Sequence record: PV593634.1 | Direction: 5' to 3' (one strand) | DNA: 64,000 nt | Shown: in pieces, positions 1 through 64,000 of the stretch | Layout of the letters: each line of letters begins with the position of its first letter | Numbering within the stretch: position 1 is the first letter of the stretch | The notes under the pieces: model-generated | Told to the model about the DNA's origin: nothing | Databases searched by the model: none | The model's input: the letters and a program-made list of their open reading frames with translations, nothing else | Translations under genes and position numbers: made by a program

Positions 1-1
1 G

Positions 2-253
2 CAAACAAGTCTGGTACACGACCCAGGCGCTATCTATATACCGATTGAGTTCCACGGTACTGTAGAAGCGAGTCTTGATGGGGAACCACCTATCGGACAA
101 TTACCTGGTCCTAACTGGGGTGTGTCGGACGCAGTTCTTTACGGCTCTGCTAAGGTTCCGATTGAGATGAACCTTTATCCTATCGAATATAAACCTGCTC
201 CGTTCAACAGTATCATCAGTAACGCACTTACCCTTAAAGAAGTTAAATACTGA
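2..253 (+). CDS. 3' end of a gene entering the window (probable baseplate/virion protein)
   Basis: Open frame from base 2 (QTSLVHDPGAIYIP...TLKEVKY) to TGA at 251-253; directly upstream of virion genes. Not in the ORF track. Confidence 0.65.
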   Translation, partial: QTSLVHDPGAIYIPIEFHGTVEASLDGEPPIGQLPGPNWGVSDAVLYGSAKVPIEMNLYPIEYKPAPFNSIISNALTLKEVKY

Positions 254-346
254 TTAAGGCATTAGGTGTGTAACTCCATATTTGCCAGAGTTAGCATCGT
301 TTGATTAACTCTGGTACTATTCACTAAGAACTTAAGGAAATTTAAG

Positions 347-1264
347 ATGGCTGAAGCAAGCGGTCGCGATTCGCAGAAACTACCTAACCAGTTGGTAACT
401 CCGAACGCCCTGGGTATTATTATTAACGATGCAGTCACCACAGGTACTACGGTTGATATTCCTAAATGGACAACCATGAACGAACTGTATGACATCCTGG
501 CTGATGAATCAATTGGTCGTAAGAACGGTAAAGATTTCAACCTGGCATATTACGGCATCGGTATTGGTGGTTCTCGTTGTATCGGTACGGACTCCAACGG
601 TCTGGAAGGTCGTCGCGTTTATCAACACAAAGCAACTGACTTTGGTGCTTTCTATCCGATCCCATTCCTGATCCGTGAAATCGGTGATGACGTCGATCCT
701 GAAACTCGTCGTAAATATCGTATTCGTGTTGTTCGTAAACTGGGCGATAAGATCTACGTTATGTATTACCTGAAGAAGATCAACTTCACTGAATTCGATC
801 CTACCATGAAAATTGGTGAACGTGATCCAGTAACCGGTAACGAGCAAGAACGTCCATACATTCCGGTTAAAGAAGATTTGACCCCTACTCCGTACGAGCT
901 GGTTTCAGTTAACGATGTTCCTGTAACTAACCAGTATGTTAACGGTACGGCTAAAATGGATCTGTCTCTGGACGGCAATGACCTGGAAGAAGTTCGTAAC
1001 GTTTGTCGTGTTCTGTTCAACGATAGCTCTAAAGCAGCGATCAACGAAATGTATCTGGTTTACGGTATCGAATCTCGTAACGATGGCGACATCGCTAACG
1101 GTGGTACTGTTAACTATGAAGAACTGCAATCAGCCTGCGTATCTTACTTCATTACTGAAGCTTATGCTCGTGATGCCAACTCCAACAGTCAGCTCCCGTA
1201 TGGCTTCTGGTACGGTAACTCATTACCACTTCTGATTGATCAGTCCGGTACCACAACTCCATAA
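347..1264 (+). CDS. phiKZ-like virion structural (baseplate-region) protein
   Basis: 305 aa, high-expression codon style; YYGIGIGG and PFLIR motifs as recalled for conserved phiKZ-like structural proteins; context next to tail genes. Confidence 0.6.
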   Translation: MAEASGRDSQKLPNQLVTPNALGIIINDAVTTGTTVDIPKWTTMNELYDILADESIGRKNGKDFNLAYYGIGIGGSRCIGTDSNGLEGRRVYQHKATDFGAFYPIPFLIREIGDDVDPETRRKYRIRVVRKLGDKIYVMYYLKKINFTEFDPTMKIGERDPVTGNEQERPYIPVKEDLTPTPYELVSVNDVPVTNQYVNGTAKMDLSLDGNDLEEVRNVCRVLFNDSSKAAINEMYLVYGIESRNDGDIANGGTVNYEELQSACVSYFITEAYARDANSNSQLPYGFWYGNSLPLLIDQSGTTTP

Positions 1265-1280
1265 CGACCCGGAGGGGTAA

Positions 1281-1892
1281 ATGTCTAACTTCGATTTAAC
1301 CCCTCGCCAAGCACAATTGACAAAATGGACCACGGCTTCGGCTGTGGTCTCTTCTGTTAACGAAATGTATGGTGAGAGCATCAACCCTGCTTTATATGAA
1401 GACAGGCTGGCCTTTACGGATGCTAACGGTTTACTGACCATTGAGTTTGTTCACATTCAAACTGGTTTGGTCCATTATGTATTCAAAGACCGTTACACCA
1501 TTGAGAGGCAATTGCAAAACGATTTAAGGATAGATAACCCCCGTGAGTTCATTTATCCAGAAGTCATTAAAAACTTTGGTGTCTTAATCAATACCGAAGC
1601 TGAATTGGAATTCATGAAGGATGTTCGTAAAGACGTTCGTTATGATTCTGGTAAACCGGGGAATAACAAAGCTTACGCATTAGCCAAGTTACTGAACCGT
1701 TACAACATCGGAAAGGGATGGAGTTCAAATCCAGACGGTGGTGGAACTACCGCTTACTTTGTTTTGCGGTATTATGGACCTGGTGCTAGTGCTCCAGATA
1801 TTTATAACTTCAACCGAGATGCTAAACTTTTAGTTGTGGTGGAGTTAATGATGCATGGTCAATATGAGACCCATGCACTTGTGGTGGGATAA
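1281..1892 (+). CDS. hypothetical protein, probably virion-associated
   Basis: 203 aa, GGAGG RBS, in operon with structural genes. Confidence 0.55.
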   Translation: MSNFDLTPRQAQLTKWTTASAVVSSVNEMYGESINPALYEDRLAFTDANGLLTIEFVHIQTGLVHYVFKDRYTIERQLQNDLRIDNPREFIYPEVIKNFGVLINTEAELEFMKDVRKDVRYDSGKPGNNKAYALAKLLNRYNIGKGWSSNPDGGGTTAYFVLRYYGPGASAPDIYNFNRDAKLLVVVELMMHGQYETHALVVG

Positions 1893-1897
1893 TTACT

Positions 1898-2494
1898 ATG
1901 ACAGTACGCATACTAGGAATAGATCCAGGTACTACTAACCTTGGTGCGGCAGCGTTGGAACTAGATCCCTACGAACGTAAGCCTTTTAAACTCGTCTATG
2001 CCGATACCCTACAAGGTGAGTATAACGAATTCGGGGTGAATAAGGACAACCCTCAGCAGATACGTGCATTAGGGCTTCTGCGCTCTTATGGACATATCTT
2101 TGAGTACATTGAGCCTCACGTAGTGTCTTGCGAAGATAACTTCTTAGGACCTTCCCCATCGAGCTTTAAACGTCTTATCGAAGTAGTTTCCTTCTTACAC
2201 CAGTACACGGTGAACAGCGGGAAAACAGTAGCGTTCAGACAGGTACTTCCTCGTTTAGCTAAACAGATTGTTAATGCTGACTTCAGAGGAACTACTAAGG
2301 ATGATGTTACCAAGGGTTTAAATGCATGTCCTTTCTTAGACTTGAACGGATTTGATCTGAACAAGTTGACGGAGCACGCCAACGATGCAATACTTCTAAG
2401 TCTTTATTCTGCCGTTCAGTATTACAGAGACTTAGGTTGGGACCTCGTAGATGGAAAAGATATCGACAAAACTCACAAGTACCCTAAAAAGTGA
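1898..2494 (+). CDS. ruvC: RuvC-like Holliday junction resolvase
   Basis: N-terminal ILGIDPGTTNLG, central VSCED and C-terminal HANDA supply the D/E/D catalytic residues of the RuvC fold. Confidence 0.85.
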   Translation: MTVRILGIDPGTTNLGAAALELDPYERKPFKLVYADTLQGEYNEFGVNKDNPQQIRALGLLRSYGHIFEYIEPHVVSCEDNFLGPSPSSFKRLIEVVSFLHQYTVNSGKTVAFRQVLPRLAKQIVNADFRGTTKDDVTKGLNACPFLDLNGFDLNKLTEHANDAILLSLYSAVQYYRDLGWDLVDGKDIDKTHKYPKK

Positions 2495-3095
2495 TACGTT
2501 TCACTTTGACAGATGGCCAGTGGTATTGAAAGGTCTAGCAGGGTTCTTATCTTGCTTAACTGTATCTACAACGAGCGCTATCTTTATCTACTCGATACAT
2601 TTAAGTATTACGAGTGGAATGGCTACATGGCCTGGTTTACTCACAGCTTTAATTATGTTGGCTGGTCCCGTCATTATCGCATGGAACTTCGTTAATGCTA
2701 AAGGGATCATTACAACCATCCTCCCTAAAGAAGGAGAGGTGGGCGAAAGAGAAATCCCAGTCCCTAAGACAATCCCAATTATGACAGCAGAGGACGTTGC
2801 CTTTGAGCGAGAACTAATGGGACATACTTCGGTATTCCTAAGAGCAATCGCTGGGTTCATCTCCACTAATGTCATCTGCTATTGTAGTTTGCTCTTTACA
2901 TGGACGATCCATCAAGCCATGGTAGCCGGTAAGCCACTCCCAACAGACGGAGAGCTTCTCCTCGTCGTTATTGGTCCGGTTGTAACTTCTTGGAACTTCG
3001 TGCGCGCAGGAGCTACCCTAAGCTCTGTAATGCAAGGCGCTGGTAATATCCATAAGTTCAGAGAGAAGTTGGCTACGATCATTCATCCGAAATAA
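2451..3095 (+). CDS. 4-TM membrane protein with internal duplication, candidate holin
   Basis: Two copies of a TM hairpin (LKGLAGFLS...GPVIIAWNFV and LRAIAGFIS...GPVVTSWNFV); converges on the spanin pair. Confidence 0.45.
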   Translation: MEKISTKLTSTLKSDTFHFDRWPVVLKGLAGFLSCLTVSTTSAIFIYSIHLSITSGMATWPGLLTALIMLAGPVIIAWNFVNAKGIITTILPKEGEVGEREIPVPKTIPIMTAEDVAFERELMGHTSVFLRAIAGFISTNVICYCSLLFTWTIHQAMVAGKPLPTDGELLLVVIGPVVTSWNFVRAGATLSSVMQGAGNIHKFREKLATIIHPK

Positions 3096-3101
3096 CATAT
3101 T

Positions 3102-3131
3102 CCCCTACCCTCCTTATCGGATGGGTAGGGG
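3102..3131. terminator. bidirectional stem-loop between convergent genes
   Basis: CCCCTACCC-TCCTTATCGGAT-GGGTAGGGG inverted repeat. Confidence 0.75.
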
Positions 3132-3141
3132 TTATGCTTGC

Positions 3142-3621
3142 TTATTTAACTTTAAGTGAGATCTTGGTTTTCTGAGTCTCTTCATTGAGGTTATCAATGA
3201 TCGCATTGATGTTACCCAGTAAACGATCGACCACTTGGTTAAGATCGTTAATACGCGAGTTGGAAGCATCTAACTCCTTTGTAGTCTTGATCAAAAGGAG
3301 CCGAGTCGCACTGTAACAAGATTTGAAATCCGTAGCGACTAAACAGTTACTAATATTCAGGTACGCTTCAAGACCAGGAGCAAGTGGAGTGATGGGTTGC
3401 CAGTCTTTCATGTACACATTACTTGGTACGTCAGTTAAGCTACTTTTGAGGTTGACCAACTGGCTTTTGTACATCTCCAACTTTGCCAGTTCCGTTTTCA
3501 TCTCCACGTAAGTTTCCGCTTCCGATATCTTTGGCGCGCTGCAACTGGAGATTGTAAAAGTCATGCACAGTACCAGTATCAGCTTCAGGATCATACCCGT
3601 ACTTTTCATAAAGGTTACCAT
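3142..3621 (-). CDS. o-spanin (outer-membrane lipoprotein)
   Basis: Signal peptide with lipobox (LILVLCMTFTISS-C), coiled-coil body; start overlaps the 3' part of the i-spanin gene in another frame. Confidence 0.7.
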   Translation of the reverse strand: MVTFMKSTGMILKLILVLCMTFTISSCSAPKISEAETYVEMKTELAKLEMYKSQLVNLKSSLTDVPSNVYMKDWQPITPLAPGLEAYLNISNCLVATDFKSCYSATRLLLIKTTKELDASNSRINDLNQVVDRLLGNINAIIDNLNEETQKTKISLKVK

Positions 3622-3880
3622 ATTCTTTATCTCTATCTACGGCGTTAGCTGTAGCCGCCGCCCTTAAGTCTGAGGCCCATTCTCGTTGAGCATTAGCTAC
3701 CGCTGTCATCTTTTCGGATGCCACACTAATTCGTTCAACGGCAACAGTGAGTTTGTCTATTGTATCTTTACTTACCGAGTTATCAGGTTTAAAGATCAAC
3801 CATCCAACAACGAGTAAGACCAAGACCCACAGAGCAAGTGTCTGCAAAGCAAACAGTTTATTCTTCAGCTGGTCGCTCAT
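3440..3880 (-). CDS. i-spanin (inner-membrane anchored coiled coil)
   Basis: Single N-terminal TM (LALWVLVLLVVGWLIF) followed by an Ala-rich helical region; immediately upstream of a lipoprotein gene. Confidence 0.7.
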   Translation of the reverse strand: MSDQLKNKLFALQTLALWVLVLLVVGWLIFKPDNSVSKDTIDKLTVAVERISVASEKMTAVANAQREWASDLRAAATANAVDRDKEYGNLYEKYGYDPEADTGTVHDFYNLQLQRAKDIGSGNLRGDENGTGKVGDVQKPVGQPQK

Positions 3881-5109
3881 CGCGTTTTCCTAAGTTGTAC
3901 ACCGTGAACCTTAAACATCCACCCACGCATTAACCGTCCTGGATTCCCTTGGTTAATCGCTCCGTTAGGAACAACGTTACCGTCAAGTGTACCAGTAGTT
4001 AACATAGGGTAGTAGTTATAGATGCGGTGGTCATGATACCAAAGGCGTTGACCTCTTCCATATGAACGAATATATGGAACAGGGAACATCCCACTATCCA
4101 CGAGAAGAGGGTGTTGGAATCTCTCTTCAGTGTGGAGCACAGTTGGATACATAAAGGCAGTCATAGGACTAACCTCAATACCCACACTAGGGTTATCGAT
4201 AAGTACAACGAAACTGTTATGCATGGTTAGTGCTTGTTTCTTGTACACATCGAACTTAGTCAAGTTGGTAAGCTTAGGAGTACGAGTATAACGCCCGTAG
4301 TTAAAGTGATGGTGAACAACGTCAAAGGCAGAGAGATCAATCGTTAAACGATCATCGTTAACACGATAGATAATTTCAGGATCCACCAGAAGTTGCCCGT
4401 TAACAACTAAGTAAACTGTTTTACCGTCAATCTGTTCTTTAGTGAGTTTAACTTCCCAACGCTTAGTAGAGGTGGTTTGAATCTCTTCCAAGTTATCTGT
4501 AGTAAGTTGAACTGTTTTAACTGCACCCAACTTTTCAAAGTTAAAGGCACCAATACGAAGATCTTTCTTGTTCTGGATATAATCCAGACCTGCGCCTAAT
4601 AAATAGACACCATTATCCCTGGATAGCGAACGATAGAAAATACCATTAACTTGGAACAACGCGTGATCGTTGATATTCTTATAGTCGATATTTTGATACA
4701 TATACTGAGCTACACGAACATCGGGAGCAGAGTCAGAAGTTAGTAGCTCTTGCCTATCCTTTGCGAGGTTATAGTCGGCAGGATAGTGAAAATATCCACT
4801 GGTAAATAAACGTTCTTGTTTGACGTAACTGTACTTATCCCCAGGCATCACATCAGCCAAGGTTAAGACATCGCTAGACTTGGTGTCCAACCATTGTTGA
4901 ATTGTGAGCGTAGGCGTTTTGGCGAAATCAAGTTTGTAATCTTCCATGCTGATGGAGACATTATCTTTGAACATGGAATCATGAACAACGATGTAAAGAA
5001 TGTCAAAAAGCTTTGGTAGATCAGCAACACTATACTCAGAGATATCCACTATGTGGTATCCCGGTCTATAGTTTTTGTATCGCCCTACTGAGTATTTGTA
5101 TGTATACAT
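3877..5109 (-). CDS. phiKZ-like virion structural protein
   Basis: 410 aa beta-rich protein; stop overlaps the i-spanin start (ATGA); structural context. Confidence 0.55.
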   Translation of the reverse strand: MYTYKYSVGRYKNYRPGYHIVDISEYSVADLPKLFDILYIVVHDSMFKDNVSISMEDYKLDFAKTPTLTIQQWLDTKSSDVLTLADVMPGDKYSYVKQERLFTSGYFHYPADYNLAKDRQELLTSDSAPDVRVAQYMYQNIDYKNINDHALFQVNGIFYRSLSRDNGVYLLGAGLDYIQNKKDLRIGAFNFEKLGAVKTVQLTTDNLEEIQTTSTKRWEVKLTKEQIDGKTVYLVVNGQLLVDPEIIYRVNDDRLTIDLSAFDVVHHHFNYGRYTRTPKLTNLTKFDVYKKQALTMHNSFVVLIDNPSVGIEVSPMTAFMYPTVLHTEERFQHPLLVDSGMFPVPYIRSYGRGQRLWYHDHRIYNYYPMLTTGTLDGNVVPNGAINQGNPGRLMRGWMFKVHGVQLRKTR

Positions 5110-5139
5110 GTTCTAAACCTTTATAGAGGAACATTGCTA

Positions 5140-5904
5140 ATGTCAAAAGATTCAAGGATTATGGTAAACGGTAGAATGACCTATCCGTGGAACCCATTCC
5201 AAGATGAACCGAGCTGTCGTATTCTAGACGAAGCAGTTCATGTGGAAGGTGGGGTCAACAACGTCATCATCGTACCACGTAATGGACCTTTCTTCACTCG
5301 TGACTTTAAAATTCGTCAACGTGATTCGGGTCGCGAACTAAGTATGGAAGCTGGGGAGTATTCTTTCCTTCATCCGTTCGGTGCCTTTATTAAACGCTAC
5401 AACCGTTTAGTCTGGGGTGCCCTCCAGATTAAAGGTGCAGCAACAGCAGTTGATTATATTATCGAGTACGATACCATTGGTGGTGATTTTGTACTAGACG
5501 ACATAGCATATGCTGAAGCGGTCGCAAACACTTTAACCGCACCTCGTACCATTGACTGGAACGAGATCGTTAACCTACCTTTGGTATGGCCACCAGATCC
5601 TCACCAACAGCCAGCGTCTGACACCATGAACTATGGTGATCTGATTACCTGGATGCAGTCTTATCTGGATGCCATTACTGATACCGATAACAGTGTTAGT
5701 TTCGTCTCTGAGTTTAAGAAACACCTTGACGCAGATCTACAGGATGCTCACAAAGCTACTCTGGAGATGTTGGGTGTTGCTCATCTTAAAGACTGGGCAA
5801 TGGCGCAGGAAGATGACATTACCGGTAACTCAACAGAGCTATTGGTTAACGTCGCTATTCTTAAAGAAGCCATTCGTGGTTATAGCCGTGGTGACTGGCG
5901 TTAA
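5140..5904 (+). CDS. baseplate/tail-fibre attachment protein (N-terminal module shared with downstream tail genes)
   Basis: IVPRNGPFF...IDWNEIVNLP...DPHQQ parallels VIPSKAPFY...ENIQNKP...EIHQH (5966) and VPEEGPIY...WDTQITGKP...AWHSH (9715). ATG at 5140 after GAGG; the track start is TTG at 5134. Confidence 0.65.
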   Translation: MSKDSRIMVNGRMTYPWNPFQDEPSCRILDEAVHVEGGVNNVIIVPRNGPFFTRDFKIRQRDSGRELSMEAGEYSFLHPFGAFIKRYNRLVWGALQIKGAATAVDYIIEYDTIGGDFVLDDIAYAEAVANTLTAPRTIDWNEIVNLPLVWPPDPHQQPASDTMNYGDLITWMQSYLDAITDTDNSVSFVSEFKKHLDADLQDAHKATLEMLGVAHLKDWAMAQEDDITGNSTELLVNVAILKEAIRGYSRGDWR

Positions 5905-5915
5905 TTAACAAACAC

Positions 5916-5945
5916 CTTAACCGGAACTTTCGGGTTCCGGTTAAG
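5916..5945 (+). terminator. stem-loop
   Basis: CTTAACCGGAAC-TTTCGG-GTTCCGGTTAAG perfect 12-bp stem. Confidence 0.65.
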
Positions 5946-5965
5946 TAACATAAGGGTTTTCTGGT

Positions 5966-8900
5966 ATGATGATCAGAGAAGATATCCCTCTTTATAAACT
6001 TGACCTAACAGCTGAAAGCGAGTTTAACAAAGTTAATAAAGAGTACATGTACAGAAGGACTGTAAAGAATAACAATATCGTTATTCCTTCAAAAGCTCCT
6101 TTCTACCAAAGGACGCTCAGGTTATATGACATGGCCGGTAAACCACTGGTAGAAGGTGAAGACTATGAGTTCTACGGGATTATGGGTAAACTCACAGCCT
6201 TTACTTCGAAACCTGTTGGTTTGTTCATTCGTATTCTGAAAGATGAAATCACAGAGTGGTATGCTGATTATCAAGTAGTCGGTAACTTCTCTAAGATCAG
6301 TAATGAAATTCTCAACATGCTGAAAAGTATTCACGAGGATGACCGTTACGTTCTGTACGAAAACATTCAAAATAAACCGTTGTGGTTTATCCCAGAGATC
6401 CACCAACACGATTTGGCATATGACATTTATGCGTTCACTGACTTAGCTCGTGAATTGAATCGTATCGCTCAGTTGCAAGCTGCGATGACTTCTGCTGCTG
6501 ACTTCATGGTAGAAACTCTGAACAGCAACCTTGAAGTTTATATTGCTGGCTATAAGAAAGTCGTAATGGACTTGCTGCATTCCCACGAAGCTAACATGCA
6601 CGATGCTCACGGTACTAACGCCGCAGCTATCGGTTTGGGTAATGTAGATAACATCCCGTGTGCTACCCTGGATGAAACACTGGAAGGCTTACGCGATGAC
6701 TTGACCATTAGCCCATATAACGCTTTCCTGACTGTACAGGCGGCAGCTGGTCGAAATGAACGTTTATATCCAGCAGGTACTTTACCGTTACTTCGTTATG
6801 GTTCCGATACCTTTATTCCCCCGACCATTGATGGTTCGTTTGAAGGACTGGGTGGGTTGTCACGTCGTTGCGGTATGATCGTTGAAACTGACGGTACGTT
6901 ACTGATTCTGAATCACCGTAACAACGGTAAGATTCGTGGTCTTTACTTTACCCGTTGTACCGACTGGCGTTCACAGCAAGCTCACTACGAGTTCACAGCT
7001 TACCAATACCAACACCCAACTGCAACAGCAGCTGGCGCCACACTTGATACTATTGTTAATGGTTCAAACCGTTACATCATGGTAGTGGGCGACTCCATCA
7101 AGAATATGTGGTGGTGGTGTGAAACTCACGGAACATTCGATCCAGCTAAACATATCCTGGTTCCTTTAACTGGGAAATGGGTGACCGAAGATATCGGTGC
7201 TGCGGAGCACGATCCTGCTTCATGGACTAAACCATGGATGACGTGTTTGCTCTTTGCGGATAAGAATTATAAAGAACACTTCTCTATAATCCAGCCGTAC
7301 ACCTATACTGAATTCCATCGTCGTTTCCCTGACTATGATCCAGATGTATCCAGATATAGACTGGGTGCTATCACTAGTTACTGTTACTCCATCAACGTGG
7401 TGACACAAAGAAGTGGTATTATCCAAAGGGCTAAGGTTAATTATAACAACCCAGTTCTTGGTGACACGACTAGCGAATACTGGTTCCCATGGAGTATGGA
7501 AGTTGTCGATGCGCCAGATTTGCCAACAGGTAAAGGTATTTCCAGATGCTTCGCTAACTTCTCCGAACCAGTGCCATTTATATGGCTGTACCGTTCGGCT
7601 CATGGTATGTGGTTAAAATCTGACGCTATGGACGAGTTCGTTGCCCGTCTAGAAATCAATGGGATGGTCACCGCTCCCCGTACAGGTAATAATGGTAGCT
7701 GGTATATTACATGGCGTGGTAAGTTCAAGATCTCTGCTACTCCGTCTGGAACTGTTGTCGATGTGACTAATGCTCCTTCCGTGGACAAGTTATACAACAT
7801 TGATCCTAACAAAGCTTATCCTGGCGAACTGGAGTTTGATAAGTTTTACGATAATGTTGTTTCACCAATGGTAGTTAACGGTGCTGACTCAGTAGGTTCC
7901 GCTATTCTGTCTCCAGGCATTATCGGATTTGCGGATGGTACAAACAACGTAACCTTCCCCTCGAGATACGCTATCGGTAACGTTCAGTATGCCGATAACA
8001 AAGACGCGCTGTATAATCCCCCAGCCGAACAACCAGGTGGAACTTGGCAGTATCAGTCACTGAACAAGGTAGTTATCGAATCTAACCCTATTGGACTTTC
8101 CACACTGTTTGAGTCACAAGCGTTTGGGATTGGAGATACTGATAACTGGCAAACTGGTGGCGTGTACGCGAGACAGAATTTAGGTAATGGATACGAATGG
8201 GTGTTTAGACCGTTAAGTAACCTTAATGCTAACTACGCTCAAGTCCCTCCTCCATTGGTGGGCAACTACCAGGGTACCGTATTCAACAACTACCCATTTA
8301 AACCTGAAGCTTACAAAACCAATATTGGTTCTCAAGTTATGCTCTGTTCTCCGTTGACGATTGACGGTATCGATAACAAAGCCATGTTTAAATCCATTAT
8401 GGGTGTCTCTGCTGATACCACCATGCTTGGTGAGCGAGTCTATGCGTCTACAGACGTTCCTAACGGCGACGGAATGTGGGTCAAAGAAGTTGACATCAAG
8501 ATAACCGGCGATAAAGTAGTCTACACACCTATCGTTGTTGTTAACGTTCTGAGTGGGATTGCTAACGACCTTACTCAGCTTATGGCGGGATCTGGACTTA
8601 CTGCTGATGAAGTTAAAAAGAGCTGGACCATTGGTCGTGTGCTTGGCGGCGACGGTAATGTTTATAGTATCGTTCAGTGCTTCGCAACACGAGGCCGTGA
8701 AGTATTGACGGTTACCATGTTCGTTGACATCAATACGGTGGGTTCGCCCGACACATCCAAAGGCTATAGTTATTATGCCAATGCTCGTGTGATTCAGAGA
8801 AGTCCACCAGTTTCGTTACAGTCAGGTTTCGATATTGTTAACACGTCGTACAACTACTCTGACTATACAGGTGGATCTGATCAGAACCCCCGTTGCATTT

Positions 8901-9655
8901 CTATTCCATTCAAAGCTAAGAACGGAGCTATCTACGATCGTAGTGGTACCTACGTTGCTTTAATGAATGGTCCTACCTTTAGTGCTAACGGTGGACGTAG
9001 TCGTCCATTCATGTCTATCTCGGCAAATGCCAACTGTACGGTGATTAATGAGATGTACCACTTAGGTGCACAGATGTGGGGTCAGGATAACGGATACACG
9101 ACATGCCCTTATTACGGTATAGGTGACGCAACACTTGGTCTTGAAATATTTGAAGGTGCTGCTATCGCTTGTGAAGCGTATGCTCAAGACGGTGACTTCT
9201 ATGCTAACATTAAAGCGAGAAGAAAATCAGGTCAGAAAGCAATTGGGATGTCTAACATTCTGACGCCTCAATATACGGTTTATTTCCAGGAAATGTCCAA
9301 TGTAACGTTAGCAGGGAAGATGTACAATATCCCGGCTACTTACATTAACCTTCTTGATCAGGATCCAACACCGGCTAACAAGAAGTATTACATTTACTTG
9401 TACTATACTTCTGGTTTGGCTCGTTATGTTGCTACTGAGACAGTTCGCCCAGAGACATCTTCACAGTCTTTGATCGCAACTGTTATTTGCGGCCCAACAC
9501 AGATCGACCGCATCATTCCGTACAACCGTTTCTCTATTGATGGTGCTTCGTTCAGTGCTGTAAGACAAGGCTCTAGTATCCTTGCTTCTTCCGGTTCTGT
9601 TTACGATGTGGGTGATACAACTGAAATCTTGAGGGACGGTGACTTTATACCATAA
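5966..9655 (+). CDS. tail fibre/baseplate protein, paralog 1
   Basis: 1229 aa; H..N.H.....IGLGNVDN fibre motif; PP.I.GSFEGLGG motif and C-terminal domain shared with 9715..13506. Confidence 0.75.
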   Translation: MMIREDIPLYKLDLTAESEFNKVNKEYMYRRTVKNNNIVIPSKAPFYQRTLRLYDMAGKPLVEGEDYEFYGIMGKLTAFTSKPVGLFIRILKDEITEWYADYQVVGNFSKISNEILNMLKSIHEDDRYVLYENIQNKPLWFIPEIHQHDLAYDIYAFTDLARELNRIAQLQAAMTSAADFMVETLNSNLEVYIAGYKKVVMDLLHSHEANMHDAHGTNAAAIGLGNVDNIPCATLDETLEGLRDDLTISPYNAFLTVQAAAGRNERLYPAGTLPLLRYGSDTFIPPTIDGSFEGLGGLSRRCGMIVETDGTLLILNHRNNGKIRGLYFTRCTDWRSQQAHYEFTAYQYQHPTATAAGATLDTIVNGSNRYIMVVGDSIKNMWWWCETHGTFDPAKHILVPLTGKWVTEDIGAAEHDPASWTKPWMTCLLFADKNYKEHFSIIQPYTYTEFHRRFPDYDPDVSRYRLGAITSYCYSINVVTQRSGIIQRAKVNYNNPVLGDTTSEYWFPWSMEVVDAPDLPTGKGISRCFANFSEPVPFIWLYRSAHGMWLKSDAMDEFVARLEINGMVTAPRTGNNGSWYITWRGKFKISATPSGTVVDVTNAPSVDKLYNIDPNKAYPGELEFDKFYDNVVSPMVVNGADSVGSAILSPGIIGFADGTNNVTFPSRYAIGNVQYADNKDALYNPPAEQPGGTWQYQSLNKVVIESNPIGLSTLFESQAFGIGDTDNWQTGGVYARQNLGNGYEWVFRPLSNLNANYAQVPPPLVGNYQGTVFNNYPFKPEAYKTNIGSQVMLCSPLTIDGIDNKAMFKSIMGVSADTTMLGERVYASTDVPNGDGMWVKEVDIKITGDKVVYTPIVVVNVLSGIANDLTQLMAGSGLTADEVKKSWTIGRVLGGDGNVYSIVQCFATRGREVLTVTMFVDINTVGSPDTSKGYSYYANARVIQRSPPVSLQSGFDIVNTSYNYSDYTGGSDQNPRCISIPFKAKNGAIYDRSGTYVALMNGPTFSANGGRSRPFMSISANANCTVINEMYHLGAQMWGQDNGYTTCPYYGIGDATLGLEIFEGAAIACEAYAQDGDFYANIKARRKSGQKAIGMSNILTPQYTVYFQEMSNVTLAGKMYNIPATYINLLDQDPTPANKKYYIYLYYTSGLARYVATETVRPETSSQSLIATVICGPTQIDRIIPYNRFSIDGASFSAVRQGSSILASSGSVYDVGDTTEILRDGDFIP

Positions 9656-9664
9656 CCATAAATA

Positions 9665-9698
9665 ACTACTGGGGCGATCTTTTGATCGCTCCAATAGT
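9665..9698 (+). terminator. stem-loop
   Basis: TGGGGCGATC-TTTT-GATCGCTCCA core between tail genes. Confidence 0.5.
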
Positions 9699-9714
9699 TT
9701 AATCGAGGTTTTAA

Positions 9715-12700
9715 ATGAAAGACATTGATATCATTGATATCGACTATTCTGCTAAAAAGCCAGAATACAAAAAGGAAGACAAGGTCGATATTGCAAAGAT
9801 CTCAGCTCCATGGATTGTACCAGAAGAAGGTCCTATATACGGCGATAACTCATTACGTGTTATTCGTGGTGGTCGTGATCTTATTCGTGGTAAGGACTGG
9901 GAACCATCTACCCCTGTAACTAACCTTTCAGAACTGACAGGTAAACCAGTTTATCTTTATGTAGAGTTGAAGGATCACATCTTAGCTTCTGGTGGTGAGG
10001 TTGAGCTGGTTTACCAACGTGTTGGTATGCCTCAAATCTCCGTCAAGACTTTACTTACCATGTTGGAAGAAATGGTAATCCAAGGTAAACCTGTTGATTG
10101 GGATACACAGATCACCGGTAAACCTAAAACGTATTACCCGGCATGGCACAGCCACGATATCAAGAACCCTAACGAGTTGATTGGTTTCGGTGGACTGGTA
10201 GAACTGTTTTCTATGTTTACGTTCGGTAGTTCCGCTAACGGCGCTAAGATCAGTGAACTGCTGAAGAAGTTGCAGGATAAAATCTATAATGAATTGAACT
10301 ACACTCAGAAACTACTCTGGGGTTCAATCATGGTTCACTCCCGTAACTATAAGAACCCGCATGAATTAAAACCTGGTGACGTTGATCTGGGTAATGTGGC
10401 TAACTTTGCTACAGCAACCCCTCAGCAAGATGCCGACGGTTTACGCGCAGACTTATATTCCACCCCAGCTGGTTTGAACCGTGTTATTGATGAGAACGCT
10501 CCTGACTCGTCTGACTATCTGATTCAGTCAGAGCTACCATTCGGTTACTATGGTTCCGGTATTTACCTCCCTCCTCCAATTACAGGTTCATTTGAAGGCT
10601 TGGGTGGTGACTGGGAAAACTCAGCATTCTGTCGTGAAGGTAACGGTTGGTTAGTTGGTTTGATTCGTGCTTTCGATGGTCGTGTTAAGAACTTGTATTA
10701 CGTCTATAAGACAGACCTATTCGAACGTAACCACTATGTTAACGCATGGTTGCACACATACGTTCAGTACAAGCACCCGACTATCACAGCAGCTGGTAAA
10801 GATGCCAACTATGTAATCAACGGTTCCAACTACGACGTACTCGCAGTGGGTAGTGTCAAGAACCCTGAGAATGGTTGGGATATCGCAGATGACGATATGT
10901 GGATTTGTTTGGCTAACTCAACGTTTGACCCTAACTCCCACACATTGAAGAAAACCAACATCAAGTCCATCGGTATTGAAAACGGTCCTGGTGGTCGAGA
11001 TGTGGCTCGTGCTGGTCCTGGTCAAATGACAATTAGTCGTGTGGGTAACTGGGTTTACTTGATCTGCTCTTATAACACCACTCTTGGTGATACCAACTTG
11101 ATCAAGCAGGACTACACGGATGGTTCTAACTACCAGCAACGTTTCTTCCGTTTCCCTTATAAAGACTTGTTGGACAATACCAAGGACACCGTTACATTTG
11201 TTCCTGTAAACGTGACCTATGACAACCTGTTGCGTCAACGTCGTTCTGGACAGTCAATGTACATGATGACACCTATCCATAACGCAGAGGGTAATGGGGT
11301 TGTTCAGTACCTGATTAAGTTCTCACCTGCCGTTAGTCGTGTTCACTCTCACCGTCGTAGACAGTTCTTTATGATAGGGAACCCAGATAACCCAAGGCAA
11401 GCTCGGTTAAGGGTGATGGCGGTTTCATACACCACAATGCAGCGAGATGGTGTCAACACATCAAACTGGCGTAACATTTACGTCGATTATGATTGGGATG
11501 TAGAAACGAATACCTTAACGCTATCGCCCCACTGGTATTGGGCCACATCTAACCTAGCAACTGGTGATTTTACCGCACCACCAGAATGGTTTACTTGGAA
11601 TGACGCTGCCGGGGCAGCTCCACAATTCATGTCCAGCTTTACGTTTGTAGCGGGTAGTCACGTCCCTGGTTTTGGTTACGTGGCCATGGTATCCAGTCAA
11701 ACAGGTACTCCTCCTTACGGGATGTCGTCTATTATTTATAACCGCGATGGTAATCCACTTAACGATTATAAATACATGTTCGAACCACCTAACTGGTTTA
11801 ACCAATTGGGTCAGCATAACACCTACTGGGTTCCAATGATCCTTCGTTCTCCTTTCGGTGTATCCGGGTTCCCTCGTTACTACGCCGATGTTTATGAAGT
11901 CGATGGCGCTAACCGATCCACACCAATAGAGATTTTCTATGGTGAAAAGGAAAACCAGGAACAGGGTTGTTTCTACCGTATCACAGAAGGTGGGGTAGAT
12001 GATAACTACGATTATCGCGATGCGTTACAATCCAAGTACATACCTAAACCGATCTATGGTCGCAAGACGAACTCAAGCTTTGGTCAGGTAGCTGGGATAA
12101 CGTATAACACTCCGTTGGTTAATAGACCTAGGGTGAAAGACCGTCGCAGTCGTGAAACTGGATTGTTCAACTGGGTTCGTAGAGATATACAGTACAACCC
12201 AGGTGTTGCTCATGATTTCTCACAGACCATGAACGACAATGGTGGGCAAGAACAAATCAGACCAGGTTCTGATGGTTCTATCGTTATAAACCTCGCCATG
12301 CAATACAACATGGATCCTTTAACCAAAGTACTTGTTGCAAGACCTCGTACCGATTATAAATTACGCATACCAAGATCTATTTGGAATGACTTGATCACCA
12401 ATGCGCTTGGTGCCCACTATTCCACCTGCGTTGATATCTGTGCGAGTTTCTATATTTGTCAGGACCCCGGTACCAATAACGGTCAGCCTTACTGCATGTT
12501 CCAAATACAGTATCATAAACAACCCGACTATGAAGAGTCTCGCTGCATCATTGGGATATTTAACTGGGACGTGGAGCGTGTTGATGCTGATGGTATCCGC
12601 GTAATGAGAATGGGTGCTATCGAATATCCTTTCTATAGCAAATATAGTTATAACGAACATCTTGCTCCTCCATCCATTTCCCCAAGTAACCGTACTTATA

Positions 12701-13506
12701 CTCGTCAGTTGAGATACGGAGTACATGGACAGTGGGATATTTATACCTGGAACGGCTTGACGGTCAAGTACGCCCATATGGAGATTCTTGATTACCCTGG
12801 TGAAGGTCCTCGTAACTTTGAGCAAGTGTGGTTTAACGGTATCCAATTAGGAACAGTCGGTAACGCCAACACAAGCCGAGTTTACTTCTCTAGACGTAAT
12901 AACGTCATTACCGAGGGTTCTTATGCTGAAAGTGGTGGTCAGGCATTTAACGAATACGGTTGGCAGGTTCAAGCTAACCCACAATGGGGAATGTGTTCAG
13001 GTATTCCAGCTGTTGTCTCTGGTGGTGCTATTGACTTGTTAACACCATGGAACGGAGGCGGTACTGGTCACGGTTGGCAGAGCGATAAGCTTATCATGCT
13101 TGGTGCAACCTACGTTGAGGGTAACTGGTCGTTGTTTGTTAACGCCGATGTTAACGTTACGTTTAACGGGTTCTCTACTTTAGCTAAGATGACTAACTGG
13201 GACTTGAGAGATTTGACCGATGTATATCGTAATCAGACTTTCTATGTATACTGCGTTGCTAACGGTTCTACCGCTAAGTACGAAGTGTCCAAAGTTCTAA
13301 GACCTCACTCGGCTGCAAGTATCCTGGTTGCTACTGTTAAGACCAACACCTTTGGTATTACAACTATCGATCCAAGACAGAGTTTCACAATTAGTGGATT
13401 CCCTCTGACTCGTGCAAGGGATATGGGTGTTCCAGTATCTTCTGGAGCTATTACAGAAGCTGGTGCATATCAGTTCCTTAAGCGTAGTGATTTGTACAAC
13501 AACTAA
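9715..13506 (+). CDS. tail fibre/baseplate protein, paralog 2
   Basis: 1263 aa; NPHELKPGDVDLGNVANF and LPPPITGSFEGLGG motifs; colinear with paralog 1. Confidence 0.75.
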   Translation: MKDIDIIDIDYSAKKPEYKKEDKVDIAKISAPWIVPEEGPIYGDNSLRVIRGGRDLIRGKDWEPSTPVTNLSELTGKPVYLYVELKDHILASGGEVELVYQRVGMPQISVKTLLTMLEEMVIQGKPVDWDTQITGKPKTYYPAWHSHDIKNPNELIGFGGLVELFSMFTFGSSANGAKISELLKKLQDKIYNELNYTQKLLWGSIMVHSRNYKNPHELKPGDVDLGNVANFATATPQQDADGLRADLYSTPAGLNRVIDENAPDSSDYLIQSELPFGYYGSGIYLPPPITGSFEGLGGDWENSAFCREGNGWLVGLIRAFDGRVKNLYYVYKTDLFERNHYVNAWLHTYVQYKHPTITAAGKDANYVINGSNYDVLAVGSVKNPENGWDIADDDMWICLANSTFDPNSHTLKKTNIKSIGIENGPGGRDVARAGPGQMTISRVGNWVYLICSYNTTLGDTNLIKQDYTDGSNYQQRFFRFPYKDLLDNTKDTVTFVPVNVTYDNLLRQRRSGQSMYMMTPIHNAEGNGVVQYLIKFSPAVSRVHSHRRRQFFMIGNPDNPRQARLRVMAVSYTTMQRDGVNTSNWRNIYVDYDWDVETNTLTLSPHWYWATSNLATGDFTAPPEWFTWNDAAGAAPQFMSSFTFVAGSHVPGFGYVAMVSSQTGTPPYGMSSIIYNRDGNPLNDYKYMFEPPNWFNQLGQHNTYWVPMILRSPFGVSGFPRYYADVYEVDGANRSTPIEIFYGEKENQEQGCFYRITEGGVDDNYDYRDALQSKYIPKPIYGRKTNSSFGQVAGITYNTPLVNRPRVKDRRSRETGLFNWVRRDIQYNPGVAHDFSQTMNDNGGQEQIRPGSDGSIVINLAMQYNMDPLTKVLVARPRTDYKLRIPRSIWNDLITNALGAHYSTCVDICASFYICQDPGTNNGQPYCMFQIQYHKQPDYEESRCIIGIFNWDVERVDADGIRVMRMGAIEYPFYSKYSYNEHLAPPSISPSNRTYTRQLRYGVHGQWDIYTWNGLTVKYAHMEILDYPGEGPRNFEQVWFNGIQLGTVGNANTSRVYFSRRNNVITEGSYAESGGQAFNEYGWQVQANPQWGMCSGIPAVVSGGAIDLLTPWNGGGTGHGWQSDKLIMLGATYVEGNWSLFVNADVNVTFNGFSTLAKMTNWDLRDLTDVYRNQTFYVYCVANGSTAKYEVSKVLRPHSAASILVATVKTNTFGITTIDPRQSFTISGFPLTRARDMGVPVSSGAITEAGAYQFLKRSDLYNN

Positions 13507-13507
13507 G

Positions 13508-13532
13508 AGGAAGGGGAGGAAACTCCCCTCCT
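13508..13532 (+). terminator. stem-loop (core identical to 27440..27455)
   Basis: AGGAAGGGGAG-GAAA-CTCCCCTCCT. Confidence 0.55.
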
Positions 13533-13550
13533 AATATCTGGGAGATATCC

Positions 13551-16500
13551 ATGTTTGTAGATCCAGACAAACCCCTACCGCCTGCGGGTGTCAAAGACGA
13601 CACACTAGGTTCGGTACTGGACGCGATTATTAATATATCTAATGCTCGTTCTGAAGTTCAGAAAGATGCTGTTGAGTTTGAGAAGGTTACAACTCAAGCA
13701 TTGATCGATGCTAATAAGAAGATCGACCGATTCGATACCGAAGTTCAAACCGCTTTAGCAGCTCACACCAATAAGAAAGGTGCGGTGCATGGCGAAACAA
13801 AAGAAACAGTAGGTCTTGAGAAGAAAGAGAACTGGAGACCGGCAACACTTAACGAACACGAAGCTGGACAATCGAAGAACACATTCGTAGTTCCTATTGG
13901 TTTGCATATGCTGGTTAAGAAGTTCTTGACTATCGATCCAACCAACTATCTTCGTTCACGTATCTTTCCTATCGCTTCTGGCGGACAGTTAGGTAACGTT
14001 CCTCAATGGCCATTTAACTGGAAAGAAGGTGAAGTAGTTGAGTCCTTCGAAGACCCAATGACTTTCTTTACTGATACTCCTTGGGAGTTCTCCAGCGATC
14101 AGGGTGTACGTATTTATCCTGCGATGAACGGTTCTGACGTCCTTACTCAGCATGTCGCCGATCCTGGCCGTGTTAAGCGCGCTGTAACCCCTTGGGGCGG
14201 TACTGACGTTCGTGTCTATAATAACACCCTTGATATCCGTAGAACCCGTCCTGGCGTCTTACGTGGCGAATCTAACGATGAACCATTTGGCGAATTGATT
14301 AAAGGTTCTTCTCACTTATTTGACCGTCACTCTGTTTTCTATGCTGAGAACGGGAAGATCGGTACTCGTGCATTTAACAAAGTGCGTTTACCGTTTGATA
14401 AGTTAAACCGTGAGAACTTCAATGATAACTGGAGTGGGATTATCGAAGCACGTGAGGAAACGATTTATAACATCTATACATCGTTCAAGAAAGGAAACAT
14501 CGGTGGACATGGTGAAGGGATTTACTTAGTCGTTGAAATGGATCTGTTCAACTACACCCAAAACGGTATCGTTGTTAAAGACGGTCCTGGTCGCCCTGCT
14601 GAAACTATTGCCACGGTTCAAGATCGTTTCAATACCTTTAGTTGGCAGATGCAAAACGCTAAGTTCAAAGTGATGGATCGTGGTCCAGGAACACCAACTG
14701 GTTTCTGTATGAACATTAAGGATATCCTGTCGTTCACCGATTCCCAGCGTGAAGAATTCTGGAATGGACTGGAACGCAATCAGGTAACTAAGATCGCGTT
14801 CACCTGGTCTAACCGTTTGAATGGTGATTTCAGTATCCGTATACCGATGGGGTTCTATAATAAGAACCGCACGGCATATAACAACTTCTACATGGACTTA
14901 GGTTTCCACGTATTGGAAAACAAACCAGGGCTGAGCGCAACCATCTCAGTTCGTCCTCTGCGTGATATCGATACCAACATTCAAACGCTGGATGCTAACT
15001 TCGATGTTAAGCCAACAGGTCGCTTCATTACCTATGGTCCGAACGTTGCCAATAACGTATTCCACCCACTCGTGTTTAACGGTGTGTTCGAATCGAATGG
15101 CGGTCACATCAAAACCTATACCTTCTATAACCGTCAGTATGTTGGTTTCTATCAGCATGACGTTAAGGGTGTTGGGGATTGGATTGCCAAAGGTGAAGCT
15201 ATTCAACCTAACCTGGTTAAGTATTACTATGGACAAATGTCAACCCTGAATAATGATGGGATGTACGGTGACCACCTTCGTCACATTCCTTTAGGGATGG
15301 AAGGAGATACGGTTTATTACTTAACCCATAGTCGTGACTGGAACCAACAGTATCGTAACTCCATTGCGCATACTCAGTTGGATACAGCTCCAATCATGTT
15401 AAGTGACTTGGGACACCCATATGGTCCATGGCGTAACGACCTGACTTGGATTAATCCGAACAACTCACGCATCCCTGACTTCCTGGTTGTAAACTCCGAG
15501 ACCGCAGTTGGATTCGAAACTAACTGTATGGTATTTAACTCCCAGAACCTGTTCAGAGGTTACACCGGTTATAAGTACGAACCGAATAACCCTAACTCTA
15601 CAGTGACGGGTGAAAACGAAGTTCAACTTGATGACTTGATTCTTTCCCACCTGGCTCGCGTTGGTGGCGGTTGGTCTGTTAACCACAAGCAACTGTTCTA
15701 TTACAAGAACCGTCTGTACTTCTTCACACAGTGTCTGTCCGAAAACGATTGGCCTGCTGATGATTACGATTGTTACTATGGTTGGTATAATTCTGCTTAT
15801 ATTGAAACAGATCAATATGGTCGTAACACAATCAAGTTGAATGGAACAGCTGAATCTAAAGTCACCATCAAGAAGATGAAGGTGAACACCAAAGCTTCAG
15901 CCACTCGGGTCTGGAACGATGTACAAGGTCGTGATGGGTTTAACCATACCGATGTTTACATGATGTTAATGAACCGTACAGGTAACGCTTCTAAATTCCA
16001 GCTGATGGTTAACCTTGCACCTCATAACAACTTCTACTTCGAGTTCGAGTTGTCTATTGATGAAGGGCTTGGAACAACGGATGTGATCCCTAACCCTAAC
16101 GCTATCGATCCGGTATTCCCTTACGGTCCAGATGGCTTCAAAGTTGATTACGATACTGTCATCGCTTATGGTACTAAGACACCGCAACGTCTGCACATAA
16201 ACTTCCAGTCTCCGGTTATGCTTAAGAAGTCCATGTGGAGCTACAGGAGGACCCCTGGACATTATGGTGTCTTTGCTCAATCTATCGGTACAGAAGTCGT
16301 TAACGGCGGTCTGATGAACGCTGTAGAGGGAACCGACATCTATCCTGTAGGATCTGCTGTTACCATTGGCGGTTCTAACATTATTGTTAAGAAACCGGTA
16401 AGCGCTTCAGAACGGCAGTTCAAAGGTAACGATGAGCTGTTTGTAAGGATGAACGGTCTTGATCTGGAAATGTACGGATTGAGAAACAACCCTAACGGTT

Positions 16501-18662
16501 ATGAGGTTGAGCCTAACTCAGGTGTTGCTCCTTGTGGATTCCTGAAAAACTCTACATTTACTCACTATGATCAGGATGGCTGGCGTAATGCACTGTTGCC
16601 AGTAATGGATGGATACCGTATGAACTTTTACGGTTATGGATCCTCCTTCCCTGCATTTATGGGCATCTACGGTTCAGGTGTTCCTATTAACCGATTCTTC
16701 CTGACTGACCGTCCAACTACTTTGTCATACGACACAGCTGTTGGTAGGGTGATTAACGTTGGTAACTCACCGACTGTTAAGATTTACGTCAATAACACGC
16801 TACAGTCTTACGACGGTTCTGGTTCTTTCACAATACCTACCTCGTACACAGGAGTGGTGGATGTTTCAATCACATCACTGATCTCTTTAGCTTGGTCTAA
16901 AGGTCTGACACGCATTAAAGCAATCGGCAATACTGTTCAGAGTCTTAACTTTGCAGGTTCCGATACGTTTGCTGTCGATGCAGATCTTCCTGTACGTATT
17001 ACTTCGTTGGTTGGTTTGTTTGAAGGTTCAAGAGGTGTTACTTATCCGGGTATCGAGAACTGGAATACCTCGAGAGTAACCGACATGACCAATATCTTTA
17101 AGGATGCGGTTAACTTCAACCAGGACATCTCTGCTTGGAACATCGGCAAGGTGACTCAACTTGAAGGCGCTTTCTATGGGGCGCGCGCATTCAACAAACC
17201 TATTGGTACTTGGGATACGAAGAACGTTATAACAATGTCCATGATGTTTAAGAACGCCATGACATTTAACCAAGACCTTAGTTCTTGGGATACGTACTCT
17301 GTAGTTAACATGTCCATGATGTTCCAGGGAGCAAATAAGTTTAAAGGCAACGTCTCTACATGGAATGTTAGCTCTGTTAATAACTTCTCTAGCATGTTCG
17401 ATATGGCTACGGAGTTTAACGGCAACTTGTCTAACTGGGATGTACGGTCGGCAACAAACATGTACTTTATGTTCGCTCGCTGTGAAGCGTTCAACTCACC
17501 ATTGGCTAGTTGGAACGTGAGTAACGTAGTTACCTTCGAAGGAATGTTCTTGCAGTCTCCAGTATTTAACAAGGACATCTCTGCTTGGAACGTATCAAGG
17601 GCTACTAACACCCAAGGTATGTTTAGCGGAGCTACTGCGTTTGGTTCTACAGGAGGGTTTACACTTTCTTCCTGGAATATGTCCAACGTAATTAAAGCCT
17701 CCAGCATGTTCTATAAGTCTGGGTTTAACTTACCTATCGATAACTGGTCGTTTGGTGAAAACGCAATTCTGGAATCCATGTTCAGTAATTGCGAATTCTT
17801 TAACCAAAACGTCTCCAGTTGGGACATGCGTAACGTTAAAAGCATTAAGTCTATGTTCACCAGCACTAAAGCGTTCAACAAGAACATTACGGGTTGGGAA
17901 CTTGACAGCTGTACCAACATCGATTTCTTCCTTCATGCATCAAACTTTGCTGGTGACCTTAGTGGTTGGAAGTTCAACACTACCTTACCTGTTACCGCTG
18001 TCTCCACATTTGGTCGTATGCCGAATTTTGTCGGTAATGGATTGGAGACCTGGGATGTTAGTGGGTTTGTTGAAATGGGCTCGATGTGTTATCAGTCTCC
18101 TGTCTTTAACCCAGACATTAGTGGATGGAATGTTGGCAAGGTTAAATCGTTTATTGTCATGTTCTCTTCCTCTCACGCGTTCAACCAAGATATTAGCGGT
18201 TGGGATGTGAGTTCTGCAACTTACTTCTCTAAGATGTTCGAGAATTGTGAATCCTTTAACCAGAACCTGAACGACTGGGATATGAGTAACGCAACGACAG
18301 TGAATAGCATGTTTGCTGGAACTAAGAACTTCGATGGCTTAATCTCGGCTTGGAACGTAGGAAACGTTACACGCTTCGAGAACATGTTCGATGGTGCTGA
18401 GAAGTGGAATGGTGATATCTCTGATTGGGATGTGAGCAAAGGTGAGAACTTCACTGGTATGTTCGCCAATACCCCGATGTTCAATCAGGATATTGGTAGG
18501 TGGGTTACTACATCGGCCACCAACATGGATGAGATGTTTAAGAATGCTTCGGTGTTCAACGCAGACCTTTCCACTTGGGATGTGTCTAAAGTAACAACTC
18601 ATAAAGATTTCGATACCAATACTCCAGCTTGGGTATTACCTCGTCCTCCTTTTAATCCATAA
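13551..18662 (+). CDS. tail fibre protein with C-terminal DUF285/BspA-like surface-protein repeats
   Basis: 1703 aa; N-terminal HTNKKGAVHGETKETVGLEKKENW fibre motif; C-terminal ~530 aa of 25-residue W(N/D)VS.V..M..MF....FNQDIS repeats. Confidence 0.8.
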   Translation: MFVDPDKPLPPAGVKDDTLGSVLDAIINISNARSEVQKDAVEFEKVTTQALIDANKKIDRFDTEVQTALAAHTNKKGAVHGETKETVGLEKKENWRPATLNEHEAGQSKNTFVVPIGLHMLVKKFLTIDPTNYLRSRIFPIASGGQLGNVPQWPFNWKEGEVVESFEDPMTFFTDTPWEFSSDQGVRIYPAMNGSDVLTQHVADPGRVKRAVTPWGGTDVRVYNNTLDIRRTRPGVLRGESNDEPFGELIKGSSHLFDRHSVFYAENGKIGTRAFNKVRLPFDKLNRENFNDNWSGIIEAREETIYNIYTSFKKGNIGGHGEGIYLVVEMDLFNYTQNGIVVKDGPGRPAETIATVQDRFNTFSWQMQNAKFKVMDRGPGTPTGFCMNIKDILSFTDSQREEFWNGLERNQVTKIAFTWSNRLNGDFSIRIPMGFYNKNRTAYNNFYMDLGFHVLENKPGLSATISVRPLRDIDTNIQTLDANFDVKPTGRFITYGPNVANNVFHPLVFNGVFESNGGHIKTYTFYNRQYVGFYQHDVKGVGDWIAKGEAIQPNLVKYYYGQMSTLNNDGMYGDHLRHIPLGMEGDTVYYLTHSRDWNQQYRNSIAHTQLDTAPIMLSDLGHPYGPWRNDLTWINPNNSRIPDFLVVNSETAVGFETNCMVFNSQNLFRGYTGYKYEPNNPNSTVTGENEVQLDDLILSHLARVGGGWSVNHKQLFYYKNRLYFFTQCLSENDWPADDYDCYYGWYNSAYIETDQYGRNTIKLNGTAESKVTIKKMKVNTKASATRVWNDVQGRDGFNHTDVYMMLMNRTGNASKFQLMVNLAPHNNFYFEFELSIDEGLGTTDVIPNPNAIDPVFPYGPDGFKVDYDTVIAYGTKTPQRLHINFQSPVMLKKSMWSYRRTPGHYGVFAQSIGTEVVNGGLMNAVEGTDIYPVGSAVTIGGSNIIVKKPVSASERQFKGNDELFVRMNGLDLEMYGLRNNPNGYEVEPNSGVAPCGFLKNSTFTHYDQDGWRNALLPVMDGYRMNFYGYGSSFPAFMGIYGSGVPINRFFLTDRPTTLSYDTAVGRVINVGNSPTVKIYVNNTLQSYDGSGSFTIPTSYTGVVDVSITSLISLAWSKGLTRIKAIGNTVQSLNFAGSDTFAVDADLPVRITSLVGLFEGSRGVTYPGIENWNTSRVTDMTNIFKDAVNFNQDISAWNIGKVTQLEGAFYGARAFNKPIGTWDTKNVITMSMMFKNAMTFNQDLSSWDTYSVVNMSMMFQGANKFKGNVSTWNVSSVNNFSSMFDMATEFNGNLSNWDVRSATNMYFMFARCEAFNSPLASWNVSNVVTFEGMFLQSPVFNKDISAWNVSRATNTQGMFSGATAFGSTGGFTLSSWNMSNVIKASSMFYKSGFNLPIDNWSFGENAILESMFSNCEFFNQNVSSWDMRNVKSIKSMFTSTKAFNKNITGWELDSCTNIDFFLHASNFAGDLSGWKFNTTLPVTAVSTFGRMPNFVGNGLETWDVSGFVEMGSMCYQSPVFNPDISGWNVGKVKSFIVMFSSSHAFNQDISGWDVSSATYFSKMFENCESFNQNLNDWDMSNATTVNSMFAGTKNFDGLISAWNVGNVTRFENMFDGAEKWNGDISDWDVSKGENFTGMFANTPMFNQDIGRWVTTSATNMDEMFKNASVFNADLSTWDVSKVTTHKDFDTNTPAWVLPRPPFNP
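17061..18620 (+). repeat. about 21 tandem ~25-aa (75-bp) DUF285/BspA-type repeats
   Basis: Counted 21 W-initiated units from WNTSRV to WDVSKV; some DNA-level identity (AGGACATCTCTGCTTGGAAC occurs twice). Confidence 0.9.
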
Positions 18663-18673
18663 TAAGTCATAAG

Positions 18674-18703
18674 ACCCTACCCTTCCTTTCGGAGGGGTAG
18701 GGG
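18674..18703. terminator. bidirectional stem-loop between convergent genes
   Basis: ACCCTACCCTTCC-TTTC-GGAGGGGTAGGGT. Confidence 0.75.
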
Positions 18704-18714
18704 TTATGTTTGTA

Positions 18715-19695
18715 TTAACCTACAACTTCACCTGAAGTATCACCACCAGATCTAACACCATTGTGTTTATGACCAAGGTATCTAATACCATCAATAGTCC
18801 AACCACCAGATACAGAACCAGTGCCGCCAAACTGAGAGAACGCCCCTTGAATGCCGACGTTACCTTCAACGGTGTAGTTTCCGTTTTGGTTGTAATTGCC
18901 TTCGTGTGTAACATTTCCTTTCATAAAGATCTCTGGGGAAGTCAGAGTTGTCTTCTTAGTTTCCATGGTAATGGAACTGTCAGCTTTAAGCTTCAGATCT
19001 TTACACTGTAAGTCAATGTTGTTCTTACCTTTCAACAGCATACTGTCTTCACAGCTCATCGTGATGTTCTTCTTCTCGATGTTCAGGTAGGACTTCTCTT
19101 GGTTGATAAAGGAGAAAGCATGCTCCATAGAGTTAATAGAGAGAATGTTATCCTCACCATCTACAATACCAAACTGACCATTACCTGTGTCCAAAGAGAT
19201 ACAGTAAGATGTTGGCTCCCCATTACCTTGGCCTGTAACTAACTGGACCATCTTTTTATGGGAAGATATCATGAATATGTAATAGTTATCCGGTGTTACC
19301 GGAGAGTTCTCATTCACTTCAGGAGAAGCAGAGTAAGCAAAGATTACCGTTTCTAAACGCAGAGTTCCATCCATACCGAAGTAAGTCCAACGATATTTGG
19401 ATTGACCTTTAAACTTATACACCACAACCTTACTACCATTACGAACATCGGGAGCAGTTACACGGTTGGTGTTAAAAGCTAACCAAGTTGCCGGTACGGT
19501 GTTGGAGGATAAAGTTGTACTGGAGTGCGTATCTCCTGTAGGTGTTTTGGTTGTCACCGTTTGCGTTTCGACTTGAGTTGTGACTTCACCGTCACCCTCA
19601 GGAAACATAGATGGGATGTAAACCTGAATCTCATCTGTATCCGTTTCCTTGTCCATCGACACGATGCCAATGCCGAGACATTCTAATACGTTCAT
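18715..19695 (-). CDS. baseplate central spike (phiKZ gp164-like / gpV-like)
   Basis: N-terminal OB-like region, beta-helix-like repeats (GNVTHEGNYNQNGNYTVEGNV) and a terminal metal-binding HxH apex (GHKHNGVRSG); divergent from SbcC as in phiKZ gp164/gp165. Confidence 0.8.
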   Translation of the reverse strand: MNVLECLGIGIVSMDKETDTDEIQVYIPSMFPEGDGEVTTQVETQTVTTKTPTGDTHSSTTLSSNTVPATWLAFNTNRVTAPDVRNGSKVVVYKFKGQSKYRWTYFGMDGTLRLETVIFAYSASPEVNENSPVTPDNYYIFMISSHKKMVQLVTGQGNGEPTSYCISLDTGNGQFGIVDGEDNILSINSMEHAFSFINQEKSYLNIEKKNITMSCEDSMLLKGKNNIDLQCKDLKLKADSSITMETKKTTLTSPEIFMKGNVTHEGNYNQNGNYTVEGNVGIQGAFSQFGGTGSVSGGWTIDGIRYLGHKHNGVRSGGDTSGEVVG

Positions 19696-19715
19696 ACTAG
19701 ACCCTTGAGGTTATA

Positions 19716-22196
19716 ATGATTACGAAATTAATTATCAAGAACAATACAGCGTTAGCGAAGAAGGGTACAACTTCTATTGAGTTGGATACCAAAGATATCT
19801 TCAACGTTGTTATTGGTCGTAACGGATTTGGTAAAACAACTCTTTTAAAAGAGATTACCATGTTCCCGCCAGATAACGCAGACTATCTAGCCGGTGGTTA
19901 TAAAGAAGCGCACGCGGTAGTTGGGAAAGATACATATATTGTTAAATCAACTACCGGTAAATCTTCCGAACATTTCTTTATTCACAATGGGAAGAACCTT
20001 AATGAAGGTAACACATTATTGGTTCAACGTAAGTTAGTCGAACTCCATTTCGGTGCATCCTCTTTCATTAAAGACGTAATTACCGGGCTGGATGTGCGTG
20101 ACTTATTTACCACCCTGTCAGCAACACGCCGTAAAGACTTCCTGATGGCTGTGAACCCTAATGACACTAGTTATGCACTTAAGGTTCATGATAAGCTCAA
20201 ATCGAATCTGAACGCGCTTAAAGGTGGGTTAAAAACTCAGCGTCAACGTTTAGTAGTGGAAGAAGGACGTTTAACACAATTAGCTTCTATGGATCCTGAC
20301 AAACTCCAGGAAGAGATTCGTGTAATGGATGATCAGATCAAGAACGCTCTGGTTATTCACGGTTCGCTCCAAAACACTCAATGTCATGACTTACAACCTT
20401 TAAAGAACGAGATCGGCAATATCATCTCTTTCCTACTAGCAAGTCACACCCAGGTTCAACACAGTAAACCTACTCTACTCAGTCTTATCGAGAAGTGTGA
20501 TGGGACTCTGGATTATTACAAGACCAGAGAGATCAAGTTGAGTTCTCTGTTAGGTGAATTGGCCGGGCAGTTATCCGGTTTGGATTTAGCAAACAACAAC
20601 CTTGACAGTTATCGTCAACGTTTAGCCATTAACCAAACAGCAATGGATATCAATCAGGGGGAACTGAACAGCTTAGAGTCAAAGTTTAATGAACACCCAT
20701 TACTTAAGTCTTTATTAGGTGATGATGACTTCCGTTCGACCATCCCTGAGTTAAGTGCGTTGTTGAGAGCTGTTGACCGTACCCATGATAAGTCTATTAC
20801 GTCAGGTAGTTATCAAGAAGCTCAGACGCGTTACAAAACGCTCTCTGATGAACTTGTAAACGTTCAACGCAAGATAACTGACCATAACCATACCCTTGAA
20901 CATTATGATCGTGCTGACTCTGTGGATTGCCCTAAATGCGAACACAAGTTTAAAGTAGGTGTTAAGAATATTGACCCTGCTACGATCAAACGTGAACGAG
21001 AAGTATTGGCTCAACGTCAGGCTGAACTTCAAAAGGATATCTGGAATATAAATGACTGGTTGGAGGACAACCAAGGTTGGTATGAATCCATGGGAGCGTT
21101 AACGAGATATGCCCGTAGACACCCTAACCCTAAACTGATAATCGATATGATATCTGAATACCAAATTGGTAAATCCGATATCAGTGTGCTACTTGACTTG
21201 TTAAGGAGTATATACGACCATGGGGACATTAAGAAAACGTTGGCTGCACTCATCCAAGAGACGGAGACTGTTACGAAACAGATCGCTTTTCTGGAAAGCA
21301 GTGATGTCGAGACACTGTTCAAACGGAGTCAATTCGTTGAACGTGAATTGGGAACAGCACAACGCGGCGTTAGCCGAGTCCTTAAAGAAATTAAAGATTA
21401 TCAGGATCAGTTAGATATCATCGAGCTTGATGAACAAAAACGTGACCGCTTAGGTTACGCTATCAAAGAGCTTGAAGAGAAACTAATGGAGAACGGCCAG
21501 TATCGCATTAAGAACCGTGTTGAAGAAGTTATCCAGGATCTGTCCCCTCGTAAAGACCAATTGATCTCTAGCTTGATTCGTGCTGAATCTTTGAACTCCG
21601 TAATTACATCTATTAAGGAGAACATTGCGGACATGGAGAAACGTGAGAAACATACTGTTCTTTTACTGGATGGACTATCACCTGTCAAGGGACTGATTGG
21701 TTACTTAATGAACGACTTCCTTAAATCAGTAGTCGCCAACGTTAACGCAATCATTCAACCTGTATGGACTAACCGTTTACACGTACTTAACTGCTCTACC
21801 AGTAAGTCGGAAGAAGATGTTGATTTGAACTATAACTTCCCTGTACTGTCTGGTGGTTCGGATAAGCCAAACAAAGACATCGGTAACTGTAGTGGTGGTG
21901 AACGTGAAATCATTAACTTTGCTTTCCGTTTAACTATGCTGCGTTATTTGGGAGATCGTAGCAATATCCCATTAATGATGGACGAAGTTGGCGTGGCGTT
22001 TGATGAATTACATCGTGGTCGTTTCTGTGGCTACATTGCAGAACAGTTACGGTTAAGTAAACTACCTCAAACGTTTATGATTAGTCACAGCCATAAAGAA
22101 ATCACTTCATCAGTTCAGAATGCAAACATCATTGCCCTGAACGTTGAAGGTCTGCGAATCGGTTTCGAAACCAACAAAAACTCTAAAATCAAATAA
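19716..22196 (+). CDS. sbcC: SbcC/Rad50-like SMC ATPase
   Basis: Walker A GRNGFGKTT, long coiled coil with CPKC zinc hook, signature CSGGE, Walker B LMMDE, H-loop ISHS. Confidence 0.92.
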   Translation: MITKLIIKNNTALAKKGTTSIELDTKDIFNVVIGRNGFGKTTLLKEITMFPPDNADYLAGGYKEAHAVVGKDTYIVKSTTGKSSEHFFIHNGKNLNEGNTLLVQRKLVELHFGASSFIKDVITGLDVRDLFTTLSATRRKDFLMAVNPNDTSYALKVHDKLKSNLNALKGGLKTQRQRLVVEEGRLTQLASMDPDKLQEEIRVMDDQIKNALVIHGSLQNTQCHDLQPLKNEIGNIISFLLASHTQVQHSKPTLLSLIEKCDGTLDYYKTREIKLSSLLGELAGQLSGLDLANNNLDSYRQRLAINQTAMDINQGELNSLESKFNEHPLLKSLLGDDDFRSTIPELSALLRAVDRTHDKSITSGSYQEAQTRYKTLSDELVNVQRKITDHNHTLEHYDRADSVDCPKCEHKFKVGVKNIDPATIKREREVLAQRQAELQKDIWNINDWLEDNQGWYESMGALTRYARRHPNPKLIIDMISEYQIGKSDISVLLDLLRSIYDHGDIKKTLAALIQETETVTKQIAFLESSDVETLFKRSQFVERELGTAQRGVSRVLKEIKDYQDQLDIIELDEQKRDRLGYAIKELEEKLMENGQYRIKNRVEEVIQDLSPRKDQLISSLIRAESLNSVITSIKENIADMEKREKHTVLLLDGLSPVKGLIGYLMNDFLKSVVANVNAIIQPVWTNRLHVLNCSTSKSEEDVDLNYNFPVLSGGSDKPNKDIGNCSGGEREIINFAFRLTMLRYLGDRSNIPLMMDEVGVAFDELHRGRFCGYIAEQLRLSKLPQTFMISHSHKEITSSVQNANIIALNVEGLRIGFETNKNSKIK

Positions 22197-22225
22197 GCCC
22201 TTAATTGGGCTTTCAGGAGAATAAC

Positions 22226-22783
22226 ATGCGCTATACCAATAAAGTACTGATCCCTGTATTCAACGAAGAAACTAAATCAGCATTCATCGATGAGAAGTCC
22301 TGGATGTGTAATGAAGTACAAGTTGCCAACAGTCCTTTCTATTTCGGATCTAAAACAACTAACTTCCTGGCATCTGGTACCATTCGTAACTTTGTTAAGT
22401 TCTGTTTGGGTTCCAACTATAATAAGAGTATGGAAGTCAACGTCGACAAGCTCAAGCTAGTAGAAGTACTTGTAGAATATAAAGCCGCTGGCGATGACGT
22501 TGCCGAACTCCTTAGTGTTGAACTTGATGTTCCGTTCACCAAAGGTCAACGCGATGCTTACATCCTGCAACGTCTGGAAACTCCAGTTGGGATGGTGTTC
22601 GATACCAAGCGTTTTGGTGGTGAATCTGTTAATGTCAATCTGAACTCAATCGATCTGAATATCAACCTGGACGTTCGAGGTGATATCCTTACCCTGCGTC
22701 AAACCAAAAACCTCCAATGTAAAGTGGTAGGATTCCGTATTGCCGCGGAATGGGATGACCATAACTTTTCATACACCGCTTAA
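22226..22783 (+). CDS. hypothetical protein (paralog of next gene)
   Basis: ATG at 22226 after AGGAG; N-terminus P...EET...FID shared with 22794. Confidence 0.6.
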   Translation: MRYTNKVLIPVFNEETKSAFIDEKSWMCNEVQVANSPFYFGSKTTNFLASGTIRNFVKFCLGSNYNKSMEVNVDKLKLVEVLVEYKAAGDDVAELLSVELDVPFTKGQRDAYILQRLETPVGMVFDTKRFGGESVNVNLNSIDLNINLDVRGDILTLRQTKNLQCKVVGFRIAAEWDDHNFSYTA

Positions 22784-22793
22784 GGAAAGCACA

Positions 22794-23336
22794 ATGAGAC
22801 ACCTGCACCCAATCGCTACATCAGAAACTCGTCATCTGTTTATCGATCCGATCATCCGTAATCCATGGCCTATTCTCTCTGATGGATACGGTAGTGAGCA
22901 CACTAGCTATATTAAACCCGGTGTTGTTCCAAATCTCATGCTTCTGTGTAAACCCGAAGATGCACGATTCTCGATCACTGAAGAACCAAACATGGATGAG
23001 CTTTATATTAAGCAAATCGTTTTCGGTGCTTTTGATGTTGAAGGTGCATGGAAGAATTACTTTGCTGTATCTCTGAAAATCAAATTAACTTCTGATGGAT
23101 GTGTTGGATGTTCCATCAAAGACACGGTCAAACTTCCAACTGCGTGGATATTCGAACTCGACACCGGGAATAAAGCCGATCTGCTCGGTTCTGAACTTTC
23201 TGTAGAGCTGGATGTTAAATACGAACGTGGTACTCGGCGTTTAACATTTAAACCAACTGGTAGTTACGATTCAGGTAAACCAGAGGTCCACGGTATCATA
23301 CTTAACCTGGAACATAAAGACTCCAAACTTGTGTAA
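22794..23336 (+). CDS. hypothetical protein (paralog of previous gene)
   Basis: ATG at 22794 after AAGGA; HPIATSETRHLFID versus IPVFNEETKSAFID. Confidence 0.6.
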   Translation: MRHLHPIATSETRHLFIDPIIRNPWPILSDGYGSEHTSYIKPGVVPNLMLLCKPEDARFSITEEPNMDELYIKQIVFGAFDVEGAWKNYFAVSLKIKLTSDGCVGCSIKDTVKLPTAWIFELDTGNKADLLGSELSVELDVKYERGTRRLTFKPTGSYDSGKPEVHGIILNLEHKDSKLV

Positions 23337-23343
23337 CTAAATT

Positions 23344-23382
23344 CCTCAGACTTCCTAGGCTTAACGCCTAAGAGGTCTGGGG
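23344..23382 (+). terminator. stem-loop
   Basis: CTCAGAC..CTAGGC-TTAAC-GCCTAAG..GTCTGGG imperfect inverted repeat after a stop codon. Confidence 0.55.
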
Positions 23383-23475
23383 TTTACCTATGTATTTGTT
23401 TTGTTTTCTCAATACTTTGTTAAAACAACAACTTATACACCCGGTAACTCGGTTGTATATTTTATCCCTGTCACA

Positions 23476-23507
23476 TTTTCTTAGGCAGATATTATCATCA
23501 TGTAAAA
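23476..23507 (+). promoter_or_regulatory. putative phage early promoter
   Basis: TTTTCTTAGGCAGATATTATCATCATGTAAAA; near-copy at 32914 and related motif at 42372, each downstream of a terminator. Confidence 0.55.
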
Positions 23508-23549
23508 GTTAAACTTTTATTTCTTTCCAATAAACTTATAGGTAACACT

Positions 23550-24347
23550 ATGAACAGTAAGACCCAAAACAGCTTAATGAGCATTCTCGTATTGCTCTTA
23601 TCCTTGGTATGGATCTCCACTGTTTCGACAGCACATGCATCAGTCGGAGCTAATCCTAACGAGTATACCGCCAAGATCGTAATGCAACGGTTTGACAAAC
23701 TGAAAGAGAATCTCTACGAAGCATCAAAAGTAAGTGGGATGGATATGGCCGATCTAGTAGCCATAGCGAGCATTGAGTCGACTCTACGAGGTAATGTAAA
23801 GTCAAAGTACTCATCAGCAAAAGGTGTGTTCCAATACACCAACGGAACGTGGAAACAAGACACAGGACTTTACGCGAAACAACTGGGCCTGAAGAATACC
23901 GATGTCTATAACACACGTACTAATCTTTTAATCGGGGCAACTGCACTCAGCAACCTTAAACAATTACTCATAGAAAAATCACACTTAACTGAGGACACGC
24001 TACGAGTAGGTGATCTTTATATGAGTCATTTGGTTGGGACTAACGGAGCCCTTGCTGTAATCAACTCCAATAGCCACACACCAATCAACCGCATCCTCTC
24101 TATTACTAAAGGTAATTGGAGCATGTATCACAAGCCGAATGGTCAGCTGAGAACAGCTCGTGAATTCCGCTTACATATGGATACTCTCGTCAAACGTGAA
24201 CGCCAGTTCTACGTTAAAGAAGTACGACAGTACCAAGTAGCCAAATTGTATAGCCAAGAACCTCGCCTCATCAAGATGTACGGCCAGGATGATCAGATGG
24301 CTATAGCAATGGCTAACACAAACAAATACGTTGGTTATGGATTGTAA
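23550..24347 (+). CDS. lytic transglycosylase (phiKZ gp144-like catalytic domain) with Sec signal peptide
   Basis: IES catalytic Glu followed by KSKYSSAKGVFQYTNGTW and YMSHLVG, typical of the gp144/SLT family; N-terminal hydrophobic stretch ending in TAHA. Confidence 0.85.
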   Translation: MNSKTQNSLMSILVLLLSLVWISTVSTAHASVGANPNEYTAKIVMQRFDKLKENLYEASKVSGMDMADLVAIASIESTLRGNVKSKYSSAKGVFQYTNGTWKQDTGLYAKQLGLKNTDVYNTRTNLLIGATALSNLKQLLIEKSHLTEDTLRVGDLYMSHLVGTNGALAVINSNSHTPINRILSITKGNWSMYHKPNGQLRTAREFRLHMDTLVKRERQFYVKEVRQYQVAKLYSQEPRLIKMYGQDDQMAIAMANTNKYVGYGL

Positions 24348-24416
24348 ATAGTTAATATCTACGCACATAGTGATGTTTTGTAAGCGACAATTTTATTAAC
24401 TCTTAGGAATATCATT

Positions 24417-24680
24417 ATGAACGTTAAACATATCAACTGTCTCTTCGGAGCAGACTTCGTATTAGTACCATGTAACTCCACCGCACCAAATACAACCCAA
24501 GCTGTTATCACCTTTGACGATAGTCGTCCATCAGGTCGTACAGCTACGGTTGCATGGGCTGGTCGTATCCGAGCGTTTCTAACCTTCGGACCGACTGGTA
24601 ACCAGGTGATAAGTTACACTCTGGCTGATGACTCAGTCGCAGCCCAACAGAGCGTTGAGAATATCATTCCCTTTATTTAA
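24417..24680 (+). CDS. hypothetical protein
   Basis: 87 aa, AGGA RBS, followed by a terminator. Confidence 0.55.
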   Translation: MNVKHINCLFGADFVLVPCNSTAPNTTQAVITFDDSRPSGRTATVAWAGRIRAFLTFGPTGNQVISYTLADDSVAAQQSVENIIPFI

Positions 24681-24688
24681 ACCAATAT

Positions 24689-24716
24689 GACTAGGGCTGG
24701 GAAACCGGTCCTAGTC
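24689..24716 (+). terminator. stem-loop
   Basis: GACTAGGGCTGG-GAAA-CCGGTCCTAGTC. Confidence 0.7.
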
Positions 24717-24739
24717 TATTATGCTGTCTGGAGATCAAA

Positions 24740-25453
24740 ATGGATAAGTTTTCTAGTATTGTTCTTGAACATGGCGAAGTTAAAGTTACCCTGTCCGGTT
24801 ATTACCCGACCAAAGGGAAGCTGCAAGAAGTATTCGAAATCGATATCGTTGGGTTACCCATTATGAAGGTATCTTTAAACGATGCTGAATTGCCGATCAT
24901 TAACAACCGTGCAACTCTGCGTGCTTCTTTGAATGCTGCATTCAAAGAGATCTGGGATGTGACTGATGAGCGCATTAGACAGAAAATCCAGCCCTTCCAA
25001 CACTATATGAAGAACAACAATGCTAAAATAAACGCATTGGTATCTGAGTACGTTGATGGGTTGAAACACGATTACATGTTAGATCCTCATTTCCGTAAGC
25101 AGAAAGGGTTAATAGTAGATCTGTCAAGCCGCAAACCTTACAAGGCTGTGTTGTCGTTTAAAACAACCCGCCCTGGTTACTATGGCATCTTCTTAATCTA
25201 TACCTGTATTGTCCACGAGTCAGGTGCTCAGAACTTCAAACGTTCCTTTACCTATAGCCGAGATTATCCTGTACAGAACACCAAGTATCTTCGTGGCCAG
25301 ATTACGGAATGGTTGAAACAATCTAAGATCGATCACAAAGTCTGCCCTTCAACTCACTTCAAGTTAACTAAGGAAGTTCTCGGTAAGTTTGATCAACTGG
25401 AACCATTAATTAGTAACGCGCTTGTGAATCTTAATGAAGGCAACAACCTATAA
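24740..25453 (+). CDS. hypothetical protein
   Basis: 237 aa, GGAG RBS, cotranscribed with the ligase. Confidence 0.6.
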   Translation: MDKFSSIVLEHGEVKVTLSGYYPTKGKLQEVFEIDIVGLPIMKVSLNDAELPIINNRATLRASLNAAFKEIWDVTDERIRQKIQPFQHYMKNNNAKINALVSEYVDGLKHDYMLDPHFRKQKGLIVDLSSRKPYKAVLSFKTTRPGYYGIFLIYTCIVHESGAQNFKRSFTYSRDYPVQNTKYLRGQITEWLKQSKIDHKVCPSTHFKLTKEVLGKFDQLEPLISNALVNLNEGNNL

Positions 25454-25462
25454 GGTATATAA

Positions 25463-27433
25463 ATGAAGACCGATAAGTTAAAACGTATTCTTGACCTGGA
25501 AGCTAAGATCAAGTACTACGATTACATGTACTTTGAAAAAGACCAATCTGTCATCTCCGATTCCGAGTATGACATTCTCGTCGCTGAGTATCAGCAGTTA
25601 CTGGAAGAAGTTCCAGAGTACGTTCCAAATATTCGTGTTGGTTTCGTTGATGTTGAAGGTGAATTACCTACAGTAGAAGTCACGGAAGAAATGCGTTCCA
25701 TTACAAAGAAAAAGGATCCTGAGGAATTCGGGAAGTGGGTAGAGAAATATGCTGGTACCAATGAGACGTATGAAGATAAGCTCGATGGTGTTGCAGTTCG
25801 TCTTGTCTACAGTAAAGGCATACTTACTCTTGGTCACAGTCGTGGTCGTGGGGATGTTGGCGCTGACCTTACTCACCGCTTAGGGATTGTAACTGGTATC
25901 CCAACAGAGATCGAAGCTTATAAAGAGTTTGATCGTCGTGAAGTTACTGGTGAATGTTTCTGTCTGTATAAAGACTTTAACGAATATGTGGAACGTCACG
26001 GTTTGGATCCTAAGAAGATCGACACTCGTGGTGTGGTATCCGGTTTACTTCGTCGCTTAACCCCTGGTGATAAAGAAGACTTGCCAATCTACTTCAAAGC
26101 GTATTCTGCTGGACTTGAAACGCTTAAAGGTTTGGAGACCTATCCCGATCTTCGTGGTCACTTAAAGGAGATTGGTTTCGACTTACCTAAGTTGTTTACT
26201 AAGGAAGAAGTAAACACCATGATGGAACTGTCCAGTAAACCTATTGGGGAATATCCAATTGACGGGATTGTAGTTAAGAACTCCGATCTTCGTGAATGGG
26301 AGAAACCTCAGAAAGGTGAGTACTATAGTTACACAGCTTGTTATAAGTTCCCAACCAAGAGCTATGAAACTAAAGTCACTGGCATTGACTGGTCGCTAAC
26401 TAACGAAGGTGATCTGCAAGGCACTCTGATGTATGAACCGGTTCCTTATGAGGGAACTACACTGACTCGTTGTAAGCTGGATTACGCTCCAAGTTACTTC
26501 GCTAAGGGTTTGGCAATTGGTTCTGTTATCCGCATCACCAAAGCTAATGAAATCATTCCTAAGCTCGTCTCTATGACGTCTGCTGGCGATGGACAACCAT
26601 TAGGGTATCCGACTAACTGTCCGTTCTGTAATAAGCCTGTCGAGGTTATTGAGCGCAATGGTGTTGCACGTTGTGTTAACTCCGCCTGTGAAGGTCAATT
26701 AGTTAAACGACTGATTCGTCTCGTAGAGAAGAAAGGTCTAAACATCAAAGGACTGGGTGATGTATCCATTCAGAATCTTGTTGACAACGGTTTCCTATCT
26801 GTTCCTGCTGATTTGTTTAAACTCACAGCGACTGATCTTGTTAACTCCGGGGAATCCCAAAGTGTTTCAGAAGAAATTATTAAGAAAATCGCTCTTAGCA
26901 GTGATCGCGATCTCATGCATTGGTTGTTTGGTTTGGCTATCCCTGGCCTTGGACTCGTTCGTGCTGGAGAGATTAGCAACCTTGCTGCGACAAACGGGTT
27001 GAATGATGGACTGAAGTTCCATAACGCAGAAGACGTTGTTCGTATACTGTCTGATGCTACATTCATCTCTGGTCTATTTGGTTTAGACGGTCTGGTTATC
27101 GCTAACCACGTTAAGTCTAATGCTAAAGAGATCTGTGACTTCTTGCAGTATTACAACTATGGTGGAAGGGGTGAAAAGCAAATCGGTATTCCTGTAGCGA
27201 TTACTGGAGCCTGGACTGCTTTAACTCGACCACTAATGGAAGAAGGTTTAAACGAAGCTGGTTATACCTTGGCTGAGTCTGTAACCAAATCTGTTAAGTG
27301 TCTGTTAGTTGCTGATAAACCCTCTCCTTCCAAAGTAGAGAAAGCTGGTCGTTGGGGAATACCTACGGTTAACATCACCCAGGTTCATTCCATGGCTGGC
27401 ATTGTAGCACTGATCGAAGCATTACCTCGTTAA
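25463..27433 (+). CDS. ligA: NAD-dependent DNA ligase
   Basis: N-terminal YY...ISDSEYD domain Ia, KLDG adenylation motif, YPIDGIVVK, OB fold, C4 zinc finger (CPFC...CVNSAC), HhH (IKGLG), C-terminal BRCT. Confidence 0.95.
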   Translation: MKTDKLKRILDLEAKIKYYDYMYFEKDQSVISDSEYDILVAEYQQLLEEVPEYVPNIRVGFVDVEGELPTVEVTEEMRSITKKKDPEEFGKWVEKYAGTNETYEDKLDGVAVRLVYSKGILTLGHSRGRGDVGADLTHRLGIVTGIPTEIEAYKEFDRREVTGECFCLYKDFNEYVERHGLDPKKIDTRGVVSGLLRRLTPGDKEDLPIYFKAYSAGLETLKGLETYPDLRGHLKEIGFDLPKLFTKEEVNTMMELSSKPIGEYPIDGIVVKNSDLREWEKPQKGEYYSYTACYKFPTKSYETKVTGIDWSLTNEGDLQGTLMYEPVPYEGTTLTRCKLDYAPSYFAKGLAIGSVIRITKANEIIPKLVSMTSAGDGQPLGYPTNCPFCNKPVEVIERNGVARCVNSACEGQLVKRLIRLVEKKGLNIKGLGDVSIQNLVDNGFLSVPADLFKLTATDLVNSGESQSVSEEIIKKIALSSDRDLMHWLFGLAIPGLGLVRAGEISNLAATNGLNDGLKFHNAEDVVRILSDATFISGLFGLDGLVIANHVKSNAKEICDFLQYYNYGGRGEKQIGIPVAITGAWTALTRPLMEEGLNEAGYTLAESVTKSVKCLLVADKPSPSKVEKAGRWGIPTVNITQVHSMAGIVALIEALPR

Positions 27434-27439
27434 TTAATA

Positions 27440-27455
27440 GGGGAGGAAACTCCCC
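27440..27455 (+). terminator. stem-loop
   Basis: GGGGAG-GAAA-CTCCCC followed by ACCTCTTTT. Confidence 0.55.
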
Positions 27456-27479
27456 ACCTCTTTTATAAGGAAACATACC

Positions 27480-27803
27480 GTGGTCACTAAAACCGTATTC
27501 TTCTTCCCTAAGCGCATCACCGAAGAACAAGTAAAGTTTATTGAAGAACTTTGTGAGAAATCAGATAACGAACATATCGGTATCGAAGATATCAAATCTC
27601 ACTCAGTTACTTTGGTATCCCTGGAACAAGGCTATAACAACTCGATCAATACTTTCGCCAGTCTGATCCTGAGCCATGTTAAGATGAACGTTGCATCCTG
27701 CGAGTACGACCAAACCAGTAACACCACCTATGTACGCCTTGGGCAAAAGCTCGACGCACAATTACAACAAGCCGGTCTTCAGAAAGTTAAGGATTTATTC
27801 TAA
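27480..27803 (+). CDS. hypothetical protein
   Basis: 107 aa, GTG start after AAGGA. Confidence 0.6.
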   Translation: MVTKTVFFFPKRITEEQVKFIEELCEKSDNEHIGIEDIKSHSVTLVSLEQGYNNSINTFASLILSHVKMNVASCEYDQTSNTTYVRLGQKLDAQLQQAGLQKVKDLF

Positions 27804-28411
27804 TGTCTAGTTTAGAAAAGAAAGGTTGGACGTACACTTATACCTCCACATCAAAGCAGCAGATGTCCCTACAGTTGCTGTCTGACAAATTCGTTCGCGA
27901 CCTGGGTTTCATCAAACAGGATTACGAACACTGTGGTATTCGTGTAACACTGGGTGACGATACATTCATTCTTCCTATCACAGATCCTGAACATCCTAAT
28001 TGCCAGCTGGGTGTATTCACAGGTGCTCGTGTTATCAAACGTCTGATTCGCTATGGAGCCATCTGTGAGAACTCTGACCGTTTCCATCCGGTTGTATCAA
28101 TGATCGATGAAATGCTCCGTGAGATGGATGTACGCGATCTTACCCCATTCGAAAGCGAAGTCGACATCACCTTCGGTAACGGTAACTGGGATTACGCCGA
28201 TGAAGAAGGTTATGTCTATACCTTATCTCGTCGTGAATCTGGTAATGCTTTCATTACTACTTACAAGCGTATTCGTGGTCAACACGTATTGCCTGCCGCT
28301 CAGTACGATGCCGAATCACATCTGCACGAGATCAAAGAGCAACGTTCTTTCTTCTCCACAGTAGCCAAGCCTATCTCATTCGAAGACGCGGTTAAAGCGT
28401 TTAACTTGTAA
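27803..28411 (+). CDS. hypothetical protein
   Basis: 202 aa, TAATG coupling to the upstream gene. Confidence 0.6.
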   Translation: MSSLEKKGWTYTYTSTSKQQMSLQLLSDKFVRDLGFIKQDYEHCGIRVTLGDDTFILPITDPEHPNCQLGVFTGARVIKRLIRYGAICENSDRFHPVVSMIDEMLREMDVRDLTPFESEVDITFGNGNWDYADEEGYVYTLSRRESGNAFITTYKRIRGQHVLPAAQYDAESHLHEIKEQRSFFSTVAKPISFEDAVKAFNL

Positions 28412-28417
28412 CATCCA

Positions 28418-28448
28418 AACCTAGGGGTTAATTCCCCTAGGTTCTTTT
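28418..28448 (+). terminator. intrinsic terminator
   Basis: AACCTAGGGG-TTAATT-CCCCTAGGTT followed by CTTTT. Confidence 0.75.
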
Positions 28449-28508
28449 CATTTATTTTTATTGTCTTCTACATACTAAGTACAGGAGTGATAAAACTGGA
28501 GAATCATT

Positions 28509-29033
28509 ATGGAATGGCACATCTATACAGATGGTAGCTGCCTCGATAATAACCCTAGTGGAGGTCCCGGCGGTTTAGCCTGGGTTGCAAGCTACGGTGA
28601 CTTGAGAGCAGAATGTAGTCGGGGGTTCTTTAAATCCACGAACAACCGAATGGAGATAATGGCAGTTGTAGATGCCCTGTCTCAGTTAGAGGAAAAGTCT
28701 GTCGTTAATATTTATACCGACAGTCAATACACTATTGATGGTGCTACAAAGTGGGTGTGGGGCTGGATTAAAAATGGATGGGTAAGAAAGACCCAATTTG
28801 GCGGAACTGAAGACGTGAAGAACAAAGATCTGTTCCAACGTCTACATGCGCTCACTCGCTTTCATAAAGTGAACTTCATTAAGGTAAGAGCACACTGCGG
28901 TATTCCCGATAACGAACGTTGTGACGTATTGGCTAAACAAGCAGCGGCTAATCCTAATGAAGTGGATGATGGTTTTATTCCGACCGTTAAGGATCCTAAT
29001 AAACCTAAATATAATCCATGGAAACGTAGATAA
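28509..29033 (+). CDS. rnhA: ribonuclease HI
   Basis: IYTDGSC, STNNRME, IYTDSQY, VKNKDL, KVRAHCGIPDNERCD: full RNase HI catalytic set. Confidence 0.95.
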   Translation: MEWHIYTDGSCLDNNPSGGPGGLAWVASYGDLRAECSRGFFKSTNNRMEIMAVVDALSQLEEKSVVNIYTDSQYTIDGATKWVWGWIKNGWVRKTQFGGTEDVKNKDLFQRLHALTRFHKVNFIKVRAHCGIPDNERCDVLAKQAAANPNEVDDGFIPTVKDPNKPKYNPWKRR

Positions 29034-29098
29034 GGATAGTATGAAGGGCTCTGGGTAACACCTTGGCCCTTTTCCTTTTACCTCAAAGAGAAATAATT

Positions 29099-30907
29099 AT
29101 GCAATTAGTCATCTCATGTTTCCCAGGCGGTGGTAAGTCCACTATCTGTAAGGAAGCTCGCAAACTCGGCTTATTTCATGTCGATGTTAAAAAGGATGGT
29201 GAGTTGGGTGATCTCGCTCCAGAAGGTTTAGTTCCGCTGTTTGATTCAGACAGCTCGCTATTCCCTAAAGAGGCTTTCCCCCAGAACTATATCGAACACA
29301 TTAAAGGTATCTTAGAAACATACCCTGATGTGGTCATTATGGTTTCAAGCCATGATAACGTTCGTGCAGCTTTAGCCGAAGCTGGTATTGAGTTCGTACT
29401 CGCTTATCCTCAACGTGAGTTGAAGGGTGAGTATATCGAACGTTACAAAGGACGTGGTTCACCGGAAGCATTTGTTGACCTTATGGAAAACAAGTGGAAC
29501 GATTTCATTACTTCTGCCGAATCAGATCCTAACCAAACACACCTTGTTATTGGTGAAGGTAAATACCTCCTCGATGTTGTCAAAGAGAAGATCGATGAAG
29601 TGGTGTTGACCTCGGATGCCAAACAGAGAAAAATTGAAGGCTTCGAATCTATGGGTGACATTATCCGTACTTCCGATGGCCGCACTTTTGACTCAAGCTC
29701 CTCTGACTCTATGCAGGAGTATTACAAACATAAGGAATCACTTATGGAACCGATAGATACTGTTTCAGCTATCGTGGATGTTAATGCCGATACTGGTGTA
29801 GCTGGTGATGTTGTTGCTGAACCAACTGGCGGTGTTGTAGTACCTGTTATTAATGAACCTGCTAACCCAGTTAACGATGATCAACCAAACGTCGCACAAC
29901 CTGCTGTAGACGCTTCTACCGTAGATGACTCAGCAATGGATCACTCTGAACTGGTTGAAGCTCACTTCGAAGTTGCAGAAGACGTTGAAGGTATCGAACT
30001 GGTACTGCGTCAAGCAGCTATCCCAGAACTGGCTGGTAACGAAGCTTTTGCTGACGGTAGTGATATGTTGGTCTCTGCCGCGGCACACATCCATACTCGT
30101 TATGGTGCGGTTGTTGAACCAACTCTTGCTGGGATGGAAGGTTTCCTGGATAAACTGAAAACTCTCTTTGATGTCACTAAAGAGAAGTTTAAGAAGAAGT
30201 CCGAGAAGAAGGGTAAAATTCAGAAGTACGTTTCCGAAGCTGAGAAAGCAGTTAATGAGTACAAGTCTGACGCTTGGATTAACAAGCAAGAACTCATCAA
30301 CGTAGGGAAGGTTAAACTCCAGGCTCCCGAATTGCTGGCAACAGTTAATACCCCAGGCGATATCAAAACGATCATCGATCTGATCACCAAGCAAACCGTT
30401 ACCGCTTTCGATAAACACTTGGCTAATGACAAAGCTCGTATTGTCGCTGCCACGAAAGCATTCAACAAAGTTAAGAACCTGGGTGCCGACGCTCCTATTT
30501 CTAAACTGGAAGAACTTCTTCCTATCAAGCCTGAAGAAATGGAAGGCGGTCCTAAAGACGCTGGTCTTCGTGATCTGAAACTTTCACTGAAAGCTATCGA
30601 AGTTCCGGTATTGAATAAGGACGGGATTAAAGAAGCCTGTGCTATTCTGGACAGTATGCTTGATGAAGTTGCTGGGTTCTTCAAGAAAGAAGATTCTCTC
30701 GATGATACTCATATCAGCGAAGATGATTGGTGGGATTCCGAATACCTGGAAGAACACATGCAAACCAGCGCCGCTCGTCAGTTGTGGGATGCGGGTACTT
30801 ACTATAGCGATATCCCAGAATACGCTAAGATCGATGAAGAGTACGGTAAGTTAATTCTCGCTGTCGGTAAGTTCCTTGAGAGCTGGATTCTCAAATCAAC
30901 TAAGTAA
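29099..30907 (+). CDS. P-loop NTPase/kinase-like domain fused to a phiKZ-type head protein
   Basis: N-terminal VISCFPGGGKST Walker A with DSDSS and VSSH motifs; acidic linker; AGNE/AGME motifs; C-terminal domain paralogous to 30917. ATG at 29099; the track start is TTG at 29063. Confidence 0.7.
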   Translation: MQLVISCFPGGGKSTICKEARKLGLFHVDVKKDGELGDLAPEGLVPLFDSDSSLFPKEAFPQNYIEHIKGILETYPDVVIMVSSHDNVRAALAEAGIEFVLAYPQRELKGEYIERYKGRGSPEAFVDLMENKWNDFITSAESDPNQTHLVIGEGKYLLDVVKEKIDEVVLTSDAKQRKIEGFESMGDIIRTSDGRTFDSSSSDSMQEYYKHKESLMEPIDTVSAIVDVNADTGVAGDVVAEPTGGVVVPVINEPANPVNDDQPNVAQPAVDASTVDDSAMDHSELVEAHFEVAEDVEGIELVLRQAAIPELAGNEAFADGSDMLVSAAAHIHTRYGAVVEPTLAGMEGFLDKLKTLFDVTKEKFKKKSEKKGKIQKYVSEAEKAVNEYKSDAWINKQELINVGKVKLQAPELLATVNTPGDIKTIIDLITKQTVTAFDKHLANDKARIVAATKAFNKVKNLGADAPISKLEELLPIKPEEMEGGPKDAGLRDLKLSLKAIEVPVLNKDGIKEACAILDSMLDEVAGFFKKEDSLDDTHISEDDWWDSEYLEEHMQTSAARQLWDAGTYYSDIPEYAKIDEEYGKLILAVGKFLESWILKSTK

Positions 30908-30916
30908 GGTAATAAA

Positions 30917-31981
30917 ATGTCGTTATTAAATATCTTCGGCCAAATCGCCGGAAAGGAAAACCAGGAACCAACCGAGGTAATTGTGGAAGTGGTTCCTTCT
31001 GTTGAGGCTGAACCATCACGACCAGAGATCCTCGAAATGATGATCGATGTAAGTGAAGACCTGGAAGCCATTGAAGGAGTTATCGTTAAATCTCAGGATC
31101 CTGAGTTAGCCGGTAACGAAGCCTTCGCTGATAACAGTGAAATGCTGGTAGGTGCTGTAGCCGATATCAAAGAACGATATGGTGCCGACGTAGAACCTAC
31201 CTTAGCCGGTATGGAAGGTTTCTTCACCGTACTGAAAAACATGTTCGATGGGCTCAGTAAGAAGTCTGAGAAGAAAGTCCAAGAGACTCTCGAATACATC
31301 TATAACGCTGACAAGATCATTGCCGGTTATGCTAAACCTGAATTCCTGAATGGTAAGACATTCAAAGAAGGTGACGTCACCGTTAGTGCTCCTGCTGGGT
31401 TGGGTAAAACTCCTACTCTCAAAGATGCTCTGGCCGCAATTAACAAAGTAGCCGATGCTGCAGATAAAGACGCCAAGAAAATTGGTGAGAACGATCTGAA
31501 ACATACTCAGCAAGCTCTGCGTATTTTCAACAAGTATGCTAAGCACGCTCCTGTTAGCGAAGAAGAAGCTGAAGAGTTACTGGAGAAAGAGTTCCCGATC
31601 AAACCAGAACAGGCAGATCATCCTGATCGTGACATGTACGACAAACTACTGGACATCAAACCTGTTCCAGTAACCGTACCTGCTCTTGATGAAGCTGGCG
31701 TTAAAGAAGCTGTAGAAGTTCTTAATAAGTTCATTGGACGCTTTAAGAAGATCTGGGCTTACTACGAAGCTATCGATAAGTTGTCTCTGGATCATGGAGA
31801 AATGGCTGATTCTAAGTTCTGGGACGCTGCTTGGGAAACCGACGCGTGCGAACAGCTGAACGATGGTCTGTACTTCCAGTCATCTACTCGCAACATCGAC
31901 ATCGTCGTTGATGCTTACGGTGATGTTGTAATGCCAGTTGCCAAGTTCCTTGAGAGCTGGATCTTGAACTCAATTAAATAA
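30917..31981 (+). CDS. phiKZ-type head (internal) protein, paralog of the preceding C-terminal domain
   Basis: Acidic propeptide with AGKE/AGNE/AGME motifs matching the S/A/G-x-E prohead-protease consensus; shared end KFLESWIL.S.K. Confidence 0.7.
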   Translation: MSLLNIFGQIAGKENQEPTEVIVEVVPSVEAEPSRPEILEMMIDVSEDLEAIEGVIVKSQDPELAGNEAFADNSEMLVGAVADIKERYGADVEPTLAGMEGFFTVLKNMFDGLSKKSEKKVQETLEYIYNADKIIAGYAKPEFLNGKTFKEGDVTVSAPAGLGKTPTLKDALAAINKVADAADKDAKKIGENDLKHTQQALRIFNKYAKHAPVSEEEAEELLEKEFPIKPEQADHPDRDMYDKLLDIKPVPVTVPALDEAGVKEAVEVLNKFIGRFKKIWAYYEAIDKLSLDHGEMADSKFWDAAWETDACEQLNDGLYFQSSTRNIDIVVDAYGDVVMPVAKFLESWILNSIK

Positions 31982-31999
31982 TCAAAGAAAACTAAAGCC

Positions 32000-32030
32000 G
32001 GGAATAGATTGTTCAAAGCAGTCTATTCCC
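32000..32030 (+). terminator. stem-loop
   Basis: GGGAATAGA...TCTATTCCC followed by TTT. Confidence 0.55.
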
Positions 32031-32054
32031 TTTATAACAACAAGGATTTATTAA

Positions 32055-32864
32055 ATGGCCCGTAACGCTGACATTCGCCTTTACCTGGTTAAGCAATTCC
32101 CTTATGCATCGCTGCGTGACTTCCTCGCCGCTGCAGAGCAGATCGAGAAAGGAATCAAACAAACCCTTACTGGTGGGTTTACTTTACCTTCTACCTTTGC
32201 TGCTATCGATTTTATTAAGTACATGGGTGATTCTAAATCCATGGGCTTTACAGTACGTACCCCTACCAAGTTCACCAACGAACTGGGGGATATGGAATTT
32301 ACCGTTGCTAGTTTAGCTGCGTTCATTGACGAGCTTAAAGTAATGGTATTCTTACGTGATATGGGTGGCGCTAACTTTGGTCAAGTTGTTATCCCTCCTA
32401 ATGACGATATCATGTATTCATTCGGTCACGAAAGTGACATGTACAATATCTTTAACGCCGAACTGTTCTCCTGCCTGACTCGCCGTTTCCAAAACCGTGG
32501 TCGTCGTGGCTGTGATAATGACTATCACTTCGAACTGAAGTTCCCTCTGGATTTAGTGCCAGTTAACGTGTCAATCAAAGATATCAGCTTCCGAGATGAT
32601 AAGGTTTACTTCCGTCTGTTTATTGATACCGAGATCATGCACAACGCTTTAGGTGGTCAATATGTATTTACGGCACCTGTGAACAATGGGCAAATCCCCG
32701 TTGATATCAAACGCCCTAAACCTGTGATCACTTTACACAGGAGTCCAGAGATTGATGTTACCCCTACCCCTATTGTAGTGGAAACAATGAATAAGGATGT
32801 TCTTGCTAAAGTAGAAGAACAGAAGGTTGGTTTATTGAAACGTTTCATTAACAAGTTCTTCTAA
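32055..32864 (+). CDS. hypothetical protein
   Basis: 269 aa, AAGGA RBS, bounded by hairpins. Confidence 0.6.
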   Translation: MARNADIRLYLVKQFPYASLRDFLAAAEQIEKGIKQTLTGGFTLPSTFAAIDFIKYMGDSKSMGFTVRTPTKFTNELGDMEFTVASLAAFIDELKVMVFLRDMGGANFGQVVIPPNDDIMYSFGHESDMYNIFNAELFSCLTRRFQNRGRRGCDNDYHFELKFPLDLVPVNVSIKDISFRDDKVYFRLFIDTEIMHNALGGQYVFTAPVNNGQIPVDIKRPKPVITLHRSPEIDVTPTPIVVETMNKDVLAKVEEQKVGLLKRFINKFF

Positions 32865-32869
32865 TAACT

Positions 32870-32900
32870 CTCCTACCTTCCTTCGGGGAGGTAGGGGTTT
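32870..32900 (+). terminator. intrinsic terminator
   Basis: CTCCTACCTTCC-TTCG-GGGAGGTAGGGG followed by TTTT. Confidence 0.8.
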
Positions 32901-32913
32901 TATTATATACTCA

Positions 32914-32948
32914 TTTATTTTTGGGTAGATATTATCCTTATGTAAAAC
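32914..32948 (+). promoter_or_regulatory. putative phage early promoter
   Basis: TTTATTTTTGGGTAGATATTATCCTTATGTAAAAC; shares AGATATTATC-N3-ATGTAAAA with 23476. Confidence 0.55.
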
Positions 32949-32976
32949 TAAATCATTTAACTTAGAAGGATGTAAC

Positions 32977-33021
32977 ATGTTTAATCAAATCACTATTGAA
33001 GAAATTAGATACTATAGTTGA
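32977..33021 (+). CDS. 14-codon leader ORF (MFNQITIEEIRYYS)
   Basis: First ATG after the promoter, with AAGGA RBS; its TGA overlaps the GAGG RBS of the HTH gene. Confidence 0.3.
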   Translation: MFNQITIEEIRYYS

Positions 33022-33028
33022 GGTTGGT

Positions 33029-33304
33029 ATGGTTCCTAAACCGAACACTGAAAGGATTCAAAAGCAATTCATAAGCGTCATGCAGAAATACATTGCCAGA
33101 CGTTTAACACAGGGAATTACCAGAACTGATTTAGGTAAAGAACTGGGTATCTCTTCAGCCACATTGATTAACCTTATTAATAAAGGTGGTCAAGGTGTTG
33201 GTTTGGAATCCCTGATCAATATGCTAAGTCGTGCAGGTGGTGAAGTTAATGTAACTATAACTCTGATGCATTTCGCCTCAGAACAAATCTACAAACATAA
33301 TTAA
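33029..33304 (+). CDS. XRE/Cro-like helix-turn-helix protein
   Basis: GITRTDLGKELGISSATLINLIN...VGLESLINML; ATG at 33029 after GAGG (track start TTG at 32996). Confidence 0.75.
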   Translation: MVPKPNTERIQKQFISVMQKYIARRLTQGITRTDLGKELGISSATLINLINKGGQGVGLESLINMLSRAGGEVNVTITLMHFASEQIYKHN

Positions 33305-33316
33305 GAGGGTTGTATT

Positions 33317-34474
33317 GTGTCCAAGAAAAAGAAAGTAACTCGTGGTAACCCAGATCCGGCAGCTCGTATCAATAAAGCAATGAATAAAGCTTGGGGCGAA
33401 AGTATCGGTGGTATCTTCCAATCTAATCCGGTATCTGTTGATTTAAATGCAGGTATGAATACTGCATTGGAGGAAATGAATTCCGCCCCTGCATTCCAAG
33501 CAATCCCTTTTGTAATTCGTCCGGTTAAAACGGAAGTGACCATCAAAGACATTGATAATGCTTTCCTGGGAAATGCTCAAGCAGATCCAGTTACACACTT
33601 TAACCATAACCCATTCGTTACTGAAGTTTGGGTAGAACGTCAAGGCTGGCGTTTTAAAGATCCGTACTTAGTTCGTTTGAAAGACGGTACGGAGATCGAA
33701 GGCTATCCTAACGGTGGTGGTTTCTCGTTATCCGATAACCGTATAGTGGAAGATGAAGAAGTGACACATCTGAAACTATTACAGAACCCTGACTTCCGTC
33801 GTGCTTTCAATGGTGCTCGTAAATTGGTACGTCAATTCGAGTTCTTCGGTACTCGTTACCCAGCGTGGGTCGATAATCGTTTTGTTAAACTGGAAGATCT
33901 CCCAGAAGGTTATCGCTTTGAACCGGTTGAGGTTTATGCGTATCGCGATAAAGAGAAGAACGTTAAAGTGTTAATCTCTAAAGCGAATATCGTTGAGGAA
34001 CATTCAGGCGCTCCTCGTTTAACCGATATCCTGGAATACGCTAATGATCCACACTTCTGGTGGGACGAAGATTCTCAGATCCTGAACCATGACGATATCC
34101 AACGTGCCATCCGTCATGTCTATTTGGCTCGTGAACACTATAAGGTTAATTTTGAAGAAGCTAAGTGGTTAGATGAGTTCTGCATGAAGCACAACATGCA
34201 TATGTGGAAATCTGTTCGCCATATTTTAGTCCAAGCTCTTGGGAAAGAAGGGAAGGAAGTATTCACTCAGATATTTACCCCAACCGTTGACCAAGGTCCT
34301 TCTATTCTGGATGCCGTTCTCCCACTATCTATGTCAGATAGCCAAAAGAAAAGAGAGATCCTTAATGAACTCCGTGGATCTAAATCCGCTTACGACGGAA
34401 ATCCGTTCACGATGAAGTTGATCAACACGCTCCAGAATCCAGAGCAGCTTCCGTCTTACTTGAAAGGATTATAA
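33317..34474 (+). CDS. hypothetical protein
   Basis: 385 aa, GTG start after GAGG. Confidence 0.65.
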   Translation: MSKKKKVTRGNPDPAARINKAMNKAWGESIGGIFQSNPVSVDLNAGMNTALEEMNSAPAFQAIPFVIRPVKTEVTIKDIDNAFLGNAQADPVTHFNHNPFVTEVWVERQGWRFKDPYLVRLKDGTEIEGYPNGGGFSLSDNRIVEDEEVTHLKLLQNPDFRRAFNGARKLVRQFEFFGTRYPAWVDNRFVKLEDLPEGYRFEPVEVYAYRDKEKNVKVLISKANIVEEHSGAPRLTDILEYANDPHFWWDEDSQILNHDDIQRAIRHVYLAREHYKVNFEEAKWLDEFCMKHNMHMWKSVRHILVQALGKEGKEVFTQIFTPTVDQGPSILDAVLPLSMSDSQKKREILNELRGSKSAYDGNPFTMKLINTLQNPEQLPSYLKGL

Positions 34475-34842
34475 TGAAAGGTGTGATCCGTGGTAATTCA
34501 AAGGTTGCCTTAACTGGCAGCCTTACTATAACTAGTGACATCGAACAGAAACAGTCCGATGCTCATCAAGATCAACTCGTTATCTTCAGACTTAAACAGG
34601 AGTATCCTGAATTCGATTTACGTGTCTTTGCTACAATCGTTTCTACCATTGCAGTGCAAGACGGATTCCGAGTACCTCTGGAAACATTCAGAGAGTTAGT
34701 TAGAAAAGAACTGTTGAAACTGGTCACGGTTATCTTCCCCGATCACGCATTCAACGAACGTACCAACGTACACACTTTGTACGAAACCGTCTTCCAATTC
34801 CTGGAAGACCGTGATAACAAAATTAAAGCATATAAGGGTTAA
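34474..34842 (+). CDS. hypothetical protein
   Basis: 122 aa, TAATG coupling. Confidence 0.6.
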   Translation: MKGVIRGNSKVALTGSLTITSDIEQKQSDAHQDQLVIFRLKQEYPEFDLRVFATIVSTIAVQDGFRVPLETFRELVRKELLKLVTVIFPDHAFNERTNVHTLYETVFQFLEDRDNKIKAYKG

Positions 34843-34845
34843 CAA

Positions 34846-35613
34846 ATGAATAAGATCATTCCTGGTAAAGAAGTAATCCTGCTGTCTGACGAATCAATGA
34901 AAGTAGTTGAAGATTTAATCGCAAATCCTCCAACACCTTCTGCCAAACTGCGTGAGTTGATGAATCGTCCTCAACGTGCTAAGATCTCCGATGTTCTATT
35001 CCTTAACCCGGTTCCCAAACACGATAACGATAATCGTACCTTTATGTCTATCGTTAAAGATCGTCGTGGTGGCACAGGGCACATGTCACTTAGCGTGTTA
35101 GCTCCCGCTGACCCGTCTTATAAACCTCTGTTGGATGTCGGTGTACCGATAGCAATGGCTCAGAAATTAAACCTCCAGCTGATGGTCGAGCACTTCATGA
35201 CTGATCGTGAAGGTAGTTTTAAAGATGCTATTAAAGAAATGGCGGGTCGCATTAAACTCAATCGCGGTAACTGGTGTGCTGAGGTTTCCAATCCAATGAA
35301 ACCAGGTGCTAAAGTCTGGGGAGAACGCATTGAAGGTTACATACAGTTGGCCGTGTACCAGAACTTCCTTAAACAAGGTCTGTACGAACATGCTGCCTTT
35401 AAACGTATGCAGGAGCTTAAGGAAGATATCAAGTTCTATGCTGACGCGTTAAACCGCGATATTGAAATTAAGAACGAAGGCGATAAGATTCACTGGCTTA
35501 CCTGGGGTACCCTGACTCTACACGTAGTCAGTCCGTTCCTGGATCGTGGTGTTGTTGATCATTCTAAAATCGTCTTCTTTTATGAAACCAAAGCCAAACT
35601 TAACCTGAGCTAA
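34846..35613 (+). CDS. hypothetical protein
   Basis: 255 aa in a tight operon. Confidence 0.6.
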   Translation: MNKIIPGKEVILLSDESMKVVEDLIANPPTPSAKLRELMNRPQRAKISDVLFLNPVPKHDNDNRTFMSIVKDRRGGTGHMSLSVLAPADPSYKPLLDVGVPIAMAQKLNLQLMVEHFMTDREGSFKDAIKEMAGRIKLNRGNWCAEVSNPMKPGAKVWGERIEGYIQLAVYQNFLKQGLYEHAAFKRMQELKEDIKFYADALNRDIEIKNEGDKIHWLTWGTLTLHVVSPFLDRGVVDHSKIVFFYETKAKLNLS

Positions 35614-35625
35614 GAGGTAATAACC

Positions 35626-36615
35626 ATGTCAATGAAAGACAAGCCTTTGCCGTCTGATAATGACTTCGTTAAAGTGGTCGCCTTCAAGACCGACGTCCCT
35701 AACGCTAATGGCGTTGTATACCCTAAAGAAGTAGTGGAGAAAGCAATGCAAGCTCGTAAAGAAATTAAAGCTGGTAACCCAATCGTTAACCGTGCTCTGG
35801 AAGGTGGTTACACTCGTGACCAGGTTCAGATGGATTTCGCATTCAACTCCAAGCATGGCTCTATGGGTTCTGGTAACACGTTGTACCGTGAGCTTACCAA
35901 GTCCCTGTTTGATAACTTGGTCAGAGCGGATCAAGATAGTTGGATCATCACGGAAGACACATGCAAAGCGGCTGTTAAGGAAATCTTCAACATCGAACTG
36001 GAAAACGGTTACGACAAGATTCCTAAAGCCGTTGTTATCGGTGCAATGCGCCCGTACGTTTGGTTGGACGATCGTACCAATGTAATTCCTGAAGACGGTT
36101 ATTCCGTAATGGAATTCGTAGAGTTCCTGAAAGGCATGTTCGATCTTGATCAACTTCGTGAGATGGATCCTGTTGAACGTAAAGCAATGCTGAACCATCG
36201 TACAGGTTGCTATGGTGCATTCGGTAGCCAGATAGAATCTAAGTATCTTTATCCAAATACACTGACTAGCGAATGTCGTGTACAGGGTAAGAAGATTCTG
36301 GTTGATCCTAAGTGGATGGAACAGTATAAGGAACTGTATCCTGAAGAAAACATCAAAGGAGTTGAAGCTAGCCGAGTAGCCATTATTGGCAGTGGTCGGG
36401 CAATCGGTATGGATGTAATGAAACGTCATCTTACTAATGTTGCCGTTGGTGTTCTGTCTGACATGTACATTAGTTATCCATTTGCTGATGTTGCTGAAAT
36501 CGAAGAAGACCGTCCACAAACAGTTAAAGGTAATGGACGTCAACAAATCGTTGATAATGGTAATGGCAAGTGCTGGCCTGCAGCTCGTACTCGTAAAGGA
36601 CATCGTCGTGGGTAA
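35626..36615 (+). CDS. hypothetical protein with basic C-terminal tail
   Basis: 329 aa, GAGG RBS; ends GNGKCWPAARTRKGHRRG. Confidence 0.65.
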   Translation: MSMKDKPLPSDNDFVKVVAFKTDVPNANGVVYPKEVVEKAMQARKEIKAGNPIVNRALEGGYTRDQVQMDFAFNSKHGSMGSGNTLYRELTKSLFDNLVRADQDSWIITEDTCKAAVKEIFNIELENGYDKIPKAVVIGAMRPYVWLDDRTNVIPEDGYSVMEFVEFLKGMFDLDQLREMDPVERKAMLNHRTGCYGAFGSQIESKYLYPNTLTSECRVQGKKILVDPKWMEQYKELYPEENIKGVEASRVAIIGSGRAIGMDVMKRHLTNVAVGVLSDMYISYPFADVAEIEEDRPQTVKGNGRQQIVDNGNGKCWPAARTRKGHRRG

Positions 36616-36844
36616 ACTCTTTAGTTTCGTTATGGCTGTATTTCTGTTGGCTTGCGCTACTGGTATTAGCTATTGCCTATATACTGGAGATTACTCCAGT
36701 CGTACAGATTTCGTTGGTTTAATCATCATCTCTATTATTATGGGGATACTCGGAATCTACATGTTGTTCCTTACATTCTTCGAAGACTGGATGTTAAGGA
36801 AGATGTATGGCGAGTTTTCTAATCGTAATCCCTGGGGGCGGTAA
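36608..36844 (+). CDS. small 2-TM membrane protein
   Basis: GTG at 36608 after AAGGA, inside track ORF 36437..36844; two hydrophobic segments. Confidence 0.6.
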   Translation: MGKLFSFVMAVFLLACATGISYCLYTGDYSSRTDFVGLIIISIIMGILGIYMLFLTFFEDWMLRKMYGEFSNRNPWGR

Positions 36845-37017
36845 TGAAGCACGTCAGTAAGATCTATCTAAACGGGCAGTTTGTAATGTTGCCTGGTATT
36901 CCAAGATTGGTTGGCGGTATCGTACCTTCCAATCATTCCTTCGATCTAACTAAAACCAAGGACGTTGTATTAGGTAAGAATCGTGCTTGGCCCGTTCCTA
37001 AGAAAAGAGGTCGATAA
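36844..37017 (+). CDS. 57-aa hypothetical protein (MKHVSKIYLNGQF...NRAWPVPKKRGR)
   Basis: TAATG-coupled at both ends; below the track length cut-off. Confidence 0.6.
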   Translation: MKHVSKIYLNGQFVMLPGIPRLVGGIVPSNHSFDLTKTKDVVLGKNRAWPVPKKRGR

Positions 37018-37091
37018 TGTCTATGTTAATTATGGGTGTTGTAATTATCGGTGCTTCCATTATTGAAGAACTGGTAGTTCGTAAATCGTAA
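37017..37091 (+). CDS. 24-aa hydrophobic peptide (MSMLIMGVVIIGASIIEELVVRKS)
   Basis: TAATG coupling, GAGG upstream, followed directly by a hairpin. Confidence 0.4.
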   Translation: MSMLIMGVVIIGASIIEELVVRKS

Positions 37092-37097
37092 TCCAAC

Positions 37098-37123
37098 GGG
37101 GACTGGGCTTAGGCTCAGTCTCC
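37098..37123 (+). terminator. stem-loop
   Basis: GGGGACTGGGC-TTAG-GCTCAGTCTCC followed by an AT-rich run. Confidence 0.65.
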
Positions 37124-37161
37124 ATTTATCTATATTTATTTTAAATAGTAAGGGCAATGAA

Positions 37162-37416
37162 ATGAACACATGGTGGAAACGCTTCCTGAAAGAAAACGCT
37201 TTAATCCCTCTGGGTCTGATTCTCATTCTGATTTGGGTTCCTTTAGAACTCATTGATCTCGGTATCCGCAATCCAGATCTTAAGTTCGCTTTGAACGCAA
37301 TGGCTTTAACCGGTTGTGCTTATGGTGTTTGGTTATTGTTCTGGGGATTCAAAGAGTATCTCTGGTGGAAGAAAGACACCTCCAATGGTACACAAATAGG
37401 TGGTAATCTATTATGA
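37162..37416 (+). CDS. small 2-TM membrane protein
   Basis: 84 aa with two hydrophobic helices. Confidence 0.6.
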   Translation: MNTWWKRFLKENALIPLGLILILIWVPLELIDLGIRNPDLKFALNAMALTGCAYGVWLLFWGFKEYLWWKKDTSNGTQIGGNLL

Positions 37417-37829
37417 AATTAACTGATGCTAAGATTGTTCTACCAGAATCTGGTCCTTATGAAGATCTGAACGCCAAAGCTGAAGAAGTCAGAAAGAAAG
37501 CTTCCGAAGTCGCAATGTCTTTCCTGACCGCTGATTCATACAAGGGTAAGTTGGCTCTGTTCAAAGAACATGCTGAGTACAATCACTCTAAGTTCGAATC
37601 ACTGTCCAAACGCCAGAAGAAAATCTTCATGAAGCAATATGGGCGAATGTTCGATAGACATTCTGGGAAGTTGGTAAAGTGGTTACCATGGAGTATTCGG
37701 CCAAACCATCACGAAAGCACAATGCTGGTTGTCACGTTTACAATGATCGAGCATGTCCCTAAAGCAGAGACAGATTTCATGAATGCCTGGCTTAACCATT
37801 TCCTGGAAGGAGAAAAGAAAGATGGCTGA
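37413..37829 (+). CDS. hypothetical protein
   Basis: 138 aa, ATGA overlap with upstream gene. Confidence 0.6.
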   Translation: MKLTDAKIVLPESGPYEDLNAKAEEVRKKASEVAMSFLTADSYKGKLALFKEHAEYNHSKFESLSKRQKKIFMKQYGRMFDRHSGKLVKWLPWSIRPNHHESTMLVVTFTMIEHVPKAETDFMNAWLNHFLEGEKKDG

Positions 37830-38049
37830 GAAAATACTAACAGCTATTTATTTGGTGCTGTCTATATTCGGTATCGTGTTCTCCATCTGGGGAATCTATA
37901 CCTGGTCCATTGGTGATACAATAGTACGACAAGATATCGGTGGATTACTTTGTTTCATCTTTATCTTGTGTATCTCCACATTCAGTGCTGCGGCGACTTT
38001 ATTCGGAGACGCAATCTACTCCTATCTTTGTAACATAAGTGAGAACTAA
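37822..38049 (+). CDS. small 2-TM membrane protein
   Basis: ATG at 37822 after AAGGAG, inside track ORF 37783..38049. Confidence 0.6.
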   Translation: MAEKILTAIYLVLSIFGIVFSIWGIYTWSIGDTIVRQDIGGLLCFIFILCISTFSAAATLFGDAIYSYLCNISEN

Positions 38050-38283
38050 ATGGTCATTGAAGATCAAACGTTAGCGTTAATCGTTAACCTCATTATCATA
38101 ACGGGGATGTCCGTACTTAACTGTATGTGTAACTTTGGGCGTTATCAGTATCAGCTCGTTAAAGCAGAAGGCATTGCTATTAAACAAAGAAAGGCAGCTA
38201 TATCTTTCTATACCCGCTGCATTGTTGGGTTCGTGTTTTACATCATCATTGTAGCGGCTCTCTTACACTTCGGTCCAGTATAA
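38050..38283 (+). CDS. small 2-TM membrane protein
   Basis: 77 aa with two hydrophobic helices. Confidence 0.6.
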   Translation: MVIEDQTLALIVNLIIITGMSVLNCMCNFGRYQYQLVKAEGIAIKQRKAAISFYTRCIVGFVFYIIIVAALLHFGPV

Positions 38284-38291
38284 GGTTCAAC

Positions 38292-38432
38292 ATGCCAAGT
38301 ACATCAGAGAAACAAGCTAAGTTCATGCGTGCTGTTGCTCACTCTCCAGAGTTCGCCAAGAAAGTTGGTGTTCCTCAGGAAGTAGGTAAAGAGTTTAACG
38401 ACGCTGACAAAGCACAGGAAAAGAAAAACTAA
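38292..38432 (+). CDS. 46-aa conserved phage microprotein (MPSTSEKQAKFMRAVAHSPEFAKKVGVPQEVGKEFNDADKAQEKKN)
   Basis: AAGG RBS, followed by a terminator; I recall this MPS.S.KQ..FM.AVAH family from other phages; missing from the track. Confidence 0.75.
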   Translation: MPSTSEKQAKFMRAVAHSPEFAKKVGVPQEVGKEFNDADKAQEKKN

Positions 38433-38436
38433 CTGG

Positions 38437-38466
38437 AGAGTGTATCCTTCGGGGTACACTCTTTTT
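38437..38466 (+). terminator. intrinsic terminator
   Basis: AGAGTGTATCC-TTCG-GGGTACACTCT followed by TTTT. Confidence 0.85.
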
Positions 38467-38491
38467 ATGTTTATCGATAGGTGGGTGAACT

Positions 38492-38662
38492 ATGAGCAAC
38501 GTAAATCAAAAGCATATCGAAACCATGGCCGAACGTTATGCAAAGGAACGTAGCGGACTTCCTCCCAAAATTATTCCTCCATCTACAGGTATTGGTTACT
38601 TTATTCTGATGGACGAAAGCGGGATCCCTGTTAAGAAGGAAGATCTTGATGCGAGAACCTAA
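38492..38662 (+). CDS. 56-aa hypothetical protein (MSNVNQKHIETMAERY...KEDLDART)
   Basis: AGGTG RBS; overlaps the next start; not in the track. Confidence 0.5.
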   Translation: MSNVNQKHIETMAERYAKERSGLPPKIIPPSTGIGYFILMDESGIPVKKEDLDART

Positions 38663-39020
38663 TCGTGGTGAACGTATAGAGGGAAGTAAACTGTTGTCCG
38701 CATACTACGGTAAAATGCTGACCATGCAGAGTGCTACCTTATTAGTTCATAAAGGACATGCTTTCCTAGCAACACAGGAAGGTTTCTTTGACTTGGGTAC
38801 CGATCACTCCGTATTCAAATATTGGATTAAGATGGGTGACGCTTTGGAGTTTGAAGCTGTACCTGTTGATTTCGGTAAAGACTATGCCGTTGACGGTAAG
38901 TTAATAGCGGCTGATCATAAAGGCGAACACTGGATAGTCCTGAATCCTGATTCTAAGGATAAGACCTTAAGCTCTTTAACCCGTCCACCAATTCTAATCT
39001 CTTACATTAAGGCAAAATAA
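38649..39020 (+). CDS. hypothetical protein
   Basis: ATG at 38649 after AAGGA. Confidence 0.6.
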   Translation: MREPNRGERIEGSKLLSAYYGKMLTMQSATLLVHKGHAFLATQEGFFDLGTDHSVFKYWIKMGDALEFEAVPVDFGKDYAVDGKLIAADHKGEHWIVLNPDSKDKTLSSLTRPPILISYIKAK

Positions 39021-39253
39021 TGCAAGATCAACATCAAGACCCAATATCTGAACTAAACCAAATATTGGAAGCTGATAGCGAAACTACTATCTATTTAGAA
39101 ACAGAAGCGTATCATGAAGCTGAACCATTCCCTGCGTTACAGTGTGAATCGGACGAGTCTATTGAAACACCAAGGATGAAAACTGATAGTCGTCGCACTA
39201 TGCAGCAAGGTCCTAAGGGTAACATCTACCCATCACCCAAAAGAGGTCGTTAA
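39020..39253 (+). CDS. acidic protein with basic C-terminal tail
   Basis: 77 aa, ends GPKGNIYPSPKRGR; TAATG coupling. Confidence 0.6.
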   Translation: MQDQHQDPISELNQILEADSETTIYLETEAYHEAEPFPALQCESDESIETPRMKTDSRRTMQQGPKGNIYPSPKRGR

Positions 39254-39582
39254 TGGATAAGCACGTTGAACAGTTAGACTTCTTTGAAATCAAGCTGCTG
39301 GAAAACAAATACGGGACATTAATTGTCCGTAATGGAAAAGCCTACATCTATGTAGGTTCAGACAAATATCATTTACTTGAAGGTGAAGTAGGTGAATATA
39401 TTCCCAAAGATGAAGATCCCCTTGTTGGTGCTAAGCCATTTAAGATGGATCAAGATCGTAAGTGGGAAGGTAAGTTTTATCTGTGGCAGAACGAAGATAA
39501 GTTTGTTCTGGTGTTCTTTGAACTCACTCGTCAGCAACTCCCGCTTATTTTACGAGCCGGTAGTGCGTTAAATTCTTTATAG
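39253..39582 (+). CDS. hypothetical protein
   Basis: 109 aa, TAATG coupling. Confidence 0.6.
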   Translation: MDKHVEQLDFFEIKLLENKYGTLIVRNGKAYIYVGSDKYHLLEGEVGEYIPKDEDPLVGAKPFKMDQDRKWEGKFYLWQNEDKFVLVFFELTRQQLPLILRAGSALNSL

Positions 39583-39590
39583 GAGAAACT

Positions 39591-39986
39591 ATGTTCAAAT
39601 TCTTTAAATGGTTCTTCGGTCAGAAGGACGAAAGCAAGTTAGATGTAACACGTAAGCTTCGTGGATATCGTGATCCCAAGGAAATTGGAGCTGTCGACCC
39701 AACTGTGGTAAAGGAAGTATTAGCAGATGTCATGAAGTTTATAGAGAACGACGTAAAGGATATCGACGATCTTCAGAAACGTATTATCGTTCCTCTTGAT
39801 ATCACTCCAGAGGTAGTCGACCATATCCTCCGTTCCAGCGGCTTCCAGAAATCAGTGGTCACGTCAAACGGTATTGACTACGATCCACGTTTAATCTCGC
39901 TGATTAACCTTACGCTAAACGTTTACTACGGCGGTGTTGCTAAGCGTATTACAAAGTCTGTTGATTTATTAACAGCTCGTAGTTAA
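39591..39986 (+). CDS. hypothetical protein
   Basis: 131 aa, AGGAG RBS. Confidence 0.6.
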   Translation: MFKFFKWFFGQKDESKLDVTRKLRGYRDPKEIGAVDPTVVKEVLADVMKFIENDVKDIDDLQKRIIVPLDITPEVVDHILRSSGFQKSVVTSNGIDYDPRLISLINLTLNVYYGGVAKRITKSVDLLTARS

Positions 39987-40052
39987 AGTAAACAGAAACC
40001 TAAATGAGGTGTTAACCAAACACCTCCTTTCAATTTAATCGAGGATTTATAA

Positions 40053-41507
40053 ATGGCTCTTAAACCTACCAAAATCAAGAACAGTTCACAGTCCGGTAAG
40101 AAAAATATTGCTGACGAACTGAACGAAGTTATTGAAACACAACTCCCAACTGTTGAAGAAACCAAAGCGGAACTTCAACCTGTTGTTCGGAAAACACTTA
40201 TTGAAGCACTGACAGAGGAAGTAAACAGCTCGTCTCCTGACGAACTGGAAGCTGCCGATGAATTCGCTAACAATAAAGCTGCCGATTTCGAATACTCTAT
40301 TGTTAACGAAGATTATGACGATGTTCGTTATCCAGGTGATAAACCAGTTCTATCCATTGCCGGTAAGAAAATCGAACTGCTGGAACTACCTGCCGGTAAA
40401 ACGCCATTCATCAACCACAGTCGTTATCACGATGGTGACGATTTAATTGTAACGAGTACAGACCCTCGTTCTAGCTTGGGTAATTACAGCCGTAGCCGTA
40501 TTCCTACTGATAAAAAGATCAAGTGGTTTACCGCTACCGTAAACGATATTACCTTTAACCTGTCTTCTGGTTCCCAAGTTCAGATTAAGGAAGGTATCGA
40601 TGGTTATGGTTGGGTACATGACGACTATCAGGCAGTTAGTCAAGGCCCGGTTAAACGTGAACTAAATGTAATCGCCTCCAAAATTGAATGCAATCATTTA
40701 TCTATCGAAGGTAAATGTGTAATCAACAACTCCGTATTGATGGCCCAACATTACATCCATATCCAAGGTTGTATCGTATCGTGTTCTAATATACATTCTG
40801 ATTACAACATCGATATCAAATCAAGTCGTGTTTCCCAGTCAGGTATCTATGGTGCCAACTATGTGAACATCAACGACAAGTCTCATATCGACGGCGCTTA
40901 CATCTCTGGTCTGGGTCGGATCACCATTAGTGACAGTCGTACAACTGACGGTTTCAAAATCTCCCTACACGCCCGCCATGGTGTTTTACAGCCAGCGCTG
41001 GATATTAAAGGGATGCTGGTATCTCGCTTTGATTCCTTCTTCGGGGATATGGAGAAAGCTACCAAAGTTTACCAAGAAAATGAAAACCGTTATTCTGACA
41101 TGATTCTGCGTATTGAACGTCGTATCGACTACGGTGTGTTCTCCGGTATCACGGAAATGCCATTTATTCGTGTTGGGGATCACTCCATGTTAATAGGTGG
41201 TGAGTTATTTACCTCTGAAGAGTTCTTCGGTAAGGCATGTCAAGATACTCAACCTAAGCCGGTTGACCCAACCATATATCGTTCCGAAGAAACATCATTC
41301 CGTCCTAACTTCGGTGTAGGTGTCCTGGGCGGTGGCTCTTATTATAAAGGCTCTTTAGTTTGGAACCGCGCTGCTAAAGTTCTATATGGATATAAACACA
41401 GAAACCTGGTAGTTGGCAAATCTGGCGAAGCAATGGTTAACACCCTGGTGGAGCAGATCAAATCTCGTCTTGGTCTGTATGTAGAAATCAACAACATGGG
41501 TTTGTAA
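40053..41507 (+). CDS. hypothetical protein with a central beta-helix-like stretch
   Basis: 484 aa, GAGG RBS; alternating I/V-x repeats (IECNHLSIEGKCVINNSVL...VNINDKSHIDGAYISG). Confidence 0.6.
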   Translation: MALKPTKIKNSSQSGKKNIADELNEVIETQLPTVEETKAELQPVVRKTLIEALTEEVNSSSPDELEAADEFANNKAADFEYSIVNEDYDDVRYPGDKPVLSIAGKKIELLELPAGKTPFINHSRYHDGDDLIVTSTDPRSSLGNYSRSRIPTDKKIKWFTATVNDITFNLSSGSQVQIKEGIDGYGWVHDDYQAVSQGPVKRELNVIASKIECNHLSIEGKCVINNSVLMAQHYIHIQGCIVSCSNIHSDYNIDIKSSRVSQSGIYGANYVNINDKSHIDGAYISGLGRITISDSRTTDGFKISLHARHGVLQPALDIKGMLVSRFDSFFGDMEKATKVYQENENRYSDMILRIERRIDYGVFSGITEMPFIRVGDHSMLIGGELFTSEEFFGKACQDTQPKPVDPTIYRSEETSFRPNFGVGVLGGGSYYKGSLVWNRAAKVLYGYKHRNLVVGKSGEAMVNTLVEQIKSRLGLYVEINNMGL

Positions 41508-41508
41508 T

Positions 41509-42201
41509 ATGGTAACAACAGCCGCTATTAATGAAGCTCTGAATGAAGAGATTCTAAGACTGAACCATACGTTTGGTAACCTGCTAGTTCACGTGTCTGG
41601 CGAAGGGAAGGTAGATTTCCGTGCAGCTGGTCAGGGTTCTGGTTGGTTAGGTATGATCAAAGTTATCTACTCAGGTGACGTTGGTTGCATGAAACCATAT
41701 AAAGGTCATGATACTTGTGCCTTTGACCAAGCTATCGAATTCCTGATGGATTTGGATATGGTTCCTCACTTGAACTCTTCTATTAATGAAGAGTATACGG
41801 TGAGTCCAGAAGTATGGCGTAAGTTTATCCAGGACATCAAAGAAGAATGTTCCTTCGTGGGTAATCCTAAGCCTAAGTACACTTTCGAACTGAAACAGGA
41901 AGACGGGGATAAGGTTGTTACAACCATTACTCTTGAACCTCTGTGTAATGAGTTCGTAGTAGGCGAAGTAACGGCTGCTAAGCATGCTGAATTCATCGGT
42001 ATTATTAAGGACTATGATCAACCGAAGATCAACACTTGCTTTATCGTAGCAGAGGACAAGGAATACGAAATCGATATGGATAACTTAATCCATTTCCGTC
42101 ATCGTAAGTTCATTCCTCGTCCGGGCGATTATCTCCTGAAACATCAGGATAAGATCGACGTCTTCATTGTCCTCCCTCAGGAAGACTATTCAATTCACTA
42201 A
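41509..42201 (+). CDS. hypothetical protein
   Basis: 230 aa. Confidence 0.6.
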   Translation: MVTTAAINEALNEEILRLNHTFGNLLVHVSGEGKVDFRAAGQGSGWLGMIKVIYSGDVGCMKPYKGHDTCAFDQAIEFLMDLDMVPHLNSSINEEYTVSPEVWRKFIQDIKEECSFVGNPKPKYTFELKQEDGDKVVTTITLEPLCNEFVVGEVTAAKHAEFIGIIKDYDQPKINTCFIVAEDKEYEIDMDNLIHFRHRKFIPRPGDYLLKHQDKIDVFIVLPQEDYSIH

Positions 42202-42209
42202 GGACTAAC

Positions 42210-42317
42210 ATGCAAGTTTATTGCTGTCGTACTTGTGGTTGTGCGGTACAAGAATCTGAAGCCCATTGGTATTTGGGTGAAGTTTATTGTTCTTGCAAAT
42301 GTGTGGAAACTGAGTAA
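42210..42317 (+). CDS. 35-aa Cys-rich microprotein, TRASH/FCS-like zinc finger (MQVYCCRTCGCAVQESEAHWYLGEVYCSCKCVETE)
   Basis: AAGGA RBS, 7 Cys, CxxC...YCSxxC pattern; last gene before a terminator; not in the track. Confidence 0.65.
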   Translation: MQVYCCRTCGCAVQESEAHWYLGEVYCSCKCVETE

Positions 42318-42322
42318 TAACA

Positions 42323-42350
42323 ACCTCTCTTACCTTCGGGTAAGAGAGGT
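42323..42350 (+). terminator. intrinsic terminator
   Basis: ACCTCTCTTACC-TTCG-GGTAAGAGAGGT perfect 12-bp stem. Confidence 0.85.
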
Positions 42351-42371
42351 ATTACATTTTAGTTGTATTTC

Positions 42372-42398
42372 TTTTCAAACATACATTATCTACGTGTA
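42372..42398 (+). promoter_or_regulatory. putative phage early promoter (EL/OBP-type motif)
   Basis: TTTTCAAACATACATTATCTACGTGTA, matching my recollection of the TTTYAAANNTACATTATY motif of EL/OBP-like phages; lies between a terminator and a run of small genes. Confidence 0.65.
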
Positions 42399-42429
42399 TA
42401 CAAAGCAGTATCAAATATGGAGGTTCGCT

Positions 42430-42513
42430 ATGGGCGGATATCTAATCGTTATTATACTCGCAGTACTGTTAGTCTGCGGTGCTATCAACTGGCTATGTGA
42501 GGCAAGACCATGA
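42430..42513 (+). CDS. 27-aa single-TM peptide (MGGYLIVIILAVLLVCGAINWLCEARP)
   Basis: ATG at 42430 after GGAGG, first gene after the promoter; track ORF 42235..42513 over-extends across the terminator. Confidence 0.55.
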   Translation: MGGYLIVIILAVLLVCGAINWLCEARP

Positions 42514-42731
42514 CTCGTGAAGAAGCATTGAAAAAGTTACATGACGAAATCCAACGTCATAAAGCATATGGCGATCATATCGCTATGGATATCTGCTGTC
42601 ATGAAATGGAAGAGATAGAAGCCATGACGGAAGAAGAATACCAGAAACTGGCTAAGTTGAAGAAAGACTATGCCGCGTTATCTGTTAAACCACAACAAGT
42701 AGGAGTTTCAAAATGGATGAAGAAGATCTGA
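42510..42731 (+). CDS. hypothetical helical protein
   Basis: 73 aa, ATGA overlap, GAGG RBS. Confidence 0.6.
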   Translation: MTREEALKKLHDEIQRHKAYGDHIAMDICCHEMEEIEAMTEEEYQKLAKLKKDYAALSVKPQQVGVSKWMKKI

Positions 42732-42871
42732 TCTGGGAGGATGAGGAAGATCAAGATGATCTTAATTCCCACCCTTGTCCTAACTGTGGTACCGAATTAC
42801 CTGACGACGCTTCTGCTACACTGGGTCTCTGTACTGAGTGTTTTGAAGCAGCTTATAATACCGAAATTTAA
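42713..42871 (+). CDS. 52-aa acidic C4 zinc-finger microprotein (MDEEDLIWEDEEDQDDLNSHPCPNCGTELPDDASATLGLCTECFEAAYNTEI)
   Basis: AGGAG RBS at 42701; CPNC-x14-CTEC; occupies the interval the track assigns to the 5' extension of 42741..43517. Confidence 0.7.
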   Translation: MDEEDLIWEDEEDQDDLNSHPCPNCGTELPDDASATLGLCTECFEAAYNTEI

Positions 42872-42887
42872 TTTAGAGAGAAACAAA

Positions 42888-43517
42888 ATGTCTAAGAAAG
42901 AACTGTTGATTAAAGACCTGAACGAAACCGCAGCCGTGGCTAAAGAACTGGGTCTAACGGATTATGTTCATCAGTTAGAGATCGATATCTCAAGAGTTGC
43001 AGATATGAGTGAGTCCGCGGCGGCCATTGCTCATGCCGATTGGTTGCTGGCTAAAGCTAAACCTCTGAGTTTCCAGATGGAACAGGTTAAAGAGGTTAAG
43101 CCAGCCAATGGTGCCAAAACTTTACCAACTCGTTATCGTTACAAACTGCGTGGTTTGGAAAACGAATACCTGAACGTTGGTGCTGACGGAAAACTTGGTG
43201 CAGCCCGTACACTGGAAACCCTCGTAGGGATCCTGGAAGGCATCGACAAGAACCGCATGTGTAACTTCGAGTATTTCTACAGCATGACCACTGGCGTTGC
43301 TCCTGAGCGTTCTCCTAACGATTATCGCGATGCTTCCCCCGTAACTGCAGTGAGTGTTGAGATCCGTCGCTTTAAGAAAGGCGAACAGATCATCATTAAA
43401 CTGTACGAATGTCGTGGCCGTGTTGAATATGTCCAGTTCGATTCCAATTACTACTTGATCCAGGAAGTAGTCAAAGGTTTCCAAACTGCCATCAACCGTC
43501 TGCGTAAGGATAACTGA
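42888..43517 (+). CDS. hypothetical protein
   Basis: Probable true start ATG at 42888 (MSKKELL...). Confidence 0.6.
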   Translation: MSKKELLIKDLNETAAVAKELGLTDYVHQLEIDISRVADMSESAAAIAHADWLLAKAKPLSFQMEQVKEVKPANGAKTLPTRYRYKLRGLENEYLNVGADGKLGAARTLETLVGILEGIDKNRMCNFEYFYSMTTGVAPERSPNDYRDASPVTAVSVEIRRFKKGEQIIIKLYECRGRVEYVQFDSNYYLIQEVVKGFQTAINRLRKDN

Positions 43518-43708
43518 TGATTACTAAAGACCGTATTGTGGCAAGACTCCGCCATGGCATGTTGAAGATGACAATGCCTAAAGTGAAGATGATCATTGAG
43601 ATGGAAATCGAAATGATTGAACGCATGACCGATGCTGAGTTTCTTGAGTACGCTCAGAAGAAAGCAGGTCAATTGGCTCAACGTAATGTCGTAACCAAAA
43701 AGGCATAA
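43517..43708 (+). CDS. hypothetical protein
   Basis: 63 aa, TGATG coupling. Confidence 0.55.
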   Translation: MITKDRIVARLRHGMLKMTMPKVKMIIEMEIEMIERMTDAEFLEYAQKKAGQLAQRNVVTKKA

Positions 43709-43710
43709 AC

Positions 43711-43977
43711 ATGAAACTGTCCAAGTTACTCCCTGTTGTATTATTCGCCGGAATGCTGTTAGCTTTCGGTAGTCTGGTGTCTGGCTATTTGAAAGCTGAA
43801 GATGTCATCACCAAAGTGTTAAACGGGTACAACTACACAGAGGTTAATGTTATCTCTGCGGTTAAAGGTTGTTCTCGTGGTGACGGCTATCTGTTCGAAG
43901 CCAAATCAGAAGGTAAAGATGTTAAAGGTGTAATCTGTACTTTTGATGGCAATACTCCAGCGATCGCTGAACTCTAA
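43711..43977 (+). CDS. small membrane-anchored protein
   Basis: N-terminal TM helix; C-terminal GC..GD...F.A...G..V.GVIC pattern. Confidence 0.6.
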   Translation: MKLSKLLPVVLFAGMLLAFGSLVSGYLKAEDVITKVLNGYNYTEVNVISAVKGCSRGDGYLFEAKSEGKDVKGVICTFDGNTPAIAEL

Positions 43978-43993
43978 CTTAAAGGTAAATAAA

Positions 43994-44401
43994 ATGAAAG
44001 ATCAATTCAAAGCAACTCGTCGTAACCTGATCGAAGAAATGAAAACTCTGCGTTCTCGTCGTAATGCGCTGAAAGGCATTAAAGGTGTTTCTGATCTGTG
44101 GGATTCCCTGACCAAGGAAATGGATGATACCCAGGACAAGATTGACGTACTGAGCAAAGCGTTGGGTCTGCCGGTTCAAGAACGTATCGCTACCAAGCGT
44201 AATGGTAAGTTCAAAGTTAAAACCAAACCTGTGGAAAAGGAATTGCATAGCGCTCAAATGGTAGGACGCATGAATCGTCCTAAGGTAGAGCCCAAGGTTT
44301 ACGACTACAACGGCCGTAAGAAAGGTATTGCTAAACTGGAAATTCCAGAAGACCAAATGCCTAAAGATGTTAATGGAAACATCGCGGTGGTCGCTCACTA
44401 A
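43994..44401 (+). CDS. basic hypothetical protein
   Basis: ATG at 43994 after AAGG; Lys/Arg-rich with coiled coil. Confidence 0.6.
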   Translation: MKDQFKATRRNLIEEMKTLRSRRNALKGIKGVSDLWDSLTKEMDDTQDKIDVLSKALGLPVQERIATKRNGKFKVKTKPVEKELHSAQMVGRMNRPKVEPKVYDYNGRKKGIAKLEIPEDQMPKDVNGNIAVVAH

Positions 44402-44450
44402 TAACAGTGAACGCAATACCTTATATTAACCTAACGAAAAGAGAAACAAA

Positions 44451-45080
44451 ATGGCTAAGCAAAAGAAACCACGTAACAAAACTTATGCACCTCTGCGTGC
44501 TCGTGTTAAGCATGTTCAGACAGTTCTGAATAAAGCAATCAATAAGTTCTACATGATCGGTGACATGAACCATGCTCCTGCATCGTTCCACCTGTCTGAT
44601 GTACAACTTCATTTGAAGCCTGCGGATGCGGCTATCGCTTATCAAGAACTTGCTAAGTTTCTGTACGGAGAAAAGAAGCCATGGGGAGTGGGGATTTACC
44701 ACTTCTTTGAAATTGACGGTGCGGTAGAAGTTGTACCTGCTGTTATTAAAATGGATAATACGGATCTGCGTGAAGTAGCAGATTCTGTTGAGCAGCACAT
44801 TGCCGATACTAAAGCTGCTATCCTGGATCCTGAAAATGGATTCACTGAAGAATCACATATCTTCTATGGTTACTATATTAACTACGGAGATAACTTGAGC
44901 TGGGATGCAATGGAAGGTGAGATCATCGAGGCGTTGATGAAAGTCAATAATGACCTGGAAGATATAAAGCCGGAAGTTGTAACGTGTGATTCTGAGAAAG
45001 TGTTAATGGCATTACGCAATGAGAAGTTCAGCATTAGCGACACCTTATCACTTTCTACCAATATGCAAGAAACCAAATAA
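44451..45080 (+). CDS. hypothetical phage protein (MAKQKKPRNKTY N-terminus)
   Basis: 209 aa with a basic N-terminal motif. Confidence 0.65.
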   Translation: MAKQKKPRNKTYAPLRARVKHVQTVLNKAINKFYMIGDMNHAPASFHLSDVQLHLKPADAAIAYQELAKFLYGEKKPWGVGIYHFFEIDGAVEVVPAVIKMDNTDLREVADSVEQHIADTKAAILDPENGFTEESHIFYGYYINYGDNLSWDAMEGEIIEALMKVNNDLEDIKPEVVTCDSEKVLMALRNEKFSISDTLSLSTNMQETK

Positions 45081-45106
45081 CTTAACTTACTTAGAAGGAA
45101 ACAACA

Positions 45107-45400
45107 ATGTCTATTTCACGTCTGATTTTTACTGCATTTTCCGATTCCATGGCTTCCGGTATCACTACCTTTGAAGTTAAAGCAACTCTGGACGGAAAGG
45201 AACTGAAACATACTTCTCTACCTTTCAAAGATTCCAAGCTGACCAATGTAACGGTTAACGCCTTTGCTCGTGGTGCTTACGAAAGCATTCTTCATCAAGC
45301 CCGTCTGGAAGCAGAAGAGTTTGAGATCTTCCGTCACAAAGACTTCAATGAAGACTGTGCCGGTTTAGAAATCCCAGTGGCTATCTTTGCTCTCAACTAA
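45107..45400 (+). CDS. hypothetical protein
   Basis: 97 aa, AAGGA RBS. Confidence 0.6.
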   Translation: MSISRLIFTAFSDSMASGITTFEVKATLDGKELKHTSLPFKDSKLTNVTVNAFARGAYESILHQARLEAEEFEIFRHKDFNEDCAGLEIPVAIFALN

Positions 45401-45434
45401 TCAACCCAATAAACTTTAGATAAGGAATACACAA

Positions 45435-45812
45435 ATGAAACACAATCTGACTCTGACCGATCTGATCGTAAACACTGATGCTATCGCTGATGACTATCGC
45501 GTTAAAGTAAGTATCGAAATCGTTGCTACAATCAACGGTAACGTGATTAAACACATTACCCGTCCGCTTATACTCTCTAGCGGCCCGCACAAGCTAGCGA
45601 TCGTTAGAACTGAATTTGAGCGCGCTCTGAGCGGTATCTGTCTGCAAGCTGCTTTGTATCTGCAGAACCGTAACATCGAAGTGTTCTATCCAGCAGGGAT
45701 GACTATTGAGGAGAAGCTGTCTACATTCAACTTGAAACAGACTGCGTCTTTCAACAATGATGTTCACGCTCACGATCTGGGTACTTCTTCAATCACCACG
45801 GCGATCTGGTAA
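45435..45812 (+). CDS. hypothetical protein
   Basis: 125 aa, AAGGA RBS. Confidence 0.6.
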   Translation: MKHNLTLTDLIVNTDAIADDYRVKVSIEIVATINGNVIKHITRPLILSSGPHKLAIVRTEFERALSGICLQAALYLQNRNIEVFYPAGMTIEEKLSTFNLKQTASFNNDVHAHDLGTSSITTAIW

Positions 45813-46564
45813 TGACTAAATTCCTCGAAGTTCATACTGGGACAACGAGGATGGTCTTTCTAATTGGTAAGTACGCTTTTAAGATTCCCGTACTGAATAG
45901 CTGGCGGGGGTTCCTTAAGGGACTCCTTGCTAACTCCAATGAAAGATCTATCTGGCATTTGTGTCCTGATTATTTTCTACCTGTTCTCTGGTCTTTACCA
46001 GGGGGTTGGTTAGTTTGTATGCCGAGAGCCAAAACGTATACGGTGGAAGGTCCGATCTATCGTTGCTTTATGGCTGATCTATTTCATGGTGATAATGATG
46101 GCTACGATCAGGCTCTAACAGCGCGTCGTTATTGTGAAGCTTTCTGGAAGAACATTGGTTGGTATAAAGGTAGACCTATCTGTATTGATTATGGTACTTA
46201 CGTTAATCCAGATAGTACCGAAGATACTTTTAATACCGAGCTAACTTATTACCGCATTAAAACTAAACGTTTGGTTGAGGAGCAAGAAGATGTCCCTTAT
46301 GCCCCGCCTGAAGAGGCTCAGCACTACATCCCCGTTAACCTTAATACGGGAAACTATGCAATGGATATGGCTGCGTTGGATATACCGGCATTTACCGCTA
46401 AACCTCAAAGTGTACATCGCTTTGAAGACCATGGCGTATTGGACTTGGAAGAGGGAGTTCAAGGCGCGACTGTTTGGGGGCCGAGCCATCCATGTATACA
46501 ACTCGGGATCGTGGACAACATTCGTATCACCAGAGGGAACGGAACACAAATACCGATTTGTTGA
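45812..46564 (+). CDS. protein-kinase-like fold protein
   Basis: GTTRMVF (P-loop-like), YAFK (VAIK Lys), ANSNE (alphaC Glu), EAFWKNIG (catalytic-loop position), IDYG (DFG position). Confidence 0.55.
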   Translation: MTKFLEVHTGTTRMVFLIGKYAFKIPVLNSWRGFLKGLLANSNERSIWHLCPDYFLPVLWSLPGGWLVCMPRAKTYTVEGPIYRCFMADLFHGDNDGYDQALTARRYCEAFWKNIGWYKGRPICIDYGTYVNPDSTEDTFNTELTYYRIKTKRLVEEQEDVPYAPPEEAQHYIPVNLNTGNYAMDMAALDIPAFTAKPQSVHRFEDHGVLDLEEGVQGATVWGPSHPCIQLGIVDNIRITRGNGTQIPIC

Positions 46565-46787
46565 CTTCCGTTATCAATATAGTAAGATCCCGTGGTTCCG
46601 TCCCAGTAAGCGCCAACAAGGTCATCAGTTTAATAGCGAGATCGCTGTACCCCTGAAATATACAGACCCTGAAGAAGCTCTACGGAGCTTTAACCGGGTT
46701 AACGCCATGATTACTGGATATAACCGCAATATCCAACGTATGAATAAACACGCGGCACTTCGTGAAGAAATGGGAATCAACAAATGA
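46431..46787 (+). CDS. hypothetical protein
   Basis: Probable start ATG at 46431 (MAYWTWKREFK...) within track ORF 46275..46787; overlaps the upstream gene by 134 nt. Confidence 0.5.
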   Translation: MAYWTWKREFKARLFGGRAIHVYNSGSWTTFVSPEGTEHKYRFVDFRYQYSKIPWFRPSKRQQGHQFNSEIAVPLKYTDPEEALRSFNRVNAMITGYNRNIQRMNKHAALREEMGINK

Positions 46788-47110
46788 AAGGTATCCACCG
46801 CGTACTAGGGTTCTTTAAAGAACATCCTCAATACTCTCCCACCAGAGTAGAGCTTGTTGACTTTAAAGTAAAGGAAGTTGATGAGTGTGGTGGGTTATAT
46901 TCGGAATGGCGTTATACGCTAATCATCCGGGTTAATGGGGTGAAGAAGAAATCCGTTTATCAGACCGATTTAAACTTCACTCAGGTTCACTTCAAACAGA
47001 TGTTTACCGACGCTATGGGGACGAGTGATACCTTGTTCCAAGCCATGAGTAAATATGACTTTGTAGTGTCAGACAAATTCAAAGCCTCTAAAGGCAACAA
47101 ATATTTATAA
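46784..47110 (+). CDS. hypothetical protein
   Basis: 108 aa, ATGA overlap. Confidence 0.6.
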   Translation: MKGIHRVLGFFKEHPQYSPTRVELVDFKVKEVDECGGLYSEWRYTLIIRVNGVKKKSVYQTDLNFTQVHFKQMFTDAMGTSDTLFQAMSKYDFVVSDKFKASKGNKYL

Positions 47111-47121
47111 GGATCAATATC

Positions 47122-48468
47122 ATGTCTACCATCAAATCTATGAAAATCGTTTCCCTGGAATTGGCTAAAGACACCATGATTCCGGCCATTACTATTCACA
47201 CTGATTCTAACCTGTGTGGTGTTGGTGCTACCTTTGAAAATGCTATCCGTGATATCATCATTGAAGAGTATGCGGAAGACTGGAAGATCATTAACCAGCT
47301 CAATGCAATGTCTTTAGTTGAACTGGCAAATAAGTATGGTATCTGCGTAACCAACGAAGTCTACACTCAGTGGAAAGATGTTCCTAATGTAGACAACGGT
47401 GAATTCAAAGCGCTGCCGATTATGGTAACATCACTTCCGATCGTTCTGACTAAGATCCGCAACCTTTCAGATGGGCCGATGATCAAAGTTAAAGGTGAGT
47501 TCTCCTACATGAACCAGCTACATCGTTTTCAGGCAAACAGCTCTGCTAACTTAATTTACCAAGTAGCTGTATCTGTGTACGGTGAAGATGCCGCAGCTCA
47601 GAAAACAGAAGGTGTGGGAAACATTGTCGATATGGTTAAAGCGTTCAACATCCAAATCGATCCTAAACTTAACATCACCGATCTGTACAACCAACAGTTC
47701 ACAGAAATGTTGAGCGAAATTATCAAGAACACTCCTAACATCAAACAAGGGGAAAAGAAATTGACTAAACTGGCACGTATTACACTGCAAGACATCGACC
47801 TCAACCCGAACAAGGATTGGGTGGTTACCCTGATTATTGAAAACGAACTGACCGCTCCGTTCAATATCAAGTACATCGTGACTTCTCGTAACAACACCGA
47901 TTCTCCGCATCGTTCTGATGCCATCGCCATTACCGGTTCTCAGATCATCAATTCCCTACCACTCACCATGGAGAAAGAAAATGAACTACGCCAATCAGGC
48001 GATGAGAAGTTCCGTGATCACTTTACCCTGGTAACAGCTACACATCTGAAAGGCAAAGCGTTCCCTAAGAACAATCACGGTGCTCAGATGTTGAATCTGT
48101 TAGCCTGGTTTGAAACAGTACCAGCTCCAGATGCGATTAGTGCTTTGGTTAAAGTAATGTTTGAATCAGACGCCTGGGATCCAGATATGCAAGGGATGAA
48201 GAACATCTCTGGTAAAGCTGAAGATGGTGAGGTAGCATTCCGTATCTGTCATGCGGTGGGTAACTTCTTTGTGGAGGGTACACTTGAAACTGTCAAGGTT
48301 CGTATCTTCAAGAACCATTCAAGTATCCAGACTTACTTCCATCCTCAGGAAGGAACCTGGGCTGACACCCCGGTCACTTACAACATTAACTACAAGGATG
48401 ATTTCGAGAATCACCTTCGTAGTGTTGTAAAGGCTGAAATCTTTAATCGTAACAACCAAGCTAAGTAA
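47122..48468 (+). CDS. hypothetical protein
   Basis: 448 aa, AAGGA RBS. Confidence 0.65.
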   Translation: MSTIKSMKIVSLELAKDTMIPAITIHTDSNLCGVGATFENAIRDIIIEEYAEDWKIINQLNAMSLVELANKYGICVTNEVYTQWKDVPNVDNGEFKALPIMVTSLPIVLTKIRNLSDGPMIKVKGEFSYMNQLHRFQANSSANLIYQVAVSVYGEDAAAQKTEGVGNIVDMVKAFNIQIDPKLNITDLYNQQFTEMLSEIIKNTPNIKQGEKKLTKLARITLQDIDLNPNKDWVVTLIIENELTAPFNIKYIVTSRNNTDSPHRSDAIAITGSQIINSLPLTMEKENELRQSGDEKFRDHFTLVTATHLKGKAFPKNNHGAQMLNLLAWFETVPAPDAISALVKVMFESDAWDPDMQGMKNISGKAEDGEVAFRICHAVGNFFVEGTLETVKVRIFKNHSSIQTYFHPQEGTWADTPVTYNINYKDDFENHLRSVVKAEIFNRNNQAK

Positions 48469-48495
48469 TAATCTAAACCCACAGAGGTAGTATAA

Positions 48496-48834
48496 ATGAA
48501 ACGCGTTATTCTTGTTGTAGCTCTGATTCTAATCGTCGTTGGTTTGTTAATGGATGGTAAAGAAGTACGAGCTGAGAATATCGAAGGAAGTCACTACATG
48601 GCAGGAACTGTTTCTATCGTGGAAGACTGTTATGTGAATACTAAACGTGAATCAACATGTTTGGGTGTAGTAGACGTGGATGACGTTCGTAAAGCTGCTA
48701 AGTTCCATGGGGACGTAACGATTGGACGAACTGTGTATAAGGAATGTACAACCATGTCGGGCAACACTGTTTGCAGTAAAGACTGGCATACCTCTGTAGG
48801 TGAGATTTACTTGAAAGGCGGATTACTCAAATAA
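48496..48834 (+). CDS. secreted/membrane-anchored hypothetical protein
   Basis: N-terminal hydrophobic helix and 4 Cys; GAGG RBS. Confidence 0.6.
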   Translation: MKRVILVVALILIVVGLLMDGKEVRAENIEGSHYMAGTVSIVEDCYVNTKRESTCLGVVDVDDVRKAAKFHGDVTIGRTVYKECTTMSGNTVCSKDWHTSVGEIYLKGGLLK

Positions 48835-48840
48835 CATAAA

Positions 48841-48868
48841 GCTACTCTACCCAAATGGGTAGAGTAGC
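48841..48868. terminator. bidirectional stem-loop between convergent units
   Basis: GCTACTCTACCC-AAAT-GGGTAGAGTAGC perfect 12-bp stem. Confidence 0.8.
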
Positions 48869-48893
48869 TAGTTTAATCACTTATTTATTTTTG

Positions 48894-49562
48894 TTACTGG
48901 AACTGAACATCAAAACGGTTGGTCGGAATTGAACCATCGTTAATATTGGTATTCAGTACCACATTGGTTTCCAGACTGAACGGGGTACCGCCATGTGTGC
49001 CAGCAACTGTAACAACTGCTGTTGCAGTAACCACAGCGTCAGTAGCAGACTGAATGGATTTGAATGTGTAGGTGGTGCCTTCACTGGTGAATTCAAACTT
49101 ACCAGCGATACTTTCAGGAGTAACGGTAACACCCGTAACAGAACTAGTGATATCTTCAGCGCCTTTCATTACTTTAAATGTCAGGTTTTGAGTAGCCCAC
49201 AGATTCATGGTCAAAGGTGTGCTGACATCGGAAAGCGTTGCTGCTTCAACAACATTAATAGTCAGACTAACCGTCTTGGTGGATTTACCCCAGTTTTCAG
49301 TATCTGCGTGTTCAGAACCTGCGTCAGCGTATTTGAATACAACTGTTGCATCTTGAACGCCCACAGCAACTGCAGTCATTACGAATGACACAGTACCCGC
49401 GCCAGCATCTGGCGTCCCGTCACCCAGCGTGATAAGACCTTTCAGGTCACTAGCCGCTTCATCAATGGTTACTTTACTTGGAACACCGACACCTTCAAAA
49501 GTAGGTTTGATGACCATAGCAGAGACTTGACCATTGTCAAGTGTATATGACTTATCGCTCAT
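48894..49562 (-). CDS. 222-aa two-domain beta-sandwich (Ig-like) protein, putative self-polymerising fibre subunit
   Basis: Thr/Val-rich; contains the family motif TPLTMNLWATQNLTFKVMKGAEDIT; ends IPTNRFDVQFQ. Confidence 0.65.
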   Translation of the reverse strand: MSDKSYTLDNGQVSAMVIKPTFEGVGVPSKVTIDEAASDLKGLITLGDGTPDAGAGTVSFVMTAVAVGVQDATVVFKYADAGSEHADTENWGKSTKTVSLTINVVEAATLSDVSTPLTMNLWATQNLTFKVMKGAEDITSSVTGVTVTPESIAGKFEFTSEGTTYTFKSIQSATDAVVTATAVVTVAGTHGGTPFSLETNVVLNTNINDGSIPTNRFDVQFQ

Positions 49563-49575
49563 TTTATATCCTTAA

Positions 49576-51099
49576 TTATAGGAACTCAACGTTGAACCGA
49601 TTGGTTGGAATCTCGCCGTTGTTTATTTCCGTTGATAAACTCACGGTCTGACTCATAACATGCTCAGTACCACCATCCATGAAGGTAAAGTTCAATTGAG
49701 CATTAGCTGCCAATTGCGTGGTGGTTGAAGAAGAGATTGCTTTAATCCCCCAACTACTACCAGAGAGTTTCACCAGTTCGTATTTTGACGATACTTCTGG
49801 AGAATCAGTCATTGTAATATTGGAGATTGGACCACTGATATCTACACCATTATTGGTGATGGTAAATACTAGAGGTTTGGTTTCCCATAACTTAAGCGTC
49901 AGTGGTGTTGTCTCCACAACATAATCGGCGGACTTAGGTGTCACAGTACATTGCTGTGCGTAAGAACCTGTTTTACCATTAGCGGAGAAACTCACACCAA
50001 CAGCATAATCGATATCGGCAGCCGTGGTGTTATCGCGCATCAACTGGAAGGTTACTGTGTCCGCAGTTTTCTCAGTAATTTTCAGATCGGCTTCATTCAT
50101 GCTCATGTTTACATCGGTAGCTGGTATAACGAGACCATCAAACTGGAATTCGATATCTTTAACATGGGTAGATAAAGATTCACCAACTACCTTACTTGGA
50201 ACCTTGCTAAGTACAATGCCAGGTTGATAAATGTAAGTAGGCAATCTGATAATAGCCATCTTGTCAATGGTATCGGTAGATTTACCAAATCGCAACTCAC
50301 TTTCCCCTATACCAACACCTGTTATACCGGAGAACTGTATAGCACGCTGGTTGGTGCCCTGTAGGTTGTTCCTCCATACGGTTGAGCGGTACAGGATACT
50401 ACTAGATAAAATATCAACATGCGTATTAGGGTTAGGTAGACCTTTATAATCGAGAGTAAAGATGTAAGGTACTGTGTTACCATCGTTATATGGAATGCGG
50501 AATTCATCGAACTCAACAGTTACTTTGGTTTCACGACCGTCATAAGGAGATACTCTCCATGACCCTCTAGCTGTTCTCACGGTTCCAGCCGGATCGATAT
50601 CTGTAGGTAGTTTGAATGTGTAATCGCATTCCACTATGCTATCAACAGTATTAACGGGTATTCCAGTCATATACCATTCATTTGCAGGACCACCTACAGA
50701 TGAATAAGGTTTAACCCACTGGTTGTCGACTATCGAAACTTCCAGTAATTGATCGGTTATGTCTTCCACACCGTGTTTAACAATGAATGGAAGCTGTGCA
50801 CTATGCCCCCACATCTTAGTATTAATCTGGTGAGTTTCGACAGTGAAGTCGATTTCGATGACAGTATGTTTAAATGTACAAGGGACTTTAACTTGATAAC
50901 GTCCCTGGTATGTAAATGTGAGGTTCAGGTTGTATAACGCCTCTTGTGTAACCCCGCCCTTAAATTCATAGGTGATCGAGTCATCCTGAATAGAAGCGAT
51001 CTGGACCCCAGCGTGGGGGTCCAATGTGATTACCATTTGAGGATCATTATTACTAATTACCTGACCAGCTATACGGACACTACTTTTTAGCGTGGTCAT
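49576..51099 (-). CDS. 507-aa Ig-like repeat protein (putative adaptor)
   Basis: N-terminus like 54599 (SNNDP.MVITL); C-terminus like the 222-aa gene (IPTNRFNVEFL). Confidence 0.65.
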   Translation of the reverse strand: MTTLKSSVRIAGQVISNNDPQMVITLDPHAGVQIASIQDDSITYEFKGGVTQEALYNLNLTFTYQGRYQVKVPCTFKHTVIEIDFTVETHQINTKMWGHSAQLPFIVKHGVEDITDQLLEVSIVDNQWVKPYSSVGGPANEWYMTGIPVNTVDSIVECDYTFKLPTDIDPAGTVRTARGSWRVSPYDGRETKVTVEFDEFRIPYNDGNTVPYIFTLDYKGLPNPNTHVDILSSSILYRSTVWRNNLQGTNQRAIQFSGITGVGIGESELRFGKSTDTIDKMAIIRLPTYIYQPGIVLSKVPSKVVGESLSTHVKDIEFQFDGLVIPATDVNMSMNEADLKITEKTADTVTFQLMRDNTTAADIDYAVGVSFSANGKTGSYAQQCTVTPKSADYVVETTPLTLKLWETKPLVFTITNNGVDISGPISNITMTDSPEVSSKYELVKLSGSSWGIKAISSSTTTQLAANAQLNFTFMDGGTEHVMSQTVSLSTEINNGEIPTNRFNVEFL

Positions 51100-51110
51100 T
51101 CATGATTCCT

Positions 51111-54100
51111 TTATTCTGGAAGTTTAACGTTTTGAACAACAGTAACAGTTTGCTTACTATTACCTTCGATGTCCTTAATGAATCCATCGCCAAGTTCGAG
51201 AGGATACATTCCTACAGTTAATTGAATGCTTGCTGGATATGCAAACTCGCCATCTTTAATAGTGAATGAGAACAATGCAGTGCCTGCAGCTTTAGCTGTA
51301 GCGTTGAAGGAGATCGTGCCGTCATTGTTGTTGACGAGATCTGCAACAGTAAACAGGTTATTCTCAACGGTCGGATTCAAGATCTGGGTATTTGTCAGGT
51401 TCTCAGATGGATCACCCCAACGGTTCTGATGGATCTGTAACGTAACCGGAGTTACGAGATTAGGCCCTAACAGAGTGTTGTCGTTGTTGGTTACAACGAT
51501 AGGTGTTTTGTTGACTTTTACAGAAATGCTACCATTACGGTACAAACCATCAACATCACTCAGGTGAAGCATCTTGATTGTAGCATAATCACCAGTCCAA
51601 CCAGTTTTAAGATCGAAACTGAAATCAGCCGTGGTTCCAACCTGAACAGCTTTAGCAGTGTCTTTGTTAAAGAAAGGATTACCGGTAACAGGGTTGTCAT
51701 AGTTGCGTTGCCAAATTAACTTACCCGTCATTGGGGAGTTATCAAGTCCATTCAAGAACTTGTCATTAATAACGCCTTCTGTGCTACCACCCCTGAATTG
51801 ACGTTCGCCAAAGTTGATGTTGGAGTTCATGTTGGCACCAGCTGTCTTGTTGATATCCAACCTGACATCGGCTTGGTCCAGTTCACCATAAGTATATGAA
51901 GGATCGGAAATCAACCGATACTTAATATAGAACCCTTTGAATCCATCGGTATCTTGCCGTATCTTAATGAAGAGTTTCCCTTCATCATCAACACCGACAA
52001 TCTCAGGTAGTTCTGCAACATCTCTTGTTGAAAGAGAGTAATCAATATCTGGATCTGTAGGATCCATCTCAATGCCGTCTTTCAAGAATACCAGTTTTTG
52101 TGGCGTACCATTTCTATTTCTCAGCATCGGGTTGATAGAGAAACGACGACCTTCAACTATACCGCTACCGTTATACACCATGAACTTTCTAGATGTAATA
52201 TAAACGCTAACTGTATCATCAGCAGTCAAACCAGCATTTGGCTTACCTTCTTTGATCCTGTAAGTCAATTTAACAGTTTGGTTCTCAAGCTCTGTTCCGG
52301 CAGGACTGGTCAGCATTACGTCACAATACCCACCTTGGGTAGTAACAGATTTAACCGTTATAGTTGGGTTATCAGAAACAACTTCGATAACGTCCCCACC
52401 TAAGTTAACTCCGCCCATCTGAGCAACTGCTCTAACCATAATGTCGGAATCAGACTTACCGTAAACAGTTTTGTACTGAGGTTGGACAATAACGCTGAGA
52501 CCTTCAATAGCGACAAGATCGATCTTCTTAGGATAATGAACGTCACCCTCAACAACAGAGAAGGTTACCGAACCCGGACCCTTAGATCCATTACCTGTAA
52601 CACCCAACGTGAATGTGCCGTTATTATTCACAACTGTAGCTGCTTTAACTGTGCCGCTAAACATGATGTTGCGAATATCGTTAGAGGTAGCGAAGGTATG
52701 ATCTTCCTGACCTAAACGTTCCTGAACTAAAGTAACGAATACATCAGTTTTAACACCATCAACAAAGTTAAAGGTATTATTCAGAACGTTAGCAGTGATA
52801 GGAGCTTGAGCGACCTGTTGGTTACCTGTTGCCTTATAAACAACACTTCCGCCAGGTAGACGAACATACTCAGTCATTTCAGCAAGAGCACCAGACCAAC
52901 CTGTCTTAGCGTTTCGACCAAAACCAATGTTGTTAGTTGTTGTCGGTTTATCCAGCAGTTCGATAATAGCATTACCGGTGGACGGATTGTTCACGTACTT
53001 GGTTAACAGAACCTTATCAACAGTAACGTCAGCATCACCGATCTGATACTTGTTGTTCATTGCTACTGTTTCTTGGTTCGGAGCCAAACTACCAGCTTGG
53101 GTATACTTGCAATCTGTTATAGCGCTACCTGCGGCTATGGTAACGATAGAAGTTACTAAGCCAGTACCCGGAACACCAGTAACCTTAACATCGTACTGAA
53201 TGATAGCAACGTTAGACCCACCGGAATAAATCAATTTACTAATGAACCCACCATCGTATTTATCTACGAACTGAGCATATGTAGACGACCCTGATTGAAC
53301 AGAGATAGTTACACGAGGATCGGTCACTGAGAACTCAGTACCATCGCCATCGGAGATAACAATGTCAGAAGAGAACAAGCTTCCCTTGGGTAATGTGTAA
53401 GAAATATTGTTCGGCGTCACGGTGACAATTTTAGCTGGAAGAACTACTAGACCTTGAACGTAGTTTGTGGTTCCTCCGTTATATTTCAGTGTGACGGTTG
53501 TACTATAACTCGCATTGGTCCCGGTATTGTTAGGCACGACGATTTGGTAATTTATTCCGTCGGGTTCTTGGGATTCAACGGTAAGCAATGCTGGGTTATC
53601 AATAGTAATTTCCAACAAATCGTTAGGTACTGGCTCACCGTCTAGCTCGACCACATACTTAACTTTAACGATAGCATTTTGCTTGCCGTTAATACTTGCC
53701 GGGTCGCGGCTAATCATAGCCAGACCTTTAACATATCCCTTCATCGGTAGAGTTAGTTCTAACTTATCTTTACCCAACACGGATGAAGCACCATTAGCTC
53801 TGAATACTAACTTACCAATAACCTCCACAGAAGAAGGCGCATTATAATTAACCCAGATCTCTTGTTCCGGTACTTTAAGATCTTGGCTAGCGTAAGTAAT
53901 AGGTGCTGTAACAGCTTCAGCTTGCACATAACGGACATATGGTGTCGCATCACGATAGTTACGATACTTGATCGAGAACTTAACTGGGCTTGGTGTTCCT
54001 ACAGGGATCTTAATAGAATCAGTTAAAAGAACAACTTTTAACTCTAAACCGTCATATTCAGCAATATTAAAAGTACCTTCGTAAGTACGAGTAACTTCTG

Positions 54101-54599
54101 GTAAGTCATCTGGTAAACGGAAAGTGTACATTACCTTTAACGTTGTAGCGTCAAATGCGGTATCTGATTCAATGGTCCAAGATTTAGCCCCAGTATCTCC
54201 GGCTTTCAGTACAGACTTGGGAACGAAAGACACATCCACCAATTGCGATGTGATATCTTCCTCTCCCTTCATTACTTTGAACGGTAATGCTTCACTACGT
54301 TCCCAACAGGTAGCCGCAATAGGTGTATCAACAATTTCCCAATCCTTCACTGTGCCCAAGTTAACGAGGGACAGTGGGATATCTAGAGAATAGAGTTCTT
54401 TATATACGAAAGACAGACTAAGATCGTAGAGGGTGTCCGTTGGGACACCCTCTTTAAACGAATATGTAATAAAGTCATTACCGATCGTGGTGATTTCGAC
54501 TTTCGCCGCATCAGCACCTTTCAAGGTAATGACCATATTTGGATCGTTATTACTTAGGGCCTGTCCATCGAGTAACATTGCTTGTTTTAATGTACTCAT
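51111..54599 (-). CDS. 1162-aa Ig-like repeat protein
   Basis: About 100-aa beta-rich repeats (W....LPF.V..G.EDIT; IAEYDG); ends ...VQNVKLPE. Confidence 0.7.
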   Translation of the reverse strand: MSTLKQAMLLDGQALSNNDPNMVITLKGADAAKVEITTIGNDFITYSFKEGVPTDTLYDLSLSFVYKELYSLDIPLSLVNLGTVKDWEIVDTPIAATCWERSEALPFKVMKGEEDITSQLVDVSFVPKSVLKAGDTGAKSWTIESDTAFDATTLKVMYTFRLPDDLPEVTRTYEGTFNIAEYDGLELKVVLLTDSIKIPVGTPSPVKFSIKYRNYRDATPYVRYVQAEAVTAPITYASQDLKVPEQEIWVNYNAPSSVEVIGKLVFRANGASSVLGKDKLELTLPMKGYVKGLAMISRDPASINGKQNAIVKVKYVVELDGEPVPNDLLEITIDNPALLTVESQEPDGINYQIVVPNNTGTNASYSTTVTLKYNGGTTNYVQGLVVLPAKIVTVTPNNISYTLPKGSLFSSDIVISDGDGTEFSVTDPRVTISVQSGSSTYAQFVDKYDGGFISKLIYSGGSNVAIIQYDVKVTGVPGTGLVTSIVTIAAGSAITDCKYTQAGSLAPNQETVAMNNKYQIGDADVTVDKVLLTKYVNNPSTGNAIIELLDKPTTTNNIGFGRNAKTGWSGALAEMTEYVRLPGGSVVYKATGNQQVAQAPITANVLNNTFNFVDGVKTDVFVTLVQERLGQEDHTFATSNDIRNIMFSGTVKAATVVNNNGTFTLGVTGNGSKGPGSVTFSVVEGDVHYPKKIDLVAIEGLSVIVQPQYKTVYGKSDSDIMVRAVAQMGGVNLGGDVIEVVSDNPTITVKSVTTQGGYCDVMLTSPAGTELENQTVKLTYRIKEGKPNAGLTADDTVSVYITSRKFMVYNGSGIVEGRRFSINPMLRNRNGTPQKLVFLKDGIEMDPTDPDIDYSLSTRDVAELPEIVGVDDEGKLFIKIRQDTDGFKGFYIKYRLISDPSYTYGELDQADVRLDINKTAGANMNSNINFGERQFRGGSTEGVINDKFLNGLDNSPMTGKLIWQRNYDNPVTGNPFFNKDTAKAVQVGTTADFSFDLKTGWTGDYATIKMLHLSDVDGLYRNGSISVKVNKTPIVVTNNDNTLLGPNLVTPVTLQIHQNRWGDPSENLTNTQILNPTVENNLFTVADLVNNNDGTISFNATAKAAGTALFSFTIKDGEFAYPASIQLTVGMYPLELGDGFIKDIEGNSKQTVTVVQNVKLPE

Positions 54600-54615
54600 G
54601 GATTTTACAGTTCCT

Positions 54616-57600
54616 TTATTCAGGGTTAAGTACAGATTGTGTTAATGTCACAGGATTATCAACGTCACCTTGTCCAGTGGATTGGAATCCTGGTGCTGGA
54701 GTAAGTCTCAGCTGAAGTGCGGTTTGTGTTACTGTTAAATCAGACCTACTAGTTAGCGTGGGGCGCCAGGGGTTAGTGAACCCAAGTCGAACAACAGTTT
54801 CTTTGCTGTTAACATCAATATCTTTAATAAATCTAACAGTGAAACTATCATCCGCAATAGATCCAGGAACTAGTTCAATAACATCGTTGGGGATCGGCTC
54901 TAACCAGGTTCCTTCACTAAGTTTCATATTGGTGCCATCATAGTTAGCTTTACCTTTAATGACAAAGGTATCGCCGTATTTTCCACTTATAGCTAATGGA
55001 GTCCATGGTGATACTTGGAACGGATAGTTGGGATTATAAGTAGTAAATTCAACAGGTACTTGCATTTCACCGGTAGGGTTCCCAGGATATCCCCCAACAG
55101 CTGTTATAACAAAATACTGAACACCGTCAATAACAAAAATTCCTGAATTGATGGTGTAGTCGATGCGTACCCGACCAGTATATTCGACACTACTCTTGTA
55201 AGTGACGTATTTACTCCCACCTTCACCATAACCCTTGTACCTTATTGGTGTCGTTATTTCTTCACCACGATAGAACGGCTTGATTTGAATCCAAGAACTC
55301 GACCCCCACGAACCAGCTCGTGTTCCAGTTATTGTGAAAGTTAACTCATTCCCGTCATACTCAGCGACGTTATAAGTAATATCGATAGTGTATCTTTTTC
55401 CCGACGCGTCATCTGGTAGACCATACTCCCATGTCACAACCAATGGTCCTGCTGGACGCGCTGTTTCCGAAACTATTTGATACGTTCCAGTTGGGTTCAG
55501 TTCCAATATGTTTTCGTTGGGTAAACGAGAAACATCAATCGGGGTGACGGTTCCTCCGCCAGTTTGATTGATGGTGAAAGGCACCCCAGTAAGTTTATCC
55601 CAAACTTTAACGTTCATTACTTTAGGAGTAACTTCGAGGTTCTTATTGACATTAATTGTCAAATCAGCAGGAGTAGTACGCCCACTCCAGTTAGCGATAA
55701 CCTTACATTCCACTGTTTCATCAGCATCAGTATTTTTGATTATTCTAACTGTGATGTCGTTAGCACCCTTACCTACAACCTGTCCATATCCAGCCGGTTC
55801 TACTGTATAGTTGATGTTTCCATCAGCCATATTGAGTTTGCTTCCATTCCACAACAGAGTTCCAGGGATCGTTTCCTGATAACCTGCAACACCAGTAATG
55901 GACGACTTAGAAAGAGTGAATGCCATACCGGATGAATCAACAGTCGCTTCAATAGCCAGGGTCACTTTGTAACTGAATCCATCAGTATCCGTAACTGTGA
56001 ATTCAGCAGTAACATCACCAGCCGCACCACCGCCAATAAAGTTGGCAGAGAACTCGCCGTTAACGTTCTTGATCTCGTTCACAGACTGGATAGGACCAGT
56101 GGTTACAGCAGTACCTGCGATAGTGGCATTCGCAAAGTTATACTGCACAATAGAATCATCAATGAATCGTTCCTGACTCAAAGTGAATTTCACTTCGGTA
56201 GAAGAACCTTTGAAACCTTCAAAGCTGGTTTTGTTCGGAGTGACCGTAATCAATGCAGGAGGAATAATCAGTTCAGAATCACGCAATACCCAGTTATCAG
56301 CAAGATCAGGGAATACCGCCACCATGTTTACAATAATTTTTCCACCCGTCCAGCCAGACTTAAACTTCAGTGCATCGCGATAGATATCACCAGGGGCACC
56401 TATAAGTTCGAGTTCGCCAAGTAAAGCATTACCCGTTGAAGGATCGTTTTTACCTGATAATGATAAAACAGTTGTGGGTTTGGAAATACTGTAACCTGAC
56501 CTTTGGAATTCAACAGGGATAATGTTCTCTGCATTACCCAAAGGTTCCTTCAAAGCTTTTAACGTTACTGGGATTAAGTTAGTCGTGCTGAATGTCGCTT
56601 TTACATCGACGTACCCAGAACCTTCAGGAGGTTTGACGCCATCATTGTAGGTCACATATATCCGGTTGATAAATGTACCAGCCGTTCCAGGATCTCTATT
56701 GAAAGCAAACCACATATAGCGATCTTCGATACCCACGATATCAATAATAACTGGACTGGCTCCAGCATTACTCATTTCGTAAGACAACCGCGGATCATTA
56801 GGTTTTAGTAGTTTTCCACTATAATAGATCTTAGCATCCCAGCTATATGGTCTTGCATAAGGTTGAGTACTTGGTACTAACGTAATTGGTAATACGTACA
56901 AGCCCTTGGTGACGTAGATCCCGGTGAAGTTACCAGCCCATTTGTTTAGTCCAACAGTTGTTCCTGGAGTATCATCAATCGTGAGGGTTAACACACATGC
57001 GTTAGAGGCAGCACCTGATGTATCAGGTACGGTATACTCTATGATAACACCTAAATCGTCATCAGTAGGTCCGATGATGCGGATAGGGGCGGTGAACCAA
57101 GTACCTACTTGTACAATCCCACTAAACCCTGACTTCAGTGTTTTACCTTTATACTCGGGCCAAACGGTGAATCGGTTAGTGTTATTTCTGGAAATAGGGA
57201 TTTCCGTGATTACACCAACACCTCGACCATAGTCGGCCGAAACTTTAAACGTGATTCCATCCCAAGCAGGAATGCGATATTGACCATAACCCACATGAGT
57301 TTCCCAAACCCCATCAACTAGAACTTCATAAGTAAAGACACCACGAGTACCGGTAGCGACTTTACCTGGGTTATCAGCAACCGACCATTTATTAGGATTG
57401 TTAGGATCCGTTTTAAGATAGACGTTATTGGGTACAAGCTGAACATTTCTTATCTGGCCTGTTACGTCCTGATCATTAACAAGAACTTGGAACGGAGGTA
57501 CTGTGAATTCCTGGAACATAACCGTTTGAACGTCGCCAGGTATCATCTTCAGAACAGGTGCAGTGTCAGCAACTAGATTGATAACAAAAGTCTGTTTCCC

Positions 57601-59175
57601 TACGGCAGTTTCAGTAGGAGTGAATTCATAAGTGGCTTGGAAATCGCCATTAACACCTTTCCCGGAAACATAGAACAATTCATTTTTGTCATTGGTAGGT
57701 TGAGACACACCAACAGCCCCGGCCCCCGTTTGTGATACCAGTCTGTATGTTCCAGGGAGTGTGACTAGCGCGTCACCGCGCTGCTGTTGCGCTTTCAAAA
57801 GAATAGGTGTAAATCCTTCCGTTCTTCCATCAATAACCTTAGGTTCATAAGTAGCTACTACAGGAGCAGCTTCAATAACATCACCATAATCAGCAAGGCG
57901 TCCATACTGCCACTGTTTCTCCCACAAAGGGGTTTCTGCTTCAAAGCGAACTTTCAAATACATCGCTTGTATATTATAAGTTTGCTTGCGATAATCCACA
58001 GCATGTCTGGTAGCGAACTGTCTTAGAGAGTTAAGTGGGACATTGGTGAATGGCTCTTTATATAGGTTCGCAAATGTAACCATATCGATCCCAACTAACT
58101 CACCTTTCTCTATAATAGCACCTTTGGCTGTCGGGCGATTTGAAGCATCGTAGTTATCAGGATAGTTAAGGTCTGTAACTTGCCATACCCAATTTTCGTC
58201 ACTATTCGCCAGTACTTTATACTTGGGTAGAATTCCAAATTGTGTTGGGAAAGCAGCAGGTCTTTTATGACAATACCATGACGTACCAGAACGAGCGGTA
58301 ACCCCGTTATAAACCATAACCACGTTAATGATGTAGTTTGTTTTGACAGAGACTTCTGGTAAGAACTCCCCCACCAAACCTTCAGGCAGTGCCTCTATGA
58401 ATTTGACCCCTGCGTCATCAGCAGCAACGTTACCGGCCAACCGAACACTCATGCCAGGAGCGTTGTAAGCTACTGGATTAACACCGCGATAGTATTTACA
58501 GAAGACAATTTGCTTATCTCCTTTAACACCATTGATGGTACGATAACGAGGTTCGATCCAGATACGAAGATCTGTGGCATTGGAAGCAACTACGTCGGCA
58601 TAACCTTGCAATACAACAGTCTTAGTCGGCTCCTCAGGTCTAAAGACATGCACCATGAACCATTTGCTATCACCAAGCTCCACTCCCGTCACATCCATGC
58701 GATGGGTGACACCATCTTCCAATACACCCTTATATTCTATTCCTAGTCCAGAGTTCGTATTAACGGTGTTGTTAACACCGATCTCACCAGCCCCAAGTAG
58801 TCTACCGTGATAGCTTACCTGGAACTGTACCATGAAGCCATTGGTTAATAGGACACGTTCATGCCCGTCAAACGACCCAACAATACGAACTACTAACTGA
58901 CTGGCTGTAGTTCCTTTTACTGTGACATCTGTTTTGGCTTCGAGAGGGAAAGGACTACCTTCCCAATCCACCTCTAATTTGAAAGTTGCTTCCTCGGTAA
59001 GATCTGTCTCATCTGCACCCACAACGGTAAAACTATAGTCACCATTTGGTTTGAGATAAGGGGACGGTTGTCCCCCTACTTCGATGGCAGTAAGACGGAC
59101 ATCTTTAGTGATATCCGTCCCAGTGATAGGATCATTGACCGCGAAAGGAACCGATGACGATTGGTTTAATTCCAC
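54616..59175 (-). CDS. 1519-aa Ig-like repeat protein (colinear paralog of 59192..63793)
   Basis: Starts MELNQSSSVPFAV and ends PVTLTQSVLNPE; GTG start after AGGA. Confidence 0.7.
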   Translation of the reverse strand: MELNQSSSVPFAVNDPITGTDITKDVRLTAIEVGGQPSPYLKPNGDYSFTVVGADETDLTEEATFKLEVDWEGSPFPLEAKTDVTVKGTTASQLVVRIVGSFDGHERVLLTNGFMVQFQVSYHGRLLGAGEIGVNNTVNTNSGLGIEYKGVLEDGVTHRMDVTGVELGDSKWFMVHVFRPEEPTKTVVLQGYADVVASNATDLRIWIEPRYRTINGVKGDKQIVFCKYYRGVNPVAYNAPGMSVRLAGNVAADDAGVKFIEALPEGLVGEFLPEVSVKTNYIINVVMVYNGVTARSGTSWYCHKRPAAFPTQFGILPKYKVLANSDENWVWQVTDLNYPDNYDASNRPTAKGAIIEKGELVGIDMVTFANLYKEPFTNVPLNSLRQFATRHAVDYRKQTYNIQAMYLKVRFEAETPLWEKQWQYGRLADYGDVIEAAPVVATYEPKVIDGRTEGFTPILLKAQQQRGDALVTLPGTYRLVSQTGAGAVGVSQPTNDKNELFYVSGKGVNGDFQATYEFTPTETAVGKQTFVINLVADTAPVLKMIPGDVQTVMFQEFTVPPFQVLVNDQDVTGQIRNVQLVPNNVYLKTDPNNPNKWSVADNPGKVATGTRGVFTYEVLVDGVWETHVGYGQYRIPAWDGITFKVSADYGRGVGVITEIPISRNNTNRFTVWPEYKGKTLKSGFSGIVQVGTWFTAPIRIIGPTDDDLGVIIEYTVPDTSGAASNACVLTLTIDDTPGTTVGLNKWAGNFTGIYVTKGLYVLPITLVPSTQPYARPYSWDAKIYYSGKLLKPNDPRLSYEMSNAGASPVIIDIVGIEDRYMWFAFNRDPGTAGTFINRIYVTYNDGVKPPEGSGYVDVKATFSTTNLIPVTLKALKEPLGNAENIIPVEFQRSGYSISKPTTVLSLSGKNDPSTGNALLGELELIGAPGDIYRDALKFKSGWTGGKIIVNMVAVFPDLADNWVLRDSELIIPPALITVTPNKTSFEGFKGSSTEVKFTLSQERFIDDSIVQYNFANATIAGTAVTTGPIQSVNEIKNVNGEFSANFIGGGAAGDVTAEFTVTDTDGFSYKVTLAIEATVDSSGMAFTLSKSSITGVAGYQETIPGTLLWNGSKLNMADGNINYTVEPAGYGQVVGKGANDITVRIIKNTDADETVECKVIANWSGRTTPADLTINVNKNLEVTPKVMNVKVWDKLTGVPFTINQTGGGTVTPIDVSRLPNENILELNPTGTYQIVSETARPAGPLVVTWEYGLPDDASGKRYTIDITYNVAEYDGNELTFTITGTRAGSWGSSSWIQIKPFYRGEEITTPIRYKGYGEGGSKYVTYKSSVEYTGRVRIDYTINSGIFVIDGVQYFVITAVGGYPGNPTGEMQVPVEFTTYNPNYPFQVSPWTPLAISGKYGDTFVIKGKANYDGTNMKLSEGTWLEPIPNDVIELVPGSIADDSFTVRFIKDIDVNSKETVVRLGFTNPWRPTLTSRSDLTVTQTALQLRLTPAPGFQSTGQGDVDNPVTLTQSVLNPE

Positions 59176-59191
59176 GATAATTTCCTGTTAG

Positions 59192-62100
59192 TTATTCCGG
59201 GTTGAGAACGCCCTGTTTAAGAGTCACAGGATTCTCCATATCCCCAGAGCCTGTTGATTCGAAACCAGGAGCTGCTGTCAACTTCATACTGACTGCTTGT
59301 TGTGTTACAGTCAATGCTCCTCTACCCTGTGTTTCCCCAGTGACATTCAACCGTGCATCAAGAGTCGTTGTCACTGTGTTAACATCGATGTCTTTAAGGA
59401 ATCTAACTTTAAATCCATCCTTAGTTTTAGAACCAGGTACTGTTTCTAAGATCCCTTGCGGATAGAATAGCATATCTGTATACACAGCTTGCATCAAGTC
59501 AGATGGTGTTCCATTACGCCATACCTTAAAGTTGAGCTGATACTCCTCACCGAATTTACCCACCAATGGATTAGGATTAAAGTCACTCAATCCCGTTGGA
59601 ATGTTCGGATTGTAAATGCTGACAATGAGTGTAGCGACGGCGATATCTTTGCCTAACACATTCCCTGTAGGACTAACTCTGATAGACCAAGTGTTTGGCT
59701 TACCATAGAGTTCAACATTTTTACCTCTGAGTGTTAAGCGACCTTGACCTGGGAAGTTGGTATAACCTTCCTGGTTAACACAAGGTACGTCTATAGTCCC
59801 TAGGTTGGTTGGGTTTTCTGTAGCAGGTTCGGCTTTACGATAAACGTAGAAGTCAGCTTGGAACGACCCGTTATATACAGTTCGATATAGTTCGGCAGAA
59901 GGAATGATCTCCAACTCATGGCCGTTAAACTCAGCCACGTTGTAGGTGATATCTATGGTCCTTTTGACTTCTTCCGGATCTGTCGGTAAACGATATTCCC
60001 ATGTAACTATTTCGGTTCGGGCTGGCATTACACCTTCACCTTTCACAGTCCACATGTTCACAGCCGGTTTATTCCTGTTCTCCATCTTAACGGCGATTAC
60101 AACATTGTCGTTAACTGGTTTACAGTCTAATACCGTATTTGTGATATCAACTTCACCTTCCTTCATTACAAAAGGATAACCGTTAATACGTTCCCAGACC
60201 TTAACGTTGAATACCTTAGGTTCGATACTCAAGTTTTTCTTAACGTTTACCGTTACTGGTTGAGAAGCGGTCATGCCTAAGAAATTGGCAGTGATATTAA
60301 CCACCTGGGTTACGTCATCAGGGGAATTACGCACAATACGAAGATCGAACGTTCCAGCTGTTCCGTTCTCGAATTCAACCCAACCTTCAGGCTCAACCGA
60401 ATAGATCATATTGCCGTTAGCGTTATCCCAACGAAGATCGGTATCATTATACTTAACCGTACCAGTTATCGTTGTTACATCACCAGCGACTCCTGTCACA
60501 ACGTTGTTCTGAAGAACCATCGACATCTGACTTGAATCGATAACCGCATTGACGTTTAGAACAACATCATGACTATCACCGTCGTCTTCAGTAATCGTCA
60601 GAGTTATTGTGCCAGGTCCTTGGGTAGCGTTACCGTAGACATCAACAATAAAGGTCCCATTGTTGTTAAAGGCACCTGAAGCTTCCTTGATAGAGCCAGT
60701 AACTGCACCAACAGGATAAATGTCAGCGTTAGCAAAGTTATGCGTAACTAACTCCTCACCGATAAGACGTTGTTGTGATAAGGTGAAGCGGATCTCTGTT
60801 TTGCGGTTTGCTATACCATCAATTTGATCAGTGGCTTGTGTTACTACAATTGGCGCTGCTGGAACGGTGAATGTAAGCGGTACTGAGGTATTTGGATAAC
60901 TAGCTGAACCAAACGTCATGGAATAGGTGATATCTCCACCTTTATATCCAGAACTAAATTTCAAGTGCCCAGTATTTACATACTCAACCCTGTTCTTGAC
61001 AACGTCAGAATCTTCCGGAGTTACCTTAAAGTAAGGAGCGGTTAACGGTACAATTGATTTAGGATCTAAAGGGGGGTTGTTTGCTACCTTGACATCTATA
61101 GGGATCAAGTTATCTTTATTGGGAAGCGGCGCTTCTTTAAGTATTACATTTATTGGAGCAATTTCCCTTGACTTACTAAATCCAACAGGGAAGAATGCTT
61201 CAGCGGATGTATACTTAACACCGTCCTTAACATAGTCGACAACGAAATACTGGTTGTACGTACTCTCACTTGGTGGATACTTGGTAACAAAAAGATAAGT
61301 TATGTTAACGGTTGATGATACTGGCATGACATATGCGTTCTTTCCATTAACACCTGTATCGATAATTCTTACTGTGATATTAGGATCATTATTAGGAATA
61401 ACATCCCCATCCCATTTGAATACAGGCTTCCATGTCAAGGTGTTATTTAAACCTGTCGGAGAAGAGGTAGGGGTTGCTGTCACAACAGATATTCCTTTAG
61501 GAACCGCAGTACAGTTGACCCATTCAAACACTTTGGTTTGTTTGTCAACTAACTCGGCATCAGGAATTCCTTTTACTTTATAAGTAAATAGTTGGGTATT
61601 AGTTACAAATGAGGTATTAGCCTCTACGGTAACAATTACCCCATCACCAGCTTCATTAACAACCTGTTTGCGAATGGTCAAATTACTGCTTAAAGGGGAA
61701 AGCTCAATAAGATCAGCTGCTGGTCTGCCTTTGTAAGTAGGGTAGAACGTGAAATCTTTATTCCCGCCGACAGGTATGGTCAGAACTTTACCTACTCTGT
61801 CACCAGCTACGTATTCTGCATTAGCTACTAACCAGACTCCATCCCAAGCAGCAATACGGTAATCACCTGCACCTACACAGTTATAAGTAACTCCATTCAC
61901 TTCAACGTCATATGTGAAGTAGGTCCTGGTTGTAGTTTCTGTTGTAAGAGCATTTACAATCTCCCACTCAGTCGTACTCCCCTCCACATATTTAACATAA
62001 GTTGTTTCCATCAACTTGATGTTTTTAACTTTGCTAGTTTCTAATGTCCCATTAACGATCGCACCATTTACCTTGACGTTAAATGGAAGCACCTTAAATC

Positions 62101-63793
62101 GATCCCAGATTTTGGTAGAGGTGACAAATGGTTCATAGTCGATATCCAAAGTGTTATCGGCTCTGATGGTAAACTGAACTGTTTGTCCTGTAATTTGGTT
62201 ATCGGCACTACGGAATGTCATACTGGCTACAGCTTCTCCAGATACACCACGAGTAGTGAACTGAAGCATGGCATTGCCTTCAGGCGTTGTCGTAAGCTGT
62301 CTATACTGAAGAGAACCCGTTACCGTGGCTGTGCTAAAGACACCTGGAATACGAACCTTTTGCCCATCACGTTCTTGCCAGGCAGAAATGAGTACAGAAG
62401 GATATCTACCCGCTATACCGGTAACAACTTCTGTGTTTAACCGATATTCAATAGGGGCCATTTCGATTGTGGTTTCTGCATTGAGACGCCACATGGTCTG
62501 ATACAGAGCAGGATCGGTGATAAAAGGAAGATCCAGAACAAATCCAGATAGTAAAACTCTTTGCTTCATCCAACTGGCAGAAATCTCTTTAACCAATTGG
62601 TTAATTGAGTTCAAAGGCGTCCCAGGTTCAACAACTACCTGTTGAATGATACCACCACCAGAGAACTGGTTAACAAAGATACTACCCGCTCTGACCTTGG
62701 CACCTTCTATAGTGTACCACGGCGGTATGTTCAATCCGTTAACTGGTCCAAACTGAGTAACGAGCTTCTGTACTTGGTTGGCGAACAAAGGCTGTTGCAT
62801 TACCGCTGTGGACATCATATCGGTTCCTGGAACCCATGTGACATCAACCCTTGCTACAGCTTCAGATCCAGTATATCCCGCCTTGAGATCGAATTGTCCA
62901 TAGAAAGATCCAGCTACCGGATTGCTGGAAGCAACCGTAGGTTTACCTAATATCTTAAAAGTGATGTGGTCTTCGAATCGTTCATCAATTGTTATGACAG
63001 TACTTACGTTTGGTACATTCGTGGAACCCACTAATGTGAGTGTAAGACCTGGATCGTTTAACTTAATTGGGATCCCGTCTTTATATACAGTAAACCAACC
63101 GTTAATTAATTCTCCCTGATGACCAAATATAGAACCAGACGCCTGATGGATTGGCTGAATGCGCATCCCAGCAACACCAACCCTCAGATTCATGTCGATC
63201 TGGATCCAATCCTCCCCTTCTACCAATCCAGTAGTTCCTTTTCTCAGGACATAAAACGTGAAGGGTCCGATCATTGTATCGGCACCTTGCCATTTAACAT
63301 CCAGCGTTTTGCCATCTGCTTTGGTGGTTACACTAATAAATTTGATTGGGTAGGCGGTGTCTGGTGGAGTACCAGGTTTGTGCTTCTGAATTATTACGTC
63401 GTCAGCCGTTAAGTCTATACCACGGTAACTACTTTGTAACTCCATATTTAAAACTGAGTTAACAGGTGCGACAATAACAGAACCTAAAGGCTTAAGAACA
63501 CTTACTTTCATGAAGTCAGCTTGAGTAGCCTGAATCGTCATGTCTGTTGTAGCGGTTAATCGATGGACTTCCCCGTCAAAGGGAACGTCCAGGGTAAATG
63601 TTGTCGGAGTTACAATCTCATCTCGTGCAGCGTTCACAACTGTAAAGGTGTAATCGCCATTCGGTTGAAAGTAGGGGAAGTCTCCCTCCCCTACTGATTC
63701 AATAGAAATAAGCTGGACATCTTTCGTGATATCCAGCCCGGAGATAGGATCTGTAACTGCGAACGGGACAGCACTAGACTGTTTCAGTTCCAC
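59192..63793 (-). CDS. 1533-aa Ig-like repeat protein
   Basis: Starts MELKQSSAVPFAV and ends PVTLKQGVLNPE; GTG start after AAGGA. Confidence 0.7.
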   Translation of the reverse strand: MELKQSSAVPFAVTDPISGLDITKDVQLISIESVGEGDFPYFQPNGDYTFTVVNAARDEIVTPTTFTLDVPFDGEVHRLTATTDMTIQATQADFMKVSVLKPLGSVIVAPVNSVLNMELQSSYRGIDLTADDVIIQKHKPGTPPDTAYPIKFISVTTKADGKTLDVKWQGADTMIGPFTFYVLRKGTTGLVEGEDWIQIDMNLRVGVAGMRIQPIHQASGSIFGHQGELINGWFTVYKDGIPIKLNDPGLTLTLVGSTNVPNVSTVITIDERFEDHITFKILGKPTVASSNPVAGSFYGQFDLKAGYTGSEAVARVDVTWVPGTDMMSTAVMQQPLFANQVQKLVTQFGPVNGLNIPPWYTIEGAKVRAGSIFVNQFSGGGIIQQVVVEPGTPLNSINQLVKEISASWMKQRVLLSGFVLDLPFITDPALYQTMWRLNAETTIEMAPIEYRLNTEVVTGIAGRYPSVLISAWQERDGQKVRIPGVFSTATVTGSLQYRQLTTTPEGNAMLQFTTRGVSGEAVASMTFRSADNQITGQTVQFTIRADNTLDIDYEPFVTSTKIWDRFKVLPFNVKVNGAIVNGTLETSKVKNIKLMETTYVKYVEGSTTEWEIVNALTTETTTRTYFTYDVEVNGVTYNCVGAGDYRIAAWDGVWLVANAEYVAGDRVGKVLTIPVGGNKDFTFYPTYKGRPAADLIELSPLSSNLTIRKQVVNEAGDGVIVTVEANTSFVTNTQLFTYKVKGIPDAELVDKQTKVFEWVNCTAVPKGISVVTATPTSSPTGLNNTLTWKPVFKWDGDVIPNNDPNITVRIIDTGVNGKNAYVMPVSSTVNITYLFVTKYPPSESTYNQYFVVDYVKDGVKYTSAEAFFPVGFSKSREIAPINVILKEAPLPNKDNLIPIDVKVANNPPLDPKSIVPLTAPYFKVTPEDSDVVKNRVEYVNTGHLKFSSGYKGGDITYSMTFGSASYPNTSVPLTFTVPAAPIVVTQATDQIDGIANRKTEIRFTLSQQRLIGEELVTHNFANADIYPVGAVTGSIKEASGAFNNNGTFIVDVYGNATQGPGTITLTITEDDGDSHDVVLNVNAVIDSSQMSMVLQNNVVTGVAGDVTTITGTVKYNDTDLRWDNANGNMIYSVEPEGWVEFENGTAGTFDLRIVRNSPDDVTQVVNITANFLGMTASQPVTVNVKKNLSIEPKVFNVKVWERINGYPFVMKEGEVDITNTVLDCKPVNDNVVIAVKMENRNKPAVNMWTVKGEGVMPARTEIVTWEYRLPTDPEEVKRTIDITYNVAEFNGHELEIIPSAELYRTVYNGSFQADFYVYRKAEPATENPTNLGTIDVPCVNQEGYTNFPGQGRLTLRGKNVELYGKPNTWSIRVSPTGNVLGKDIAVATLIVSIYNPNIPTGLSDFNPNPLVGKFGEEYQLNFKVWRNGTPSDLMQAVYTDMLFYPQGILETVPGSKTKDGFKVRFLKDIDVNTVTTTLDARLNVTGETQGRGALTVTQQAVSMKLTAAPGFESTGSGDMENPVTLKQGVLNPE

Positions 63794-63813
63794 AATTATA
63801 TTTCCTTTGTTAA

Positions 63814-64000
63814 TTACTGAGCAACTTCAACCTTGAACGGAGTAGCGTAAGACTTACCATACTCAACAGTCATTGGTGTGAGGTTAGTGATTACCGGTCT
63901 TGCTTCAACAGGGTTCTGCGTAACGGTAATGTCTACAACATATTCACTTCTTCCTTTGTAAGTGAACTTCAGTTGTGCTGTACGAGCTATAGGCACTGAG
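63814..64000 (-). CDS. 3' end of a further Ig-like repeat gene entering from beyond the window
   Basis: Frame open to the window edge; ends PVITNLTPMTVEYGKSYATPFKVEVAQ, the start of a family repeat. Confidence 0.7.
   Translation of the reverse strand, partial: SVPIARTAQLKFTYKGRSEYVVDITVTQNPVEARPVITNLTPMTVEYGKSYATPFKVEVAQ

Follow-up and report, generated by a model that had tools for sequence, protein, structure and literature searches.

The window analysed here, a stretch of 64,000 nucleotides from record PV593634.1, belongs to the genome of Shewanella phage SXP01, a 269.9 kb jumbo myovirus whose kin include Pseudomonas phage OBP, Erwinia phage AH04, Kosakonia phage Kc263, Edwardsiella phage pEt-SU and Klebsiella phage N1M2. 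It holds a six-gene minus-strand operon of Ig-like repeat proteins of, in order, 3381, 1533, 1519, 1162, 507 and 222 amino acids, with a summed length of more than 8,300 residues. The 3381-aa product is annotated and its gene begins beyond the window. As the preliminary description had stated, the 222-aa open reading frame (p222) is real, and it is both the final and the smallest gene of the operon. The intergenic gaps among the five in-window genes measure 11-16 nt, and an AAGGA-type ribosome-binding site stands before each of them. A scan for sigma-70 promoters gave sites that were rarer than chance.

To describe the chain members we used two pairs of terminal sequences. In the first pair, the tail T2 reads G-S-I-P-T-N-R-F-x-V and the head H2 is the N-terminal domain of p222 type (M..K...L..GQ......KPTFEG...SDLKGL). 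The second pair consists of the tail T1 (..PVTLxQxVxLPx) and the head H1 (M.TLKQ...DG...SN.DP.MVITL). A further Ig-like module, the type-C domain, recurs in several of the proteins. In these terms, the in-window part of the operon is composed as follows.

59192-63793, minus strand: p1533, which follows the 3381-aa protein; truncated type-C head (profile match only from position 20) and T1 tail.
54616-59175, minus strand: p1519, a paralogue of p1533; truncated type-C head and T1 tail.
51111-54599, minus strand: p1162, a middle link; H1 head and T1 tail (..QTVTVVQNVKLPE).
49576-51099, minus strand: p507; H1 head, internal type-C domain, C-terminal type-C domain (residues 397-490) and T2 tail.
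49579-49629, minus strand: T2 tail of p507 (residues 491-507), proposed donor to the p222 head.
49569-49573, minus strand: Shine-Dalgarno sequence AAGGA of p222, with a 6-nt spacer to the ATG.
48894-49562, minus strand: coding sequence of p222, ATG start, 222 aa; homologue of OBP gp204 and AH04 gp195.
48840-48869, minus strand: terminator hairpin of the operon, a 13-bp stem and T-run after the p222 stop, between convergent genes.

Several observations on the record and its surroundings are reported here in their own right. The 1519-aa open reading frame is without any annotation in GenBank PV593634.1, and the p1162 gene is annotated there 7 codons short (MLLDGQ start); the longer start MSTLKQAM.. 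agrees with the conserved H1 head of relatives. Apart from the Ig-chain operon, a conventional fibre and baseplate module occupies positions 5966-19695 of the window. It contains three large paralogues of 1229, 1263 and 1703 aa, with N-terminal matches to PHROGs labelled 'minor tail protein'/'tail protein' or 'virion structural protein', and a baseplate assembly protein (phrog_3216) adjoins them. The 1229- and 1263-aa paralogues have ~250 N-terminal residues in common (phrog_2163, phrog_26147), and the 1703-aa paralogue matches phrog_2163 at residues 51-127 only. SXP01 also encodes a GroEL-like chaperonin (L014:28020-29585, record positions 216020-217585), as do OBP and EL, and this could matter for the folding of giant Ig-repeat proteins. 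Finally, the SXP01 paper (PMC12571629) gives a head of ~55 nm and calls the tail flexible; such a head looks too small for a 270-kb phiKZ-like genome, and the published micrograph may therefore not be of SXP01.

The p222 protein itself can be divided into three parts.

49254-49562, minus strand: H2 head, Ig-like, residues 1-103; proposed acceptor of the preceding protein's tail; motifs KPTFEG, SDLKGL, VVFKY and WGKST.
48948-49241, minus strand: type-C Ig-like domain, residues 108-205; common to the p507 C-terminus, and internal in p507, p1162 and p1533.
48897-48947, minus strand: T2 tail NINDGSIPTNRFDVQFQ, residues 206-222; conserved C-terminal peptide outside the fold; proposed donor.

The fold of p222 is Ig-like by structure prediction only. 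Its AlphaFold2 model, computed with 24 homologues, reached a pLDDT of 92.3 and contains two complete beta-sandwiches (residues 1-103 and 108-205), of which the H2 head is predicted as a seven-strand sandwich (strands 4-9, 13-18, 31-33, 44-52, 57-64, 68-78 and 93-103). The last 12-17 residues of the protein were modelled without secondary structure at a pLDDT of 55-57, and in a 415-aa, four-domain variant of the family the tail was disordered, with a pLDDT below 50. A tail docked in cis was seen in neither of these two monomer models, and the disordered tail of the 415-aa variant is uninformative on whether it folds back on the head. The p222 sequence has no Cys and no signal peptide, and its N-terminus MSDKSYTL runs directly into strand 4-9. 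The 24 homologues are 51-96% identical to the window protein at 99-100% coverage, and they share its domain order and its tail. A tblastn search with p222 gave matches in OBP, AH04, Kc263 and pEt-SU, where the corresponding proteins (OBP gp204, AH04 gp195, pEt-SU gp131 and Kc263 PQD71_gp022) are full-length counterparts with 55-62% identity, the same two domains, the tail and the same operon position; OBP and AH04 differ from SXP01 in having a further H2-headed gene after the p222 homologue.

The preliminary description had drawn attention to the likeness between the C-termini of p222 (IPTNRFDVQFQ) and p507 (IPTNRFNVEFL), and these were indeed identical at 8/11 residues. The likeness extends upstream: residues 114-221 of p222 and 397-506 of p507 are 37% identical (E = 4e-19), which corresponds to a shared module of ~110 residues plus the tail, and the C-terminal match exceeds chance by so much because a common domain ends there. 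A six-frame search of the window for P[TS].RF plus a following NV or DV gave these two C-termini only. The same description had also held that the p222 N-terminus lacks exactly the strand that the tail supplies, as judged from the internal sequence ETKVTVEF. This part did not hold up. The AlphaFold2 head has its full seven strands, two of them N-terminal, and internal homologues in giant relatives have the same starting point, no strand being added in front. Moreover, BLAST and MAFFT placed ETKVTVEF and LELKVVLL on LETNVVLNT (residues 197-205), so that the original alignment was off by one strand. Since ETKVTVEF thus aligns with the last strand of the domain, residues 206-222 are an extension beyond the fold.

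A preference for high-expression codons had likewise been read into the gene, in line with a high-copy subunit. We found that the fraction of C-ending Asn, Tyr, Phe, His, Asp and Ile codons was 0.458 (window mean 0.515 +/- 0.075), equal to that of the neighbouring chain genes, and that GC3 was 0.374 against 0.422 for the window. Among the codons named, CTG alone was enriched (7/11 Leu). The Shine-Dalgarno strength of -5.9 kcal/mol is the same as that of the neighbouring genes and gives no sign of high expression either.

The tail stands out by its conservation. In the p222 family, the tail columns N208, D209, G210, I212, P213, T214, R216, F217 and V219 are invariant. A comparison of 73 non-identical modules, drawn from the two paralogous lineages, put the mean identity to the consensus at 0.69 for the tail and 0.52 for the domain, and no segment of the family is conserved better than the tail. 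Within NDGSIPTNRF all ten codons vary synonymously among 15 phages, with 2 amino-acid changes in 150 codons. Synonymous variation at every codon means that selection acts on the peptide and not on the DNA, and from this codon pattern the T2 tail is under protein-level purifying selection. A profile search against 1.84 billion cluster representatives found only 40 proteins. In about 30 cluster representatives, with carriers of 95-4123 aa, the type-C domain plus tail always ended at the last or second-last residue, and the H2 head in the same search almost always began at residues 1-4. A Rosetta-stone fusion, with a T2 tail lying internally, was found in none of the proteins that this search returned. 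The tails are not fully alike at their ends: those of p222 type mostly read ...RFDVQ[FM]..Q, and upstream donor tails read ...RF[ND][VI]E[FIM] with a hydrophobic end. The T2 tail has no significant similarity to any strand of the H2 head, its HMM scores not differing from those of shuffles, which gives no support to the idea that the tail imitates the N-terminal strands of the head. MAFFT aligned the tail to the beginning (linker and first strand) of the next domain after internal type-C domains, which is suggestive only.

We then compared tails and heads between loci. Of the 19 loci compared, 12 came from phage records and IMG/VR and 7 from assemblies; a scan of metagenomes contributed only one locus. 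Adjacent gene pairs comprised 26 of T2 followed by H2 and 19 of T1 followed by H1, with 0 cases of T1 followed by H2 and 0 of T2 followed by H1, where it should be kept in mind that these pairs come from related phages and are hence not independent events. Any T2-tailed gene in the 19 loci was followed by an H2-headed gene immediately or by none. The T1/H1 pair tracked gene order in 19/19 cases (window 49576-63793, minus strand, and loci L002-L026).

The proteins that carry these ends are diverse. Carriers of T2 tails were giant proteins, H1-headed proteins (202-3124 aa) and proteins of p222 type. H2 heads were present on p222-type proteins, on the 415-aa protein, on at least four unrelated tail-less cap types (OBP gp203-like, AH04 gp194-like, a 501-aa type and the 495-aa protein of Yubaba) and on a 62-aa remnant in N1M2. 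After giants with a T2 end the following gene has an H2 head, and after those with a T1 end it has an H1 head. Pairing that persists across such differing architectures is, as far as sequence and gene order can speak, more than frozen synteny. It supports, as the simplest reading, that each C-terminal tail would dock on the N-terminal domain of the next product.

What follows the p222-type gene differs between phages. This gene was present in 16 loci and was followed by a tail-less H2-headed cap in 8 (OBP, AH04 and six metagenomic phages); it was the last gene in 7 (SXP01, Kc263, pEt-SU and four assemblies), and the remaining locus is uninformative on the cap as its contig ends early, hence a proportion of 8/15 with a cap. 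N1M2, Survivor and Yubaba have no p222-type gene, and their protein with an H1 head and a T2 tail is followed by the cap directly. Two individual loci merit a separate record. N1M2 gp159 (L003:14442-14630) is a 62-aa open reading frame with the start of an H2 head only, located after the T2-tailed gp160, and is apparently the remnant of a truncated cap. In one metagenomic relative (L020:8815-9204), a 129-aa DUF1353 protein is encoded on the same strand after the p222-type gene, in the place of an H2-headed cap.

Within SXP01, no chain member but p222 combines H2 with T2. When the whole genome was searched with the profile in six frames, the p222 head proved to be the sole N-terminal H2 head (138.5 bits); the giant protein contains weak internal H2-like Ig repeats (best 24.9 bits) that are without the conserved head motifs. 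No cap gene was found elsewhere in SXP01, either by this six-frame whole-genome search or by tblastn with OBP gp203. Cognate ends of the other pair, H1 plus T1, occur on p1162, OBP gp206 and the 1174-aa protein of Survivor, so that matching ends characterise middle links in general and do not mark out a polymer.

A different kind of evidence came from the junction between the 3381-aa protein and p1533 (J0). The type-C profile matched the heads of p1533 and p1519 only from its position 20, at residue 1 of the proteins (20.5 and 16.9 bits), which means that these heads are N-terminally truncated type-C domains that lack the first ~19 positions. The C-terminus of the 3381-aa protein, ..TPMTVEYGKSYATPFKVEVAQ (L001:1-1749), is a near-copy of p1533 residues 1-12, with 6/12 residues identical, and the overlap of tail and head was significant against shuffles (z = 3.9, p = 0.003). 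The same ungapped overlap test gave mean z values of 0.45 and 0.19 at the T1/H1 and T2/H2 junctions (J1 and J2), which are not significant; J0 was the only significant one. On sequence grounds, J0 has the look of a single Ig domain shared out over two overlapping polypeptides, as strand donation or exchange would give, and it would set a precedent within the operon itself.

We also considered whether the chain resembles any known system. The chain proteins are labelled 'hypothetical' in every deposited genome, we found no literature on their genes, and the SXP01, N1M2 and Kc263 papers are silent on them. Pfam and PHROG scans of all chain members, the caps and the N-terminus of the giant gave nothing above threshold, and neither the family profile nor the giant N-terminus matched any PDB sequence. 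Among the best 50 matches of each of the Foldseek searches against PDB and BFVD were generic tandem-Ig proteins and the family itself. The top match was the tandem Ig pair 1ya5 (titin Z1Z2; E = 4e-8, TM about 0.3, 12% identity), which reflects generic tandem-Ig geometry and not homology. In the titin Z1Z2-telethonin complex, a partner peptide extends the Ig sheets by beta-sheet augmentation.

The closest functional analogies are two kinds of pili, and p222 belongs to neither. In the type V pili of Bacteroidota (FimA, Mfa1), the subunit consists of two sandwiches and its C-terminal donor takes the place of the following subunit's N-terminal strand, and the tip, adaptor, stalk and anchor subunits differ in the ends that they carry (PMC13655056). 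The AlphaFold2 model of p222 is similar in its two beta-sandwiches and its C-terminal candidate donor, with no sequence or structure match to pilins, and the overlap of giant tail and p1533 head recalls a donor that replaces the acceptor's own N-terminal strand. Unlike the type V pilins, p222 has no lipoprotein signal, Cys, protease site or secretion, and its chain is mostly hetero-oligomeric and made in the cytoplasm. In chaperone-usher pili, the donor strand is N-terminal, the acceptor is an Ig fold without its G strand, and the tip subunit has no donor. Here the likeness is one of concept, namely an orphan beta-strand that joins Ig-like subunits non-covalently; the candidate donor of p222 is C-terminal, the acceptor fold is complete, and no chaperone or usher genes or Pfam matches were found in the operon. 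A third comparison is with the long tail fibre of T4, in which gp34, gp35, gp36 and gp37 form a series that follows the order of their genes, small connectors linking the large proteins. Such fibres are trimeric and beta-structured and have dedicated chaperones. Serial joining of this kind, as in T4 fibres and branched tailspike assemblies, is what the strict pairing of tail and head types in the 19 loci would suggest for the present chain; the SXP01 chain differs in being made of Ig-like strings predicted as independent monomeric folds.

On balance, we think that p222 is probably the tail-to-head connector of this chain, most likely a plug-and-socket connector at the chain end rather than a proven self-polymerising shaft. 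Its place would be that of the last connector in a modular chain of Ig-like repeats, colinear with gene order and peculiar to OBP-like jumbo phages, and the T2 peptide of one member would dock, as an added beta-strand or peptide, on the H2 head of the next product. Since the head is a complete fold in the model, docking would take place by edge-strand augmentation or strand exchange and not by completion of a groove. Against this reading stand the tails left undocked in both monomer models, the non-significant similarity between T2 tail and H2 head, the kinship of the phages behind the gene pairs, and the conventional fibre and baseplate module elsewhere in the window. In SXP01 the head of p222 would receive p507, which has an H1 head and a T2 tail; elsewhere, as in OBP, AH04 and a number of metagenomic phages, it is a tail-less H2-headed cap, the last member of the chain, that would receive the tail of the p222-type protein. 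With no cap encoded in SXP01, p222 would be the distal end there, and its tail may be free, sit on another partner, or add one or a few p222 copies; limited self-association may occur in cap-less phages, which keep the tail. The earlier observation is partly confirmed and its interpretation partly supported: a donor together with a matching acceptor on p222 stands in outline, on the evidence of the fold-external terminal tail, its selection and the gene pairing, and the incomplete, pilin-like acceptor fold does not stand, as the modelled head and the internal homologues are complete.

The original proposal was that p222 homopolymerises head-to-tail like a pilin into a high-copy shaft, and the cap, where present, would then terminate the polymer. 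Its best argument is that the p222 tail is conserved even though its only cognate head in SXP01 is its own: p222 bears both T2 and H2, and the tail is invariant in SXP01 and six other cap-less phages although the sole encoded H2 head is that of p222. The set of donor-only, donor-plus-acceptor and acceptor-only proteins also resembles a pilus tip fibrillum, and the C-terminal donor combined with two sandwich domains recalls the type V pilins (PMC13655056). We nevertheless consider this proposal unlikely. No strand is missing from the head, no pilins were among the best 50 matches of each Foldseek search, and neither codon use nor Shine-Dalgarno strength is better than that of the neighbouring genes. 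Cognate ends are not specific to p222, given the H1 and T1 ends on p1162, OBP gp206 and the Survivor 1174-aa protein; the p222-type tails mostly end in Q and the upstream donor tails in a hydrophobic residue; the tail has a heterologous downstream partner gene in 8/15 phages; and tandem p222 copies were seen in none of the 19 loci.

To a similarly small degree of probability, T2 could be an anchor for a partner other than H2, such as the baseplate, the tail, the capsid or the internal H2-like repeats of the giant protein; p507 and p222 would then attach in parallel, and the adjacency of T2 and H2 would be mere synteny. The presence of nearly the same tail on two proteins of one phage fits this idea, as do the weak internal H2-like domains of the giant protein (best 24.9 bits) and the retention of the tail in cap-less phages. 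It is harder to reconcile with the finding that the upstream tail type predicts the next head type even across differing architectures, and the internal repeats of the giant do not have the conserved head motifs. Least probable, in our estimate, is a tail without any intermolecular role, be it a gene-fission relic, a chaperone tag or an element that acts in cis on folding or stability. The MAFFT placement of the tail on the linker and first strand after internal type-C domains is what a fission relic would give, and a GroEL-like chaperonin is among the products of SXP01. On the other side, one would not expect a relic to be conserved above all other segments at ~50% overall divergence with saturated synonymous change; AlphaFold2 does not pack the tail on its own domain; and the tail is strictly terminal and paired with H2 genes.

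The connector reading can be extended to the operon as a whole, although we offer this extension tentatively and regard it as possible rather than probable. OBP-like jumbo phages would build an appendage of >8,000 residues as a non-covalent 'daisy chain' of Ig repeats, in which C-terminal donor peptides either bind to the N-terminal strands of the following product or exchange with them. This would amount to pilus-like donation in the cytoplasm without chaperone, usher or protease, with p222 as a self-compatible link that could be inserted once, several times or never and would in this way set the distal length or valency.

The most useful outcome of this analysis is the tail/head code of the whole operon, through which docking and self-polymerisation become testable with small fragments; the speculative 'pilin-like' idea is in this way turned into a binding question with defined fragments. 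If true, the sequence code that relates T0, T1 and T2 tails to truncated type-C, H1 and H2 heads predicts which proteins connect, and could supply orthogonal peptide-domain connectors for protein engineering. It would also make the 'hypothetical' giant proteins of a whole jumbo-phage clade annotatable and would explain the swapping of distal parts between phages. If the joints are real, they would represent an undescribed route by which phages build very long, thin appendages from interchangeable modules.

Follow-up and report, generated by a model that had tools for sequence, protein, structure and literature searches.

Ig-like genes cut within their domains in Shewanella phage SXP01 and related jumbo phages: a candidate string joined by fold complementation in trans

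In chaperone-usher pili, an incomplete immunoglobulin-like (Ig-like) sandwich is made whole by a strand that the neighbouring subunit supplies, and the subunits form ordered, non-covalent head-to-tail polymers whose order is set by the fit of strand to groove. In the type V pili of the Bacteroidia (FimA/Mfa1), a protease on the cell surface removes the N-terminal strand of a subunit, and the C-terminal strand of another subunit takes its place. In the long tail fibre of phage T4 (gp34-gp35-gp36-gp37), consecutive genes encode consecutive segments, and gene order is fibre order. Among jumbo phages, the DUF7941 proteins of the chimallivirus Goslar are thought to form long host-recognition fibres (10.64898/2026.04.21.720040).

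The DNA analysed here is a stretch of 64,000 nt from record PV593634.1 (the window), whose source is Shewanella phage SXP01, a 270-kb phiKZ/OBP-like jumbo phage. Five minus-strand genes, of 1533, 1519, 1162, 507 and 222 aa (4943 aa in sum), lie downstream of a giant gene of 3381 aa, and the boundaries between them fall inside Ig-like domains. By examining the termini of these proteins, their relatives in other phages and structural models, we hypothesize that the array encodes a split-domain string joined by fold complementation in trans, a reading that we consider probable as a whole. The features are as follows, with window coordinates unless stated otherwise.

63814-64000, minus strand: C-terminal 61 codons and stop of the giant gene, the remainder lying outside the window
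187814-197959 of record PV593634.1: the complete giant gene, 3381 aa, which runs off the window
63921-63974, minus strand: conserved DNA patch near the B junction, nearly invariant in three phages with a split B junction
63817-63897, minus strand: 27-aa B-end tail of the giant, PVITNLTPMTVEYGKSYATPFKVEVAQ, which carries the first strands of a B-type domain
63794-63813, minus strand: 20-nt spacer with AAGGAA before the GTG of the 1533-aa gene
59192-63793, minus strand: 1533-aa protein, GTG start, all-beta body
63614-63793, minus strand: B-start of the 1533-aa protein, aa 1-60
59195-59287, minus strand: A-end tail of the 1533-aa protein, last 31 aa
59176-59191, minus strand: 16-nt spacer 1533/1519, AGGAA
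54616-59175, minus strand: 1519-aa protein, GTG start, B-start, unannotated in the GenBank record
54619-54711, minus strand: A-end tail of the 1519-aa protein
54600-54615, minus strand: 16-nt spacer 1519/1162, AGGAA
51111-54599, minus strand: 1162-aa protein, about 12 beta domains in all
54354-54599, minus strand: A-start candidate acceptor domain of the 1162-aa protein, aa 1-82
aa 83-180 and aa 186-290 of the 1162-aa protein: uncut internal domains, B-type and C-type respectively
51114-51203, minus strand: A-end tail of the 1162-aa protein, aa 1133-1162
51100-51110, minus strand: 11-nt spacer 1162/507, AGGAA
49576-51099, minus strand: 507-aa protein
50854-51099, minus strand: A-start candidate acceptor domain of the 507-aa protein, aa 1-82
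49579-49614, minus strand: C-end tail of the 507-aa protein, last 12 aa
49563-49575, minus strand: 13-nt spacer 507/222, AAGGA
48894-49562, minus strand: 222-aa protein, two Ig-like domains, the N-terminal one a C-start
48897-48947, minus strand: C-end tail of the 222-aa protein, aa 206-222
48840-48869, minus strand: terminator-like hairpin with a 13-bp stem, 25 nt 3' of the stop of the 222-aa gene

Rechecking the open reading frames, their lengths and starts, the spacer sizes, the AGGA motifs and the terminal peptides quoted in a first-pass annotation of this DNA bore all of them out. None of the five spacers (20, 16, 16, 11 and 13 nt in array order) keeps the reading frame, and each carries AGGA 6-12 nt 5' of the start codon, which is GTG in the 1533-aa and 1519-aa genes. 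These two genes are tandem paralogues that have kept their ends (64% identity in the first 60 aa, 68% in the last 41 aa) while their bodies have diverged, identity over the whole length being 28%. The operon lies downstream of nrdB, adjoined by small non-structural genes and no structural module, and the terminator-like hairpin marks its end. The giant has a conserved N-terminal anchor of about 570 aa (outside the window) that the downstream proteins of the array lack.

The termini sort into three C-end and three N-start classes (A, B and C). Profile HMMs of the six classes recover the expected termini with E values of 1e-16 to 1e-37 and, across the whole SXP01 genome, match nothing further apart from a single uncut copy inside the giant, so the three terminus types first read from the translations are not a product of chance. 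C-ends and N-starts pair like with like at 34 of 35 gene junctions in 12 distinct phages, junctions that share ancestry and therefore are not 35 independent observations; the sole mismatch is 1533 to 1519, where an A-end is followed by a B-start. The first-pass annotation had named conservation of the terminus types in related jumbo phages as a check, and the types are conserved there, with gene boundaries that are not random. At A junctions the upstream protein ends in PVTLKQGVLNPE before its stop and the downstream one begins MSTLKQAMLL..., and at B junctions the corresponding peptides are VEYGKSYATPFKVEVAQ and (M)ELKQSSAVPFAV..., a strand being common to both sides in each pair. The downstream protein at A and B lacks strand A but has the strand that follows it, a second copy of which sits in the upstream tail. 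The earlier statement that these proteins start without their opening strand is thus right for strand A and has to be amended for the second strand, which is kept and duplicated across the gap; junction C has no strand duplication. In the entire SXP01 genome, the C-end of the 222-aa protein finds no C-start partner besides the 222-aa protein itself. A search of 1.84 billion representative proteins found the A-start domain in 62, roughly 50 of them metagenomic. Among the matches to the full domain, 46 start at residue 1-8 of proteins of 84-3124 aa, and three are internal, close to the C-end of giants. A finer code inside type A, ruling out the repeats of the 1162-aa protein that the first-pass annotation had proposed, was considered and dropped, as phages with one A junction mix its features.

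Each junction that is cut in some proteins is continuous in others. Junction A is uncut in the giants of five phages (SXP01, where it lies at aa 3237-3318, N1M2, Yubaba, Survivor and pEt-SU), whereas OBP, AH04, Kc263 and two metagenomic phages carry a cut at the homologous column. For junction B, the uncut state is seen in Survivor, pEt-SU and OBP (gp206) and the cut state in SXP01, N1M2 and Yubaba; the OBP cut site is one domain earlier than that of SXP01. For junction C, the continuous form is found in paralogous domains within the giants. Upstream and downstream pieces were aligned as separate rows and never fused. The C-end HMM alone gave no significant internal uncut match; the correspondence emerged only from an HMM built on the region that the giants hold uncut. 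C-end pieces match positions 32-134 of that HMM (E 1e-8 to 1e-10), with their last 11-14 aa outside the alignment, and matches of the C-start pieces set in at positions 143-150, 14 of the 16 with E values of 1e-8 to 1e-11 and two weakly (Survivor 415-aa protein, 0.05; OBP gp203, 0.28). The C-end tail fits the strand between these two sets of positions, judging from the alignment. Separate genes therefore encode parts of one domain type at all three junctions, as the first-pass annotation had maintained, in the pattern of a split domain ('Rosetta stone'): at the same columns of orthologues for A and B, and in paralogous domains for C. In the Aeromonas phage LAh10, an outgroup, the junction classes are absent, and each of its three paralogues carries an anchor.

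Structural models place the cuts inside beta-sandwich domains. The AlphaFold models of the 222-aa and 1162-aa proteins (mean pLDDT 92 and 78) are all-beta and show tandem beta-sandwiches of about 95 aa, as in Ig-like repeat proteins, and in a structure search the 222-aa model resembles tandem Ig structures (E 1e-8, probability 1.0). In sequence, the only Pfam hits are sub-threshold matches to Cadherin_5/Big_9 in the 1162-aa protein, and Pfam (E <= 0.01-0.1), PHROGs and PDB sequence searches gave nothing usable for the array proteins, the anchor or the 928-aa upstream protein. According to DSSP, the donated segments are strands in the uncut domains (B, residues 87-91 and 107-111; C, 187-191; an A-like uncut domain, 293-305), which agrees with the earlier placement of the gene boundaries within domains. 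The conserved C-tails are modelled as coil (pLDDT 30-74), and in the single-chain models of the 1162-aa (A-start/A-end) and 222-aa (C-start/C-end) proteins the tail stays coil and does not dock in cis. These tails are better conserved than the remainder of their proteins (0.82 versus 0.61 in the 222-aa family, 0.77 versus 0.61 in the 1162-aa family), and the A-start domain is conserved at 93% versus 61% for the body. The 222-aa protein is the best conserved of the array, with 52-99% identity across 24 relatives.

We infer from these termini that the proteins would be joined in trans by strand complementation, forming one long, slender string of some 70 Ig-like domains encoded as six or seven polypeptides. 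The giant, with its anchor, would be the first protein; each later protein would open with an Ig-like domain without its first beta-strand, and the 12-31-aa tail of the preceding protein would be exactly that absent piece. Once the closely coupled genes had been translated, each tail would insert into the first domain of the next protein and complete its sandwich. The three mutually distinct junction types would set a linear order, probably giant (B-end), 1533 or 1519 (B-start, A-end), 1162 (A-start, A-end), 507 (A-start, C-end) and 222 (C-start, C-end), in what may be a virion fibre pointing away from the anchor. Because the acceptor at A and B still has a second strand of its own, an incoming donor hairpin would have either to push this strand out or to settle beside it; in the model, the acceptor's own N-terminal strand is poorly placed (pLDDT < 50). 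For simple complementation the duplicated strand is superfluous. We tentatively raise the possibility that the A and B joints rely on strand displacement without a chaperone: until assembly, the N-terminal strand of the acceptor would cap the unfinished domain, the empty strand-A slot would act as a toehold, and the C-terminal hairpin (strand A plus the copy of the cap) would expel the cap and lock the joint, so that, together with the C joint, the phages would possess three orthogonal, genetically portable connectors cut or healed at will by evolution within one fibre.

The proposed string resembles chaperone-usher pili in that an Ig-like subunit is finished by a neighbour's strand, a likeness that the first-pass annotation had drawn and that holds for function only. 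The ends are reversed, however: in the pili the C-terminal G strand is absent and an N-terminal extension donates, whereas in the array the N-terminal A strand is absent and the C-terminal tail would donate. The periplasmic chaperone, outer-membrane usher and secretion of the pili also have no counterpart in the array, and the annotations of eight phages list neither a chaperone nor an usher in the operon or its flanks (flanks by annotation, array proteins by Pfam). Chaperone-usher subunits are single domains, whereas those of the array are multi-domain strings of 222-3381 aa, and Pfam, PHROG and PDB sequence searches detect no similarity to pilin families. Type V pili seem the closer analogy because the A/B strand is duplicated, although no cleavage is known in the array, its process would be cytoplasmic and its junction C has no duplication; array proteins show neither the lipobox-like starts nor the Pfam match of FimA/Mfa1 members. 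Like the array, the T4 long tail fibre uses successive genes for successive segments, but its segments are trimeric beta-structures with dedicated joints and chaperones, whereas the array consists of Ig-like strings cut within a domain. The DUF7941 fibres come from jumbo phages of the same broad group, but are homo-oligomers of paralogues rather than an ordered hetero-chain and belong to a different family for which no split Ig domain is described (10.64898/2026.04.21.720040); array proteins have no Pfam match to DUF7941 at E <= 0.01-0.1 in a Pfam set that may not include it. The top structural match of the 222-aa model is titin Z1Z2-telethonin, in which Ig strings are likewise tied by beta-sheet augmentation at N-terminal domains, but there a third protein gives the strands and the titin domains are complete, and it is unrelated in sequence to the array.

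If readthrough, frameshifting or hopping carried ribosomes over the spacers, a single polyprotein would result and the domains would never be split. The spacers are very short, and the same peptide motif flanks the gap at A and B, recalling take-off and landing sites. Yet all three frame relations (0, 1 and 2) occur at orthologous junctions, spacers span 11 to 137 nt, a Shine-Dalgarno-like motif with an ATG or GTG start is present at 32 of 35 junctions, the sole in-frame B spacer (in N1M2) contains further in-frame stops, and 1533 to 1519 is a non-matching pair; moreover, the residues between the duplicated motif and the stop are conserved, which indicates that they are translated. Recoding is accordingly rejected as highly improbable, and the array products are separate polypeptides, as had been stated for SXP01. 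Separate polypeptides could still be relics of fission, in which a giant gene was cut and its ends were kept as recombination linkers for module swapping, the proteins not being joined through the cut domain. The bodies between the conserved termini do vary a great deal (the A-start/C-end gene spans 303 to 3124 aa), genera share a short conserved DNA patch near the B junction, and cuts have shifted or healed several times within the clade. We nevertheless judge this explanation improbable: conservation is at the protein level, with DNA identity absent between genera at the A and C junctions, the downstream proteins have no anchor of their own, and a half-domain tail and a strand-deficient domain are unlikely to be under strong purifying selection unless they fold together.

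A joined string might also exist without being a tail fibre, as a head or neck filament or as a non-virion product (on the cell surface or as an intracellular scaffold). This location we regard as rather doubtful, though less so than fission relics. It would suit an operon outside recognisable structural modules, the encoding of large baseplate-adjacent virion proteins elsewhere (window 5966-18662) and the other filament systems of chimalliviruses, namely collar filaments and the DUF7941 fibres of Goslar; on the other hand, none of the array proteins has a signal peptide-like or lipobox-like start, a conserved anchor followed by most variable distal proteins is the pattern of a host-recognition fibre, and beyond the clade the structure matches go mostly to phage tail and Ig-decorated proteins, although these are generic. 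By electron microscopy, no visible fibres were reported for N1M2, and 'visible fibers', not tied to any protein, for Kc263.

A literature search found no published description of such split-Ig junctions and none uniting donor strand, phage, tail fibre and Ig-like, in agreement with the earlier remark that no such junction grammar had been described in a phage; the published accounts of N1M2, SXP01, Kc263 and ZPAH34 are silent on the array proteins. If the split-domain string is real, it would to our knowledge be the first case of a phage fibre built by completing split Ig-like domains in trans, with three joint types as an assembly grammar and cut and uncut states in sister phages. It would explain how jumbo-phage filaments of several thousand residues are made from manageable genes, and in every phage of the OBP/pEt-SU/N1M2 group about 25 kb of sequence now labelled 'hypothetical' would gain a function. 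Donor-strand logic, known from secreted bacterial pili, would reach into the assembly of viruses in the cytoplasm, and structural work would gain naturally occurring connectors, each made of a short peptide and a domain. With cut and uncut orthologues available as pairs, structure prediction and virion proteomics can test the idea directly.

Two smaller observations concern the junctions themselves. Compared by reading, the A tails and N-starts of SXP01 and Survivor look like two orthologous tiers. In the conserved patch at 63921-63974, conservation includes synonymous sites, and the three phages that share it are those with a split B junction.

The 15-kb region that holds the array of five minus-strand genes (48894-63793) shows 100% identity to Shewanella phage SXP01 (PV593634.1, 269,939 bp; record coordinate minus 124,000 gives window coordinate), which can be assigned to the phiKZ/OBP-like jumbo phages because its genome contains multisubunit RNA polymerases, GroEL and a giant 'structural lysozyme'. 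Upstream of the array lie nrdB and a 928-aa gene, and then the 3381-aa giant, which extends past the window edge; a strong terminator-like hairpin is found 3' of the 222-aa gene. The gene coordinates and lengths proposed in the first-pass annotation were reproduced, as were the spacers of 20, 16, 16, 11 and 13 nt, none in frame (offsets 2, 1, 1, 2 and 1) and each with an AGGA, and the terminal peptides that it quoted were found in the translations. Recoding across the spacers is excluded, since frames vary, SD motifs and start codons are present and further stops occur in frame; the array products are therefore separate polypeptides, as had been claimed. Every annotated array gene is a 'hypothetical protein' in the GenBank record, from which the 1519-aa gene (54616-59175, minus strand) is absent, and the 1162-aa gene (51111-54599, minus strand) is entered 7 codons too short.

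Searches with tblastn revealed syntenic arrays downstream of nrdB in Pantoea phage Survivor, Klebsiella phage N1M2, Serratia phages Yubaba and Sureiya, Pseudomonas phage OBP, Erwinia phage AH04, Edwardsiella phage pEt-SU and Kosakonia phage Kc263, and IMG/VR added four phages with the array. Aligning the ends of every array protein (last 50 and first 60 residues; A1 and A2) resolved three classes of conserved upstream tail (C-ends) and three of downstream N-terminal domain (A-, B- and C-starts), in agreement with the three matching terminus types (A, B and C) first noticed. HMMs of these six classes, run over every open frame in 12 distinct phages, match the expected termini (E 1e-16 to 1e-37), and the types are kept among relatives: a C-end is followed by the N-start of its own class at 34 of 35 junctions, the sole mismatch being SXP01 1533 to 1519, a pair of tandem paralogues. 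A piece-by-piece scan of the whole SXP01 genome found no terminus class outside the array. The A-start domain has 62 matches among 1.84 billion representative proteins; 46 full-domain matches begin at residue 1-8, in proteins of 84-3124 aa, and three are close to the C-terminus of giants. One protein, P0030, shares 82% identity with the 1162-aa protein and is deposited under Salmonella enterica serovar Saintpaul; the 267-kb contig that carries it is probably a jumbo-phage contig within a bacterial assembly.

The same junctions also occur uncut, with both halves in one polypeptide; upstream and downstream pieces were aligned as separate rows throughout, with no reading through stops. In the SXP01 giant the A-end profile matches residues 3237-3280 (E 1e-9), with the match of the A-start profile at residues 3274-3318 (E 1e-8); both halves therefore belong to a single continuous domain. 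The A junction is likewise uncut in the giants of N1M2, Yubaba, Survivor and pEt-SU, but the giant stops exactly at this junction, and the next gene begins there, in OBP, AH04, Kc263 and two metagenomic phages. The B junction is uncut in Survivor (5094 aa), pEt-SU (5119 aa) and OBP gp206, and split at homologous columns in SXP01, N1M2 and Yubaba; OBP, with A split and B uncut, is therefore cut one domain earlier than SXP01, where B is split. Against an HMM of the C junction, built from ten giants over their uncut region, C-end pieces align at positions 32-134 (E 1e-8 to 1e-10), their last 11-14 residues falling outside the alignment, and C-start pieces begin at positions 143-150 (14 of 16 at E 1e-8 to 1e-11; weak scores of 0.05 for the Survivor 415-aa protein and 0.28 for OBP gp203). 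Judged from these alignments, the C-end tail fits the strand between the two. The anatomy bears the classic mark of fusion/fission ('Rosetta stone'), all the clearer because the break falls within a fold.

The claim that each downstream gene starts without its opening strand holds for strand A, which is absent; at A and B, the next strand is present on both sides. The upstream tail there comprises strand A and, after a loop, the next strand, and the downstream protein opens with its own copy of the latter (at A, ...PVTLKQGVLNPE before the stop vs MSTLKQAMLL...; at B, ...VEYGKSYATPFKVEVAQ before the stop vs (M)ELKQSSAVPFAV...). Uncut A and B domains have a single copy of this strand; at split junctions both copies are under selection, since each is conserved in its own way among orthologues. 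All four B-start genes begin with GTG:
Window 63791-63793, GTG start of a B-start gene
Window 59173-59175, GTG start of a B-start gene
N1M2 locus (L003) 15367, GTG start of a B-start gene
Phage locus L004 17992, GTG start of a B-start gene
In Survivor and pEt-SU a Val codon of the uncut domain stands at the position of this GTG, a hint that a short duplication produced the B cut and turned an internal Val codon into a start. The annotation of N1M2_161 (L003 15367-19986) is about 200 codons short of the conserved GTG.

The structure model of the 222-aa protein (with 24 relatives; mean pLDDT 92) has two beta domains, with the tandem Ig modules titin Z1Z2 and RPTP Ig1-2 as best PDB matches; its last 17 residues are coil (pLDDT down to 74, then 55), even though conservation in the family peaks in this tail (0.82 vs 0.61). 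The 1162-aa model (mean pLDDT 78; about 12 beta domains) falls below 50 only at residues 1-8 (the duplicated strand), in two short loops and over the whole tail (1133-1162). Its N-terminal acceptor domain, with conservation of 93% vs 61% for the body, has five solid strands at a confidence below that of internal domains, and an internal A-like domain (293-386) opens with two additional strands. Segments matching the donated tails are DSSP strands in uncut domains of this model, at 87-91 and 107-111 (B-type) and at 187-191 (C-type).

The interpretation put forward in the first-pass annotation is largely supported as far as anatomy and evolution go. The simplest account is that a tail and its acceptor domain would fold as a unit in trans and link the proteins in gene order, from the anchored giant outward; the physical joint is inferred, and so are what the duplicated strand does, where the product sits on the virion, and any self-polymerisation of proteins with the same type at both ends. 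The array would work in a similar way to pili with donor-strand complementation, but its polarity is reversed (C-terminal donor, N-terminal missing strand), no chaperone or usher is annotated in or beside the operon, and it lacks sequence relation to pilins, each of which places it outside that group. The duplicated strand recalls type V pili, and a fibre order that would follow gene order has its parallel in the T4 long tail fibre. Head-to-tail DUF7941 fibres are described for the chimallivirus Goslar (preprint 10.64898/2026.04.21.720040), but these are of a different family; no description of a split-Ig array system was found in the literature searched.

The first 600 residues of the giant, which include its conserved N-terminal anchor, show 48-64% identity across the clade and 24-29% in Aeromonas jumbo phages. 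In the OBP-like clade the anchor is found on the giant only; in the Aeromonas outgroup phage LAh10, three paralogues each have their own anchor and no junction classes were detected. A gene annotated as YadA-like protein (LAh10 locus L020, 23278-26244, minus strand) follows these paralogues. At the other end, the last gene in many relatives encodes a 'terminator' protein of about 294-507 aa, with a C-start and an unrelated C-end:
Locus L002, 25373-26620, 'terminator' protein
Locus L004, 26010-27485, 'terminator' protein
Locus L005, 23649-25172, 'terminator' protein
Locus L006, 21943-22827, 'terminator' protein
Locus L009, approximately 10717-11619, 'terminator' protein
The spacer before it is longer (58-137 nt), often with a hairpin. 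SXP01, pEt-SU and Kc263 do without this protein, their arrays ending with the 222-aa type, and N1M2 has only a C-start ORF of 62 aa; the SXP01 genome holds no other C-start partner for the free C-end of the 222-aa protein.

A separate set of large genes probably represents the conventional baseplate or tail-fibre set, distinct from the Ig array:
5966-18662, plus strand, three 'virion structural' genes (1229, 1263 and 1703 aa)
18715-19695, minus strand, adjoining baseplate assembly gene
The SXP01 paper (PMC12571629) describes a head of 55 nm and a flexible tail of 117 nm and puts the genome at 83.68% identity with N1M2, figures that fit poorly with a 270-kb genome and with a 15-kb array region that has no megablast match to N1M2. 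The only DNA-level match of this region to another genus is a short patch about 125-170 nt upstream of the B cut:
63921-63974, minus strand, DNA patch (92.6% over 54 nt to Serratia phages)
This patch may act as an internal promoter or mark an exchange boundary. About 45 nt of it are nearly invariant in SXP01, N1M2 and Yubaba, synonymous sites included, and an 18-mer from it occurs only in these three, the phages with a split B junction.
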